Of a stretch of DNA of 64,000 nucleotides, positions 1 through 64,000 are shown in pieces. Each line of letters starts with the position of its first letter. Position 1 is the stretch's first letter. The notes below the pieces were generated by a model. It saw nothing but the letters and a program-made list of their open reading frames with translations, did no database searches and was not told where the DNA came from. This DNA is from Dictyostelium discoideum (Eukaryota): NCBI GenBank assembly GCA_000004695.1, contig CM000150.2:4544001-4608000 (forward strand). Reading direction: 5' to 3'. Position numbers and translations under genes: made by a program.

Positions 1-37
<37 letters not shown>

Positions 38-599
38 TTTTAAATAGTTGATCCTAATTTACTAATCTTTGAAAAAATAAAAATTATATTCTAATTTTTT
101 TTTTTTTATTTTTAAACAAAATAATAAATTTAAATTTGTTTGATCCCTTTTTTTTTTTGAATTGGATTTAAATATATTGTAAGTAAATTTGTTTGATCCC
201 AATTTATTAATCTTTTAAAAAAAAAAAAAAAAAAAAAAAGATGAAAAATAAAAAAAAAATAATTGTAAATAAGTGAACCGTTTTGGGAAAATTAAAATTA
301 AAAAAATAAAAAGTTAAAAAAAAAAAAAAAAAAATTTTAATTTAAATGGTAATCCCTTATTGCCCTACAAAAAAGGGAAAAAAAAAAAATTCAGGAATTG
401 TTTTTTTTATTGTTCTTAAGCAAATCATAACCTTGTCAATATATATAATTAATGAGTCAAACCCGCTGCTTCATGAATAAATAAATTTTTTTTTTTTTTA
501 TGAATTTGTGGTGAAAATTTTTGAAGTTTTTTCTTATTTTTTATTTATTTTTTTTAATTTTTTTTTTTTTTTTTTTTTTCAATTTAAATTAAAAAAGAT

Positions 600-638
<39 letters not shown>

Positions 639-907
639 AATTTCATTTACAATTTGTTTATAATTACAAATAACTATTTTTATATTTTTATATTTATTAT
701 TTTTTTTAATATATTTTTTTATTTTCATTTTTTTGGATAAACTTACATAAAAAGATAAAAAGAAAAAAATGTCTGTAAGTATATAAATTTTTTTATTTAT
801 TTTATTTTTTTATTTTTTTTTTTTTATTTTTTACAAATATTAAATAAAAATAAATATTTAAATGTATACTAACAAAAATAAAAAAATAAATAAAATTAAA
901 GAAACCA

Positions 908-3900
908 ATGGATGTAGAACAAGAACCAAAAATTGATGATGCTTTATATAGCAGACAACTTTATGCATTATCTCATGAAACAATGAAAAAAATTACATCA
1001 ACTTCAGTTTTAGTTGTAGGTTTACAAGGTCTTGGTATTGAAATTGTTAAAGATTTAAGTTTAGCAGGTGTTAAATCTGTTACATTGTATGATAAAGAAT
1101 TAGTTGAAATTAAAGATTTGTCTTCTCAAGTAAGTTTTATATTTATTATTTTTACTTTCACGCACAAAATTTTTTTTTTTTTACTATGGTGATGTTCATT
1201 TAAAAAAAAAAAAAAAAAAAAAAAAAATTTTTTTTTTTAAAAATTTGGAAAAAAAATAGAAAAATAATAATAGTAATTAATTAATTTCCCTCTTTATTTC
1301 TTTTTATTTTTATTTTAAATTTTTAGTTTTATTTTTCACCAGAACAAGTTGGTAAAGTTGGTAGAGCAGATGCATGTTTCCAAAAAGTTGTAGATTTAAA
1401 TAATTATGTTAGAATTGATGTACATAATGGAGAATTAAGTGATGAATTCTTAAAGAAATTCAATGTTGTAGTATTAGCCAATCAACCATTAGCATTACAA
1501 CTCAAAGTGAATGAATTTTGTCATGCAAATAAAATTCATTTCATTAGTGTTGAAACCAGAGGTGTTTTTGGTCAATTATTCAATGATTTTGGTGAACAAT
1601 TTACAATCACCGATACAAATGGTGAGAATCCAAATGCTTATATGATCAGTTCAATCAGTCAAGATAAAGAAGGTATTGTAACCGTTGTTGAAGAACAAAA
1701 ATTACAACTTTTAGATGGTGATCTTGTTACATTCAAAGAAGTCAATGGTATGTCAGCTCTTAATGATCTTCCACCACAAAAAATTAAAACCATCTCTCCA
1801 TTAACTTTTTCAATTGGTGATACTACAAATCTTCCACCATATACTTCTGGTGGTTATGTTACTGAAGTTAAACAACCAAAAGTTGTTGATTTTGTAAGTT
1901 TTTTTATTTATTTTATGATATATAGATAGATAAATATAAATATATATATATATATATATATTAATTTTTTATTTATTTTTATTTTTTTTAAAAAAGAAAC
2001 CATTAAAAAATATTTTAGAAAGTGGTGAAAATATTTTTATTACAGATGATTTTAAATTTACACAACCAACCAATTTATTAGCAGGTTTCCAAGCAATTCA
2101 TAAATTTGCAGAGAAAAATAAACATATGCCAAGACCACATAATAAGGAAGATGCAAACGCTGTAATTGAGATTGCCAAAGGATTATTAAAGAAACCAGAT
2201 GATGAACTTGATGAAAAGATGATCACTCAATTATCATTTGGAGCACAAGGTGATATTGTACCAATGCAAGCAATTCTTGGTGGTATTACAGCTCAAGAGG
2301 TTTTGAAAGCATGTTCAGGTAAATTCACACCAATTCACCAATTGGCATTCTTTGATAGTGTCGAATGTTTACCAGAGGATTTAGAAACTCTCCCAGAAGA
2401 GGAGTTTCAACCAATTGGTTCACGTTACGATGGTCAAATCATTACCTTTGGTAAGACACTTCAAAATAAAATTGAAAATTTGAATTACTTTTTAGTTGGT
2501 GCCGGTGCTATCGGTTGTGAAATGTTAAAGAATTTCGCAATGATGGGTTTAGGTGCTGGTCCAAAGGGTTTGGTACATGTCACCGATATGGATACAATTG
2601 AAAAATCAAATCTCAATCGTCAATTCCTTTTCCGTTCATCCGATATTCAACAATTGAAATCTCAAACCGCTGCAAACGCTGTCAGAGTTATGAATCCAGA
2701 TCTCAATGTAAAGGCATACAGTCTTCGTGTTGGACCAGATACTGAAAGTCATTACAATGAAGAGTTTTTCAATTCATTGGATGGTGTTTGTAATGCATTG
2801 GATAATGTTGAAGCACGTTTATATATGGATTCTCAATGTGTTTACTATGGTAAACCATTATTAGAATCTGGTACATTGGGTACCAAAGGTAACACTCAAG
2901 TCGTTGTACCACATCTCACCGAATCCTATAGTTCAAGTCGTGATCCACCAGAGAAAGGCATTCCAGTTTGTACCCTTCACAATTTCCCAAATGCCATTGA
3001 ACATACCATTCAATGGGCTCGTGATACTTTTGAAGGTCTCTTTAAGAACAATGCAGACAATGTAAACTCTTACTTAACCAATCCAGCTTACGTTCAATCA
3101 TTGAAAACTCAAAATCCATTTGTTCGTTTAGAAACTCTTGCCTCAATTAAAGCTTCACTTATGGATCGTCCATTGGATTTCAATCAATGTATCGCTTGGG
3201 CTCGTCTAAAATTCGAAGAATACTTTAACAACAATATCGAACAATTACTTTACAATTTCCCAAAGGATATGGTCACCACAACTGGTACACCATTTTGGAG
3301 TGGTCCAAAACGTGCTCCAACCCCATTGAAATTCGATGTTGAAAATCCATTACATTTGGAATTCATTGTTGCCGCTGCAAATTTACGTGCCTTCAATTAT
3401 GGTATCAAAGCTGAAACAAACATTGAAGTCATCCAAAAACAAGCTGCCAATGTTATTGTTCCAGATTTCACTCCAAAGAAGGTTAAGATTCAAACCTCTG
3501 AAAATGAACCAGCTCCATCTTCAAACACTCAACAAGCTGGTGGTGATGCTGAAGATGATCAATGTGATACCATTTTATCACAACTTCCACAACCAAGTGA
3601 AATGGCTGGTTACAAAATTAACTCTATTCAATTTGAAAAGGATGATGATACCAATCATCATATCGATTTCATTACCGCTACCTCAAATTTAAGAGCTACC
3701 AACTATGCAATCAGTCCAGCTGATAAACATAAGACCAAAGGTATCGCCGGTAAAATCATTCCAGCTTTAGTTACCACTACTGCCGTAGTTGCTGGTTTCG
3801 TTTGTATCGAATTGATTAAAGTTATTCAAAATAAAGCTTTGGAGAAATATAAGAGCACCTTTATGAATTTAGGTATCCCATTCTTTGGTTTCGTTGAACC

Positions 3901-4249
3901 AATTGCCGCCCCAAAGAACAAAATTCGTGAAGGCTGGACTTGGACACTTTGGGATCGTTTCGATGTTGATGGTGATATCACTCTCAAGGAGTTTTTAGAT
4001 CTCTTTGAAAAGAAACATGGTTTGGATATTTCAATGCTCTCTTGTAAAGTTACACTTTTATATGCTCTCTTCACTGATAAGAAAACTAAAGAGGAAAGAT
4101 TAAAGATGAAAATCTCACAACTCTATGAAACCCTCTCAAAGAAACCATTACCAAAAGATAAGAAATATTTATTACTTGAAATTTGTTGCAATGATACTGA
4201 AACTGGTGATGATGTTGATGTACCAAGTGTCCGTTATAAGTATAATTAA
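908..4249 (+). CDS. uba1: Ubiquitin-activating enzyme E1. Exons 908..1129, 1327..1893, 1997..4249; introns 1130..1326 and 1894..1996. A possible additional micro-exon 769..774 (ATG TCT) lies upstream.
   Basis: Translation gives MDVEQEPKIDDALYSRQLYAL... then SSQ|FYFSPEQVGK... then KVVDF|KPLKNILESGENIF...; the long third exon carries the ThiF/E1 adenylation and catalytic-Cys regions typical of E1. The first intron starts with GTAAGT and both end in AG, each phase 0. The stop TAA is at 4247-4249. The possible micro-exon is atgtct followed by gtaagt at 775, with a TACTAAC branch site at 866-872 and an AG at 900-901 in frame with 908. Confidence 0.9.
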
Positions 4250-4486
4250 AAAAAAAAAAAAAAAAAAAAAGATTTATTCTTTATCTATACACATACAAAT
4301 ATTTTATTTTATAATAAAAAAAAAAAAAATTTTAAAAAAAAAACATATATATATTTATAGTTTTATTATTAACTTTTTCATAATTTTAAATCAAACACAT
4401 TTCAATTGGATTAATAAATAAATTTAATTATATTTATAAATTTGTAATTTCTTTGTTTTTTTAATTTTTTTTGTTGGTTGTGTAGA

Positions 4487-4487
<1 letters not shown>

Positions 4488-4569
<82 letters not shown>
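4488..4569. repeat. (ATT)n microsatellite, about 27 units
   Basis: Perfect attattatt... run. It produces a spurious poly-Ile ORF on the minus strand (4411..4596). Confidence 0.95.
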
Positions 4570-4570
<1 letters not shown>

Positions 4571-5655
4571 TCCAAACCTATTTTTAAATTATTCAATCAC
4601 ATCATAGTATACTTTTAAATACGAATTATTGAAAAAGAGCATGGAATTTCATAATTTTCCAATTTTAATTTTGGATATTGATTAGTTATTTTATTAAATA
4701 ATCCAATATAATATTTTAATAAATTTAAATTTTTTAAGTGAAACGAAATTAAATATTTTTTATTACATAATAATTGAGGAAATTCTTAACAAAGGAAATC
4801 CAACATTTCAATTGACCTTGATATTAATAATGGGAAATGATATGAGCGGTTAATTGTAGTGGGAATATTTTTAAAATAATCATTATTATCATTTCCATTT
4901 TCACCTTTTAATTTATTAATAAAATGTTTAAATAATTTAACACTATCGAAACCAACTAAACAAAAAAATAAAAACCAAATATTTAATTTCTTATTTTTAT
5001 TAATTTCTTTATTTTTAATCCCATCAATTGCTAAATCAATAAAATTAATTTGTTTTTTTAAATCATTTTTACAATTTGAAAATAATTAATGATTTTTAAT
5101 TTCTGTTTTATTTTTAGAATCTTCATACATAATGGTATGAAGATTCTAAAAATGGTTTATAAGATATATTATATCTGATTTATTTGTTGATAGCATTGTT
5201 AATTTTAAAAAAAGATCTTTATTTAATGAAATAAAGTATCCCAAATTTCATAGGTTTTCACAGTTGGTTCTATTAATTTAATTAATTGTTCAATTACTTG
5301 TATTGAATCACTTTCAATTGCTTTATTTAAAAATCTTTGGTTAAATATTCATGCTTGTAAAAAAGAAAAGTAATAATGGAAAAAAATAAGAATAAAGACC
5401 AATGTTCAATTTGTAAATATTAATAAACTTTTTTTTATTTTTATTTTTTTTTTAAATATATAATTTTATTTTATTTTTTTATTTTATTTTTTAAAAAAAA
5501 AAAAATATTTAAAGAAAAATAAATAAAAAAATATAAAAATTAATTTAAACTTTACTAAAATATGGAAAATTCGATTAGAATCGAATTATAAAATAATATA
5601 TTTAAAAAATACAATTATAAACCGAAAAAAGATAGGTTTTAGTGAGGGCACTTTT

Positions 5656-7608
5656 TTTTTTTTTTTTTTTTTTAATATTGGATTAACAAGATTGATATAT
5701 GTCCATCTGTGTTAATACGAGTTTTATTTAATATTTATTTAAAGGCTTATCATTTAAGCTGAAGGGTTATTTTAATCATATGAATTGATCAAAAGATATA
5801 ATATTTGGGAGAGATGATTCTGTAATACAATAGTAATTAGCTGTTGTTTTTCTTAGCTTGATCGTTGAAGTGAGAAGGATCTTAGGATCTTTGAAGTTAT
5901 TATGGTCTTTTGCTGATAAGTTTTTCAGATCTTTTGCTTTTTTGATGTATTCTAGAGTGGCCAATTTGTGCCATTTCTTTAGAAGGGAGCTGTATGATAG
6001 TGATTCATCTGTTAAAGGATCTTCACTGTATATTTGATTGCAAATCCAAATCCAAATGTTGTGGAGGATAAGGGCCATTAGGTTTCTATATGCGAATGAT
6101 CTGGTTAGATCATAGTCTATTGCTTTATAGTTCCATTCAAAGTATTCTTTGTGGAATCTGTGGTTGGCGTAATCTGCATTCACTTCTTGATCTTTTTTGG
6201 CTGTCGGTGATAATTTTGGAGTTATTCTATTAATGAAATTGTTATTTTGCCTAATTCTTGTATGGTGCCAGTTTTTACCTTTGCCTGTGGTAATATAGAT
6301 GAAATTTTTGAGTTTATTTATTTTTATGAATTGTTTTGTTTTCTTGCATGAGAAGAACAGGTGACCGTATGGGTCTTTGCTCATATCTTCTTTGCAGAGT
6401 GGGCATTGTTTGTTGTGAAGGTAGTTTATTGGAAGGCATCTGGCATGGAATCTAAACATTGTGTCTCTTGTTTTAGGGTCTTTTATCTTCAGTATGTTGT
6501 TGAAGAGTTGATTATAGCTGTAGCCTCTTAAGTTTAGAGATGATTGGAATTCCGTTTTAGGGATGGTTGGATTTTGGTCTTGAATTGTGGTATACCATTC
6601 TGCCAGTGAAAGTGGTTGTCCATTTTCGTTTTTTATGGATGTGAGATTATTGTTGAAGATTGCTTTTTTTATTCTTATTTTGTTCCATTCGTCTAAGTTT
6701 TCTTTTAGGTATCTGGATGTGAATTTGTTTTTTTGGATCTGATATTCCCAGCTTTTGTGATGAGATGAGTTTGTTTGTTTGGTTTCTAGTGCTAGGATGA
6801 ACTGGTTTATGATCCAAAGTTTCTGCGCCAGTTGTCTCAATTCTATATTCCAAATGTTCCAGCCCCCTACTTTTAGTGGGTATCTTGCTCTTTTGGTTCT
6901 CATTAAATTAATAACTTGAAATCCACTAGCATTTTTGTTGTTTGGTGCCGATAAAAACCATTCGACTAATTTATTGATTTGGTTTAATTCCTCTTCATTA
7001 AAATTCTCTACATATGAATAGTAGGTTAATTTAGAGAGTGCGAATGCTTTGAGGATGTTGGTTTTGGTTTTGATTGTTGAGTCAGTGGTTTTCCATAGTA
7101 CTAAGGATGATCTTATTGTGTTTAATATTTCTGGCATTTTTCTTGTTATCCCTTTGCCTGTGAAGAAGTATCCCAAGTATCTTTCTGGATTTGTAGATAT
7201 TGGAATTCTTTGGTTGGTATTGTCTGGGTTGCCTATAAGAATTGATGAAGATTTGTCGATGTTTAGTTTTGAGGAAGTGGCTTTGCAAAATGAATTGAAG
7301 TGTTGTAGTACTAATTCAAGTTGTTGAGAGTCTGGGACCATTGAAGCCGAGTCGTCTGCAAAGCTTTGGAATTTCTCTCTGTGGTTGCTGTTGTTTAGAG
7401 GAAGGCCAGTAATTAGGTCATCTTGTAAAATTTTTCTAGCTAAAGCCTCTATTACAAGGACGAACAGGGTGGGTGATAGTGGATCTCCTTGTTTAACTCC
7501 TCTTTTGATCTCAAAGGGTATAGTAGTTCTACCATTAATTTCAATTCTTGCATCAGATTTGGTGAGTAGATTCATTATCAGGTTGATTATATTGGTTGGA
7601 ATGTTGTC
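5656..7608 (-). mobile_element. 5'-truncated non-LTR (TRE-type, tRNA-gene-targeted) retrotransposon copy, about 1.95 kb, flanked by a 17-bp target-site duplication
   Basis: The minus-strand ORF 5776..7575 (599 aa) has reverse-transcriptase motifs (GVKQGDPLSPTLF ... SFADDSA) and a C-terminal Cys/His motif (CPLCKEDMSKDPYGHLFFSC) typical of a non-LTR ORF2. The element ends in a poly(A) tract (T-run 5656-5673 on the + strand). The direct repeat ttagtgagggcactttt occurs at 5639-5655 and 7609-7625. The insertion site is about 90-105 bp from the 3' end of the tRNA-Ile gene at 7714. Confidence 0.8.
5776..7575 (-). CDS. Retrotransposon ORF2 fragment (reverse transcriptase plus C-terminal zinc-finger-like domain), N-terminally truncated
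   Basis: RT motifs and a CCHC-like C-terminus. No endonuclease domain upstream, because the element is 5'-truncated at 7608. Confidence 0.8.
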   Translation of the reverse strand: MNLLTKSDARIEINGRTTIPFEIKRGVKQGDPLSPTLFVLVIEALARKILQDDLITGLPLNNSNHREKFQSFADDSASMVPDSQQLELVLQHFNSFCKATSSKLNIDKSSSILIGNPDNTNQRIPISTNPERYLGYFFTGKGITRKMPEILNTIRSSLVLWKTTDSTIKTKTNILKAFALSKLTYYSYVENFNEEELNQINKLVEWFLSAPNNKNASGFQVINLMRTKRARYPLKVGGWNIWNIELRQLAQKLWIINQFILALETKQTNSSHHKSWEYQIQKNKFTSRYLKENLDEWNKIRIKKAIFNNNLTSIKNENGQPLSLAEWYTTIQDQNPTIPKTEFQSSLNLRGYSYNQLFNNILKIKDPKTRDTMFRFHARCLPINYLHNKQCPLCKEDMSKDPYGHLFFSCKKTKQFIKINKLKNFIYITTGKGKNWHHTRIRQNNNFINRITPKLSPTAKKDQEVNADYANHRFHKEYFEWNYKAIDYDLTRSFAYRNLMALILHNIWIWICNQIYSEDPLTDESLSYSSLLKKWHKLATLEYIKKAKDLKNLSAKDHNNFKDPKILLTSTIKLRKTTANYYCITESSLPNIISFDQFI

Positions 7609-7665
7609 TTAGTGAGGGCACTTTTAAAGTTGGTTATAATTCTAATTCATTCTGATTCCTCTTCT

Positions 7666-7678
7666 GGGAATTGAACCC
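7666..7678 (-). promoter_or_regulatory. External B box (ex-B) downstream of the tRNA-Ile gene
   Basis: The + strand reads gggaattgaaccc, which is GGGTTCAATTCCC on the tRNA strand and matches the pol III B-box consensus GGTTCGANTCC. It lies 36 bp past the tRNA 3' end. The same element is conserved at the second tRNA-Ile copy (18369-18381). Confidence 0.6.
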
Positions 7679-7713
7679 TTAATCTAGTTTTCAAATGCCT
7701 TAAAAAGGATCTG

Positions 7714-7786
7714 TGCTCGATGCAGGGATCGAACCTGCGACCGTGGCGTTATTAGCACCACGCTCTGCCGACTGAGCTAATCGAGC
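7714..7786 (-). tRNA. tRNA-Ile (anticodon AAT/AAU), 73 nt, no encoded CCA
   Basis: The reverse complement GCTCGATTAGCTCAGTCGGCAGAGCGTGGTGCTAATAACGCCACGGTCGCAGGTTCGATCCCTGCATCGAGCA folds as a cloverleaf. It has a 7-bp acceptor stem GCTCGAT/ATCGAGC, a D arm GCTC/GAGC, an anticodon stem TGGTG/CGCCA with loop CTAATAA, and a T arm GCAGG-TTCGATC-CCTGC. Confidence 0.9.
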
Positions 7787-7799
7787 ATCCGTGAAAAAA

Positions 7800-8460
7800 A
7801 AAATTAAAATTGGCCAAAAAATGGGTAATTTTTTTAGGGGAAGATGAGACTTCAGAACATATATTCTTCAACTGCAAAGCCCACATCAAAAACACACAAG
7901 AAATCTTCAACTACACCTTAACCAAGTGTGGACACACCACTCACACCTGGAATTTTAAGATTTTAAAACATCCACAAATTGCACTAATAGCCAATTTAAT
8001 AGCTATTATATTCGAAAAAATCTGGCACAAAAGAAACAAACTCATCCACGATGAAATAGAAATAATAATTCATAGACCAAAAGTCATACGTGAACTAATT
8101 AAAACACAAAGAGCTGCATGGGAGAGGACACAAGCGGTTATAAACAAAACATTAAGAATCAAATCAAAGCAACGGCAAGAAGAACAAAATAAATTAGACT
8201 CATTAATCTCGCTAAAGCTATTACAATTTAGCAGACAACGGAACTCACATCTTCACGCAATAGCACTTCCCAAACATCAATCATGAAGCTGATGATAAAA
8301 TAAAAAAAGATTTAGAAAAAAATTTGGACAAAAAAGATGTTTTAATCAAAAGTAATAATACAATTCGAAATTCGAAACAAAAAAAAAAAAAAAAAATAAA
8401 GTAAACTGACCCCTCTTTTAGAGACCCTGTAAAAAAAAAAAAAAAAAAAACTAAAAATAA
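7800..8460 (+). mobile_element. Severely 5'-truncated remnant of a second TRE-like non-LTR retrotransposon (ORF2 C-terminal region plus A-rich tails), head-to-head with the tRNA-Ile gene
   Basis: ORF 7810..8286 (no genuine start) encodes ...EHIFFNCKAHIKNTQEIF...IAIIFEKIWHKRNKLIH.... This parallels the C-terminal HLFFSCKKTKQF...ALILHNIWIWICNQIY domain of the 5776..7575 ORF2. Oligo(A) tracts follow at 8385-8400 and 8437-8460. It begins within about 20-50 bp of the tRNA 5' end. The family assignment is inferred. Confidence 0.45.
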
Positions 8461-8794
8461 AATGAGATCTGGCATCTCAAGGAGAAGCAACTAATAATTG
8501 CGTTATCCAATTCAAAAAAAAAAAAGGTAATTTTTTTATGTTGGATTCATGAAATGACCAATTATTTTCGATATTGTTAGTCATTTGGTTTGCAGACTTA
8601 TTAAAAGAACTAACAAAATAAGTTGGTGAAAATGTGTCCTGATGATTAGAGTTCACTACTCGAGAGTTGTAACCAAAAGAAAATAAAATAAAACCCCATC
8701 TATAATTAAATGTGTTTTAGCTTTTATCTTTTGATTGATTGATTTTAAAATAACAACCTCACTTTTACAAGTTTGTTGGGTTTTATTTTAAAAT

Positions 8795-8832
<38 letters not shown>

Positions 8833-9025
8833 CTATTCTTTATGAATGGTCAATAACTTTGCTCTTTCCCATTCAGTATCTCTTGTATTGGATAGTTTAT
8901 AGATTTCTAAATCCTAAGTGATAAACTTTTCCCCTATACTTTATTTTACTTTTCATATTGTGTATGATATAAATGATTTATAATTCCTATTTTTAAAAAA
9001 AAAAAAAATTAAAAAAATTATATAT

Positions 9026-9064
<39 letters not shown>

Positions 9065-9078
9065 TTTTCTATAAATAG

Positions 9079-9462
9079 CTAGATACTTACATTACCATCA
9101 ATATCGTTAGAAGCATAACAGCTACTACTCCAATGAGAACCACGACCACATCTAAAACAACAATTACTTTCGTTGTAACTTGATTTATGGACTTGTTCAT
9201 GAATATTTTTTTTGAGTACAACTAAATTACTATATCTATTATCAGATGTATCTTTATTAATATGGTGGACCACTTCATTAGCGTATAACTCTCTGCCAAC
9301 TTTTCTTTGACCAACTGTACGATGAGTAAATTTCCAACTTTTACTATTTTCATCATAGTATTTACGATAACCACTTGGATTAATATAAATTTTTAAATCT
9401 CTTGGTCGTTGTTGTTGTTTTTGTCTTTGCTCTTTTTTATTGTTGTAATTGTTTTTTAACAT
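9079..9462 (-). CDS. Small intronless ORF (127 aa) with an HNH_3-like endonuclease motif followed by a CCHC zinc knuckle
   Basis: The segment ...GYRKYYDENSKSWKFTHRTVGQRKVGRELYANEVVHHINKDTSDNRYSNLVVLKKNIHEQVH has the His-His...Asn...Asn-Leu...His...His spacing of phage-type HNH nucleases. It is followed by CFRCGRGSHWSSSC, a CX2CX4HX4C zinc knuckle. Confidence 0.55.
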   Translation of the reverse strand: MLKNNYNNKKEQRQKQQQRPRDLKIYINPSGYRKYYDENSKSWKFTHRTVGQRKVGRELYANEVVHHINKDTSDNRYSNLVVLKKNIHEQVHKSSYNESNCCFRCGRGSHWSSSCYASNDIDGNVSI

Positions 9463-10018
9463 ATTGTTGTAAAATTATTTTTTTTTTTTTTAAGATTTTA
9501 TTTTTTAATGAACGAATTTTTTGGTGTTTGTTGAATATTTATATAAATGAATAAAATTTTTTTTTTTTTTGATTTTATTTATTTTTTTTTTTTTTGATTT
9601 TATTTATTTTTTTTTTTTTAAAAAAGAATTTATTTTTATTTTATTTGAATTATACCTTTTTTAAGAATTTTAACAGAATTTTTGTTTTTTTATTTAAAAT
9701 GGCCAAAAATATTATTTCTATTTAATTTTTTTTTTTCTTGGAATATATTTTTAAAAAAAGAATTGATCTGTCTAAATCTAAAAGGATTGAGTTCCAAAAA
9801 ATAAAAACTTGATTTATATATAAAAAAAGAATCACATAATCAAAAATAAAATATATTGATTTAAAAGAATAACCAAAATAAAATTTAAAATTTTTAAGAA
9901 AAACTTTGTCTTTTTTTTTTTTTTTTTTTTAATATTATTTATTTATTTTTTAATATATACAAAATTCTTTTTTTTGTTTTTTTTTTTTTTTTATTATTAT
10001 TATTACTTAATCTTTTTT

Positions 10019-12699
<2,681 letters not shown>

Positions 12700-13436
12700 T
12701 TTTTTATTTTTTTATTTTTTTTTTTTTTTTATTTATACAAGAATATATATACAAAATATTAAAATTTATTGGAAGGTAGTTTACACAACTCAATAAATAA
12801 TAATTTAATAAATAAATAATAATTTAATAAATAAATAAATAAAAATGGTAAGATAAAAAAAAAAAAAAAAATGGAAAAAATTTTCTTTTTATTGATAAAA
12901 AAAAAATTTAGAAAAAAAAAAATAAAAAAAAAAAAAAACAAAAAAATAAAAAAAATTAAAAAAATAAAAAATGTTTTTTTCAAATTAACTGAATGCAGGT
13001 TGCAAAAAAATTTTATAAACCCAATGGCTAAGCCATTTTTAATTTTTTTTTTCTTTTTTTTTTTTTTTCTTTTTTTTTTTTTTCCAAACCGTCCTCTAAA
13101 CGGCAAAAAATTGTCAAATTTACCCCTTTAAAAATTCTAAAAAATAAAAATTATAATTTTTTTTTTTTACAACGCAGCAAAAAATTGTTTGTGCATTTTC
13201 AAAGATTTCAAATATTTAACACCAAAATTGTAATGATCTCATCTAAAAAAAAAAAAAAAAAAGATTATAATAAAAATAATAATGAAAAATTAATATTTTG
13301 ACAATAATAATGAAAATAATAATAGATAATCATAATAGTAATAAAAATGAATTACTTTTTTGAGATGAAAAAAACAATTTTTTTTGATATATTTTTACAC
13401 TCATAGGGGAAAAAAAATTCTAAATTTAGAATAAAA

Positions 13437-13488
<52 letters not shown>

Positions 13489-13865
13489 TATTTTTATTTT
13501 TTTTTTTTATTTTTTTATATTTGTTACACAAATGACAAATTTAAAAATAAAAAAAAAATGATAATAAAAAAAATAATAATAAAAAATGTATAAATTCTAA
13601 ATGTGGATAAAATATATTAAAAAAAAAAATTAAAAAAAAAAAAAAATAAAATACCCACTTAATGGTGGGAAAGTGTGTTAAATATTTATTTATTTTCATA
13701 ACAGTTTTATGATATGCATATGAATGTTTATTATCCATTTATTATTTTTTTTTATCTTTTTTTTAATTTTACTTTTTTTAATTTTTTTTTTTAATTTTTT
13801 TTAAAAGAATGGCAGTTCCAATAAATTCGCCATCAACAAAAATAATTTTTTTGATGGCGAATGAG

Positions 13866-13919
<54 letters not shown>

Positions 13920-14023
13920 TTTTTTATAAGAAATTAAAAACTTTTTTTAAGATTTTAGAATTAAATTTAATTTTTTTTGATAATATAAATAAACTTAATA
14001 CTTTGTTTTTTTTTTTAATTTTT

Positions 14024-14067
<44 letters not shown>

Positions 14068-14117
14068 TTGGGTAACCACTTGAAATAGTTCAATTATTTT
14101 TTTTGTTTTTTTTTTTT

Positions 14118-14163
<46 letters not shown>

Positions 14164-14219
14164 CCAAATTCACTTGAATAATATTAATAATATAATTGTA
14201 CAGATTTTAACAAATAGTA

Positions 14220-14250
<31 letters not shown>

Positions 14251-14267
14251 CACAAAAAAAAAAGAAA

Positions 14268-17757
<3,490 letters not shown>

Positions 17758-18368
17758 ATTGATAATAGTTATTTTAATTATTTTAATACAATTTTCAATA
17801 CATTATATAAAAAAAAATAAATAAATCCTTAATTGGTTTTGTTTTGTTTTGTAATAATCCTTATTTTTTTTATTTATTTTTATACATATATTTTTATTTT
17901 TTTTTTTTAAAAGAATCTAGTTTTCCTCTAATCCTTCTAATCATGGATATGGCGCAGGTAAATGAGCTCTTGCAATTCCCAATTCACCAATAAATTACCC
18001 AAAAAAAAAAAAAATTTCATTTTTTTTAACATTGATTAATTAGTATCCATTAAAGGAAATAGTTTTAAATTTTTATTTTTTTTAAATGAAAAGAAATTAT
18101 TCCTTTTTCAATTTGAGTTTTCAAATGAGGAGTTTTAAAATATAGTTATTATTTTTATTCAGTTTTTTAATATGTTAGTATTTAAAATTAATTAACTAAA
18201 TAAGTCAAATAATAAGATGAATTGGTCAAAGGATTCTTATAAGATTTGGCTTTTATAAAATACTCAGAGCCAACCACACAATTCAAAAAAAATCAATGGA
18301 GACTTTTCCAATAACAAAACATATACCCACTTAAAATGGTAGTTTGGTTAATTTCGATTTAGCTATAT

Positions 18369-18381
18369 GGGAATTGAACCC
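18369..18381 (-). promoter_or_regulatory. External B box downstream of the second tRNA-Ile copy
   Basis: The same gggaattgaaccc element as at 7666-7678. It lies 34 bp past the tRNA 3' end, and the flanking ...cttaat... and aaaaagga..gtgctcg context is also conserved. Confidence 0.6.
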
Positions 18382-18414
18382 TTAATATCGTTTCCTTTAA
18401 TTAAAAAGGATGTG

Positions 18415-18487
18415 TGCTCGATGCAGGGATCGAACCTGCGACCGTGGCGTTATTAGCACCACGCTCTGCCGACTGAGCTAATCGAGC
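18415..18487 (-). tRNA. tRNA-Ile (AAT), second copy
   Basis: Identical over its 73 nt to the gene at 7714..7786. The immediate 5' flank (atccgt.gaaaaaaaaatta) and the ex-B-containing 3' flank are also conserved. Confidence 0.9.
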
Positions 18488-18740
18488 ATCCGTTGAAAAA
18501 AAAATTATTTTATCCAAAAAAGTGCGAACTATTTTTTACAACAAAAGGAAAAAATAAGCAGGAAAAACTCAACCGTAACTATTCTGGTGAATTTATTAAA
18601 ATTTAATAAATTGAAGAAATTCCAGCAACAAGAATATTGCAAATTTATATTTTCAAAAAATCGATACGATAAATTTTAAATTTTATTTTTTTTTTTTTTT
18701 TTAAGTGTAAATTTAGTTAATTGAGGTTTTTTTTTTTTTT

Positions 18741-20251
18741 TTAAACACCATAACATTTATCGAATTCAGAAGAAGTGATACCAAAGATTTGACAAATCCA
18801 TTTAGTTTGACAAGCTTGATCACAAGATTCTTTAATTGGTGAACTACTAAGATTTTCGAAATAACTATTAAACATTGTTGAATTAGTTTTCATTTGATTG
18901 GCAACTTTTGTCCAAGAGGTAGGTGAAAGATCATCCATATTATAGAGTTCTTTAGCACTATAAGTCAATTGGAAATTTAAGGCACCAGTTTCATTTGCTT
19001 CAGTAATGTTTGCATGATATTGATAGTAGTTTACAATTTGATTAGTTGAATAATCAAATTGATAAATACGATAACCAGGTTCATGATTTTGATAGGTTGT
19101 TAATGATGGAACGATATAATTCATACCGGTTGGAATTGTATGAGTTGCAACATCGGAGAATACTGAAAATTGATCGTAATGAGTATGGCCATACAATTGA
19201 CCAATGATAACATCAGAGAATTGACCTACCACTTGTTCATACATTGCACACCAACCATCGGTTGAAGCACTTTTAACAGTGCATGGAATATGACCAATGA
19301 TTAAAACCTTTTCACCATTGGATTGAGCTTGTTCCAATGTATTGATCATCCAATCCGATTGATTATTTGGGCCTTTTAAATAGGTTGGGAGGAGATTATA
19401 GAAATTGATCATATCATTCTCCAAAGTATTCAATGACATAACACGAAGACCTGGCTTAATCAACGATGTATAATAACCACGCTCTTTAACCAACTCCAAA
19501 GCATCGGCATCTAACCATGGTGCCCAATAGGTGTAAATCGAGTCCAATAACCATTGTGAATTTGGTAAAACGTATTGATCGGCTGGGTAAGCTTCATGAT
19601 TACCCAACGATGGTAAAACTGGTGTATTTGGGAAAGTCTTTTGAATGACCTGTGCCAATGTTGCGGTGGCCAACTCTTGTTGAGCTTGTGATTGTTCCCA
19701 TACATTGTGTGGTGGATTATCACCTGTCCAAACTATGAAATCCAATTGATCAGTCAATGTTGCCAAATGTTGGAAAATCAATTCAACAGTACTAAATGGG
19801 ATATCGCAAAGGTAATGACCTATTGGACCTGCTGAACCTACACCATCTCTACAACATAATGGTCTACCACAATTTGGATTTGAACCAACTTTATAATCTG
19901 GATCGAAATGTACATCAGAAATTTGTAAAATATAACCAATACTATCATTACCTTTAAATTTTTTTACCAATGGTTCTTGATTTGATAAATCTTTATATTG
20001 TGGTTTCTTATTAACTTTCATTGTTGGTTTATTAAATGATTCTTGTCTATATTCATTATCAAATGAATTTGAAATTGATGATGATTCTGATGATCCTGTT
20101 GCTGAACAAATCTTAAAATATCCACATAATTGTGATGGTGTAAAATCTGATTGAATAAGTACATCAACTATAATTGGTACATAATTATTTAAAATACCTG
20201 TACACTATATTTAAATATTAAATAATTATTATTATTATTAGTATTTTTTAA

Positions 20252-20304
<53 letters not shown>

Positions 20305-20611
20305 TAGATTTAAATATACATACAACTTCTGGTTGTTCTTCTTTTGAGGCAATACAAAGGTCAGATAAACCTTTAATTATTTCTGTTAATGAAGCATTCT
20401 TTTTAATGAAATCTTCTAATAATGATGCACCAATTTGACAAACATCACAGCTTAATTGAATGTTTTCACCATGTTGTAAAGTTGTTGCTGCTGCTTTATC
20501 TAATTTATCTAATGATTTTTGTCCTTTTTCTGTAATTAAAATGTCATGGGAATATACAGATGCTAATAATAATCCAATCAATACTAATAAAATTATTGGT
20601 ATGGATTTCAT
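18741..20611 (-). CDS. Acid-sphingomyelinase-like phosphodiesterase: signal peptide, saposin domain and metallophosphoesterase domain. Exons 20324..20611 and 18741..20204; intron 20205..20323.
   Basis: Exon 1 is MKSIPIILLVLIGLLLASVYS (signal) then ...CDVCQIGASLLEDFIKKNASLTEIIKGLSDLCIASKEEQPEV|gtatgt. Exon 2 begins ag|CTGILNNYVPIIVDVLIQSDFTPSQLCGYFKIC (second half of saposin B). It continues SDVHFDPDY...PLCCR...VWTGDNPPHNVW...LGNHE...GHIP...GHTHYDQF, which align with SMPD1 metal-binding motifs. Both exons are phase 0. Confidence 0.85.
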
Positions 20612-21255
20612 TGTGTTTATTTTTGTTTTTGTGTGTGGGTGTTTGAGGTTATTTATTACAAAGAAAAACAATAGAAAGACCAAACACCAATATCTTTGTT
20701 TTCCCCTTTGTAAAAAAAATAAATAAATAAATAAATAATAAATATATGAAATATATAAGAAAAAAGCAAATTATAAATTAAAGTATGAGTAAATGATTTT
20801 TTTAAAAAAAAAAAGTGTGTTTTTTTTTTTTTCAACTTAAAAGAAAATTATAATCTGAAAATGTAAAACAAAACAAAAAAAAAAAAAAAAAATAAAAATA
20901 AAAAAAATAAAAAAAATAAAAAAAATAAAAAAAAACATTTTATAACTGATTTTTTGGTGTGAAATTTAATTATCCCAGAAAAGGATTTCTACTTTTCATA
21001 AAGATACTTAATTTTATTCGCATAAGTTTCCGATACATTTTAAAAAAATAAAAAAAAATCTATTATTAAACTAAAATAATTTTATAAACACAAAATAAAA
21101 TAAAATAAAAAAAAAAAAAAAAAAAATAAAATAAAATAAAATAAAAAAAAAACCTTTGATTAGATATTTATTAATAGCAATTAGTTCGTCATTTTTTTTT
21201 TCCACAAAGGTTTAGATTTATTAAGTTTTTTTTTTTTTTTTTATTTTTATTTTTT

Positions 21256-21475
21256 TTAATAACCATACCTATTTGATTCATCACCATCATTATTTTCTCT
21301 AGAAATTAAATTGACATACTCTGATTCTTGTTTTTCTTTTAATTTTTTTATTTTTTCTTCTGGGGTGTAAACCTTCTTTGGTTTTTGGTTTTGTTTAACT
21401 TTATATTCTTCTGGTATATCATTTTCCAAAAGATTACCCAATTTATTGTTATCATTATTATTATTATTGTTATTA

Positions 21476-21513
<38 letters not shown>

Positions 21514-23067
21514 TGGATTATTGTTATTTGGATTATTATTTTTATTATTATTATTTTCTTGAATTTTATTTTCAGTATCATCATTAAACATTAATTTATT
21601 TTCAGTCGATTTAATAGTTGAATTAGTTAAAGTGGTTGTTGGTGCTGGTGTTGTGGTAGTGATGACAGTTGTTTTATTTTCAATTGATTTATCAATACCA
21701 TCATTTAATTGAATTGATTTTAATGAAGATTGTAAAGATTGAGAATATTTCTTATAATCTGGTTTTAAGAATAAAATTGATTCTAATTTTTTAATTTGAT
21801 CTTCAATTGTTATTAAAGAATTCATTATCTTTTGTTGTGTATTTTTCTTTAATTCTTGTTCATTTTCATTCATAAATTTATCGAGTTCATCTTCTTCATC
21901 ATTATCATTATTATTATTTTTATTTAATAATGTTGATTGTTTAAATTGTTTTTGAAGTGAAAGTTTCTCAATTTCAAATTGTTTTCTTTTTTCAATTAGT
22001 TCTGTTATTGATTGATCATTTAATTTTAATTGTTGTTGTTTTTGTAATTTATCTTTTGATTGATTCGTTCTATCATAAAATTGATTATCTTCATCATCAT
22101 CATCATCATCATCTTCTTGACTTTTCTTTTTTCTTTTATTATTACTATTATCTAAATCATCTTCATCATAATCATCATCATCATCATTTTTATTTTGATT
22201 CCTTTTTTTATTATTTTTATTATTATTATTATTTTCTAGGTCTTTATTATCATCATCTTGTTCTTTATAGTGATTTCTAATTTCTTCATCATGGTCATCT
22301 TTTAACCAAACATCTCTATTTATAAGAGGTTTATTATCAGAATTTGAAGAAGAGTTGTTTGAAGTGAAAAGTGATAAAAATGCTGCTTTTTCTTTGGCTC
22401 TCTCTTTTTCTTTAATTTTTTCTTTTTCTTTTTCATCATTATTAATATTATCATCGTCATTATAATTTAAATTTAAATTTGGTCCATCCAATACAAATAA
22501 TCTTGTTGATTCACCAAATTTTATTACATCACCAACTTTAATAGGTATATGAATATTTGGTTTACATTTTTGTTTATTTATCATTGAACCATGTGTGCTA
22601 TTTAAATCATACAAATATAATTTCCCTCCGTCTCTATGTTGTATAATTGCATGTTGTCTACTAATTGTCTAAAAAAAAAAAAAAAAAGTTAATTGTATTG
22701 TATTGTATTAAATGAATGAATGAATAAATGAATGATAACTTACTGCATGCTCTAATTGTATGTCACATATTGGTAATCTACCAATTAAATAAAATGGTTT
22801 CTTGTTTAAATTAATATGTTCTATAATTGTACCACTCTTTATAACTTCAAATTTATATTCAATGTCAGGGTTTGATTTGCTCCATTCTGGTTCTTTATAA
22901 ATTAGTTCAACTTTTGGTTGTGGTTGTTGTGGTTGTTGTGGTTGTTTATTGGGTGATTTTTTGATTAGTGTTGAAGGAGGTGGTGGCATTAAGAAATTAG
23001 ACGGAGGTGGTGGCATCATTTTATCATCATCTCCATTTTTGATATTACCCTCATTATTTTCACTCAT
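21256..23067 (-). CDS. Kanadaptin-like FHA-domain protein (SLC4A1AP-type) with a long acidic/N-rich, coiled-coil-like C-terminus. Exons 22744..23067 and 21256..22668; intron 22671..22743 (gtaagt...ag).
   Basis: The protein reads ...PFYLIGRLPICDIQLEHA|TISRQHAIIQHRDGGKLYLYDLNSTHGSMINKQKC...VGDVIKFGESTRLFVLDGP. This matches the kanadaptin FHA domain (FYL.GR...CD..LDH.S.SR.HA.LQHR...DL.STHGTF....GSTR...). The PPPPS repeats are N-terminal. Confidence 0.8.
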
Positions 23068-23116
23068 TCTATTTTTTTTTTTTTTTTTTAATTAATTTTG
23101 AAATAGTGAAAAAGTG

Positions 23117-23149
<33 letters not shown>

Positions 23150-24366
23150 CTTATTTAATTTTTTTTATTTTCTTTTTATTTTATTTTAACTTGTATTTTT
23201 TTAAAATATCAAAAAAAGTAAAAATAATAAAAGAATTTTTTCTTTTTTTTCTTTTTTTTTTTTTTTTTTTTTTGTATTCCCCTTTAAAATTGAGTATAGT
23301 ATATTTTTTAAATAAACCCCTTTCTAATAATATTTTAGTATTAATTTAGCACCCTTAAAAAAATCCATTTTTCTGAATTTGTAAAAATGGTAAATAATAT
23401 TTATTTTATTTTATTTCTTATTTAAATCAGAGGATTTCTTTTTTAAGATAATAATCAAGATTTGAAATTTTAATAAATACTAAAAAAGAAGTTTAAATTT
23501 TGATGAATAAAAAAAAAAAAATATAAATAATTTTTTTTTTTTTTTTTTTTTTTTTCATACCTTTTGTGGTTAATAAAATTATAATAATATAATTATGACA
23601 TTAGTTGGTAAGAAATAAACAAATAAACAAATAAAAAAGATAAAAAGATAAATAATTATAATTTAACTAACTTATTTTTAATTTATATATTTATAAAGCA
23701 TCTTTAACAAAACTTGGAAATCCAACTGCATCATTAAGTAGCCATAGTTCACCAAAAGTTGAGACACATGCTGGTGTTTCAGGAGAACAAATGGGCAACA
23801 AATCAGAATGGATGGGTAGATCATGGCAGTGGGGACCAAGTAGACAATGGTATTGGCAACCATGGTATTATAGATCATACAGAAGTGGAAATTGGTATTA
23901 TTAAATACTCACCTTTTTTATAATTTTTTAAATAAAATATTTTTATTTTAACATTTACCAAAACAAATTTAATTTTTATTTTTTTTATTTTTTTTTTATT
24001 TAAACTTTTTTTAAATTGACTAAACTCTATTTTTGATATCAACTAAATGAAAAGAAATAAAATAAAATTTTTTTTTCTTTTATATTATTTTATTTTTTTT
24101 AATTTTATTTTTTTCATTTTTAAATATTATTTGATTTTTTTGTTATTAATATGAATTTAGTATAAATATAAACTCAAAAATAAACAAAATAATAAAAATA
24201 AAAAAAAAAAAAAAAAAAAGTAATAGAAAAAAAAGAAAATTTGTGAATATTAAATAAGGTTTTGGTAAAAAAAAAAAAAAAAAAAAAAAAAATTGAAAAA
24301 GTTGAAAAAAAAAAGTTGAATGGTTTGTAATTATTTTTAATTTTATCTTAATTTTTTTTTTTTTAT

Positions 24367-26745
24367 ATGGATAATAATAATAATAATAATTTTGAAATAC
24401 TATTTTGGAAAGTGTTTAAAAATATTTTCCTTTTAAAATGTATTTTTAAAGAAATTAAATCAAAACAAATATTTAGAAATTATTCATATAATGAAATTAA
24501 TAGAGTAGAATGGATGATTAGAAATGGTTATTTCGAATTATTAATAGAAAAAATTAAAAAATGTGAATATTTAGTATTTAATTGTGAATTCAAACATCCA
24601 ACAATGGTTATAGGATCTATGATGGTTACGACAATGAATAAAGAACTTACAGAAAAACAATTTAATTTCAAATATTCAATTTTTAATTACTTTAAAGATG
24701 ATTTCCAACTTTTTTCAATACTTTTTAAAAACTATAATTTATATTTCCAACTTCCATCATGTTGTAAACACATTGAAAGAATATCAGTACAAGTCGATAA
24801 TATGGCAGCATTAAAAGTTTTGGTTGAAAATTATTCATTTAAACCTAACATTTCATCATTTTTCAAATCATATGAAATCGGCTCAATATCAGTATCTCAA
24901 TATCTATATGAATCATTATTTTTAAAATTAAACTTAAAATTAACAAAAGATCAAATTGAAATATTATGGAATTTAACATTTTCAAATACAATAACAACTA
25001 AACCGTCATCAAAATTTATTTCACCATTAATAAATGATAATGAAACGATTAATCAAATAATCATTAAAAAACTATTATTTATTGTAAATGTATTAAAACT
25101 TAAACCCACAGTTTCAAATTTAAAACCATTGGAATCTTTTTTTAATTTTAAAATTTTTAAAGAATCTTTATCAAAATTATTAATGTGTTGTAAAATAGTA
25201 TCAATATTATCAAATTTTCAATCATTTCATCAAATATTTAATTTACAATTTTCAAAAGAAAAGACCTATATTGAAAATATAAAAATAAAAACTTTAATAA
25301 AAAATTCTGAAAATTCTTTATTAATGTCATCAATAGTTTCACCATCACCACCATCACCACCACCAAACAAATCATCACTAGAAATAATATCTTTAATTTT
25401 ATTTGATGAAATTAATAAAATGAAATTTACAAAAAAAGAATTATCATCAAGTGTTTATACTTTAATTGATAATTTAAATAATTTATTATCATCACCATCC
25501 ACTTTTATAATAACATCAATTGAAAATATTAAGAAACTATTTGAAATGTTTATTAAATTTACAACATTTGGTAAAAACAATTTATTAGAAAATTTTTCAT
25601 TTTTTAAAATTAAATTCTTTGGTGATAATGAATCATTTGATTTAAAATTGTTTAAATCATTTTCAAATCAATCGATAATTGAATTATTTAGAAATGATAG
25701 AATTGAAATAATTGAAAAACTTTGTAAAGAAAATAAATTAATAATTAATCGAGATATATCACCTTATTATATTATGAAATCAATTGAAATGTTTAATTTA
25801 ATTTATAAATATGATAAAGAAAAGCATACTAATAATCCAATATTCCAATTACTTTTATTTAATTATAAAATTGCAAATCATTTCAAACAAAATTATAATA
25901 ACCATTATCAAACATTAATAAAATCAACAACAATCAATAAAATACCACAACAAACAAATTTTAAAAATTGGTTCAATTTTCAAAATTTTAATTTTATTTT
26001 TGAAAATTGGTTTGATTTTACAAATGAATTTAAAATTCAAATTGCCAATTTTGTTTATTTAAAAATTTCAATCAGTAAAATTCCATTAACTGATTATATT
26101 AAATTTATTGAATTCTTCAATAATAAATCACTAGGTAATAGTGATTTATTTTCAAATATTCCTTTTTACACAGGTTCAAATCAAATTACAAATATTTTTA
26201 ATAATAATAATGAAGATATTGAATTGGATTTTACAACATTTGAACAAGTATCATATTTAATTAATAAAGAATATTCCCACCAAACTCTAGTTGATTATTC
26301 AATCACACCACTACTTCAATCAAATGCTCAAATATATTGTACATATTATCTTAGAGGTGAATTAGATAAAATTATTCCCCCAAAAATGTCCCAATTTAAA
26401 AAAGACATCTCGCTAGTAATAAAAGAGATTGTAAAAAAAAGTGATATTAAATCATTTCAATATATATTATCAACAAAAATCGATAAAGCACAAATTGGTG
26501 ATTTTATTGACCGCGTTTTATCCTATTCACTCTTTTATGGTAATTTTATATTATTTCACAAATCTCTCAATCAAAAAGTAAAATTTCCAATTTCAGATGC
26601 ATTCGAACATGGCCAAATTGAAACACTACTTTATTTTAAGAATGAATTAAATTATAAACTACCAAATAATGAAAAATTATTTGAAAATTTAATTAATGAT
26701 AATAATTGTTTCTTTTATAATTATTTTAAAAATCTTTGTAAATAA
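24367..26745 (+). CDS. Hypothetical protein, 792 aa, N/K/F/I-rich, no recognisable domain
   Basis: A long uninterrupted ORF at the local coding-type composition. It is probably a Dictyostelium-specific orphan. Confidence 0.5.
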   Translation: MDNNNNNNFEILFWKVFKNIFLLKCIFKEIKSKQIFRNYSYNEINRVEWMIRNGYFELLIEKIKKCEYLVFNCEFKHPTMVIGSMMVTTMNKELTEKQFNFKYSIFNYFKDDFQLFSILFKNYNLYFQLPSCCKHIERISVQVDNMAALKVLVENYSFKPNISSFFKSYEIGSISVSQYLYESLFLKLNLKLTKDQIEILWNLTFSNTITTKPSSKFISPLINDNETINQIIIKKLLFIVNVLKLKPTVSNLKPLESFFNFKIFKESLSKLLMCCKIVSILSNFQSFHQIFNLQFSKEKTYIENIKIKTLIKNSENSLLMSSIVSPSPPSPPPNKSSLEIISLILFDEINKMKFTKKELSSSVYTLIDNLNNLLSSPSTFIITSIENIKKLFEMFIKFTTFGKNNLLENFSFFKIKFFGDNESFDLKLFKSFSNQSIIELFRNDRIEIIEKLCKENKLIINRDISPYYIMKSIEMFNLIYKYDKEKHTNNPIFQLLLFNYKIANHFKQNYNNHYQTLIKSTTINKIPQQTNFKNWFNFQNFNFIFENWFDFTNEFKIQIANFVYLKISISKIPLTDYIKFIEFFNNKSLGNSDLFSNIPFYTGSNQITNIFNNNNEDIELDFTTFEQVSYLINKEYSHQTLVDYSITPLLQSNAQIYCTYYLRGELDKIIPPKMSQFKKDISLVIKEIVKKSDIKSFQYILSTKIDKAQIGDFIDRVLSYSLFYGNFILFHKSLNQKVKFPISDAFEHGQIETLLYFKNELNYKLPNNEKLFENLINDNNCFFYNYFKNLCK

Positions 26746-26907
26746 ATACAAATAAATAAAAAAATAAAAAAAAAAAATAAAAAAAAGATTATCTTTTTAA
26801 ATTTTAAATAATTATTACACTGTATACATTTTTTTTATTTTTTATTTTGTTTTATTTTGTTTTAATATATATATAAATTTGTTTTGTTTTGTTTTGTTTT
26901 AATTAAT

Positions 26908-29900
26908 TTAGAATAAACCAGAAACTTTTTTCTTTTCAGTTTTTTTCCAAGCTGGTAAAGCATCCCATTCAGCTCTACTACCAAGATGTTTTTCAAAATC
27001 TTCATCACTAAGATACATTTCTAAAACTGAACGATCAATTTCAGGAGGTGTATTCTTTTCAATTAATTTTTCAAATGGTAAAACTTGATAATATTTCTTT
27101 AGTAGATTAACAGCATTCTTTGGTGATGCACCATCATCAAGTTCATCAGCACCATCAGCAGTATTATTTGAAGAACCATTGCTGTTGTTGTTGTTGTTGT
27201 TGCTGTTGTTAAGTCTTAAAGAATCCCAACAATGGAAATAACAAGTGAAAGAAAGTGGTTCATCACCTTGAGTAATGAATAAAACATCATTTTCAGTTCT
27301 AGAATCAGCTAAATATTTTACATAATCAATTGCAATTTCCATACCTCTCTTTTTTTCTTTTTCTTGTGCTCTTAAACCTGACCAAACGAAAACATTCTTT
27401 CTATTATCCAATAGATAGACTTTACTTGGAGTTAAATCATATTGACTGAAACGATAGATTTCATCAGCTCTAATAATGGTACCAGTATTTACGATTGCAA
27501 ATAATTTAATTTGATTTTCCCAATCAGTTGGTACATTTTGATAAACATAATCAAAGTTTGCATATTTACCATTTCCACCAATTAATTTCCAAAATTCGTC
27601 AGGTTCTGAACCTTCTTTAATGACTTTAATGATTGGATTAGTTTTTGATTTTGAAATACTATTTGAAAGTGAAGCTAATTTTGATGATTCCTCTTTCAAT
27701 TGTTTATTTGAACCTTTAGATTCCCAAATAAAAGTTTGATTTGTTGAACAATTGGTAATGATGAAACAATCTCTACTATTTAAACAAGTTGAAGAAAGTT
27801 TACTGGTTTGTGAAGCAGTGATTGCATTTGATTTTTTACCAAAAACATGATACATTCTAGTGGTATTATTATTGAATTGGTAAGTGGTTCTATCACCTTT
27901 ATGAACAACCATTTTACCATTGAAAATCATATTGAAATGATTGGTTTCTCTACCTTGTCTTTCAGGATCTTGAGAACATTCACCACGAGCACTAGTTTCA
28001 ATATAAAGATCTTTTGAGAGTAATGAAGATGAACCAACGTCTTGACGAGATGCATCAGCACCTTGCCAATAGTAAATTGCATATTTGAGTGCATTCCATT
28101 TGGTGTAGGTATATCTAATCAAATAACAACAACCACTAAAGAAATGACCATACTCTTCCTTTGGTAAAGGATAGGATTTACAATTTTCAATATACCAAAT
28201 CTCATACTCACCACTACCATCACTTTTGAGTACTTCTTCAGCTCTTTCAATTTCAACCATTTCTCTAACTTGGAATTGATTCATCTTTGCAGGTGATTTC
28301 TTTTCATAGGGAATTGAAACATCAAATACTCTCTTCTTACCAAAACCCATTCTTTGTAGGGAAACTTCATGTGAAAGATCTGGCCAATCAAAGAATTTCT
28401 CTCTAAATAATACAGTTTCACCACCTTCTGATAATACAACTGATTCAACCCATGATTGTCTATGTTGATTATTCTTTAAACGTTCTTGACATTTCTTATG
28501 GAATTGTTCCTTTAATGATTGATCGGAATTTCTACCTGACCATTCATAGAACTCACTAACAGTATCCAATACATAGAAACCATCAGACTCTAATAATTCC
28601 ATTGATAATGATTTAGTATCAATATGAATTAATTGATCTTTATCAGTTAAATACTTCAATAGTGTGAATGATGATGCCCAATTTAATTCCGCTTCTAAAT
28701 CATCACCACCATCTGGATTAATAGTAGATTTATGTGATGAACCTCCACCAATACGTTTATAAAATAATTCATTTTCATCACCTTCATCCAATTTAATTAT
28801 TGTAGCATGACCACCTCTTTCGTGAGATTTAATGATTTCTGCAATTGCAACTGCTTTGGCTTTCTTATTGGCAGTTGATTTTGAGCCATACCAAGTGAAA
28901 ATGGTAGAATGTGAATTACTATCAACTGATTCACCACCAACATTTGAATTTTCAATACCACAATCTAAAACGAATGCATCCATTTTATTCAATGAATTTA
29001 TTGAGATTTCAACCTCTTTGGTTAAAATTCTCTTTTTACCTTTACAATGAACTAATCTTGCTCTTAGGCCTGAATAAGTATCAATACTCTTTTTATGATT
29101 TAAAAATTTATTTGGATCTTGTTTCAATGTTGATGTGACTGATACAGATTGTGATCTACCTCTAACGAAATTTGGTGCTGCAGGTTCATCCTTTAAAACA
29201 TTTGATAAAAGTTTATTATTTTCAATTTCCATTTTCTTTTTTTGTGCTTCCATTGCCAATGATGCCATTGACCCCATTATTCCACCGACTGCACCAGGTG
29301 GTAATACAATTTTCTTTTTAGTAGTTGGAGATGATTCATTATTTTTATTACTTTCTAATGCTTTTGATAATAATGATGGTTGTTGATCACTACCCACATC
29401 ATCATCACCACCACCATTTGAAGTTGAAGTTGAACCTGGTGCTTTATGACTTTTACTTGGTGCTTGTCTACCTTTCATTTTAACTCTATCTTTAGTTAAT
29501 GATGTTAAAGTTGATGTTGATCCATCACTACTACTATTATCTTCAGTAACTTGTACTGGTTTCTTTTTATTTTCTAATTGACTTTGAAGTTGTTTTTCAA
29601 TTGATAATTTAAATTGATCAGTTATTGTGGATGATTTTGTTTCTTTTTCAATAGATTTTGAAATTTTCTCTCTTTCTAAACGATCTCTTTCTTCTTTTTC
29701 TGCAAATTCTCTTTCTTGTTTTAATTTTAATTCTTTTTCTTTTTGTTCTTTTTCTAATTTTAATTTAAATTCTTTTTCTTTTTTATCTTTTTCTTCTTTT
29801 TCTTTTGTAACTTTATCAGCCAATTCTTTATCTTTTTTCTCTTTTTCTAATTTATCAGCCAATTCTTTCTCTTTTCTTTCTTTTTCTTCTTTTTCTTTTG

Positions 29901-31494
29901 CAAGTTTATCAGCCAATTCTTTATCTTGTTTCTCTTTTTCTAATTTATCAGCCAATTCTTTCTCTTTTCTTTGTTTTTCTTCTTTTTCTTTTTGTTCCTT
30001 TTCAAGCTTATCAGCCAATTCTTTATCTTGTTTCTCTTTTTCTAATTTATCTGCTAATTCTTTCTCTTTTTTCTCTTTCTCTAATTTATCAGTTAATTCT
30101 TTTTCAAGTTTTTCTTTTTCAAGCTTTTCTGCCAATTCTTTTTCTTCCAATTCTTTTTTCTCTTTCTCTAAACGTTCTTTTTCAAGTTTTTCTGTTTCTG
30201 CTGCTGCTGCTGCTGCTGCTAATTCTTTATCTTTTCTTTCTTTTTCTTCTTTTTCTTGTTTCTCTTTTTCTTCTTTTTCTTCTTTTTCTTCTTTTTCTTT
30301 TTGTTCTTTTGCAAGTTTATCAGCCAATTCTTTTTCTTGTTTTTCTTTTTCTAATTTTTCAAGTGATTCTTTTTCTTGTTTTTCTTTTTCCAATTTATCA
30401 GCCAATTCTTTTTCTTGTTTTTCTTTTTCTAATTTATCAGCCAATTCTTTCTCTTGACGTTCTTTTTCTAATTTATCAGCCAATTCTTTCTCTTCTTTTT
30501 CCTTTTGTTCTTTTGCAAGTTTATCAGCCAATTCTTTCTCTTGACGTTCTTTTTCTTCTTTTTCCTTTTGTTCTTTTTCAAGTTTATCAGCCAATTCTTT
30601 CTCTTTCTCTAATTTCTCAGCCAACTCTTTTTCTTGAGATTCTTTTTCAAGTTTATCAGCCAATTCTTTTTCTTCTTTATCTTTTTTTTCTTTATCTAAA
30701 CGTTCCTTTTCAAGTTTATCAGCCAATTCTTTTTCTTCTTTTTCTTTTTTCTCCTTTTCAAGTTTATCAGCCAACTCTTTCTCTTGACGTTCTTTCTCTA
30801 ATTTATCAGCCAATTCTTTTTCTTCTTTTTCTTTTTTATCAGTTAATTCTTTTTCTATTCTCTCTTTTTCTTCTTTTTCTAATTTTTCATTTTCTTCTTG
30901 TTTTAATTTTTCAATTTTTTCAGAATCTTTTTTATCTAATAAATCTTGAAGTTTTCTTTGTTCTTCTTCTTGTTGTAATCTTCTTTCTTCTTTTCTTTTT
31001 TCACGTTCTTCTCTAATTTTTTGTTGTTCCAATTCTAATTTTTTAGCTTCCTCTTCCAATTCTTTTCTTCTTTTCTCTCTTTCTTCTTTGGCTGAAATTG
31101 CTTGTGCTGATAATAATGAAGTTGATGAATCACCACCACTATTCTCAGAGATTGAATAAGATGATGTTGATGGTGATAATGCTATACTACTACTACCACT
31201 TGTGGGAGTTTTTGGCGATGTTATTCTATTTGCTTTATCAGACTCTAATTTCTCCATCTCTTCCTTTAGAATCTTTTCATCTTCCTCACGTTTCTTTCTT
31301 CTCTCTTCACGTTCTTTTTGTTTTTTTAATCTTTCTTCTTCATCTTTTTTCTCTTGTTCCGCTGCTAATCTTTGTTGTTCTTCACGTGCTTTCTTTCTTT
31401 CTTCATTTCTTTTCTCTCTTTCTTGTGCTTCCTTTTCTAATTCTAAACTTTGTTGTTTTAAATCCTCTAATCTTTTTTTTCTTTCTTCATCCAT
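26908..31494 (-). CDS. Villin/gelsolin-family protein with a C-terminal villin headpiece and a very long E/K-rich repeat (coiled-coil) N-terminal half; 1528 aa
   Basis: The C-terminus ...LSDEDFEKHLGSRAEWDALPAWKKTEKKKVSGLF is a canonical villin headpiece. Upstream gelsolin-type segments carry the FWKLIGG, LLDNRKNVFVWSGL and LNSRDCFII motifs. The N-terminal about 700 aa are dominated by repeats of KELADKLEKE(K/R)QEKE encoded by a 30-nt DNA periodicity at about 29700-30900, with a poly-Ala (gct)7 insertion. Confidence 0.8.
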   Translation of the reverse strand: MDEERKKRLEDLKQQSLELEKEAQEREKRNEERKKAREEQQRLAAEQEKKDEEERLKKQKEREERRKKREEDEKILKEEMEKLESDKANRITSPKTPTSGSSSIALSPSTSSYSISENSGGDSSTSLLSAQAISAKEEREKRRKELEEEAKKLELEQQKIREEREKRKEERRLQQEEEQRKLQDLLDKKDSEKIEKLKQEENEKLEKEEKERIEKELTDKKEKEEKELADKLEKERQEKELADKLEKEKKEKEEKELADKLEKERLDKEKKDKEEKELADKLEKESQEKELAEKLEKEKELADKLEKEQKEKEEKERQEKELADKLAKEQKEKEEKELADKLEKERQEKELADKLEKEKQEKELADKLEKEKQEKESLEKLEKEKQEKELADKLAKEQKEKEEKEEKEEKEKQEKEEKERKDKELAAAAAAAETEKLEKERLEKEKKELEEKELAEKLEKEKLEKELTDKLEKEKKEKELADKLEKEKQDKELADKLEKEQKEKEEKQRKEKELADKLEKEKQDKELADKLAKEKEEKERKEKELADKLEKEKKDKELADKVTKEKEEKDKKEKEFKLKLEKEQKEKELKLKQEREFAEKEERDRLEREKISKSIEKETKSSTITDQFKLSIEKQLQSQLENKKKPVQVTEDNSSSDGSTSTLTSLTKDRVKMKGRQAPSKSHKAPGSTSTSNGGGDDDVGSDQQPSLLSKALESNKNNESSPTTKKKIVLPPGAVGGIMGSMASLAMEAQKKKMEIENNKLLSNVLKDEPAAPNFVRGRSQSVSVTSTLKQDPNKFLNHKKSIDTYSGLRARLVHCKGKKRILTKEVEISINSLNKMDAFVLDCGIENSNVGGESVDSNSHSTIFTWYGSKSTANKKAKAVAIAEIIKSHERGGHATIIKLDEGDENELFYKRIGGGSSHKSTINPDGGDDLEAELNWASSFTLLKYLTDKDQLIHIDTKSLSMELLESDGFYVLDTVSEFYEWSGRNSDQSLKEQFHKKCQERLKNNQHRQSWVESVVLSEGGETVLFREKFFDWPDLSHEVSLQRMGFGKKRVFDVSIPYEKKSPAKMNQFQVREMVEIERAEEVLKSDGSGEYEIWYIENCKSYPLPKEEYGHFFSGCCYLIRYTYTKWNALKYAIYYWQGADASRQDVGSSSLLSKDLYIETSARGECSQDPERQGRETNHFNMIFNGKMVVHKGDRTTYQFNNNTTRMYHVFGKKSNAITASQTSKLSSTCLNSRDCFIITNCSTNQTFIWESKGSNKQLKEESSKLASLSNSISKSKTNPIIKVIKEGSEPDEFWKLIGGNGKYANFDYVYQNVPTDWENQIKLFAIVNTGTIIRADEIYRFSQYDLTPSKVYLLDNRKNVFVWSGLRAQEKEKKRGMEIAIDYVKYLADSRTENDVLFITQGDEPLSFTCYFHCWDSLRLNNSNNNNNNSNGSSNNTADGADELDDGASPKNAVNLLKKYYQVLPFEKLIEKNTPPEIDRSVLEMYLSDEDFEKHLGSRAEWDALPAWKKTEKKKVSGLF

Positions 31495-32952
31495 TCTTTT
31501 TTTTTTTTTTTTTTTTTACTTTTTTTATTATTATTACAATATTAAATATATATATTTATATAAATACAACAATTTTTACTTTATTATATATATATAATAA
31601 AAATAAATTTAATGGATTTCAAAATTTTATTTTATATTAAAAAATAAAAATAAAAATAAAAATAAAATAAAAATAAAATTAAAAGAGTATCCATATAAAA
31701 TTTAAATAATTTGATTAGTATGTTCTTTCAAAAATTAAATAATAATTTATGTAATTCATCTAAAACAATTAATTTTTTTGTTTTTATTTTTTTTTATTCA
31801 ATTTTATTTTTGGTTCTGTTTCATTTTTGTTTTTATTTTTTTTTTTTTTTTATTTTTGTAAAAATTAAACAAATCTTACCTTTTAAAATTTAATGATTTT
31901 TTTTTTTTTTCTTTAAATATTAAGATATTAAAAAAAAATCTAACCAAACAATAATTAAATTCAATTAATATATTTATATAGTAATTAGTAAAATAATATA
32001 TTAGTTGATTTCCTAAAAATGATTTTTTTTCTATTTTTAATTAATGTGACAATGTTTTTTTTTATTATTGTTTTTTTTTTTTTATTATATTTATTTATTT
32101 TTTTTTATTTTTTATTTTTTATTTTTTATTTTATTTATTTATTTTTTGAGTGTTTAATTAAATTTTACAAATTAACTTACTTGATATTATTATTATTATT
32201 ATTATTTTTATTACAATACAGTTAAAATATATGTTGTGATTTGTGTGTATGTGGTGGTATATGTTGAGTGTGTGTGAGTGTGGTGTGTGTATATTTAAGT
32301 TGTGGGTGAATGTATTTATTTATATTGTTAAATATAATATGTGATATTTGAAACAATGAATGTCCTTTTTTATATTTTTTATTTTTTTATTTTTTTTTTT
32401 GTTTTGTTTTATATTCTCTTTTATTTTTTTTTATTTTTATTTATTTTTATTTATTGTTATTTTTATGATAACTAATAATTGGAAAAAAAAATAAATAAAA
32501 TGAAGGTAAAAAAAAAAAAAAAAAAAAATAATCTAAAAATACAACAATATATCTTTGTACTATCACGTTAATTATTTTTAAATTTTTTTTTTTATCTTTT
32601 GACAAACAAAACAAAATAAAATTAAAAAAAAAAATAAAATAAAAAAAAAAAAAAAAAACAAAAATGGGCGAAAATTTCGAAAACCAGTGCAAACTGCCCA
32701 ACACACAACCAAATAAAATCTTTTTTTTTTTTTTTTTTTCTTTTTTTTTATTTTCATTTTATTTTTTATTTTTTTTTTTTTTGATGGTTCAAGGTTTTCT
32801 TATTTTCAAATAAAAAGTTTGTTTATCAAATCAAATCAATTTGATTTGAATTTTATTTTTATTTTTTTATTTTTTTTTATTTTTTTATTTTCATTTTTAA
32901 AATATTTTTTTTATTTTTATTTTATTTTTATTTTATTTTTTTTTTTTTTACA

Positions 32953-33576
32953 TTAATGTAAGGATGGAATTGAAATGAAAAATGGATTATGAGCATTACA
33001 ATTTTCTTTACAACAAGATGAAAATTCTTGATTACATTGAGGATCTAAAGTTGAAGTTTTCCTACCACTACATGGTACACATTGAAGTGGTGGTGGTCCC
33101 CAAATGTTTAAACAAGTTGAAACTTTTAATGTACCACAATATTGATTCGTTTGATTATTGTAACAATTAATCCTTGAAGGACATTCAAATTTTGGTAAAA
33201 ATTCTTTAACAATTCCCCAAACACTTTTCTCACCATTTATTTCATCACCCATTACAAATTGATTACTCTTTATGTAATCTTGATTTACAGGGAATCCATA
33301 GTCATCTAAAACACTACTTAAACCAAAACCACCAACTGGTATATGATTACATCTTGGTGATTGTGATCCAATGAATTTTAATCCTTTAAATCTTAATTCT
33401 AAATATCTATCATGATTCCAACAATCACAATTATTTTTTAATAATTCTGGTTTATTCGTATTTGGTTTATTTTCAATTTTATCTTCAAATTTCTATAAAA
33501 TAATAATAATAAAAAAAATTATTAATAAATACCAACCTTTGGTTCCTTTTAAAACCCAAAAATATGGGGGTGTGAA

Positions 33577-33629
<53 letters not shown>

Positions 33630-34426
33630 AAAATACATACATTTTCAATTACCCAATTTTCAATTATATTAAAATCTAAAATTAATTGATTAATAATTGA
33701 TCTATCTAATAGCCAAGATAAAACTTTAAATTCAATTTCACCATTAAAAGTGACTTTATTTAATTGATTTGGTACTAAAAGTGATAAAGAGTTTTCATTT
33801 CTTATACTTTTTCTTTTAAGTGGTTTATCTAATAACCAATTATATTGTGGATGAGTTGTATGTAGAAAGAATGCAGTGGTAGCGAATTTAATTGATTTAT
33901 CTTTTTTCATTATTGATTTTGAAGCTTCAAAAAATTCGAAAACATCTTTTGAAATTTCAACATCCTCTTCAAATATAATTAATGATTGTAAATTTGGAAA
34001 TAACTTTTCAACAGTGAATTTCATACCGTGTACTAAATTTTTAAATGCAAAATATGCATTCCCATATGGTTGTTTACTTGATGATTCAGTTTCAATATGT
34101 GTTATTGATTTAAATAATTTTTGATTTTGATTTTGGTTTATTTTTTCATTTAAAATATCTTCCAATTGATTATACTCGTTATAATCGTTCATTGAAACTG
34201 ATTGTGTTAATACTAAATGATATTCGTTAGAATGATTTGCACTAATTATACTATCTAAACATTTACTAAAATCATTCATTCTTTTGAATGTCATTATTAA
34301 TATAACTTTTACATCTTCACTTGAATCTATAATTTCTTCATTTTTAAATAATGATTTTGGTGTAGTGTTTGATTTTACAATATTAACAAAAATAAATATT
34401 AATAAAAATAATGAAAAAATTTTCAT
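32953..34426 (-). CDS. GT13-family (GnT-I-like) glycosyltransferase with an N-terminal signal/anchor and a Cys-rich C-terminal region. Exons 33641..34426 and 32953..33492; intron 33493..33640 (gtatgt...ag).
   Basis: MKIFSLFLLIFIFVNIVKS... then VKVILIMTFKR...CLDSII... then SLIIFEEDVEISKDVFEFFEA. These parallel the MGAT1 regions VIPILVIACDR...CLDKLL...AVVVEDDLEVAPDFFEYF (the EDD catalytic motif). The second exon joins in phase 0 and adds about 179 Cys-rich residues. Confidence 0.6.
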
Positions 34427-35149
34427 TTGTTAATATTAACAAGAATGTGTTTTTCAAATTTCGATCATTTTTTTTTTTTTTTTTTTTTAAATTTTTTTTT
34501 ATTTTTAATTTTTTTTTTTCACCCTACTTTTTTTTTATCTATTAATTTATTTTTATTTTATTTATATTTGCCTACTTTTTATGATTTATCATTAGATTTC
34601 AGATTATTTTTTATTTATATATATATATATTTTTTTTATTTATTTTATTTTTTTTTGAGAATATATTCCATAATGTGTATATTGTTAATTTTTTATGTTG
34701 GCAAAAATTAAAAAATGTTTGATTATGAATAATATATTTTCACCACACTTCAACACTCATAAAAAAAGACCCACAGTATGAGATAATTAAAAGACACATC
34801 GTTTTCTAATAAAAGTGGGGAAAAAAATAATAAAAAAAAATAAAAAAATCATATAATTATATGAAATATACACACAATTTGTTTTTATTTTTTTTTTATT
34901 TTTTTTTTTTATTATTTTTTTTATTTTTTTTCATTTTTTTTGTATTTGTATTTTTTTTTTATCTTTCTTATTTTTTTATTTTTATTTTTCCACATATATT
35001 ATTCTTTATTTTTTGAAGATTATGATTTCAGATACATTGGAAATCAATTTGTCAAAAACGGTAACTATTTTTCAAATAATATTACTTTAAATGTTGTTAT
35101 TTTTTATAATTATTAATATTTTTTTTTTTTTTCCAACTGACAATTTTAA

Positions 35150-35180
<31 letters not shown>

Positions 35181-35455
35181 GTAATTCAGTCCAAGATTTC
35201 GTTTAATTTAAGAATACCTTTTCATTTTGTAGTTGGATTGGGCCTTTGAAATGTAAGTTTTCTACTTTTTTCAAATAATAAAACCTTTTTTTTAAATGAA
35301 TTTATTTTAATAGTAATATTATTTTTTTTTTTATTTCTTCTTTTTTGATTTCTTTTTTTTTTTTTTTTTTATTTTTTAATAGAAAAAATTATTTAACATT
35401 ATCATTTATGATTCCAATTTATTTAAACTTTCTCTTTTAAATTCATTTTTTATAG

Positions 35456-35487
<32 letters not shown>

Positions 35488-35490
<3 letters not shown>

Positions 35491-36763
35491 AAAAATAATT
35501 ATTCATTGCTATTACTACTATTATTTATAAATATATTTTTTATTTCATTTGGTTCATCAATGAATCAAGTTACTTTGGATGAAACAACAAATTATATTTT
35601 TCAATGGGAATTGATAGAAAATGATGAAATTTTAATAATATGTAAATATAAACTCTTTTTTTTTTTTTTTTTTTTAATTTAGATTTACTAATTTAATTTT
35701 TTTATTATTTATTTTTTAATTTTTATTTTTTTAAAAAAAAAAAGTATCAGCAAATATAAAAACATGGTTGGGTATTGGATGGGGAAATGAAATTAATGGA
35801 ATGAGTAATGCAGATTATGCAATTGGAATATTCGATAATAAAGGTAATTTAAATATGAGTGATATGGTAGTAACACCAACTCAAAAAATGAATAAGCCAA
35901 GTTACGATACGAAAGTCGGTGGTACAAATGATATTTTAACATCATATGGTTATCAAACATCAGATTACACATATATAAAATTCACAAGAAAATTAGTAAC
36001 TGGCGATTTAGTTGGTGATAGAGATTTATTTGTGGATGGAAGAATGACAACTTTAATTTGGGCAAGAGGTTCATCCCAAAATTTAACATATCACGGTCAA
36101 AATAATCGTGGTGAAATTTCAATTGATCTAAGTGGTGCTAATAAATCAGTTCAAGTAAATAATAGTAAAGATGTGTATCTATATTGGCATATTTCATTAA
36201 TGTTGGGCTCATTTTTAGTTTTAATGCCATTTGGTATTTTCGTAGCAAGATATATGCGTCATTATCACTACTGGTTCCCATTACATTATTTATTACTAGG
36301 CACAGCATTCACATTCTCAATTGTTGCTTTCATTTTAGCATTTATGATGACATCAGATAGAAAATTCTCAAAACATCTATTACATGCCTGGTTTGGTTTA
36401 TTTACAATCATTCTAATGTGTTTAGTTGTAATTGGTGGTGTTATGAGCCACTTGTTATGGAAACCTGATAGAAAGAAAACTCCAATATTTCCTGATATCA
36501 TACATGCTTTTTTGGCAAGATTAACTTATTTAATAGCACTTGTATCAATTTGGACTGGTTTAAATACTTTTGAAATTCCAAAACAATTTTCAATTGTATT
36601 AGGTTTTGTTGTCTCTTTATTCTTTGGTTTAGTTATATTTTTAGAAATTTACAGAAAAAGATACCCAAATTCAGTTGGTGACCATGGTTTTGATAAAAAA
36701 GAAATTAAATTACAAGAAAGAAATAGTAGTACTGTTGATTCAACCATAAATATAAATAATTAA
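35488..36763 (+). CDS. DOMON domain plus cytochrome b561 (ferric-reductase-type) membrane protein. Exons 35488..35641 and 35745..36763; intron 35642..35744 (gtaaat...ag, phase 1).
   Basis: A signal peptide MKNNYSLLLLLLFINIFFISFGS, then DOMON-like ...WLGIGWGNEINGMSNADYAIGIF.... This is followed by a 5-6 TM cyt-b561 core with paired His (HISLMLG...H, HAWFGLF...H). Confidence 0.7.
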
Positions 36764-36777
36764 TTTTTAATTTTCTG

Positions 36778-36815
<38 letters not shown>

Positions 36816-36925
36816 ATAATTAGAATTATAAAAAAATATTCCATTGAGAATATCTCATAAGATATTTTTAATTTTTATTTTATTTTTTTTATTCAACCAC
36901 TAACACCATTTCCCCACCACAATAA

Positions 36926-36976
<51 letters not shown>

Positions 36977-37401
36977 AATTATTTCTATTACTTTCACACT
37001 TTAATAGTAAATTTATATTTTCAAAACAGTAAACAGTTTCCATTAAAATCGTGGAGACCTAATATTTAAATCAAAATAGGAAAATATTATTTTTTTTGTT
37101 AAAGGTATGAAATTCTTTTAAAAAGTTAATAAAATATTTTTTTTTTTATTTTTTTTATTTTTTTTTTTGGTACAGAAAATATACAGAATAAATATTAATT
37201 TCCATTTTTTTTAAATTACGATTGGATATTTTGGTATTTTTTTTTGAAAATAAAAAAGAAAAAAAAATCAGAAAAATATCTTAAAAAAAATAAAAAATCT
37301 AAAATAATGAAGTGGAATGTTTTGAAAATTTTATAATTATTTTTTATTTCATTTTTTTTTTTTTTTTTTTCATTTATTTTTTTTTTTTTTTAAGATATAG
37401 A

Positions 37402-39474
37402 ATGGAAATAAATTTATTGAATTGGTTATTATTAAAAGGAAAAGAAGATTGGATACTTGAATATGTAAAGAGTTTATCAGATAATAATTTACATATAACT
37501 TTAAAATCACTTTATTTTCATTGTATATCTGAAATTGACTTAATTTCCTTTGATAAAAAGTATAGAAATTTACTATTAAAAGATATTGAACCAATTTATT
37601 TAAAATATAATAAAAATTCTCAAGAATTTATATATGGATGTGAAAATTGTTTAATTAAAAATAAAATTAAAGAAATAAATCAAATAAAAGAAAATCAAAA
37701 TTTATTTATCAAACCATTAATTACTTGTTTAGAAATAATAAAAAATAATAAAAGATTATTAATAAAAAAAGAAAATATAAATTTAATATTTAATCAACAG
37801 AGTGGTGAATTATTTTTAAATCAAATTTGGAGAAGTGATAGTATAAAGAATGAAATTATTAATTATTTATCAATTTTTAAATATCACAGATTTAAAATGA
37901 CATTTACATCAATTAAACAAATTCAAAAATATAAATTTAAAGATTATTTAGATCATGTAGAATTATCATTATCAAATTCAAGTTCAAATATAGATGGTGA
38001 ATCTATAAATGATTATTTAGAATTTCAATTACCAAATTCAATTAGAAAATTACAAATTAATTGTAATTATATTGATAATAATAATATTCTACAAACTAAT
38101 GATTACATTGAATATATTAGACCATCATCAATACCACCATCAGTTACATATTTAGATTTTAGTAGTAGTAGTATTGGTAGTTGCACAAATTATCATGATA
38201 ACCAAATAATTTTAAATAATAAACAAACATTACCAACAACAACTACACATTTAAATTATGATACCAATTTTATAAATCAAAGAAATTTTTTTCAGGAATC
38301 AATTACAATTTTAAAATTAGGAAATACTCAATTCACTTATTCAAATGAAAAAATTAAAATTGGTGTTTTACCATCACAATTGATTGAATTAGATCTAGGA
38401 GGTTATTATAATGAAATTGAAGAAAATGTATTACCACCAACTTTAAAATCGTTAACATTATGTCAAAGTTATAATAAAACTATTAAATTAGGTTGTTTAC
38501 CAAGTTCTTTAGAATATCTTTCATTTCATGGCGATTCTAATGCAATTATAAAAGATCATTCAGACACAAAAAAAGGTTGGTGGTCATTTTGGTCATACTT
38601 TTCAAACCAATTAAAAGAATCGCCACATCCACAACCAGTTTTAATTGTAGGTTCATTACCAATTAGTTTAAAAACTTTAAAATTATCATCACATCAATCT
38701 TTTTTAGATATTTTAATCTCAGAAGTTGTATCAATTTCTCATAAGTCTCTTACAAAGTTATCAATTATTCAAGAAAGTAAAATGTTTGATTATAAAACAA
38801 AAAAAGAATTATCAGATAGTGATGCCATTTTAAAATTTAATAATTGGAAACATTTAAATTTTAAATTACCACCGAGTGTAAAAATAATTAAATTAAACAC
38901 AAATAGATACTTTCAATTCTTAGAAAATGATTCATTACCATTCACTCATTTCAAAACAAATTCAACATGGGCAATTAAAACACTACCAAACACATTAAAA
39001 TCAATTTCATTGAAATCTCAATTCGATCCCTTCACAAATAAAAATCGAATAACAAATTATCCAGACTCTTTAGAAACATTAGTCATTGGTTCCATTGCTG
39101 ATATCCCATCGATTGATTCCATACCTAGTTCTTTGATTAGACTAGATCTCCTTTATGATTCTTCTTTTATTCCAAATTTTAATCATAATTTGTTAAAGTG
39201 CTCAAAATTAGTAACATTGAAAATACTATCTTTACCATCAACTTTTACAAAAGAATTAAATATTGATTTAGAATTCCCAAATTTAGAAATTTTATTTGTT
39301 GGTTCTTCAAATCCAAAAATTATAATATCACAACCACTAAAATCTTTAAAATTAAAAAAAATTATTATTAAAAATAATAATTATAATTTTATAGATAATA
39401 ATCTTCAATTTTATTCTCTTTTTAAAGTTTATAATAGTGATATAAAAAAAAATTTTTATAAACTAATATTGTAA
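37402..39474 (+). CDS. FNIP-repeat protein, paralog 1 (690 aa)
   Basis: Begins MEINLLNWLLLKGKEDWILEYVKSLSDNNLHITLKSL. It then has many approximately 22-aa FNIP-type repeats (LPNSIRKLQIN, IPPSVTYLDFS, LPSQLIELDLGGYYNEIEENVLPPTLKSLTLCQSYNKTIKLGCLPSSLEYLSFHG...). The track ORF starts earlier (37312) in a poly-T-derived F-rich stretch that is unlikely to be coding. Confidence 0.75.
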   Translation: MEINLLNWLLLKGKEDWILEYVKSLSDNNLHITLKSLYFHCISEIDLISFDKKYRNLLLKDIEPIYLKYNKNSQEFIYGCENCLIKNKIKEINQIKENQNLFIKPLITCLEIIKNNKRLLIKKENINLIFNQQSGELFLNQIWRSDSIKNEIINYLSIFKYHRFKMTFTSIKQIQKYKFKDYLDHVELSLSNSSSNIDGESINDYLEFQLPNSIRKLQINCNYIDNNNILQTNDYIEYIRPSSIPPSVTYLDFSSSSIGSCTNYHDNQIILNNKQTLPTTTTHLNYDTNFINQRNFFQESITILKLGNTQFTYSNEKIKIGVLPSQLIELDLGGYYNEIEENVLPPTLKSLTLCQSYNKTIKLGCLPSSLEYLSFHGDSNAIIKDHSDTKKGWWSFWSYFSNQLKESPHPQPVLIVGSLPISLKTLKLSSHQSFLDILISEVVSISHKSLTKLSIIQESKMFDYKTKKELSDSDAILKFNNWKHLNFKLPPSVKIIKLNTNRYFQFLENDSLPFTHFKTNSTWAIKTLPNTLKSISLKSQFDPFTNKNRITNYPDSLETLVIGSIADIPSIDSIPSSLIRLDLLYDSSFIPNFNHNLLKCSKLVTLKILSLPSTFTKELNIDLEFPNLEILFVGSSNPKIIISQPLKSLKLKKIIIKNNNYNFIDNNLQFYSLFKVYNSDIKKNFYKLIL

Positions 39475-40062
39475 TACAATAAATAAATAAATTCAGTTTT
39501 ATTTCTTTTTTATTATTTTTTTTTTTTAAAGAAATTTTTTTATTTTTAAGATATGTTGTTTCTGTTGCTATTGCTAATAATCAATTGATTTAAAATAATT
39601 TTTAACCTTTTAAAAAAAATATATCATCCCACTATTAGTATTTTTTCAATCTATAAATTTAAAATTAACAAATAAAAAACAATCATAAAAATAAAAATAA
39701 TTTTAATTTTATTGTTTTTTATTAAAATTAAATTATTTTTACCATACTTTCATGAAATAAGAAAATTAATTGAAAAAATTTAATTTTATAAAGACAAAAG
39801 GATTAATAGACATAGTATTAATACAGAATAAATAAAAAAAGTATACCTTTAATCTATTTATACGTTTATTTATTTATTTCATTGTATTTATTTATTATTT
39901 AAAAAACTTGGATAATATAAAATTGGTATGAAAATCTTAATAAGACTTATTGTTTTAATAATATTTAAAACTGAAATTTTAAAAGTAGATAATTTAAAGT
40001 TTTTTTTTTAAAAAATAATATAAATAAAGTAAATCATAAGAAATAAAACAATTTCAAAAATT

Positions 40063-40255
40063 ATGGATAATAACACATTTGAAACAATTTTAATTGGAGG
40101 TGGAGCTTCAGGTTCATTATCTGCAATTAACATTGAAAAAAAGCATCAAGTTTTATTGTTGGAAAAAGGTAATGAATTATTTCCTACATGTAGTTCCACT
40201 ACATGGAAGTTCTTTTAAAATTCACACTGGATTTCATCATGTTCGTGATCTAAAA
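40063..40255 (+). pseudogene. Frameshifted N-terminal fragment of an FAD-dependent oxidoreductase (DAO/L2HGDH-like Rossmann start)
   Basis: MDNNTFETILIGGGASGSLSAINIEKKHQVLLLEKGNELFPT (GxGxxG FAD-binding fingerprint). After a +1 shift it continues ...LHGSSFKIHTGFHHVRD, which resembles the GxNSGViHaG motif. It then runs into poly(A); no downstream exons were found. Confidence 0.4.
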
Positions 40256-41331
40256 AAAAAAATTATGAAAAAAAAAAAAAGTAAAAAAAAAAAAGTAAAA
40301 AAAAAAAAAAAAAAGTTAAAAAAAAAAAAAAAAAAAAAAAAGGTTAAAAAAAAAAAAACGTTTGAAAATATAGTAAAAATGGATAAAAAAAAAAAGAAAA
40401 TAAAAAAATAAAAAAAAAACCAAGTTCAAAATTAATAAAATTTTGCTTGTTTTCGCATATTTATTCTTATAATATATCTTATTTTTATTAATTCAATTCC
40501 TATATTTTTTAAAATAATAAAAAGTTTCATTTAAAATATATATTTTTTTTTTTTTATAAAATTTATTATTTTTTATCTTATTTTTTATCTTATTTTTTAG
40601 GGATTACTTATATTTTAATAAAATATGTTGAATATTATAAAATTTTCCAATTTATAATTTATTTTTTTATTTTTTAAACATCTTATTTTTAAAACCATAA
40701 TTAATAAAATTTATAACCTTCTTATATATTATCTCATTTTTTTAGTATTTATTATATTTTAATAAAATATGTTAAAAATTATATAATGTTTCAATTTTTA
40801 ATATATTTTATTATTTTTTTTATTATTATTTATCTTAATTTTTAATATATTTTATTAAAAAATAATAAAGGTTACATTTTTTATAAAATATCCTATTTTC
40901 TAATAATTATTATAATTATTTTTTAAAAAAAATAACCCCGAATTAATAAAATTTAAAAATTCTAATATATTTTCTTATTTTTTAGTATTAATTAAATTTT
41001 AATAAAAAATGCCATTTTTTTTTTTATAATAAGTTTCATTTTTTATAAAATTTATTTTTTTTATTTTTTTGTTATTATTAATCTTATTTTGTAATAATTT
41101 TTATTAATTTATAAAATAGCATTACAAACTTTTATTAAAATTTAATTTAATTAATTATATTTTAACATTTTAATAGGTTTTTTTTTCCAGTGTTATATTT
41201 TTGTTTAAAAAAAAAAAAAAATTATTATTATAATCAAATAATTAAATAATGGTATGTATTTATTTTAGTGTGGGAAAATTGTAAGGGTGGATGTAAATTT
41301 CGGCATTAAAGTGGTGAAAGTAATTTTGTGG

Positions 41332-41364
<33 letters not shown>

Positions 41365-41763
41365 TTATTATTAATTTGTTTTTAAATTTCAAATGATTTT
41401 TATTTGATTTAATCCAATCATATGTAATTAATTTTAATAATCCCTGTATTAATATTTTATCATCTGATAAATTTTTGAAAAAAATACTAAAAGACAATAA
41501 AAAAAAAAAAAATTAAAAAGTAATAATAATTAGCAAAAACAAAAAAAAAGAAAAAAAACAGTTCTTTGTTTAGTTTTTTTTTTTTCTTTTTTTTTTGTAA
41601 ATAATTCTTTAATAAATTTAAATTAAAACTTTCACACGAAAAAATCTGCCGGCATCCGGATATGAAATTTTCATTTTTTAGAAGATGAATTATTTCAATG
41701 AACACTGCCTTAATTAGTCATATGGGCCAACAAAAAATAAGAATTATCTTTCTTTATCGAGAC

Positions 41764-41884
<121 letters not shown>

Positions 41885-42185
41885 TATTGGTTTTTTATTA
41901 ATAATAATGATGGTGATAATAATAATAATAATAATAATGTATTAGTTTTTTATTAATAATAGACCCAATTGGAGAGTGCTAAACTACGAGCCTGTAAGTA
42001 ATTATCTCACAAATTTTAAATCTGAATTATTATTGTTTTTTTTTTAATTATTTATTAATATTATTTTTTTTATTATTATTTATTTTTTTTTTTTTTTTTT
42101 GCCTAGGTATTTAAAAAAAAAAAAAAATTAAAAAAAAAAAAAAAAAATTAATTTAATTCTTAAATAATTATTTTAAATTGTAAAA

Positions 42186-42348
42186 ATGAAATTATTATTA
42201 GCTTTATTATCTCTTCTTTTAACATTTTCAGTATTGGTACAATCTCATGAAGCCTATTTTGGTTTAAAAACCAATGATAACGAAGAGTTTGTTTTCAAAT
42301 TAATAAAATCCGCAGAAATTCAAAAAGCCAGAAAAATTTTGTCTGGAA
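42186..42348 (+). CDS. First exon (signal peptide plus about 34 aa) of a putative small secreted multi-exon gene extending to about 43100
   Basis: MKLLLALLSLLLTFSVLVQS|HEAYFGLKTNDNEEFVFKLIKSAEIQKARKILSGS, then gtaagt. Downstream GC-richer islands are flanked by AG/GT: 42567-42629 (...EEYEIHVMGNIKKKQEKYNP), 42700-42810 (...YSFILDPNTIDFFDIGVRICDVTSQKIQDNIDRPCS|gtgagt) and a 13-nt micro-exon 42955-42967 (ttctcgctccagg|gtatgt). They are separated by (AAT)n/(ATT)n-filled introns. The full model is unresolved. Confidence 0.35.
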
Positions 42349-42372
42349 GTAAGTTATAAATTGAAACAAACT

Positions 42373-42501
<129 letters not shown>

Positions 42502-42864
42502 GACATCATTTTTTTTAGAAAATTCCACTCAAATGTTAACAATATTTTTATTTTATTTTTAAAATAGAGGAAGAATATGAAATTCATGTAATGGGTAATA
42601 TTAAAAAGAAGCAAGAAAAATATAATCCAAGTAAATATTCTATTGACTTTATAAACTTTTAATATAAAATTATTTTATTAATTCATTTCATCACTTAAAG
42701 ATTATTCCTTTATTCTTGACCCAAATACAATCGATTTTTTTGACATTGGTGTTAGAATTTGTGATGTTACATCTCAAAAGATACAAGATAACATTGATAG
42801 ACCCTGTAGTAGTGAGTATTTTAACATATAAAATTAATATTTAAACTTTAAATTAAAACTAATA

Positions 42865-42931
<67 letters not shown>

Positions 42932-43311
42932 TTTTATAAAACGATAAATTATAGTTCTCGCTCCAGGGTATGTATTTAATTAAATAATATTTTTTAAAAT
43001 TAAAAAATACAATTTGATTAACATATTATTATTATTATAAAAAAAAATTTATAAATAATTCAATAGTTGCCTCTGGTGTCCAAGATCTTCAAGATTAACT
43101 AGAGAAATTAACTATAAGGCCGATTAAATTACTTAGTGTCCTGAAAAATAAAACTCAAATTTTGGATTTTAACATCATATTAAAAAAAAATGGAATTAAA
43201 TGGAAAAAAATAATAAAAAAACAACAAATTAATGACACTTTTTTTAATATTAAACTAATTGGAGTTTGTAAAGTTATTGTATGTTTTTTTCAAAGTTATT
43301 TTACGGTATAT

Positions 43312-43347
<36 letters not shown>

Positions 43348-43613
43348 CAACACCTCTATTTTAATTGTTTTATTTTTTTTTATTTTTTTATAATTTTTTT
43401 ATATTTATTTGGTAAAATTGAAAAAAAAAAAAAAATCTAAAAAAAAATATCTACAGTAGATAATTATAATTATTTTTTTAATTTTTTATTTTTTATTTTA
43501 ATTTTTTTTTTTTTTTTTTATTTTTTTTTTATTTTTTTTTTTTTTTGTATTTTTTTTTTTTTTATTATTATTATTAATCAAATAGAAATAGAAATAGAAA
43601 TAGAAATAGAATT

Positions 43614-46316
<2,703 letters not shown>

Positions 46317-46926
46317 TCAATTTTTAATATTGTTTAATGTGGTTGGTATTAATTTTAGGAGTAAAAAAAAAAAAAACATTGTTTAGTTCAAATCGCCATT
46401 CTCTCGCACAAAACCTAAAAATATAAAAATATTTGAAAAAAAAAATAAAAAATAAATTATTAAAAAAAAAAAAAAAAAAAATCAGGCGACCAGTGGCAAA
46501 AATAAAAATAAAACAAAAAACAAAAAAAAACAAAAAAAGGTCAAAAAAACAAAAATAAAAAAAAAATTAAAAATAAAAAAAAAATTATCTGGTTAAAGAG
46601 TTTTTTTTTTTAAATATTTGATTATTACCACTGGTACTATTGTAATACCCAGAATGAAATTAAAAAAACAATTTCATTCCTTTTTTCTTTTTGTTTTTTT
46701 TTAAAATTTGTAAAAAAAAAAAAAAAAAAATTAAAAAAACAAAAAAAATAAAAATAAAAAATCGATCACATATAATTTATAAATATTTATAACTATAATT
46801 AATTTATTTTTAATAAAAAAAAAAAATCTTCATTTATTATATTTTTTTTTAAAAAAATAATATTTTATTTCTTTTTTTATTTTTTTCTATACAATAAAAA
46901 AAAAAAGATTTTTTAAAAAAAAAAAA

Positions 46927-48864
46927 ATGGAAAGAAATTTATTAAATTGGTTATTTTTAAAAGGAAAAATTGATGGTGATTGGATTTTAGAATATGTAAA
47001 GAATTTATCAGAAAATGGTTTACATATATCATTAAAATCACTTTATTTATATTGTAAATTTCAAATTAATTTTATTGAGGAAGAAAAATTTGTAAATTCT
47101 TATTTAATTAAAGAATTGGAACAAATTAACTCATTAAAAGATAATCATGAATTTATATATAGTATTCATGATAATTTTATTAAAAATAAAATCAAAGAAT
47201 TAGAAAAATGTTTTAATAATAAAAAAGAAATTGAAAATTTTACAAAACAACTATTAATTTGTTTGGATATAATTAGAAATAATAAAAAATTATTAATTAA
47301 AAATGAAAATTTTAATTATTTTAATTTAAAAAATAGTGAACAAAGTGGTGAAACTTTTTTAAACAATATCTGGAGAAATGGTTTAATTAAAGAGAAAATA
47401 ATTTATTATTTATCAATTTTTAAAAATAATAGATTTAAAAAGAAATTTACATCAATTAAAGAATTGGAACAATATAAATTTAAAGATTTTTTAGATTATG
47501 TTGAATTATCACTACCAAATAATAATAATAATAACAATCAAGATAGTGAATTTATAAATGATTATTTAGAGAATCAATTACCATTGTCAATTAGAAAATT
47601 ACAAATTAATAGTAATTTTTATAGTGGTGGTTATTATTATCAAGGTCAACCATATACAAGATATATTAAACCTTTATCAATATCACCATCTGTAACTTAT
47701 TTAGATTTTAGTTGCCATGATGAAATAAATTCTCAAATTAATATGAAATATGTTGATTTTAATTTACCAATTTTAGAAAATTATTTTTTTTTAAAAAATA
47801 ATAAAGATCAACAACAACAACAACAAGTTACATTTAAAATATTACATTTTAATACAAATTTTGATTCAAAAATTAATATTGGTGTTATTCCAGAAGGTGT
47901 TGAAACTATTGATTATACTACAGGTTGTAATCCAAGAGATGGTTTACTAAAATCTGAACAATTTCCAAAATCTTTAAAAACTTTAAATTTCAAAAGATTA
48001 AATTATGAACCACTTAAAAAAGATGATTTATATTGTAAAAATCAAACATTACCAACAACAATTACAAATTTATACTATGATACAAATACTATAATTGATG
48101 TAAATTTCTTTCCTCAATCAATTACAATTTTAAAATTGGGTAATACAAATTTAAGTTATGGTGGTTCAATGGATATATTAAAAGCTGGTGTTTTACCATC
48201 GAAATTGATTGAATTGGATCTTGGTGGTTATTTTAATGAAATTGAGGAAAATGTATTACCATCAACTTTAAAATCGTTAACATTGTGTGATGGATATATT
48301 AAAACTATTAAACCAAGATGTTTACCAAACTCATTGGAATATCTTTCATTTCACGGTGACGATAGTGTTGTACCAAAAGTAAATGATGGAATGCAATATT
48401 TAACATTGAAATCAGTTTTCAAAAAGAATCAACCATGTTTAATTAAAGGTTCATTACCAATTGGTTTAAAAACTTTAAAGCTATCTTCTCGTCAATCATT
48501 TTTAGATATATTAATACCAGATGTAATAACAAAATCACATTGCTCATTAACTAAACTATCAATTATTCAACATAAAATCTATGATTATCAAGATCAACTT
48601 GAATTATCAGAAGAAGGAACTACCTTAAAAATTAATAATTGGAAAAATTTAAAATTTAAATTACCACCAAATGTTAAAATAATTAAATACTTTTCAAATA
48701 GATATTTTCAATTTTTAGATAATTCCTTACCATTAACTCATTTTAAAACTCACTCTAAAACTGAATTTCTTTATAATTCTGATCCAAATTATTCAATATC
48801 TTTAAAAATGTGTAAAGATCATGTATTATCTCATACTAGTTATAAAAATAATAAAATAAAATAA
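46927..48864 (+). CDS. FNIP-repeat protein, paralog 3 (645 aa)
   Basis: Begins MERNLLNWLFLKGKIDGDWILEYVKNLSENGLHISLKSL. It has the same repeat architecture (LPSKLIELDLGGYFNEIEENVLPSTLKSLTLCDGYIKTIKPRCLPNSLEYLSFHGDD). Confidence 0.8.
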   Translation: MERNLLNWLFLKGKIDGDWILEYVKNLSENGLHISLKSLYLYCKFQINFIEEEKFVNSYLIKELEQINSLKDNHEFIYSIHDNFIKNKIKELEKCFNNKKEIENFTKQLLICLDIIRNNKKLLIKNENFNYFNLKNSEQSGETFLNNIWRNGLIKEKIIYYLSIFKNNRFKKKFTSIKELEQYKFKDFLDYVELSLPNNNNNNNQDSEFINDYLENQLPLSIRKLQINSNFYSGGYYYQGQPYTRYIKPLSISPSVTYLDFSCHDEINSQINMKYVDFNLPILENYFFLKNNKDQQQQQQVTFKILHFNTNFDSKINIGVIPEGVETIDYTTGCNPRDGLLKSEQFPKSLKTLNFKRLNYEPLKKDDLYCKNQTLPTTITNLYYDTNTIIDVNFFPQSITILKLGNTNLSYGGSMDILKAGVLPSKLIELDLGGYFNEIEENVLPSTLKSLTLCDGYIKTIKPRCLPNSLEYLSFHGDDSVVPKVNDGMQYLTLKSVFKKNQPCLIKGSLPIGLKTLKLSSRQSFLDILIPDVITKSHCSLTKLSIIQHKIYDYQDQLELSEEGTTLKINNWKNLKFKLPPNVKIIKYFSNRYFQFLDNSLPLTHFKTHSKTEFLYNSDPNYSISLKMCKDHVLSHTSYKNNKIK

Positions 48865-49024
48865 ATTAAGTAATTAAAAAAAAAAAAGAATCAATTTAAT
48901 ATAATTTAATTCGATAAAACTAAAATAGATAATTTACAAAAAAAGAAAAGAGTAGATATATATACATATAGTTTGGAACACAAATTTTAAAATAATAGAT
49001 AATTTGGATGTTTTTTATTTATTT

Positions 49025-49070
<46 letters not shown>

Positions 49071-49104
49071 CTTTACTTGGTCAAAAGAAATCTACTAGTT
49101 TAAT

Positions 49105-49521
49105 TTATTTTGTGTAAACGAGATCAGTGATTGAGAAAATTGCTGGTTCTGAACCTTTAGTAATATAACCGAAAGTGAATGTGGTGTTAAATGCTAAACC
49201 GATTTGTGAAATGTATTGTGGGAAATGTAATTTTGCATGTTGTAAATCTTTTGGAATTGCTTCTACAAAGTCTAATTTCCAAAGATCAGATCTTCTTTGA
49301 ATGTTAAAATTGGATTCTGGTATTATAGTTGCATCATAAACCATTGATGTTCCAGTATTGGTTACAGTAGCAACATAGATAGAATAAGATATATCTTGAT
49401 CAGTCCATGTTGAATTTTTCATTTGAGAAATTGTTAATTGCATTGCTTGATTTTCACCATAAACTGCAAATGAAAACATTGCAATCATAAAAGTAATTAA
49501 TAAAATATGTTTGATCATCAT
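49105..49521 (-). CDS. Small secreted protein, tandem copy 1 (138 aa; signal peptide plus a mature domain of about 117 aa)
   Basis: MMIKHILLITFMIAMFSFAVYG|ENQAMQLTISQMKNSTWTDQDISYSIYVATVTNTGTSMVYDATIIPESNFNIQRRSDLWKLDFVEAIPKDLQHAKLHFPQYISQIGLAFNTTFTFGYITKGSEPAIFSITDLVYTK. The mature domain is Thr/Ser/aromatic-rich and predicted beta-rich; family unknown. Confidence 0.8.
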   Translation of the reverse strand: MMIKHILLITFMIAMFSFAVYGENQAMQLTISQMKNSTWTDQDISYSIYVATVTNTGTSMVYDATIIPESNFNIQRRSDLWKLDFVEAIPKDLQHAKLHFPQYISQIGLAFNTTFTFGYITKGSEPAIFSITDLVYTK

Positions 49522-50431
49522 TTTTAATAATTTTCTTTTTTTTATTTTTTTTTATTTAAGATCTTTAATTAAATTTTAATTTTTAATGTTTTTAAGAAAT
49601 AAGTAATTTTACTTTGTTTTTTTTTTTTAATGATTTAGAGAAAAAAAAAAATTCTTAAATAGTTTTTTTTTTTTTTTTTTTTTAAATAATAAATAAAAAA
49701 ATTCTTATATTATTATTTACAAGTTTTAAAATAATTAATGTAAAATATATAAAATATTTATAAAAATAGTATGCATAATGGCAGTATAATGATATAATAC
49801 CACTTAAAAAAGTATAAATTTTTAAAAAAAAAATGAAAATGTGGTAAAAAGTGGTAAAAATGATTAATATGATTAAATTAATGATTAAAAAAAAAAAATT
49901 TGGTAAAAACTAAATTGTAATGTGAAAATTGGTGACCTATTGTTTTTAATAATAATTAATTGTATTTTTTTTTTTTTTTTTTTTTTTGTATTAAATCATT
50001 TTTTATTACTTATTTGTTTTAAATGAGTTAAAAAAAAAAAAAAAAAAATAGAATAAAATATAAAAGGATTTTTAAAAAAAAAAACTGAATAATTAAATTT
50101 GAAAAAAAAAAAAAAAACGAACCCGATCCAACTAGTGAGAACAAGTTTTTGTAAGAAATTCAAATTTATTTTGAATATATTTTTTTTTTTTTTTTTTTAT
50201 TTTGGCTTACCCACAAACAATTACATTATATAAAATTTTATTAGATAAATAAAAAAAAAAAAAAAAATAAGAAATGAATAGATATTATCTAAACATTGAT
50301 TTAAGGCTGATATGGATAATTTCAAAAACTCATTTTTGGTATTAAAATAGATAATATGGACATTACAAATTTATTTGGTTTTTTTTTTTTTTTTTTTTTT
50401 TACTTTGTCAAAAGAAATCTACTGTTTCAAT

Positions 50432-50848
50432 TTATTTTGTGTAAACGAGATCAGTGATTGAGAAAATTGCTGGTTCTGAACCTTTAGTAATATAACCGAA
50501 AGTGAATGTGGTGTTAAATGCTAAACCGATTTGTGAAATGTATTGTGGGAAATGTAATTTTGCATGTTGTAAATCTTTTGGAATTGCTTCTACAAAGTCT
50601 AATTTCCATAGATCAGATCTTCTTTGAATGTTGAAATTGGATTCTGGTATTATAGTTGCATCATAAACCATTGATGTTCCAGTATTGATTACAGTAGCAA
50701 CATAGATAGAATAAGATATATCTTGATCAGTCCATGTGGAATTTTTCATTTGAGAAATTGTTAATTGCATTGCTTGATTCTCACCATAAACTGCGAATGA
50801 AAACATTGCAATCATAAAAGTAATTAATAAAATATGTTTGATCATCAT
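50432..50848 (-). CDS. Small secreted protein, tandem copy 2 (T54I relative to copy 1)
   Basis: One amino-acid difference from copy 1. Confidence 0.8.
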   Translation of the reverse strand: MMIKHILLITFMIAMFSFAVYGENQAMQLTISQMKNSTWTDQDISYSIYVATVINTGTSMVYDATIIPESNFNIQRRSDLWKLDFVEAIPKDLQHAKLHFPQYISQIGLAFNTTFTFGYITKGSEPAIFSITDLVYTK

Positions 50849-50988
50849 TTTTAGTATAATTATTTTTTTTTTTTTATTTAAGATCTTTAATTAAAATTTG
50901 ATTTTTAATGTTTTTAAGAAATAAGTAATTTTACTTTGTTTTTTTTTTTTAATGATTTAAAGAAAAAAAAAAAATTAAATAGTATTTT

Positions 50989-51040
<52 letters not shown>

Positions 51041-51362
51041 AATAAAAAAATTCTTATATTGCTATTTACAAATTTTAAAATAATAAATGCACAATAGAAA
51101 AATATTTATTAAAATGGTATGCATACTGGCAGTATAATGATATAATAATATTACTTAAAAAAGTATAAATATTTAATAAAATAAAAATGTGGTAAAAATG
51201 ATTAATATGATTAAATTAATGATAAAAAAAAAAAATTTATAAAAATTAAATTGTAAAATGAAAATATAAAAAATTGGTGACCTTTTGCTTATATTAATAA
51301 CTTATTGTATTTTTTTATTTTTGGATTAATTAATTATTTATTTGTGTAAATGAGTTAAAGCG

Positions 51363-51398
<36 letters not shown>

Positions 51399-51761
51399 TG
51401 AACATATCAAAGGATTTTAAAAAAAAAACCTGAAAATTAAATTTGAGAAATAAAAATAACTCCACCCAACCAATGAGAACAAATTTCTGTAAGAAACCCA
51501 AATTTATTTTGGATTTTTTTTTTGTGATTCAATAAACAATGAACATTTTATTTTTGTATTGCATAAAACTTTAATAGATAATTAAAAAAAAAAAAAAAAA
51601 AAAATGAATAGATATTATCTAAACATTGATTTAAGGCTGATATGGATAATTTCAAAAACTCATTTTTGGTATTAAAATAGATAATATGGACATTACAAAT
51701 TTATTTGGTTTTTTTTTTTTTTTTTTTTTTTACTTTGCCAAAAGAAATCTACTGTTTTAAT

Positions 51762-52175
51762 TTATTTTGTGTAAACGAGATCAGTGATTGAAAAAATTGC
51801 TGGTTCTGAACCTTTAGTAATGTAACCGAAAGTGAATGTGGTGTTAAATGCTAAACCGATTTGTGAAATGTATTGTGGGAAATGTAATTTTGCATGTTGT
51901 AAATCTTTTGGAATTGCTTCTACAAAGTCTAATTTCCATAGATCGGATCTTCTTTGAATGTTGAAATTGGATTCTGGTGTTATAGTTGCATCATAAACCA
52001 TTGATGTTCCAGTATTGATTACAGTAGCAACATAGATAGAATAAGATATATCTTGATCAGTCCATGTTGAATTTTTCATTTGAGAAATTGTTAATTGCAT
52101 TGCTTGATTTTCACCATAAACTGCAAATGAAAACATTACAATCATAAAAGTAATTAATAAAATATGTTTGATCAT
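51762..52175 (-). CDS. Small secreted protein, tandem copy 3 (137 aa)
   Basis: Has a single initiator Met (one cat lost) and the substitutions A13V and I66T. Confidence 0.8.
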   Translation of the reverse strand: MIKHILLITFMIVMFSFAVYGENQAMQLTISQMKNSTWTDQDISYSIYVATVINTGTSMVYDATITPESNFNIQRRSDLWKLDFVEAIPKDLQHAKLHFPQYISQIGLAFNTTFTFGYITKGSEPAIFSITDLVYTK

Positions 52176-52963
52176 TTTAAGTATAATTTGTTTTTTATTT
52201 AAGATCTTTAATTAAATATTAATTTTTAATGTTTTTAAGAAATAAGTAATTTTACTTTGTTTTTTTTTTAATGATTTAAAGAAAAAAAAAAATCTCTTAA
52301 ATAGGATTTTTTTTTTTTTTTTTTTTTTTTTAAATAATAAATAGAAAAATTCTTATATTATTATTTACAAATTTTAAAATTATAAATATACAATAAAAAT
52401 TTTAATAGAAATAGTATGCATAATGGCAGTATAATGATATTATATAATGATATTTTATAATACCACTTAAAAAAGTATAAAATTTTTATAAAATAAAAAT
52501 GTTGTAAAAAGTGGTAAAAATGATTAATATGACTAAAAAAAAAAAATTTATAAAAATTAAATTGTAAAGTGAAAACTTTAAAATGGGTAACCTATCGTTT
52601 ATAATAATAATTAATTGTATTTTTTTTTTTTTTTTTTTTTTTAATTAATTATTAATTTGTTTAAATGAGTGAAAAAAATAAAAAAAAAAAAAAAAAAATA
52701 GGTGAACAAATCTGTTTTTAAAAAAAAACCTGAAAATTAAATTTGAAAAATAAAAATAAGAAATCCAATTTTTTTTTTTTGAATATCCAAAAACAAAGAC
52801 ACATTTTATCTTGGTATTGTATAAAACTTTAATAGATAATTTTAAAAAAAAAAAAAAAATATGAATAGATATTATCTAAACATTGATTTAAGGCTTATAT
52901 GGATAATTTCAAAAACTCATTTTTGGTATTAAAATAGATAATATAGACGTTACAAATTTATTT

Positions 52964-53002
<39 letters not shown>

Positions 53003-53028
53003 GGCCAAAAGAAATCTACTGTTTTAAT

Positions 53029-53445
53029 TTATTTTGTGTAAACGAGATCAGTGATTGAGAAAATTGCTGGTTCTAAACCTTTAGTAATATAACCGAAAGT
53101 GAATGTGGTGTTAAATGCTAAACCGATTTGTGAAATGTATTGTGGGAAATGTAATTTTGCATGTTGTAAATCTTTTGGAATTGCTTCTACAAAGTCTAAT
53201 TTCCAAAGATCAGATCTTCTTTGAATGTTGAAATTGGATTCTGGTGTTATAGTTGCATCATAAACCATTGATGTTCCAGTATTGGTTACAGTAGCAACAT
53301 AGATAGAATAAGATATATCTTGATCAGTCCATGTTGAATTTTTCATTTGAGAAATTGTTAATTGCATTGCTTGATTTTCACCGTATACTGCGAATGAAAA
53401 CATTGCAATCATAAAAGTAATTAATAAAATATTTTTGATCATCAT
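53029..53445 (-). CDS. Small secreted protein, tandem copy 4
   Basis: Differs from copy 1 at H5N, I66T and S124L. Confidence 0.8.
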   Translation of the reverse strand: MMIKNILLITFMIAMFSFAVYGENQAMQLTISQMKNSTWTDQDISYSIYVATVTNTGTSMVYDATITPESNFNIQRRSDLWKLDFVEAIPKDLQHAKLHFPQYISQIGLAFNTTFTFGYITKGLEPAIFSITDLVYTK

Positions 53446-54953
53446 TTTTGATAGGTTTTTTTTTAGATTTTTTATTAAAGTTTAATTGTTTTTAAGAAAT
53501 AAGTAATTTTACTTTGTTTTTTTTTTTTTAATGATTTAAAGAAAAAAAAAAATTTCTTAAATAGTTATTTTTTTTTTTTTTTTTTTTTATAAATAATTTC
53601 TTGTTATAATTATTTACAAATTTTAAAATAATTAATGTAAAATATATAAAATATTTATAGAAATAGTATATGCATGATGGCAGTATAATGATATTTAAAT
53701 AAAATTGTGGTAAAAAGTGGTAAAAATGATTAATATGATTAAAAAAAAAAAAAAAAAAAATTACCAAAAAAATTAATAAAAACTAAATTGTAGAGTGAAA
53801 AATGGGTGACATATCGTTTATAATAAAAATAAATTGCATGTTTAAATAAAATAATAATAAAAAAAGAAAATTTTGAATAAATAAAAAAGATATATAAATA
53901 TTTCAACTTTACACAAACAAATATAATATAGTTTAAAAACTAATAAATTTTTGGTGTATATATGAGAATTAACTTCTTTTTTTTTTTTTTTTTTTTTTTG
54001 TTAAAGAAATAAAACAATAATTATTTGGAAAATTCCAAAATCAATTTGGAATTTGGAAATATCAAAATATTTTAGCTATTGACTTAGAACATTACTAAAA
54101 CCAATTGAATATTTTTGGTAGTGGAAATATTAAAATAATTATATTTAATGATAATTTAATTTTTATAACCATGCACTTCCTCACAACAAAATGTATATGA
54201 ATGAATTAAAAAAAAAAAAATAAAAAAATTATTTAAAGTTGACACCAAATTGGGACATTATAGTTGGAAAAATAAAAAAGATTACGAGGTGATTCTAGCT
54301 TGCTTATTTAAAAAAAAAAAATAATAAAAAAAAAAATAAAAAATAAAAATAAAAAAAATATCTCAAGTATGCGACGTTAGAATAATGCGTGCCCCGTGAA
54401 AAAAAGAGTATTGTTTTTTCAAAAAAAAAAAATTCAAAAAAAATTAAAAATTAAAAAAAAAATTCCAAACTTAGATTCTATCTTGATAAAAATCCCTCGT
54501 AGTTGTATTTTCTTTTTTTCCCATCATTTATTTTTATTTTTTTTTATTTTTTTTTTTTTATTTTATTTTTTTTTTTTTTATTTTGCCTCTACTTTCTAAT
54601 TAGCTCTTAATAAATTTCTTTCTAAATTTCAATATTGAGCAATTGCTATGATTGAAAATATCTAATTTTTTTTCCTTTTTTTTACAACATTGTTTCACCA
54701 ACAGGCAAAATTTTTTAAAAAAGGATTAAGAAAAAAAAAAAAAAAAAAAAATTTTTACCATTAATGTTAAATAAAAAGTTTTATTTAACAAATAAATAAA
54801 AACTAAATAACATATAAATAAATAATAATAATTTAAATTCTTGTATATATATAAAATAAAATAAAATAAAATAAAATAAAATAAAATAAAATAAAATAAA
54901 ATAAATATAAAATAAAATATAAATAAAATAAATATAAAATAAATAAATATAAA

Positions 54954-56449
54954 ATGAAAATATTTAATAAATTAATATTTTTAATAATTCAATGTATATT
55001 AATAATAAGTGTAACAAATGCTCAAGTTGATTGTGGTGGTACGGATAATCCATATCCAATTTATAATGAATTACCAGTTTTAATAAATCAAACTACCTAT
55101 GGCAAATTATATAAAATTGGTCCACCTGATAATTTAATAAATATAATAGAATTATATGGTACCCCATATCAAAGAGGTTTAGCACAAGGTCAATTATTAA
55201 AATCTGAAATTAATGATATTTTTGATAACTTTTTTGGTTATATTACAGTCATGGTAAATGAATTAGTTACAAAAGTTTGTATTAATTTAATTTTATTTTT
55301 AATTTTATTTAATAAATTTAATATTGACTTTTTTTTTTTTATAATAAAAATAATAATAATAGTATGCAGATTATTTACCAAAATTTTTAGTTGATGCACT
55401 TGAAGAGGGTGGTGTTGGATTAGCATTAGATATTACAGCAGATTTAACAAAGAAATATACACCAAAATCATTTTTTGAAGAAATGCAAGGTATTGCTGAT
55501 GGAAGTGGTATTGAATATAAAACAATTTTAAGGTAATTATTATAATTATATTTATATATTTATTTATTTATTAATTATTAATTATTAATTTTTTTTTTTT
55601 TTTTTTTAAAAACAATTAGATTACATATGTTCCCAGAATTAATTAAAGCAGCTTGTTCAATGGTTGGTGCATATAATTCAGCAACACTTAATAAAGGATT
55701 ATTACAATTACGAGCATTAGATTTTGGATTTGATCCAATGAATCCATTAAGACTTCATCCAACAGTAATGATTTATCATCCAGAATCAGTTAGTGCAGGT
55801 GGTGATGGTGGTCATGAATTTGCTACATTATCATGGGCAGGATTTTTAGGTACTCTTACTGGTTATAGTCAACATGTTGGTATTTGTGAAAAATATTGGT
55901 TTGGTTATAATGGCACAAGTTCACGTGAAGGTATTCCATTCCATTTCTTATTACGTGAGATTATTCAATTTGATGAATCAATTGATGAGGCATTAAATCG
56001 TATTATTAATGCTGATAGAACTTGCTCGGTTTTCATGGGTTTAGGTAGTAATCAAACTAATACTTTTAAAGCAGTCGAATATTCTTATGAATACGTTAGA
56101 GTATTTGATGATCAAACTCCATTCCCATCCTATGTTCCAACTCCTTCTGCTCATCCAGTAATTCAAGATGTAGTTTATATTGATAAATTCGTCCAACCAA
56201 GTAATCACCAATGTTTAGCTTCAGTTCTTCAAAAATCACTTGGTTCAATTGATGTAACCTCTTTAATCAATGCTGCCGCTCAATTACAAACTGGTGATAT
56301 TCATATTGGTATCTATGATTATCAACAAAATCAAATGTATGTTAGTGTTGGTACTCAATCTGGTCCATATCCACCACCTTCAAATTTCACTATAGTTCCA
56401 GCATATGCCAGACAATTTATTCAAATTGATTTAAATTCATTTTTTAATC

Positions 56450-56454
<5 letters not shown>
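54954..56454 (+). CDS. Secreted Ntn-hydrolase, peptidase C45 (acyl-CoA:6-APA acyltransferase)-like protein. Exons 54954..55253, 55363..55532 and 55620..56454.
   Basis: Signal peptide MKIFNKLIFLIIQCILIISVTNA. Intron 1 is gtaaat...ag (phase 0) and intron 2 is gtaatt...ag (phase 2). The mature region ...IADGSGIEYKTILRLHMFPELIKAACSMVGAY...LRLHPTVMIYHPESVSAGGDGGHEFATLSWAGFLGTLTGYSQHVGI resembles the autoproteolytic G|C site and the following glycine-rich strands of C45 acyltransferases. The family call is inferred. Confidence 0.55.
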
Positions 56455-56480
<26 letters not shown>

Positions 56481-56794
56481 AATTGATTCAAATTCGTTTT
56501 CAATTTCTTAATAAAAAAAAAAAATAAAAATAAAAATAAAAAAAAAAAATAATTTAAGAATGATAAAAAAAAAAAAAAAAAAAAAATTATTTTTAGTTTG
56601 TTGATTAGCACACGATTGATTACTCACCAATAGAGTTGTGGGAAATATTATAATTTTTTTTTAAAAAAAATTTTATTTTATTTTATTTTTTTTATTTTTT
56701 TTTTTTAATTTTCAAAATTTTATTTTTTTTTATTTTTTTTTTTTTTTTATAATTTTTTTTTTTTTTATAAAAAATTAATTAACAAGTTTTTACA

Positions 56795-58080
56795 ATGAGT
56801 ACTACAACTAATAAAAAGCCAATTAGAGTTTATGTTGATGGTTGTTTTGATGTAAGTTTTTATTTATAAATAAAAAAATAAAAAAAAATAAAATAAAAAA
56901 TAAAAAAATGAAAATGAAAATAAAAATAAAAATAAAAAACATAAGGGACAAATTAATTAATTAATCTTAAAAAAAAAAAATAAAAATAAAAATAAAAATC
57001 AATTTTTTTTTTTTTTCAATTTTTTTTTATTTATTTATTAAAAAAAAAAAAAAGTTAATGCATTTTGGACATGCAAATGCATTAAGACAAGCAAGAGAAT
57101 TAGGAGATATTTTAGTAGTTGGTGTACATACAGATGAAGAAATTGCAAAAAATAAAGGTCCACCAGTTATGAATGAACAAGAAAGATATAAAGCAGTACG
57201 TGCATGTAAATGGGCAGATGAAGTTGCAGAAGGTGCACCTTATACTTTAACTGAAGAATATTTGGATAGTTTAAACTGTGATTTTTGTGTACATGGTGAA
57301 GATATTTCAGTTGGTGCAGATGGTAAAGATGTTTATGAAGGCATTAAAAAGAGTGGTAAATTTAGATTCATCAAACGTACTGAAGGTGTTTCAACAACCG
57401 AGTTGGTTGGTCGTATGTTATTATGCACCAAAGACCATCTTCAAAATGTTTCAGGTGAGCAAACCTCACCATTGGGAGGTGTCAATCCAAACGTTTTACA
57501 CAAACAATCACCATACACAAGTTTATCACATTTCCTCCCAACCACCAGAAAGATCGTCCAATTCTCAGAAGGTCGTTCACCAAAACCAAACGATAAAATC
57601 ATTTATATGGATGGTGGTTTCGATTTATTCCATGTAGGTCATACTGAGGCTTTGAAACAAGCAAGAGCACTCGGTGACTATCTCATCGTTGGTGTTCATG
57701 ATGATAGAGTAGTTCACGAACAAAAAGGTAGCAACTTCCCAATTATGAATTTACATGAACGTGTACTCTCTGTACTCTCATGTCGTTATGTCGATGAAGT
57801 TGTCATTGGTGCTCCATTCAGTGTCACCAAAGATATGATTGACTCACTTCACATCAATGTTGTCGTTCATGGTGATGATCAAGTTGTACTCGGTCCAGAA
57901 GGTGGTGTAGATCCATACAAACTCCCAAGAGAATTAGGTATTTACAAAGAAGTTAAACATACTGAAGGTCTCACTGCAACTGAAATCGTTAAAAGAATCA
58001 TTGATAATAGACTTCAATATGAAGCTCGTAATCGTAAAAAAGAAGCAAAAGAAATTAATTTCATTGAACAATCAAATTAA
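56795..58080 (+). CDS. Ethanolamine-phosphate cytidylyltransferase (two tandem CTP-transferase domains). Exons 56795..56851 and 57055..58080; intron 56852..57054.
   Basis: MSTTTNKKPIRVYVDGCFD|gtaagt...ag|LMHFGHANALRQARELGDILVVGVHTDEEI.... The second domain has IYMDGGFDLFHVGHTEALKQARALGDYLIVGVHDD. The two HxGH motifs and the overall length (about 360 aa) are typical of PCYT2/ECT. Confidence 0.85.
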
Positions 58081-58286
58081 AAAAAATTAAAAAATAAAAA
58101 ATAAAAATAAAACAAATAAAAAAAAAAATAGAAAAAAAATTTAATAAAATCTTTAAGTGACCCATCAAATCGATCTTAACTTTTCTTTATGAAAGAGAAA
58201 AAAAATAAAATAAAATAAAAAAAAAAAAAAATGTTCACAATTAGATGTGATCGTATTTAGATCCTGACTTTTTTTTTTTATTTTTT

Positions 58287-58319
<33 letters not shown>

Positions 58320-58526
58320 CATTTTACAAATAAAAAAAAAAAAAATAAAAAATAAAAAAAAAAGCCATGGGTATGTTCACAAAACCCAATTTTTATGGTG
58401 GGATTAAAAATTTAATTAATTTTGAATTAAATTTTGAATTCTGATGATTTTTTTTTTTTTTCATTTTTTTTTTTTTTTCAATAAATAGGATTTTTTTTTA
58501 TTTTATTTTTTTTTTTCAATACTTAA

Positions 58527-59687
<1,161 letters not shown>

Positions 59688-59790
59688 ATTATTTAATAAA
59701 TAATAAAAAAACAAATTGTTGTAATAATCTAATATTTTCTTTTTTTTTTAATTTTTTTTTTTTAAATCTTAATAATTATTAAGTTATTTT

Positions 59791-59830
<40 letters not shown>

Positions 59831-60152
59831 CTATCAAAAAAATCAAATATATTTAAAAAATTTATTATTTACAGATACATTTTGAATGGTGAAGATAAAT
59901 ATATGCATTAGATGTAAAACAGCCAAAGAGTATGAAAATCAAAAAGATAAAGCTTCACCAACAAAAACAAATACAACAACAATTATAGAAGAGGATTTTA
60001 TAAAAACAAAAAAAAAACAAATTCAGAAATAAAGAAAAGAATCAAATTCAATTTCCAAATTAAAAGTTTGTGTATTGTATTTAATTGTTCAATATTACCC
60101 AATTATAAATAATTTTAACTATCATCTTATTATAATATCAACTACTAACCAA

Positions 60153-60397
60153 CCCAATTGAACACGGTATCGTTACCAGCTGGGATCATATGGAAAAAAC
60201 TGGCATCATTCTTTCTACCATGAACTCAGTGTTGCTCAGAAGAACAGTCAGCCCTCTTAACTGAATCCCCATTTAATTAAAAGGCAAACAGAAGAAAAAT
60301 GACTCAAATTATGTTTGAAACCTTAAATACCCCAGCCATGTGCGTTGTTATCCATTCAAGCCGTCTTGTACTTATTTTCTTCTGGCCGTACCACTAC
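60153..60397 (+). pseudogene. Actin pseudogene fragment (corresponding to actin codons about 70-150), about 0.47 kb downstream of the intact actin gene
   Basis: cccaattgaacacggtatcgttacc...ggaaaaaa..ctggcatcat.ctttctac.atgaactc.gtgttgc...aaaaatgac.caaattatgtttgaaacctt.aa.accccagccatgt.cgt aligns to 58759-59010 of the actin CDS. It has multiple indels and frameshifts and no start. Confidence 0.8.
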
Positions 60398-60757
60398 AAG
60401 AATTGAAAAAAAGAAAAAAATTGACCTTAGGGATAAAATCATTTTATTTTATTTTATTTTATTTTATTAAGAAAAAATATTTTTGATGAGAATAAAATTA
60501 AAAATTGCCTTTTAAAAAAAAAAAAAAAAAAAAAATAGTAAAAAAAAAAAAAAAAAAAGAAGAAAAAAAAAAAAAAGTGGAGAAAAAAAAAAAAAAACCA
60601 AGATATTTTCATTCCCTGTTCTTCAAGAAAAAAAATAAAAATAAAAATAAAAAATTTAGACTCTCGTTTTTTTTTTTTGTTCTTTTGTTTTTTTTTTGTT
60701 TTTTTTTTTAAACAGATAAAAAATTAATTAATTGTAATAATTTATTAATTTTTTTTT

Positions 60758-61654
60758 TTAAATTGAATTTGTTGCAGAAAATGATGGATAAGACGAATTT
60801 GAAAGGATTGCGCCAGTATTATTAAAATTTTCAGAATTTATTGATTCTTCTTTAAAGAAATCACTATTTTTTTCTTGTTTTTCTTGTTTTTGTTTTTCTT
60901 GTTTTTCTTGTTTTTGTTTTTCTTTTTCATGTTGTTTTTTCAATTTATTATAATCAACACCACCTTCTTCTAAATTTTGATTTTTAGAATTTTTACTGAC
61001 ATCGAAAAATGGTTTAACTTGATTTAAAATCTTTGAAGTATATCTTAAAGATAATATTGATGATAGGATTGTAAAAGTTGCAGTTAAAAAACTAACACCC
61101 AAAGTTGCATATAAATTTCTATATTCACATTCCATATCATACCCAGTATCTTGTTGATCAGTAACAAGTTCACAAATTTTCTTTGAATCTTTAACAATTA
61201 TTGAATCATAAATTGATATATAGAAACCACCAACTCCAAGTGCAAATAAAAATAATGTTATTAACCAATAGTTTATTTTTGATTTTTTAATAATTGTTGA
61301 TATTAATAAAATTAAATCAATTATAATTATAAAACATATAATTATTCTTTGAATACTACTCCTATCTGCCCAAGCACATTCCGTTGTTAATACAGGTTTA
61401 TCATTATTATATGCTACTATTTTACTTGGTGATAATTTATATGAACATAAATCTTCTTTTTTTTTTTTTTTTTTTTTTTATTTTTTTTTTTTTTTGGTGT
61501 GAGTATTTTTATTTTTATTTTTTTATTTGTATTTTTAAAAAACACAATTACCTGTAACATTTGAAGAAATTTGAGAAAAAGATAATACTAATAAAGCGAT
61601 AACACTTAAAAAATTGAATAAATATAAAGTAATTATTAAAGATTTTAAGAGCAT
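60758..61654 (-). CDS. 4-TM membrane protein, tandem paralog A (266 aa). Exons 61552..61654 and 60758..61455; intron 61457..61551 (gtaatt...ag, phase 1).
   Basis: Exon 1 is MLLKSLIITLYLFNFLSVIALLVLSFSQISSNVT(G). Exon 2 begins EDLCSYKLSPSKIVAYNNDKPVLTTECAWADRSSIQRIIICFIIIIDLILLISTIIKKSKINYWLITLFLFALGVGGFYISIYDSIIVKDSKKICELVTDQQDTGYDMECEYRNLYATLGVSFLTATFTILSSILSLRYTSK. The C-terminus is an acidic/K-rich (QEKQEKQK) tail. Confidence 0.7.
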
Positions 61655-61943
61655 TTTCTTCTTTTTATTTTTAAATAAAAGAAACAAAAAATTGATATTT
61701 ATTTTTAATTTTTTTTTTTTTTTTTTTTTTTTACAAAAAAAAAAAAAAAAATCTTGGAGCTTTGAGAAAAACAACACAAAAATTAGAAGAAAAAAAAAAA
61801 AATTAGGCTCGATCTGAAAAGATTAAGCAGATCTACTTTTAAAAAAAAAAATACAAATAGATATCAAAAAAAAAAATATATATATATATACAAATATGAT
61901 TTTTATTTTATTATTTATTTTATTTTTTTAAAAATTTTTTTTT

Positions 61944-62819
<876 letters not shown>

Positions 62820-63268
62820 TTTATTTATAATATTTATATATGTTTATTATTTAAATAGTTGGGCGTTTATTTATTTATTATTTGTATTTATTTTCAAACA
62901 AAAATAAAATATAAAAAATTGATCATAAAAAATATCTTTTCCTTTTTTTTTTTTTTTTTTTTTTTTTGCCACTGCGTAATTTTATTGTTTTTTCAAGTGG
63001 ATTTCGATTTTTTTTTGCCAAAGTTTTTTCTTTTTTTTATTTTTATTTTTAGTTTTTGTTTTAGAATTCTGTTTATTCTTTTTTTTTTTTTTTTTTTTTG
63101 CCAGAGTTTTGTTCTTTTTTTTATTTTTATTTTTAGTTTTAGAATTTATTTTTTATTTTTTTTATTTTTTAAAAAAAAAAAAAATGAGTTATATACAATG
63201 GATTTTATTTTAATCAATTTTAAATTGATTCTTAAATAGGCGATGAGATTTATAAACGATAAAATATT

Positions 63269-63305
<37 letters not shown>

Positions 63306-64000
63306 TTAAATTGAATTTGAAGAAGAAGAAATGATTGGAGTTTTTTCTTCATCTTTTGCTTCATCATGATCGTGATGATGGTGATGATGATGATTGTCAC
63401 CATTGAAAATTCTTGATCTATATTTAAGTGCTAAAATTGAAGATAATAACATGAATAATGATGAACCAAAATTTAATGCAACAGTGCCATAGAAATATTT
63501 TAATTGACATTGACTACCCTCTAAAACCATATCAAAATTGGTATCATCGCAATAACTCTTTGTATTCTTAATAGCAAGACCATCAATAACTGATGAATAT
63601 CCACCAAATCCACCTATAACAAATAATAAAACAATTGCCTATATATTTATTTATTTATTTATTAAAAAAAGAGAAATAAATTAGTATATACTAATAAACA
63701 CTACTATTATTAATTGAAATGAGGGGAGAGAGACAGGGAGAGAAATAGAGAAAAGAATTTATATATATAAAAAAAAAAAAAAAAAAAAACATACAAATAT
63801 AAAAGAAAATCTCTTTGCTTTAAACATGAATACTATCAAACATATGATTGCAATAAAACCTAAACAATCAATTAATATTCTAATAGCACTTTGCTTTTCA
63901 GACCATGGACACATGGCATATGTTGAACCACTCTCTATTCTAATTGGTGTTACAACATCTTGTTCGCTACATAAACTTTCACTTAAACTTCCATTGGTTG
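63306..64000 (-). CDS. 4-TM membrane protein, tandem paralog C. Its 5' end lies beyond the window. Exons >64000..63795 and 63306..63638; intron 63639..63794 (gtatgt...ag).
   Basis: ...TNGSLSESLCSEQDVVTPIRIESGSTYAMCPWSEKQSAIRILIDCLGFIAIICLIVFMFKAKRFSFIF|...|AIVLLFVIGGFGGYSSVIDGLAIKNTKSYCDDTNFDMVLEGSQCQLKYFYGTVALNFGSSLFMLLSSILALKYRSRIFNGDNHHHHHHHDHDEAKDEE.... It has the same conserved Cys/Trp loop motifs and a His-rich tail. Confidence 0.65.

What the first reader, a model, noticed from the sequence alone, without database searches (positions are those of the whole stretch)
5639..7625. tRNA-gene-targeted non-LTR retrotransposon insertion with an intact 17-bp target-site duplication downstream of tRNA-Ile
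A 5'-truncated ORF2 (RT plus CCHC-like C-terminus) with a 3' poly(A) tract is bracketed by the direct repeat ttagtgagggcactttt (5639-5655 and 7609-7625). Removing the element and one repeat copy reconstitutes an empty site about 90-105 bp downstream of the tRNA-Ile gene, just past its external B box. This is the behaviour described for Dictyostelium TRE elements, which integrate at fixed distances from tRNA genes. The exact subfamily (TRE3 versus TRE5) cannot be assigned from sequence alone. The orientation is notable: the 5'-truncated end faces the tRNA.
Basis: partly seen in the sequence, partly recalled or inferred. Interest (0 to 1): 0.5.

Follow-up and report, generated by a model that had tools for sequence, protein, structure and literature searches.

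The report
Truncated TRE3 retrotransposon behind tRNA-Ile
This is an ordinary, already well-described event: a dead, 5'-truncated copy of the Dictyostelium tRNA-gene-targeting retrotransposon TRE3 (most likely TRE3-A). It sits in its textbook position about 100 bp behind a tRNA-Ile gene and is flanked by a clean 17-bp target-site duplication.

Summary
On the minus strand, 1,933 bp of element body (5674-7606) is followed by an A18 tail (5656-5673). Both lie between two exact copies of TTAGTGAGGGCACTTTT (5639-5655 and 7609-7625), the only two matches in the window, with none expected by chance. The window is D. discoideum chromosome 1, and the ORF is DDB_G0270770. The copy is 99.5% identical to the last 1.9 kb of a roughly 5.2-kb non-LTR element. 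That element has ORF1, a -1-frame overlap, and an ORF2 with endonuclease, RT and CCHC regions. The repeat is flanking DNA, not part of the element. The target lies 88-104 nt past tRNA-Ile(AAU), 41 nt past its external B box, in the same orientation as the tRNA. That orientation is the published TRE3 rule, so it is canonical, not notable. Four full-length D. citrinum copies also lie closely downstream of same-strand tRNA genes. A length of 5,228-5,229 bp matches the published TRE3-A consensus (5,229), not TRE3-B (5,279). No named reference sequence could be aligned, so I put TRE3-A at about 0.75. No exact empty allele was found. A TRE5-A fragment with its own 13-bp duplication lies 50 bp upstream of the same tRNA. 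Verdict: already known, low interest.

The parts
5639..5655 (.). Target-site duplication, copy distal to the tRNA (TTAGTGAGGGCACTTTT). It abuts the poly(A) tail.
   Evidence: (family D2). Its last four T are ambiguous with the tail, so the duplication is 13-17 bp.
5656..5673 (-). Poly(A) tail, A18. It reads as a T-run on the + strand.
   Evidence: Full-length copies end ...CCAATATT(T) followed by an A-run at the same point.
5674..5775 (-). 3' UTR of the element (102 bp).
   Evidence: Collinear with the 3' ends of the L001 and L004 copies.
5776..7606 (-). 5'-truncated ORF2 remnant, 610 codons plus the stop at 5776-5778. It corresponds to aa 451-1059 of the annotated 1059-aa ORF2, which is about aa 653-1261 of the full open frame. 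The ATG-initiated part, 5776-7575, is gene model DDB_G0270770.
   Evidence: 100% identity to DDB_G0270770. DNA identity to D. discoideum full-length copies is 99.5%.
7168..7599 (-). C-terminal half of the reverse-transcriptase domain, including the FADD box. The N-terminal half of the domain is missing.
   Evidence: Pfam RVT_1, E=1.9e-11, profile positions 97-203 of 205. The full domain is present in the full-length ORF2 at aa 551-798.
6346..6405 (-). CCHC zinc-knuckle-like motif, CPLCKEDMSKDPYGHLFFSC.
   Evidence: Translations. The motif appears in the family consensus CPxCxExMxNDPYGHLFFxC. The TRE5-A fragment carries the homologous ...HIFFNC.
7607..7608 (-). Two filler bases at the 5' junction ('ga' on the minus strand). 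They belong neither to the duplication nor to the element.
   Evidence: Junction compared with L001 (two copies) and L004.
7609..7625 (.). Target-site duplication, copy proximal to the tRNA.
7667..7677 (-). External B box, GGTTCAATTCC. It starts 36 nt past the tRNA 3' end and ends 41 nt before the target site.
   Evidence: The same motif lies downstream of the second tRNA-Ile in the window and in the orthologous loci L008 and L009.
7702..7706 (-). T5 run on the tRNA strand, read as the RNA polymerase III terminator of the tRNA gene.
   Evidence: Read. The function is inferred from general knowledge of pol III termination.
7713..7786 (-). Targeted tRNA-Ile(AAU) gene. Its internal B box GGTTCGATCCC is at 7725-7735.
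   Evidence: ARAGORN and the B-box scan.

Best explanation
The feature is a dead-on-arrival, 5'-truncated copy of the D. discoideum non-LTR (L1-clade) retrotransposon TRE3, most likely subfamily TRE3-A (formerly Tdd-3).

Proposed mechanism:
1. A TRE3 ribonucleoprotein was directed to the region downstream of an RNA polymerase III-bound tRNA-Ile(AAU) gene. The insertion point is about 100 bp past the internal B box and about 40 bp past the external B box.
2. The element's AP-type endonuclease nicked the + strand at ...CACTTTT|AAAG.
3. The T-rich 3' end annealed to the RNA poly(A) tail and primed reverse transcription (target-primed reverse transcription).
4. Synthesis stopped, or the template was lost, after 1,933 nt, inside the RT-coding region.
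5. The second strand was cut 17 nt away. Two untemplated bases were added at the 5' junction, and repair produced the 17-bp duplication.

The copy lacks the 5' UTR, ORF1, the endonuclease and half of the RT domain, so it cannot move by itself.

What is shown: the element's identity and anatomy, its truncation point, the duplication, and its position and orientation relative to the tRNA and the B boxes. What is inferred: the order of nicks, the priming step, and the role of TFIIIC/B-box recognition. These rest on established L1/TPRT biology and the TRE literature.
For: Anatomy of the window copy:
- Element body, A18 tail, exact 17-bp duplication and two filler bases.
- The window ORF is 100% identical to DDB_G0270770 of D. 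discoideum AX4 chromosome 1.
- The copy is 99.3% identical in protein and 99.5% in DNA to the 3' 1.9 kb of full-length copies.

Anatomy of full-length relatives:
- ORF1 of 416-417 aa. The ORF2 open frame is 1261 aa and overlaps ORF1 by 82 nt in the -1 frame.
- Exo_endo_phos matches aa 36-280 (weak, E=0.0014, but covers the whole profile). RVT_1 matches aa 551-798.
- This is the endonuclease-RT-zinc-finger layout and -1 frameshift described for TRE3-A (PMC5911963).

Position and orientation:
- The target lies 88-104 nt downstream of the tRNA in the same orientation.
- Published values are 40-150 bp in the same orientation and 14-228 bp for TRE3-A (PMC5006619 Table 1).

Family behaviour:
- All four full-length D. 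citrinum copies lie closely downstream of same-strand tRNA genes.
- In D. discoideum strain ACTFIW, a different TRE3 subfamily (67% aa identity) is inserted, 5'-truncated, within the same 17-bp window behind the orthologous tRNA-Ile.

Subfamily:
- Element length without the tail is 5,228-5,229 bp in L006 and about 5,221 bp plus a 5' A-run in L001.
- Published consensus lengths are TRE3-A 5,229, TRE3-B 5,279 and TRE3-C 4,734.
- This is also the most populous TRE3-like protein cluster recovered, with 79 members.

Nick site: the inferred site TTTT/AAAG resembles the L1 endonuclease preference TTTT/AA (my own knowledge).
Against: - No named TRE3-A, -B, -C or -D reference sequence could be obtained, so the subfamily rests on length, ORF arrangement and abundance. 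A consensus that included a long tail could blur the 50-bp difference between A and B.
- dictyBase's only TRE3 label that I could reach, DDB_G0291686 = 'TRE3-B ORF2', could not be tied to any sequence.
- No exact unoccupied allele was found. The closest assembly (99.4% identical, L002) carries the same insertion.
- The unoccupied allele in strain ACTFIR (L008) has diverged just left of the target, so the duplicated 17-mer is not seen as a single copy anywhere.
- The nick-site preference is not uniform across the other copies inspected.
Confidence: 0.93

Rival explanations
1. The mechanism is the same, but the element is TRE3-B or another TRE3 subfamily rather than TRE3-A.
For: No named reference was aligned. 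The second TRE3-like family in AX4-like genomes (P0007/P0008, 42-44% identity) could not be measured cleanly for length, because its L003 copy has about 1.1 kb of extra sequence. The A/B length test therefore has only one arm. Cluster 1 contains DDB_G0291620, whose identifier is numerically close to DDB_G0291686. The latter is labelled TRE3-B ORF2 in dictyBase.
Against: The measured body length of 5,221-5,229 bp fits 5,229 and misses 5,279 by about 50 bp. The -1 overlap of ORF1 and ORF2 is as described for TRE3-A. The family has the most gene models, in line with TRE3-A being the most abundant TRE3.
Confidence: 0.2
2. A full-length TRE3 inserted here and was later shortened by a deletion or by recombination. 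On this view the truncation is secondary, not a product of incomplete reverse transcription.
For: TRE clusters and tandem arrays at tRNA genes are common (L001, L007, L009; PMC5006619 Table S2 note). Rearrangements near tRNA genes therefore do occur.
Against: An exact 17-bp duplication directly brackets the truncated copy, with only two filler bases at the 5' junction. A later deletion removing 3.3 kb of the element would have to end precisely at the original junction to preserve this. 5' truncation with an intact duplication is the normal outcome of TPRT (established L1 biology).
Confidence: 0.03
3. The element landed near the tRNA gene by chance, so the proximity to the tRNA is coincidental rather than targeted.
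For: A single locus cannot by itself prove targeting. The genome is gene-dense, with tRNA genes every few tens of kb (two in this 64-kb window).
Against: All five independent copies examined (this one plus four in D. citrinum) lie closely downstream of a same-strand tRNA gene. A different TRE3 hit the same 17-bp window in another strain. Published genome-wide counts put 60 of 67 TRE3-A copies 14-228 bp downstream of tRNA genes.
Confidence: 0.02

Closest known systems
TRE3-A (formerly Tdd-3), D. discoideum tRNA gene-targeted non-LTR retrotransposon of the L1 clade
   Same: - Two-ORF architecture with a -1 overlap, and ORF2 with endonuclease, RT and CCHC regions.
- Oligo(A) tail and variable target-site duplication.
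- Insertion about 100 bp downstream of a tRNA gene in the same transcriptional orientation, past the external B box.
- Full-length size of 5,229 bp.
   Different: Nothing differs in kind. This copy is 5'-truncated to the last 1.93 kb and is therefore non-autonomous. Identity to a named TRE3-A reference sequence was not tested directly.
TRE3-B, -C and -D (sister subfamilies)
   Same: The same targeting rule (downstream of tRNA genes) and the same ORF2 domain order.
   Different: Published consensus lengths of 5,279 and 4,734 bp do not fit the family measured here. The other TRE3-like ORF2 families recovered are only 37-44% identical to this copy. Which of them is B, C or D was not established.
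TRE5-A (formerly DRE)
   Same: A related L1-clade element with a homologous CCHC region. It also targets tRNA genes, and a fragment of it flanks the same tRNA-Ile.
   Different: TRE5 inserts about 50 bp upstream of tRNA genes in the opposite orientation and has a modular A/B/C UTR structure. The finding's element sits downstream in the same orientation. The two fragments are unrelated at the sequence level: the TRE5 fragment gave no tblastn hit with TRE3 proteins.
Human/mouse LINE-1 5'-truncated insertions
   Same: Target-primed reverse transcription, a T-rich/A nick site, a poly(A) tail, 5' truncation, a 7-20-bp duplication, and occasional untemplated bases at the 5' junction.
   Different: LINE-1 has no tRNA-gene targeting. 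TRE3 adds position specificity relative to pol III transcription complexes.
Skipper-2 (the LTR retrotransposon found downstream of Dictyostelium tRNA genes)
   Same: It occupies the same genomic niche downstream of tRNA genes.
   Different: It is an LTR/integrase element. Here there are no LTRs, there is a poly(A) tail, and the RT is of LINE type.

Membership tests
TRE3 (tRNA gene-targeted retroelements, 3' type) | Integration downstream of a tRNA gene: about 100 bp, with published ranges of 40-150 bp and 14-228 bp for TRE3-A. | tested here: met
   The target site lies 88-104 nt past the 3' end of tRNA-Ile. Ranges are from PMC5911963 and PMC5006619.
TRE3 (tRNA gene-targeted retroelements, 3' type) | Same transcriptional orientation as the targeted tRNA gene. 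| tested here: met
   The element and tRNA-Ile are both on the minus strand, with the element 5' end facing the tRNA 3' end. The same holds for all four D. citrinum copies.
TRE3 (tRNA gene-targeted retroelements, 3' type) | Non-LTR structure: two ORFs, ORF2 with AP endonuclease, RT and zinc finger, short UTRs and a poly(A) tail. | tested here: met
   Full-length relatives have ORF1 of 416-417 aa and an ORF2 frame of 1261 aa with Exo_endo_phos (weak, full-length coverage) and RVT_1. The window copy retains the C-terminal half of RT, the CCHC motif, the 3' UTR and A18.
TRE3 (tRNA gene-targeted retroelements, 3' type) | ORF2 clusters phylogenetically with the TRE3 reference sequences rather than with TRE5. 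| not testable with these tools
   No named TRE3 reference sequences were retrievable. The supplement figures are images, and Glockner 2001, Marschalek 1990 and Winckler 2011 are not held. As a proxy, the family's other copies behave as TRE3.
TRE3 (tRNA gene-targeted retroelements, 3' type) | The family as a whole is associated with tRNA genes. | tested here: met
   Four of four retrieved full-length copies lie downstream of same-strand tRNA-Ser, -Leu, -Arg and -Lys genes. The sample is small.
TRE3-A subfamily | Consensus length of 5,229 bp (TRE3-B is 5,279 and TRE3-C is 4,734). | tested here: met
   L006 measures 5,228-5,229 bp from the base after the duplication to the base before the tail. 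L001 measures about 5,221 bp plus a 5' A-run.
TRE3-A subfamily | ORF2 is reached by a -1 frameshift from ORF1. | tested here: met
   An 82-nt overlap with ORF2 in the -1 frame is present in all five full-length copies, as described in PMC5911963. Whether TRE3-B differs in this respect is unknown to me.
TRE3-A subfamily | High nucleotide identity to the deposited TRE3-A consensus. | not testable with these tools
   No reference sequence was available in any collection I could search.
TRE5 | Integration about 50 bp upstream of a tRNA gene in the opposite orientation. | tested here: not met
   The finding's element is downstream and co-oriented. The neighbouring fragment at 7837-8525 does meet this rule.
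Non-targeted Dictyostelium elements (DDT, Tdd-4, DIRS-1, Skipper-1) | DNA-transposon, tyrosine-recombinase or LTR/integrase architecture, with no association to tRNA genes. | tested here: not met
   The element has a LINE-type RT, a poly(A) tail and no terminal repeats. All close homologues are RVT_1-only non-LTR ORF2 proteins.

The most novel reading that the evidence does not exclude
The orthologous tRNA-Ile locus may have been hit independently by two different TRE3 subfamilies in two D. discoideum lineages, AX4 and ACTFIW. The 5' junctions would fall within the same 17-bp window, 1-8 nt apart. That would suggest TRE3 integration is set by a near-nucleotide-precise ruler from the B-box/TFIIIC complex. 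If so, natural strain variation could be used to map that ruler.
Probability: 0.3. Interest if true: 0.3.

Novelty: already known. Interest (0 to 1): 0.1.

Why it matters
It matters little beyond annotation.

- The locus is a clean, textbook example of TRE3 target-primed integration in the reference genome. The duplication, tail, filler bases, truncation point and both B boxes are all readable.
- Gene model DDB_G0270770 ('hypothetical protein' in GenBank, 'reverse transcriptase domain-containing protein' in UniProt) is better read as a retrotransposon remnant than as a host gene.
- The same tRNA-Ile also carries a TRE5-A fragment upstream. It therefore appears to belong to the 13% of D. discoideum tRNA genes reported as targeted from both sides (PMC5006619).
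- The comparison across strains hints at recurrent use of the same few nucleotides. That is consistent with, but adds little to, the known position specificity.

Tried and rejected
1. Named reference sequences for TRE3-A to -D and TRE5-A to -C were not obtainable.
   - The alignment figures in the Spaller 2016 supplement are images with no text.
   - Glockner 2001, Marschalek 1990 and Winckler 2011 are not held.
   - Full-text searches for the gene identifiers and for 'TRE3-A ORF2' gave nothing usable.
   - The G3 2025 supplement does not list these genes.
   - Protein names in the database are all 'hypothetical protein'.
2. I tried to measure a second TRE3 family's length to complete the A-versus-B test. 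The only locus, L003 (P0007), has about 1.1 kb of extra sequence between the endonuclease and RT regions, an unclear 5' end and no tRNA nearby. The result is inconclusive.
3. I looked for an exact empty site in other strains, using the neighbouring uae1 gene as anchor.
   - L002 carries the same insertion.
   - L008 (ACTFIR) is unoccupied but diverged at and to the left of the target.
   - L009 (ACTFIW) is occupied by other TRE3 copies.
   - L010 and L012 (D. cf. discoideum) are diverged.
   - L011 (D. citrinum) is not syntenic.
   - The 12-nt core of the duplication occurs only in L002.
4. The first BLAST of the locus against these loci was swamped by low-complexity hits and had to be redone with filtering.
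5. I rejected a uniform TTTT/A nick-site rule for this family, because the other copies' junctions do not all fit it.
6. An Rfam scan of an odd short element in L007 found only the adjacent tRNA-Lys.
Full report
**What is in the sequence**

- tRNA: ARAGORN finds tRNA-Ile(AAT) at 7713-7786 on the minus strand.
- Direct repeat: direct reading shows TTAGTGAGGGCACTTTT at 5639-5655 and again at 7609-7625.
  - These are the only two matches in the 64-kb window even with two mismatches allowed. None appeared in 100 dinucleotide-preserving shuffles.
  - For one fixed pair of positions the match probability is about 2e-11 at this base composition.
- Tail: immediately right of the first copy there is a run of T. 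Counting the four T that belong to the repeat, the run is 22 long (5652-5673). This leaves an A18 tail on the minus strand.
- ORF: the minus strand is open for 610 codons from the junction to a stop at 5776-5778.
  - Pfam RVT_1 matches only profile positions 97-203 of 205.
  - A CCHC motif, CPLC-x10-H-x4-C, is encoded at 6346-6405.

**Provenance**

- The ATG-initiated part of the ORF (599 aa) is 100% identical to DDB_G0270770 of Dictyostelium discoideum AX4, on the 4.92-Mb chromosome 1.
- The neighbours are uae1 (ubiquitin-activating enzyme E1) and the ABP-120/filamin gene.
- A second D. discoideum assembly, GCA_054883475.1, is 99.4% identical over 16 kb and carries the same insertion.

**What the element is**

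- The fragment is 99% identical to residues 451-1059 of a 1059-aa ORF2 whose 90%-identity cluster has 79 members.
- At the DNA level, window 7606-5652 is 99.5% identical to the 3' 1.95 kb of two tandem full-length copies in D. discoideum (L001). It is 94.7% identical to four full-length copies in D. citrinum (L004-L007).
- Full-length copies have an ORF1 of 416-417 aa. Their ORF2 open frame is 1261 aa and overlaps ORF1 by 82 nt in the -1 frame.
- That ORF2 has a weak but full-length Exo_endo_phos match at aa 36-280 and a complete RVT_1 match at aa 551-798.
- This is the endonuclease-RT-zinc-finger layout, with a -1 frameshift and oligo(A) tail, described for TRE3-A (PMC5911963).
- The window copy starts at about residue 653 of that frame, inside the RT domain. 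It lacks about 3.3 kb: the 5' UTR, ORF1, the endonuclease and half of the RT domain.

**Is the repeat flanking DNA or part of the element?**

The junctions were compared base by base.

- On the minus strand the window reads ...AACTTT-AAAAGTGCCCTCACTAA-GA-CAACATTCCAACC....
- The full-length copies read ...CACTACAACACAT-CAACATTCCAACC... at the same point.
- Homology therefore begins at 7606. The 17-mer is absent from the element, and two bases (7607-7608) belong to neither.
- At the 3' end all copies finish ...CCAATATT(T) followed by an A-run.

The repeat is a genuine target-site duplication of 13-17 bp, with the uncertainty coming from the four T/A shared with the tail.

**Position relative to the tRNA**

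- The internal B box GGTTCGATCCC is at 7735..7725 and an external B box GGTTCAATTCC at 7677..7667. A T5 run at 7702-7706 on the tRNA strand is the likely pol III terminator.
- The target lies 88-104 nt past the tRNA 3' end. That is 41 nt past the external B box and 99 nt past the internal one.
- The element and the tRNA share the same orientation.
- Published rules:
[quoted passage not shown] They can use either the internal or the external B box as reference (PMC5911963).
  - Dd_TRE3-A copies lie 14-228 bp downstream (PMC5006619 Table 1).

**Does the family behave as TRE3 elsewhere?**

- All four D. citrinum full-length copies have a same-strand tRNA gene (Ser, Leu, Arg, Lys) closely upstream of the element 5' end.
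  - Three lie about 100-140 nt from the tRNA.
  - In the fourth, a short related element sits first, about 70 nt from the tRNA, with the full-length copy in tandem behind it.
  - Their duplications are of variable length, about 9-17 bp.
- Tandem arrays such as L001 are a known consequence of repeated targeting (PMC5006619 Table S2 note).

**Subfamily**

I could not obtain named reference sequences.

The indirect evidence favours TRE3-A:
- From the first base after the duplication to the last base before the tail, L006 measures 5,228-5,229 bp. L001 measures about 5,221 bp plus a 5' A-run.
- The published consensus lengths are 5,229 for TRE3-A, 5,279 for TRE3-B and 4,734 for TRE3-C.
- The -1 ORF overlap matches the description of TRE3-A.
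- This is the most populous TRE3-like protein family recovered.

The other TRE3-like ORF2 families in AX4-like genomes are only 37-44% identical. My attempt to measure one of them was inconclusive. I put TRE3-A at about 0.75 and TRE3 overall at above 0.9.

**Empty site**

I retrieved orthologous loci from other assemblies, using the neighbouring uae1 gene as anchor.

- **ACTFIR (L008):** this D. discoideum strain has the tRNA-Ile with its external B box but no TRE3 or TRE5 sequence at all.
  - The flanks that are 2.6 kb apart in the window are 56 bp apart there.
  - Sequence homology runs from the last four T of the duplication rightwards. The G-rich part of the 17-mer and the 630 bp to its left have no counterpart.
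  - This is an unoccupied allele but not an exact pre-insertion allele.
- **ACTFIW (L009):** this strain carries a 5'-truncated copy of a different TRE3 subfamily (67% aa and 68% nt identity, against 87% in the flanks), plus a second short fragment.
  - Its 5' junction falls inside the same 17-bp window.
  - This looks like an independent hit on the same spot, consistent with position-specific integration.
- **Others:** the two D. cf. discoideum assemblies are too diverged, and D. citrinum is not syntenic here.

**Mechanism**

The anatomy is that of target-primed reverse transcription.

- The + strand of the reconstructed target reads ...GCACTTTT|AAAGTTGG....
- A nick at this point would leave a T-rich 3' end able to pair with the poly(A) tail. 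This resembles the TTTT/AA preference of L1-type endonucleases (my own knowledge).
- The second nick, 17 nt away, accounts for the duplication.
- Premature termination of cDNA synthesis accounts for the truncation with an intact duplication. The two extra bases are typical 5'-junction filler.
- The targeting step itself, presumably recognition of the TFIIIC/B-box complex, is inferred from the literature and not shown here. For TRE3 it has not been worked out experimentally (PMC5006619).

**Other side of the tRNA**

- Window 7837-8525 (+) is the C-terminal end of an ORF2 plus a 3' UTR ending in A12. It is flanked by GGTAATTTTTTTA at 7824-7836 and 8526-8538. These are the only two matches in the window, and no shuffle gave two.
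- Its protein is 92% identical to DDB_G0276495. dictyBase labels that gene 'TRE5-A ORF2' according to PMC12405889 Table 3.
- It starts 50 nt upstream of the tRNA 5' end, in the opposite orientation. This is the TRE5 rule.
- This tRNA-Ile is thus occupied on both sides, as reported for 13% of D. discoideum tRNA genes.

**Verdict**

The subfamily is narrowed to TRE3 and probably TRE3-A. The 'notable orientation' is corrected to canonical. The feature is a known kind of element at an annotated locus in a reference genome, so novelty is nil and interest low.

Noticed in passing
window 7824-8538 (+): A 5'-truncated TRE5-A fragment (7837-8525) consisting of the ORF2 C-terminus with ...HIFFNC, a 3' UTR and A12. 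It is flanked by a 13-bp duplication, GGTAATTTTTTTA (7824-7836 and 8526-8538). It starts 50 nt upstream of the same tRNA-Ile in the opposite orientation. It is 92% identical to DDB_G0276495, which dictyBase labels 'TRE5-A ORF2'. The tRNA is therefore occupied on both sides.
   Followed up: yes
window 18414-18487 (-), flanks 18300-18560: A second copy of tRNA-Ile(AAU), apparently identical by eye to the first. It has its own external B box (GGGAATTGAACCC on the + strand, about 18369-18381). No TRE3-family homology was detected there. Upstream TRE5 content was judged only by eye. It may serve as an unoccupied paralogous target within the same window.
   Followed up: partly
L009 14906-15796 (D. 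discoideum strain ACTFIW, orthologous tRNA-Ile locus): A different TRE3 subfamily (67% aa identity to the window copy), 5'-truncated, plus a second short 3' fragment with its own A-tail. Both lie behind the orthologous tRNA-Ile, and the 5' junction falls within the same 17-bp window used in AX4. This looks like an independent recurrent hit. The duplications were not resolved.
   Followed up: partly
L008 14776-14831 versus window 5007-5638: The roughly 630 bp immediately left of the target site in AX4 has no counterpart in strains ACTFIR and ACTFIW. Part of it (5166-5339) is present in the D. cf. discoideum assemblies. It is AT-rich and contains a 17-bp perfect hairpin around 5112-5150. Its origin is unexplained; it could be an older insertion or a lineage-specific deletion.
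   Followed up: no
L007 4805-5058 (D. citrinum): A short element (about 250 bp) between tRNA-Lys and a full-length TRE3. It begins like the TRE3 5' end (CTCAAAAAACCGTACC). It then has a G-rich, tRNA-like stretch ending ...GGTTCGAGTCTTGGTCTCACCA. It ends with a TRE3-like tail and poly(A). It may be a non-autonomous or chimeric retroelement mobilised by TRE3. Rfam finds nothing in it.
   Followed up: partly
window 9079-9462 (-): A small gene whose product carries HNH_3 and zf-CCHC_5 domains (Pfam marks in the orthologous gene calls). It lies between the tRNA-Ile and the filamin gene and is conserved in position in the D. discoideum and D. cf. discoideum strains where the region was recovered (L002, L008, L009, L012). 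An HNH-endonuclease-like gene in this position is unusual.
   Followed up: no
L010 17542-21196 (D. cf. discoideum ACTFIY): A Ty3/gypsy-type LTR retrotransposon (rve, RVT_1 and Ty3_capsid marks) lies upstream of the orthologous tRNA-Ile, between the tRNA and a TRE5-like fragment. This fits what is published for DGLT-A-type targeting upstream of tRNA genes.
   Followed up: no
window 29812-30802: A dense array of repeated 17-mers (for example TTTATCAGCCAATTCTT, recurring at spacings that include 39 bp). It turned up in the k-mer control for the duplication and is probably a tandem-repeat coding region.
   Followed up: no
L003 5191-6325 (D. discoideum GCA_054883475.1): A copy of a second TRE3-like family (P0007, 44% identical) has about 1.1 kb of extra sequence between its endonuclease and RT regions. 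ARAGORN detects no tRNA gene within 6 kb of it.
   Followed up: partly

Follow-up and report, generated by a model that had tools for sequence, protein, structure and literature searches.

The window analysed here, a stretch of 64,000 nucleotides (64 kb) of the Dictyostelium discoideum genome, carries a short ORF with an HNH nuclease motif between a filamin/ABP-120-type gene and a tRNA-Ile(AAU) gene, the latter with retroelement pieces on either side, and further along a ubiquitin-activating E1 gene (Table 1). The window is very AT-rich, with 13–20% GC in non-coding and 35–44% GC in coding sequence. Re-reading the window confirmed that the ORF lies at 9079..9462 on the minus strand, encodes 127 aa and has the sequence that a first-pass annotation, made from the DNA alone, had quoted for it. 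We identify this ORF as exon 1 of DDB_G0270276, a genuine nuclear gene that is expressed, has one copy in the window and is annotated but uncharacterised; what was already known of it is an entry as a hypothetical protein with automatic domain names.

Table 1 Features of the HNH gene and its surroundings, in window coordinates.
Feature	Position	Strand	Basis
Ubiquitin-activating E1	2126..4249	+	ORF and domain match
Retroelement ORF with RVT_1	5776..7575		Pfam domain match
tRNA-Ile(AAU) gene, downstream of the HNH gene (context only)	7713..7786	-	ARAGORN
ORF2-tail-like retroelement ORF	7810..8286		
Exon 2, 9 nt, GAA TTA TAA (Glu-Leu-stop)	8978..8986	-	Translation; AX4 protein ends in ...DGNEL
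Spliceosomal intron, 104 nt, AT-rich, GTAAGT...ATAG	8987..9090	-	Sequence
Exon 1, codons 1–124 (Met to Asn124)	9091..9462	-	Translation identical to AX4 protein (P0006) residues 1–124; GTAAGT donor directly 3'
Extended CCHC zinc knuckle, residues 99–124	9091..9168	-	zf-CCHC_5 match
HNH_3 (I-HmuI-like beta-beta-alpha-metal) nuclease domain, predicted, residues 25–93	9184..9390	-	Pfam match 44–89
N-terminus, low-complexity, basic, N/K/Q-rich, residues 1–19	9406..9462	-	Predicted disorder, species variation
Filamin/ABP-120-type gene	10019..12418	-	ORF and domain match

The 90%-identity cluster of the ORF includes AX4 DDB_G0270276 (XP_646668.1, UniProt Q55C13, 'HNH nuclease domain-containing protein'), and its close relatives in a search of a 5.8-billion-protein collection are found only in Dictyostelium. 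By protein comparison, the 126-aa AX4 product equals ORF residues 1–124 followed by 'EL'. Because codon 124 (AAT) is followed in the window by a GTAAGT donor and, after ATAG, by GAA TTA TAA, we model the gene as exon 1, one intron and a 9-nt exon 2. The V-S-I-stop with which the ORF ends is 12 nt of intron read-through, so that the limits first given to the ORF are right for the 124 codons of exon 1 but do not delimit the exact protein, whose true C-terminus comes from exon 2. This small exon supplies the Leu of a C-terminal 'GxxL' motif, and the family consensus ends in 'TDxxGxxL'. The annotated models of the gene span ~493 nt for 126–128 aa in strain FIR (locus tag ACTFIR) and D. cf. discoideum, and both genomes keep the 9-nt exon and its acceptor context. 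An alternative model of 150 aa, annotated in strain FIT (P0005, locus tag ACTFIT), is less likely, because AX4, FIR and D. cf. discoideum all keep the 9-nt exon, and the downstream acceptor and frame on which the FIT model depends are not conserved in FIR.

The position of the gene is stable across its clade. In D. discoideum strain FIR, D. cf. discoideum, D. citrinum and D. firmibasis it lies directly downstream of filamin with the orientation that it has in the window, and in these four genomes, as here, tRNA-Ile(AAU) comes next. All five D. discoideum-clade genomes examined therefore have the gene at one fixed intergenic position, in the order filamin–HNH–tRNA-Ile. The first pass had proposed a genome-wide BLASTP search for paralogs; tblastn gave only one copy within the window and one match per orthologous locus, and protein searches gave one cluster per genome.

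TRE elements of Dictyostelium insert next to tRNA genes, and the tRNA-Ile is the likely target that drew in the two retroelement fragments. The first pass had noted two retroelement insertions beside the ORF, and these are real, one of the remnants containing an RVT_1 domain, but the relevance ascribed to them for the HNH ORF is unsupported: they lie on opposite sides of the tRNA gene and are unrelated to the HNH gene. Being single-copy in the window and in each orthologous locus, and syntenic across species, the HNH gene does not look like part of a multi-copy element with RT, protease or integrase ORFs or terminal repeats; the RT ORF is a separate insertion beside tRNA-Ile. The expression table of PMC6198379 lists a 'TRE5-A ORF2' (DDB_G0270274_RTE) between uae1 and DDB_G0270276 in identifier order.

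Domains and predicted structure

Profile searches recovered both domains that had been read from the sequence by eye. The stand-alone HNH_3-type motif corresponds to a match of Pfam HNH_3 (PF13392) to residues 44–89 that covers profile positions 1–45 of 46 and reaches 49.7 bits, the curated cut-off being 24.8 (E = 2.9e-13), and the CCHC knuckle that follows directly corresponds to a match of zf-CCHC_5 (PF14787) to residues 99–124, with 30.7 bits against a curated cut-off of 27 (E = 2.6e-7). As both pass their Pfam thresholds, the search for a significant HMM hit, put forward as a way to refute the motif, fails to do so. Fourteen PHROG families match the ORF (best E = 2.2e-13), 11 of which are annotated as HNH endonucleases, and an NCBIfam search of the ORF gave no match. 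NUMOD, IENR1/HTH and AP2 Pfam domains are absent from the protein, which has the knuckle alone after its nuclease domain.

The CX2CX4HX4C pattern of the knuckle is made up of C102, C105, H110 and C115 and runs on into a conserved YAxxDxxG tail, and among PDB sequences it is matched best by the distal knuckles of betaretroviral nucleocapsids (1cl4 and 1dsv). The epithet 'retroviral-type' given to it earlier is apt only as regards the pattern: the same HNH–knuckle fusion is also present in Myxococcota bacteria. An alignment of 31 diverse members of the family has Y32, H66, H67, N75, N79, L80, H88, C102, C105, G106, H110 and C115 invariant, and the putative active site of the HNH domain comprises H66, H67, N75, N79 and H88, plus H92. 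At position 72, AX4 has Thr where at least 90% of members have Lys.

We built an AlphaFold2 (AF2) model on a 20-sequence family alignment. Its mean pLDDT is 82.3, with block means of 88–95 for residues 21–90 and of 76–87 for the C-terminal part with the knuckle; residues 1–18 have pLDDT < 50 and are predicted to be disordered, and it is in the N-terminus that indels and substitutions between species concentrate. The modelled protein would adopt a beta-beta-alpha-metal fold with a preceding beta-hairpin region, as does I-HmuI, the intron-encoded HNH nicking homing endonuclease of Bacillus phage SPO1, whose structure (1u3e) is the top PDB match of the model in Foldseek. I-PpoI, McrA, the Gme and GVE2 HNH nickases, the HNH domains of Cas9 and IscB, and ZRANB3 are lower fold matches. 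In a comparison with predicted viral structures, every good match is a tailed-phage HNH or homing endonuclease and covers the nuclease part only. Sequence-only PDB searches with the whole protein, the family profile or the HNH part did not reach I-HmuI, which was reached by fold comparison alone.

In I-HmuI, H75 reportedly acts as the general base, and D74 and N96 are said to bind the metal. Profile alignment with hhalign pairs H66 with D74, H67 with H75, N75 with N83, N79 with N87 and H88 with N96 of I-HmuI, although it is weak (probability 16%, E = 0.0016) and uses an I-HmuI sequence that we take to be correct, with a numbering that reproduces the published D74/H75/N87/N96; the main support for the residue mapping comes from the structural match and from conservation within the family. 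Taken with the mechanism of I-HmuI, this pairing leads us to propose that the family keeps a complete active site, with His–His in place of the Asp–Asn metal ligands.

The two proteins belong to the same Pfam family, HNH_3, and the invariant residues of the family studied here fall, in that weak alignment, on the active-site positions D74, H75, N87 and N96. Sequence identity is just 21%, however, and the metal-ligand positions of DDB_G0270276 are His and His (H66 and H88) where I-HmuI has Asp and Asn. Where I-HmuI carries a C-terminal helical/helix-turn-helix DNA-binding extension, DDB_G0270276 has a 25-residue CCHC knuckle, and whereas I-HmuI is an intron-encoded phage gene, DDB_G0270276 is a nuclear, intron-containing, syntenic host gene. 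A published classification of His-Me fingers places I-HmuI in its 'Group 2', describes NUMOD, HTH and AP2 modules as the typical architecture of HNH_3 homing enzymes, and uses 'zinc knuckle' for the treble-clef element alone (PMC5714182).

Free-standing phage HNH_3 endonucleases (for example, on IMG/VR contigs L007, L018 and L022) share with the family the HNH_3 core with 'VHHINGDKxDNRxxNL', the small size and a Cys-rich segment right after the nuclease helix, but their tail is a four-Cys ribbon-like motif rather than CX2CX4HX4C, and lacks the 'HWxxxCYAxxDxxG' extension. The distal knuckle of betaretroviral nucleocapsids (MPMV 1cl4, MMTV 1dsv) has the same CX2CX4HX4C spacing, with a likeness that continues past the last Cys ('C.RC.RG.HW...C.S..D..GN'), yet in DDB_G0270276 there is no Gag context, a single knuckle is joined to a nuclease, and the same kind of protein is found also in bacteria. 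Another minimal homing-type nuclease with knuckles is seen in two metagenomic GIY-YIG proteins (P0174 and P0175), which carry one to three copies of the same kind of extended knuckle ('CFRCGRxGHWAxDCFA'); their catalytic fold is GIY-YIG, not His-Me.

Distribution and history of the family

An exhaustive HMMER search of 1.84 billion representatives (E <= 1e-3) returned 13,491 matches, most of which are plain HNH_3 or multi-knuckle proteins; by table count, both domains are covered in ~40 of the best 150 of these matches, in proteins of 100–220 aa. The named eukaryotic members are from D. purpureum (DICPUDRAFT_39985), Synstelium polycarpum, Arcella intermedia (a transcriptome), Naegleria gruberi (XP_002676298.1) and Willaertia magna, and some relatives (those of Arcella and Naegleria, P0012 and P0013) have a second knuckle. 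Protein searches found bacterial members in Hyalangium gracile and a Myxococcales MAG. We also scanned one bacterial or archaeal genome for each of 185,579 species with an alignment of the bacterial members: matches that span the knuckle come only from Myxococcota (Corallococcus carmarthensis, Myxococcus xanthus, Archangium gephyra and several Myxococcaceae, Myxococcales and Myxococcota MAGs) and from one record labelled Comamonas sp. KCTC 72670, and in all other taxa of the scan the HNH part alone is matched. Because the 'Comamonas' locus is collinear with that of M. xanthus, with most neighbouring ORFs at 85–96% protein identity, this record is effectively a Myxococcus locus. The family is thus common to soil amoebae of two unrelated supergroups (Amoebozoa, with Dictyostelium, Synstelium and Arcella, and Heterolobosea, with Naegleria and Willaertia) and to Myxococcota.

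The bacterial genes stand alone and have varied surroundings, in prophages, defence islands or mobile islands. One neighbourhood holds a second HNH gene and a CBASS operon, another an MmeI-type restriction-modification system, an integrase and transposases, and a third PLD-SNF2 helicase, HATPase_c_3, CHAT and AAA_5 genes. In an all-against-all comparison of 13 bacterial loci, neighbours recurred only between genomes that are nearly identical, and no conserved partner emerged. On a Corallococcus contig (L089) the HNH–knuckle gene lies ~1.5 kb from a phage tape-measure gene; this genome contig, listed as viral in IMG/VR, is the sole true two-domain match there. Six viral contigs (L006, L007, L018, L022, L220 and L242) were considered as members and rejected, as their tail is a different CxxC...CxxC motif. 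The AX4 protein had no match among the PADLOC-DB 2.0 defence models, and the bacterial members matched ZorE models alone, over a core motif of ~25 residues with E = 6e-6 or weaker. We found no description of the family, of its amoeba–myxobacterium distribution or of an architecture with a knuckle in place of NUMOD in the searchable literature, where no main text names DDB_G0270276 and none joins 'HNH endonuclease', 'zinc knuckle' and 'CCHC'.

A neighbour-joining (NJ) tree, rooted on knuckle-less phage HNH_3 proteins as a distant outgroup, places the named eukaryotic members in one crown group nested among paraphyletic Myxococcota sequences. Metagenomic sequences that look eukaryotic and have acidic or Ser-rich tails fall in this crown group too. 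The group has 'HHINK[DN]K' where the bacterial sequences have 'HHI[ND]G[DN]K', and shares an insertion of 3–4 residues in the linker ahead of the knuckle. As deep nodes have bootstrap values < 60% and the outgroup is distant, the direction from bacteria to amoebae is favoured but not established. The D. purpureum copy lies between two PfkB gene models instead of next to filamin; it has an intron after W43 but lacks one at the C-terminus. Because locus and intron both differ, the history of the gene in group-4 Dictyostelium is not one of simple vertical descent at one locus. The most likely course would be that amoebae acquired the gene horizontally from bacteria and that it then became fixed in its hosts; in Dictyostelium, the signs of this fixation would be the gain of an intron, a locus that stays the same throughout the D. 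discoideum clade, and regulation during development. Of the alternatives offered in the first pass, a domesticated or horizontally acquired nuclease is the one that agrees with the evidence.

Selection, expression and alternative readings

The gene is under purifying selection, with Nei–Gojobori dN/dS values of 0.12–0.53 over exon 1 in ten pairs, at dS of up to 0.95. The neighbouring filamin gene has dN/dS of 0.03–0.07, and dN of the HNH gene exceeds that of filamin by a factor of 8 to 25, which varies with the pair; the HNH gene is therefore constrained but fast-evolving. Comparison of the species places the changes mainly in the N-terminus and at a few surface positions, with catalytic and knuckle residues invariant. 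The highest value, 0.53, is that between AX4 and strain FIR and comes from only 18 substitutions; because of it and of the K72T change in AX4, some relaxed constraint in the D. discoideum lineage is possible.

Published RNA-seq tables indicate that the gene is expressed and regulated, which bears out the expression check proposed in the first pass: it is transcribed and strongly enriched in cup cells. In supplementary file 2 of PMC6198379, purified cup cells have TPM values of 113, 232 and 227. Those of stalk are 24, 17 and 23, those of spores 6, 8 and 4, and those of vegetative cells 7.5 and 7.2. DIRS-1 transcripts are likewise highest in cup cells in this dataset (PMC6198379). The tables of PMC4403905 have read counts that rise, in table order only, from ~20 in the first columns to several hundred in later columns, and DDB_G0270276 is absent from the supplementary tables of PMC7078664. 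Its enrichment in cup cells suggests a late, somatic function.

Such an ORF might also be a gag-like or nuclease fragment of an undescribed (retro)transposon tied to the neighbouring insertions, an option raised in the first-pass annotation to which the retroelement ORFs within ~700–1,400 bp and the retroviral nucleocapsid knuckles among the PDB sequence matches lend some colour. We nevertheless regard it as extremely improbable: the retroelements flank a tRNA-Ile that is itself a conserved neighbour in the four other genomes, and the HNH gene is single-copy in the window and syntenic, has its own spliceosomal intron, start and stop, is normally expressed, and has an identical architecture in Myxococcota with neither RT nor protease nearby. 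A chance ORF or a decaying, functionless pseudogene is hardly credible given the two significant Pfam matches, the robust expression, and a frame and active site that are kept across species over dS of up to 0.95, even if the ORF is short, the genome very AT-rich and dN/dS relatively high in the closest comparison.

A further alternative is a protein that binds nucleic acid without any catalysis, such as a regulator of transcription or of RNA, and that retains no more than a His-Me finger scaffold, for which the SMAD MH1 and NFI DNA-binding domains are precedents. The change of AX4 at the conserved K72 and the fact that CCHC knuckles are typical of RNA- or ssDNA-binding regulators agree with such a protein, but the positions of the I-HmuI catalytic and metal residues are invariant in 31 of 31 bacterial and eukaryotic members, AX4 included, which is not expected where only the scaffold is used, and we hold this to be improbable. 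The gene could instead be a still-selfish, free-standing homing-endonuclease-like gene that persists by occasional mobility without a host function. Its closest structural relative is a homing endonuclease, its viral fold matches are all phage HNH or homing endonucleases, its bacterial members sit in prophage or mobile-island contexts without a fixed partner, its spread across eukaryotes is patchy, the D. purpureum copy has another locus and another intron position, and the protein evolves fast relative to filamin. A homing gene would lie in an intron or intein or next to its target and be sporadic among close relatives; this is not what is found in the D. discoideum clade, whereas the bacterial relatives do look sporadic and island-borne. 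We consider persistence as a selfish gene unlikely: all D. discoideum-clade genomes examined have the gene at the same locus, the window has just one copy and the searches gave one protein cluster for each genome, dN/dS is < 1, expression is regulated and enriched by cell type, and the protein lacks the modules for binding long DNA sites (NUMOD, HTH, AP2) that HNH_3 homing enzymes typically carry (PMC5714182).

Candidate role and significance

We think it probable, with moderate confidence, that DDB_G0270276 encodes a metal-dependent DNA nickase or nuclease that spread horizontally, became fixed in its host and has its knuckle as a nucleic-acid anchor, the mechanism being one that we infer from sequence and fold. 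Its 126-aa product would combine a disordered basic N-terminus, an I-HmuI-type HNH_3 domain with a complete predicted active site and a C-terminal extended knuckle, and would act as a divalent-metal-dependent phosphodiester hydrolase that nicks or cuts DNA. H67, the putative equivalent of H75 in I-HmuI, would be the general base, H66 and H88 would occupy the metal-ligand positions of D74 and N96, and N75 and N79 would brace the beta-hairpin. Standing in for the NUMOD, HTH or AP2 modules of classical HNH_3 homing endonucleases, the knuckle would anchor the enzyme on nucleic acid, probably at exposed bases or single-stranded or structured regions; the resulting specificity would be short or structural, in contrast to a long recognition site. 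The knuckle may also lend stability to the very small His-Me core, and could even be mainly a structural zinc site of this kind and not a nucleic-acid-binding module. A role of the basic, disordered N-terminus in nuclear import is possible. The transcript is at its highest late in development and in cup cells.

A more specific scenario, which we offer as tentative and on the whole doubtful, is that this HNH–knuckle mini-nuclease crossed between Myxococcota and phagotrophic soil amoebae and was co-opted in group-4 Dictyostelium for a somatic function in the terminal differentiation of cup cells, where its possible functions include programmed degradation or processing of DNA or RNA, or the restraint of retroelements. 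Under such a co-option, the fast evolution of the protein would reflect genetic conflict. If true, a phage-type HNH_3 nuclease would have been put to a new use in a eukaryote, and two lineages of social soil microbes would provide a clean example of transfer between domains of life.

To our knowledge, HNH_3 (I-HmuI-type) nucleases are known almost entirely as phage or bacterial homing or free-standing endonucleases. No established view is overturned by the HNH–knuckle gene, but it does make plain that a 'retroviral-type' knuckle fused to a nuclease is not evidence of a retroelement. The HNH_3 core and the CCHC knuckle form a unit of ~100 aa that is conserved, expressed and developmentally regulated in a model eukaryote, and that is a candidate for very small programmable or structure-specific nickases. 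D. discoideum has knock-outs, cup-cell markers and population genomes, and DDB_G0270276 offers a tractable case of a selfish or defence-type bacterial nuclease becoming a host gene.

Divergence and gene structure among dictyostelids

The HNH-knuckle gene DDB_G0270276 differs between AX4 and strain FIR (ACTFIR) by 13 nonsynonymous and five synonymous changes over the 124 codons of exon 1 (dN/dS 0.53; protein divergence about 10%). The adjoining filamin gene, compared over about 850 codons, shows six nonsynonymous changes (dN/dS 0.06), and its dS of 0.05 suggests that these two ‘strains’ of ‘D. discoideum’ are quite divergent lineages. At position 72, which is Lys in the family at large, AX4 has Thr, and the proteins P0007 and P0001 have Ile and Lys, respectively. 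The changes in the HNH gene could reflect either relaxed constraint or conflict-driven evolution.

Features of the HNH-knuckle loci and their coordinates
Feature	Location	Context
HNH exon 1, AX4	window 9091..9462	
HNH exon 1, strain FIR	L003 10001..10372	
D. firmibasis model P0004	L001 10001..10582	171 aa; annotation inconsistency
Region concerned in the D. discoideum strain FIT (ACTFIT) model P0005	window about 8850..8916	150 aa; annotation inconsistency
D. purpureum HNH-knuckle orthologue	L086 7220..7627 (GL871256.1)	flanked by two PfkB-domain gene models
C. carmarthensis HNH-knuckle gene	L173/L089 6001..6288	about 1.5 kb downstream of tape-measure gene
Second tRNA-Ile(AAU) gene	window 18414..18487	about 10.6 kb from first tRNA-Ile(AAU)

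Unlike the D. discoideum gene, the D. purpureum orthologue is located away from filamin, and its intron lies after W43, whereas that of D. discoideum follows N124. The different locus and intron position imply that, within group-4 dictyostelids, the gene was relocated and introns were gained or lost independently. The window holds two tRNA-Ile(AAU) genes, and the orthologous loci also have a pair of tRNA-Ile genes, whose positions and orientations vary.

Two gene models are inconsistently annotated. P0004 runs past a likely splice donor, GGAAAT|GTAGGT, the joining of which to ...TTAG|AAATTGTAA would yield the family-typical ...DGNKL terminus, and the acceptor chosen in P0005, close to window 8916, lacks conservation in strain FIR.

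Bacterial copies and the extended knuckle

At least one myxobacterial copy, that of Corallococcus carmarthensis, is prophage-borne, because a phage tape-measure gene lies close by (1,247 aa; PhageMin_Tail and Tape_meas_lam_C). The whole 74-kb bacterial contig that carries it (NODE_22; L173, the same as L089) is entered as viral in IMG/VR. The 12-kb locus of ‘Comamonas sp. KCTC 72670’ (L090, BNCN01000011.1; 67% GC) is collinear with that of M. xanthus AM003 (L094), with 85-96% protein identity for most ORFs. Mislabelling or contamination of the assembly is the probable explanation for this record.

The extended knuckle of the HNH family, ‘CFRCGRxGHWAxDCFA...G’, is also carried by GIY-YIG nucleases, which have one to three copies of it, and forms tandem arrays in further proteins (the metagenomic P0174, P0175 and P0170 set). 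It thus resembles a portable module for binding nucleic acids, one that has repeatedly been joined to small homing-type nuclease domains.

Expression alongside retroelements

Expression of DDB_G0270276 (window 8978..9462) is about 25-fold higher in cup cells than in vegetative cells, and many DIRS-1 retrotransposon ORFs likewise peak in cup cells, for example at 3,500-5,600 TPM against about 80 (PMC6198379 supplementary file 2, expression table). The two may share this pattern by coincidence, both being expressed late in development, or it may hint at a link between the HNH gene and retroelement activity.

Follow-up and report, generated by a model that had tools for sequence, protein, structure and literature searches.

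Four head-to-tail units lie on chromosome 1 of Dictyostelium discoideum AX4, in the window analyzed here, a stretch of 64,000 nucleotides (GCA_000004695.1 CM000150.2:4544001-4608000) to whose first letter all positions refer. The array spans approximately 48927 to 53843 on the minus strand, with start-to-start distances of 1327, 1330, and 1267 bp. Each unit comprises a promoter, one intronless minus-strand coding sequence (CDS) for a protein of 138 aa (in copy b, 137 aa), and a 3' flank. The four-unit layout and its periods, already proposed in the initial annotation of this DNA, were recovered by ORF calling, direct-repeat families, and self-BLAST. Tandem Repeats Finder, limited to periods of at most 500, missed the array and returned only AT-rich microsatellites. 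Comparison with the single-copy species D. dimigraforme indicated that every unit retains about 340–350 bp of ancestral sequence on the upstream side, along with at least 50–75 bp downstream.

Copy a (DDB_G0270294, Q55BZ6, XP_646685; 53029–53445, minus strand) encodes a 138-aa protein that matches record P0007 exactly and in which residues N5 and L124 are unique to this copy. Copy c (DDB_G0270290, Q55BZ8; 50432–50848, minus strand) and copy d (DDB_G0270288, Q55BZ9, XP_646682; 49105–49521, minus strand) encode 138-aa proteins identical to the cluster representative P0001 and to record P0006, respectively. In copy b (DDB_G0270292, Q55BZ7; 51762–52175, minus strand), AAA replaces the first ATG codon (52176–52178) and the second Met is used as the start; the description of these genes as intronless and encoding secreted proteins of 138 aa therefore fits copies a, c, and d, and copy b at 137 aa. 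The identifiers of copies b and c were assigned through gene order. DDB_G0270292 is modelled with 124 aa in the reference (P0014) and 137 aa in a newer annotation (P0011); its start codon is probably mis-annotated. All four genes are already named "cellulose-binding domain-containing protein" in the AX4 reference annotation.

The four proteins vary at six positions, three in the signal peptide (1, 5, and 14) and three in the mature part (54, 67, and 124). Pairs of copies show one to four nonsynonymous differences, as had been noted from the sequence, and differ at 6–11 of 414 CDS nucleotides. The flanks, described earlier as conserved, are so only loosely, as whole units are 84–95% identical with numerous indels. 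An independent assembly (GCA_054883475.1) contains the same four copies; over 15.5 kb it is colinear and 99.67% identical, and the 6 mismatches and 7 gaps are mostly differences in homopolymer length; the array is therefore not an assembly artefact.

A TATA-like box, TATTTAA, was located by promoter alignment on the minus strand at 53557–53563 in copy a, where a T-run follows it, and at 52297–52303 (b), 50975–50981 (c), and 49655–49661 (d). It is kept in all copies and as far as D. firmibasis, and presumably corresponds to the core promoter. The leader block AAAGTAAAATTACTTATTTCTT (minus strand; 53494–53515 in a, 52237–52258 in b, 50916–50937 in c, 49594–49615 in d) is identical in the four AX4 copies and near-identical in the outgroups. 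Farther upstream, the block TTTTAAAAYTTGTAAAT (minus strand; 53612–53628, 52363–52379, 51064–51080, and 49715–49731 in a to d) is conserved across copies and species and is a candidate cis-element.

An FNIP-repeat gene (46927–48864, plus strand; Pfam FNIP, E = 3.7e-24), convergent with copy d, forms the 3' boundary of the array and is syntenic in 9/9 related loci. On the other side, a gene seen as two ORF pieces in the window (54954–56454, plus strand) encodes a 441-aa product with a weak AAT-family match, and is likewise syntenic in all loci. This product is probably dcd1A (acid ceramidase-like, DDB_G0270296), a name taken from the gene order of the RNA-seq table.

Protein family, predicted fold, and expression

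The Pfam profile CBM49 (PF09478) matched copies a and d with 42.8 and 41.6 bits (curated cutoff 23.4) over residues 29–121, corresponding to profile positions 1–79 of 80, and a precomputed PF09478 match was found on every orthologue. The protein, first taken to belong to an unknown family, is thus a CBM49 member already annotated in AX4. The AlphaFold model of copy d (pLDDT 89.7 overall and above 93 throughout the mature domain) is a CBM2-like beta-sandwich, or jelly-roll, that resembles cellulose- and chitin-binding CBM2-type modules; the profile match and the predicted fold agree with the carbohydrate-binding beta-sandwich suggested in the initial annotation. The nearest folds include several chitin-binding CBM2 modules (ChiA74, Chi18aC, and archaeal ChBD3). 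A PDB sequence search with the single protein and with the family profile as queries gave no match, and a profile alignment to 1EXG anchored one strand over 13 columns (E = 0.078, not significant).

Both sequence and model are signal-peptide-like at the N-terminus, as proposed earlier: a basic residue and a hydrophobic stretch occur there together with a cleavage-type motif, V-Y-G, and the model shows a helix that leads into a junction of low confidence (residues 22–25). The mature D. discoideum protein has 116 aa, a single CBM49, and no cysteine. Among the 14 members of the subfamily, W39 and W81 do not vary and Y, F, or W always occupies position 103; these three aromatic positions are retained across 21/21 copies and orthologues. 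The subfamily is small, with 14 representative clusters, every named one of which is dictyostelid.

Several Dictyostelium CBM49 proteins (celB, st15, staB, along with ecmC and ecmD) have been reported as cellulose binders, and cellulose is the likely ligand of the four proteins. They resemble Dictyostelium St15, StaB, EcmC/D, staD, somC, and somE in combining a signal peptide and CBM49 with late stalk or somatic expression, and in belonging to families with extensive gene gain and loss. Unlike those proteins, the four are minimal, with a lone CBM49. They also resemble the Luke lectins of Acanthamoeba, cyst-wall proteins made of CBM49/CBM2-like beta-jelly-rolls, which are amoebozoan, secreted, and non-catalytic with the same fold (in our case a model, and with a presumed role in a cellulose wall), and the W39/W81 spacing is similar to that of W35/W73 in Luke-2. 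Alanine mutants of Luke-2 established that a three-aromatic array is required if the protein is to bind Avicel and be targeted to the wall (PMC11423589). The mode of ligand binding is probably similar in the array proteins. Luke lectins, however, are built from two or three jelly-roll modules, each with one disulfide, and from Ser-rich spacers. The single module and cysteine-free mature protein set the array proteins apart from Luke lectins, and a single module would allow no cross-linking. Bacterial CBM2a modules (C. fimi Cex CBD, 1EXG; C. cellulovorans EngD CBM2, 3NDY) share 13–17% identity with them without a sequence-level match and, unlike them, are disulfide-bonded and joined to catalytic domains. 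Tomato SlCel9C1, the plant class C GH9 endoglucanase that founded CBM49, also belongs to PF09478, but the plant CBM49 is a C-terminal appendage of a cellulase, whereas that of the array stands alone.

All four gene IDs are on a published stalk-specific list (PMC6198379 supplement). According to the same supplement, their mRNA is at 0 from 0 to 12 h, silent until 16 h, and peaks at 20 h (15–62 units), with enrichment in stalk over spore, cup, and vegetative cells. In mature stalk cells, mRNA is low (3–13 TPM). Peptides are limited to culminants and fruiting bodies, with a maximum of 1.6e8, on par with StaA; the copy a peptide peaks at culmination, that of the b/c/d group later, in the mature fruiting body, and the copy d protein-group entry was detected solely in fruiting bodies (PMC12821622 supplement). 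A single practical tryptic peptide distinguishes copy a from b, c, and d, and one reported protein entry requires it. The four gene IDs were absent from the paper text searched and present in the supplementary tables. These published data supply the expression that the initial annotation had left to be checked: transcription is late-developmental and stalk-specific, and translation late-developmental. The signal-peptide-like N-terminus and stalk-enriched culmination expression together place the products among Dictyostelium stalk-specific secreted matrix proteins, with the caveat that RNA-seq reads multi-map among the paralogs. Copy a ranked highest in mRNA, followed by b and then by c and d, a ranking subject to the same multi-mapping, just as most peptides are not assignable to one paralog. 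This ranking and the different peptide peaks of copy a and of b/c/d hint at differently tuned units.

Copy number and divergence of coding regions and flanks

At the one syntenic locus, we counted 4, 4, 3, 3, 2, 2, 1, 1, and 1 copies, with no additional fragments. Assemblies of the discoideum complex carry 4, 3, 3, 2, and 2, so the copy number varies, as had been anticipated; D. citrinum, D. dimigraforme, and D. firmibasis carry one each. A literature search on the locus, covering conversion and variable copy number as well as the new sister-species assemblies, returned nothing relevant.

The spacers are 12–18% diverged and no AX4 pair is near-identical. The a-b spacer (850 bp; 52179–53028, minus strand) has its positional orthologue in the a-b spacer that strains W and R carry (identity 0.90 to W_ab and 0.88 to R_ab vs 0.88 to other AX4 spacers). 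The c-d spacer (910 bp; 49522–50431, minus strand) is the orthologue of the last W/R spacer and of the sole Y spacer (0.90 to W_bc, 0.94 to R_bc, and 0.88 to Y_ab). The b-c spacer (913 bp; 50849–51761, minus strand) is the extra one in AX4; it is a mosaic with 0.82–0.89 identity to all other spacers, among which no near-identical partner was found. The fourth copy may have been gained in AX4, or lost in W and R. It does not appear to be a simple unequal-crossover hybrid of adjacent units, as sliding-window comparison of the spacers gave a mosaic without a clear breakpoint.

Coding regions and flanks differed in their relationships. Upstream, the distance between paralogs (0.108) exceeds that between positional orthologs (0.051), as it does downstream (0.187 and 0.088), whereas in the CDS the order is reversed (0.019 and 0.037). 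The CDS tree groups sequences by strain (AX4 a–d 99.5%, Y a+b 99.5%, and Z a+b 100% bootstrap), while the a-copies of AX4, W, and R cluster at 100% bootstrap in the upstream tree. Among internal copies only, with boundaries first mapped against the single-copy species, strain-fixed sites numbered six in the CDS and none upstream, and position-informative sites none in the CDS and 11 upstream (Fisher p = 8e-5). A trivial positional grouping caused by outer flanks beyond the duplicated segment was discarded, as internal copies alone gave the same result. The six fixed sites, polarised with outgroups, separate all four AX4 copies from all six W/R copies, and three of them are at third-codon positions (CDS nt 330, 333, and 393). 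dN/dS was 0.05–0.21 among paralogs and 0.11–0.28 between species.

Coding sequences closer within a genome, flanks related by position, and lineage-specific sites, silent ones included, in every copy are the features of concerted evolution. Gene conversion is roughly confined to the coding region and acts together with purifying selection, and it is to these processes, rather than to youth, that the near-identity of the CDS is due. The involvement of gene conversion, raised in the initial annotation, is borne out by the contrast between CDS and flanks and by the split of fixed sites. It is important to note that, under conversion, a low dN/dS is no proof of a need for each of the copies. Within-genome CDS similarity could be inflated where repeats are cross-polished in long-read assemblies, but the pattern is also present in the Sanger AX4 reference, which disfavours this cause. 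Globin and heat-shock gene duplicates are classical cases of concerted evolution by gene conversion. As there, paralogs here are alike in the converted tract, approximately the coding region, and flanks keep positional orthology, with nothing unusual.

Origin and role of the array

We consider it probable that the locus is a stalk CBM49 array that grew stepwise and whose coding regions were homogenised by conversion. The ancestral state would be the single gene still found in the three single-copy species, and tandem duplications in the discoideum complex would have raised the number in steps to two, three, and four. Repeated conversion within each genome would homogenise the CDS and, 3' of the stop codon, roughly another 100 bp, as the AT-rich, indel-rich spacers and promoters continue to diverge. 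Each unit would be complete for transcription, with a TATA-like box, a T-run, the conserved leader, and an intronless CDS. Stalk cells would turn the genes on at culmination (16–24 h). The pre-protein would consist of a cleavable N-terminal signal peptide and one CBM49, without a catalytic or second domain. Once secreted, it may bind cellulose microfibrils in the stalk tube or stalk-cell walls through a predicted planar aromatic face formed by W39, W81, and probably Y103. A role in the stalk matrix is thus suggested, and the four copies may serve to raise output in the short culmination window.

The initial annotation had instead favored a very recent amplification, in which all units derive from unequal crossing-over and are alike through youth. 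The few CDS differences and the variable copy number among assemblies would fit, but we regard such an origin as very unlikely: the alignment of units that was to date the duplication gave spacers too diverged, with no near-identical AX4 pair, and points to old, stepwise duplication. In W and R, a strain's own two spacers are 14% apart, yet orthologous spacers differ by 2–4% between these strains. Flanks cluster by position across strains that are about 2% apart in single-copy genes, and paralog dS (0.05–0.09) is similar in magnitude to the divergence between strains. Assembly error as the source of spacer divergence is countered by the agreement of two independent AX4-type assemblies. Separate duplications in each lineage without conversion, a birth-and-death process, would account for the strain-wise CDS tree, and matrix-protein families do show extensive gene gain and loss (PMC9117722). 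Independent births would, however, make the flanks group by strain too. In AX4, W, and R, upstream regions and spacers group by position instead (a-copies at 100%; 11 shared sites), and the sole Y spacer is nearest to the last spacer of these strains, which makes this scenario equally improbable.

That the proteins bind another glycan, for instance fungal or prey chitin or a polysaccharide from the spore coat or slime sheath, and serve in defence or a different matrix function, is unlikely, if less so than either of these histories. The chitin-binding structural neighbours, possible chitin binding by Luke-2 (PMC11423589), and the highest protein abundance in the mature fruiting body speak for it. 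Against it, Pfam CBM49 was defined on crystalline-cellulose binders, cellulose binding has been reported for several Dictyostelium members, and stalk-specific expression coincides with stalk cellulose deposition. That the array is an artefact or its ORFs unexpressed can practically be dismissed, given the second four-copy assembly, mRNA for 4/4 gene IDs, and peptides including the one unique to copy a. Returning to the stalk array homogenised by conversion, an extension of it is conceivable, with rather low probability: CDS-limited conversion would hold the protein uniform while promoters diverge, giving differently timed or tuned units, and the stepwise one-to-four dosage gain along the lineage to D. 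discoideum would be an adaptation for building the stalk.

The AX4 annotation already contained the four genes and their domain, and published supplementary tables already gave their stalk-specific expression. Old, stepwise duplication with conversion is ordinary gene-family evolution, a textbook pattern at a new locus, and our additions are modest, with little significance beyond housekeeping. They are the probable start-codon mis-annotation of DDB_G0270292, a copy-number series of 1, 2, 3, and 4 documented through the D. discoideum species complex, and a clean social-amoeba case of conversion roughly limited to the coding region, at a locus that may be usable as a small natural system on how far conversion tracts reach in a genome of extreme AT richness.

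A tandem array of annotated CBM49 genes

Each of the four units contains an intronless minus-strand ORF. Lettered in gene orientation, copy a (53029-53445) adjoins a 441-aa gene, copies b (51762-52175) and c (50432-50848) come second and third, and copy d (49105-49521) adjoins an FNIP gene. The unit starts are spaced by 1327, 1330, and 1267 bp, and self-BLAST placed the extent of unit homology at about 48927 to 53843, in a window of ~20% G+C with homopolymer runs. Among the four proteins, residues 5 and 14 vary in the signal peptide and residues 54, 67, and 124 in the mature part. The initial annotation described the array and its proteins accurately, but its interpretation stands only in part: the genes were already annotated, and the family that it could not name is CBM49 (PF09478), already known, which Pfam detects at residues 29-121 over the full profile (41.6-42.8 bits vs a cutoff of 23.4).

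The four proteins are exact matches of the D. discoideum AX4 entries XP_646682 to XP_646685 and EAL72494 to EAL72497, which lie on a 4,923,596-bp contig and all carry the name “cellulose-binding domain-containing protein”. The UniProt entries are Q55BZ9 (d), Q55BZ8 (c), Q55BZ7 (b, modelled with 124 aa), and Q55BZ6 (a). A proteomics table equates Q55BZ9 with DDB_G0270288 and Q55BZ6 with DDB_G0270294 (PMC12821622 supplement); DDB_G0270290 and DDB_G0270292 were assigned by gene order, and both are present in an RNA-seq table (PMC6198379 supplement). The array is not an assembly artefact, as the same four copies are found in the independent assembly GCA_054883475.1. Its alignment to the window is colinear along 15.5 kb, with 99.67% identity, 6 mismatches, and 7 gaps, and most of these differences are in homopolymer length.

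It should be noted that the start codons of copy b and of the D. citrinum orthologue are probably mis-annotated. Copy b (51762-52178) has AAA where the first ATG stands in the other copies. Starting from Met2, its ORF encodes 137 aa and keeps the signal peptide intact, and a newer annotation has adopted this start; the AX4 reference model of 124 aa starts at M15 and would thereby lose the signal peptide. The D. citrinum orthologue (9959-10375 of the retrieved syntenic locus L004) was likewise modelled with 124 aa, despite a full 138-aa ORF.

Just upstream of the array, three plus-strand FNIP-repeat genes in a row (37312-39474, 43614-46316, and 46927-48864), 77-81% identical at the DNA level across several hundred bp, are a second, older local paralog cluster. 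The ORF at 43614-46316 contains an (ATC)46 microsatellite (46019-46156, 94% matches), an in-frame trinucleotide run of ~46 codons that is likely a length-polymorphic homopolymer tract. Two tRNA-Ile(AAT) genes are encoded on the minus strand (7713-7786 and 18414-18487), and a minus-strand ORF with a reverse-transcriptase domain, RVT_1 (5776-7575), whose end is 138 bp from the former, looks like a tRNA-gene-targeted retroelement of the kind typical for Dictyostelium. A minus-strand gelsolin-repeat ORF of 1528 aa (26908-31494) is overlapped by several long ORFs on the opposite strand; the extreme strand asymmetry at 30-32 kb (GC skew -0.44, AT skew -0.44) suggests that this region is a long low-complexity coding repeat.

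Copy number and gene conversion

The syntenic locus (actin, cytidylyltransferase, 441-aa gene, CBM49 copies, and FNIP gene) was retrieved from eight further assemblies. Copy counts were confirmed by tblastn, which found no extra fragments. As had been proposed, copy number varies: a second AX4-type assembly has four copies, two D. discoideum assemblies (W and R) have three, two “D. cf. discoideum” assemblies (Y and Z) have two, and D. citrinum, D. dimigraforme, and D. firmibasis have one. In single-copy flanking genes, divergence from AX4 was 1.6-2.7% for W/R, 2.8-3.7% for Y, 4.6-6.9% for Z, and 8-11% for D. citrinum. Diversity within D. discoideum is low. In two assemblies labelled D. discoideum (loci L005 and L007), the flanking 441-aa and FNIP genes are ~1.6-2.7% from AX4, which seems high for conspecific strains; the difference between three and four copies may therefore lie between divergent lineages and not within one population. 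Either the fourth copy was gained in AX4, or one was lost in W and R.

The near-identity of the copies had been ascribed to a very recent amplification or to gene conversion; our analyses argue against the former and for the latter. Paralogous spacers are only 0.82-0.88 identical, and none of the AX4 spacers has a nearly identical counterpart. By position, the AX4 c-d spacer has an identity of 0.90 to W b-c and 0.94 to R b-c, and the AX4 a-b spacer one of 0.90 to W a-b; W and R spacers are 0.96-0.98 identical. AX4 paralogs showed dS values of 0.048-0.086, dN of 0.003-0.012, and dN/dS of 0.05-0.21, with dN/dS between species of 0.11-0.28. In a CDS tree, the copies grouped by strain: AX4 a-d and Y a+b each had a bootstrap of 99.5%, and Z a+b one of 100%. 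The tree of upstream sequences grouped the copies by position across AX4, W, and R (a-copies 100%, b-copies 74%, last copies 70%). Distances between paralogs versus positional orthologues were 0.108 versus 0.051 upstream, 0.187 versus 0.088 downstream, and 0.019 versus 0.037 in the CDS. All six sites fixed between the four AX4 copies and the six W/R copies fall in the CDS (three at third codon positions), and the seven sites setting a-copies apart from all others are all upstream (Fisher p = 5.8e-4).

Grouping by position would be trivial if it came from outer flanks beyond the duplicated segment. This was controlled for by mapping the unit boundaries against the single-copy species, which showed that ~340-350 bp upstream and at least 50-75 bp downstream are common to every unit, and by a control test on internal copies only (b against last), which gave the same result. 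In this test, all 11 position-informative sites were upstream, some at -6 to -11 from the ATG, and all six strain-informative sites were in the CDS, at +156 to +392 (Fisher p = 8e-5). Within AX4, homogenisation also extends to ~120 bp beyond the stop codon on the 3' side (2-5% divergence). Conversion stops at the CDS edges, probably because the AT-rich, indel-rich spacers lack the uninterrupted identity needed for heteroduplex formation. In one D. cf. discoideum assembly (GCA_054859235.1, locus L009), the sole spacer of the two-copy array (8554-10000) measures 1447 bp, compared with about 850-913 bp elsewhere. It is only ~70% identical to the other spacers, the alignment has >640 gap columns, and an insertion is probable.

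We conclude that the first duplication occurred after the D. citrinum split and before the divergence of the discoideum-complex lineages, and that later copies were added stepwise. Under purifying selection, repeated gene conversion within genomes has homogenised the CDS and a short 3' segment, while promoters and spacers keep diverging; this evolutionary mode is a classical one.

Promoters and expression

In every unit, a TATTTAA box precedes a T-run, and there are also a leader block, AAAGTAAAATTACTTATTTCTT, and an upstream block, TTTTAAAAYTTGTAAAT. All three elements are conserved to D. firmibasis, and each copy is thus a complete transcription unit. In published RNA-seq data, where reads will multi-map among the four copies, mRNA of all four genes is 0 at 0-12 h, maximal at 20 h (DDB_G0270294, 61.6; DDB_G0270292, 42.8; DDB_G0270290, 11.3; DDB_G0270288, 15.3), and lower by 24 h (PMC6198379 supplement). 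The stalk-specific sheet for purified cell types includes all four, with 3-13 TPM in mature stalk cells and about 0-1 in cup, spore, and vegetative cells, except that one of the spore replicates had up to 0.6-2.7 TPM (PMC6198379 supplement). Q55BZ9 peptides are reported in fruiting bodies only (1.59e8 and 9.9e7, close to StaA); those of Q55BZ6 are found at culmination (1.96e7 and 1.31e7), with a weak signal in fruiting bodies, both proteins being undetected in vegetative, aggregation, and mound stages (PMC12821622 supplement). An in-silico digest yielded a sole practical discriminating peptide, GLEPAIFSITDLVYTK in copy a versus GSEPAIFSITDLVYTK in b, c, and d, so the Q55BZ9 entry probably represents b, c, and d jointly. 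The copy a entry peaks at culmination, the b/c/d entry is confined to fruiting bodies, and mRNA levels rank a > b > c and d. Promoter-level divergence among the copies is possible, although a single discriminating tryptic peptide leaves the assignment to paralogs ambiguous.

Protein family and proposed function

When 1.84 billion representatives were searched exhaustively with HMMER, only 14 clusters reached E <= 0.001, mostly of proteins of 120-165 aa. The named members are all dictyostelid (D. purpureum, Tieghemostelium, Polysphondylium, Synstelium, Acytostelium, and other D. discoideum paralogs). Q33, W39, N55, W81, P101, G108, F117, and G118 are invariant in the 14-cluster alignment, and position 103 is aromatic in 14/14 sequences. 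The AlphaFold2 model from this alignment (pLDDT 89.7) has an N-terminal helix (2-22), a low-confidence junction (22-25), and an all-beta mature domain with pLDDT above 93. The mature D. discoideum protein (residues 23-138) has zero cysteines and two N-glycosylation sequons, at N36 and N112. Amoebozoan CBM49-like modules have an aromatic array also present in CBM2 (1EXH) and plant CBM49 (PMC11423589); W39 and W81 fit its first two positions, and Y103 (or F100) would be the third aromatic. Aligning the profile to the verified sequence of 1EXG gave no significant match.

Another D. discoideum chromosome (3,602,379-bp contig) has a further cluster of small CBM49 genes, also of the stand-alone type. 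Its proteins (P0005, P0022, P0026, and P0028) share 31-43% identity with the array protein and have consecutive accessions (EAL61319, EAL61321, EAL61322; ACTFIR_003301 to 003303). Tandem duplication thus recurs in the subfamily, there without homogenisation.

The protein has a secretory-type N-terminus, CBM49 membership, and conserved tryptophans, and its mature domain is predicted to adopt a CBM2-like fold; its stalk-specific expression at culmination and late presence come from published data. Late secreted proteins include many CBM49 proteins, several of them cellulose-binding (PMC12821622), and CBM49 genes are stalk and somatic markers in a study that remarks on how extensively such families have gained and lost genes (PMC9117722). 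Roughly 30 further CBM49 proteins are expressed late in development. The protein probably binds cellulose of the stalk through its aromatic face and, having a single module, would coat or cap microfibrils rather than cross-link them, with the four copies supplying dosage. The main alternative, suggested by structural neighbours of the module that include chitin-binding ones, is a ligand other than cellulose, such as chitin.
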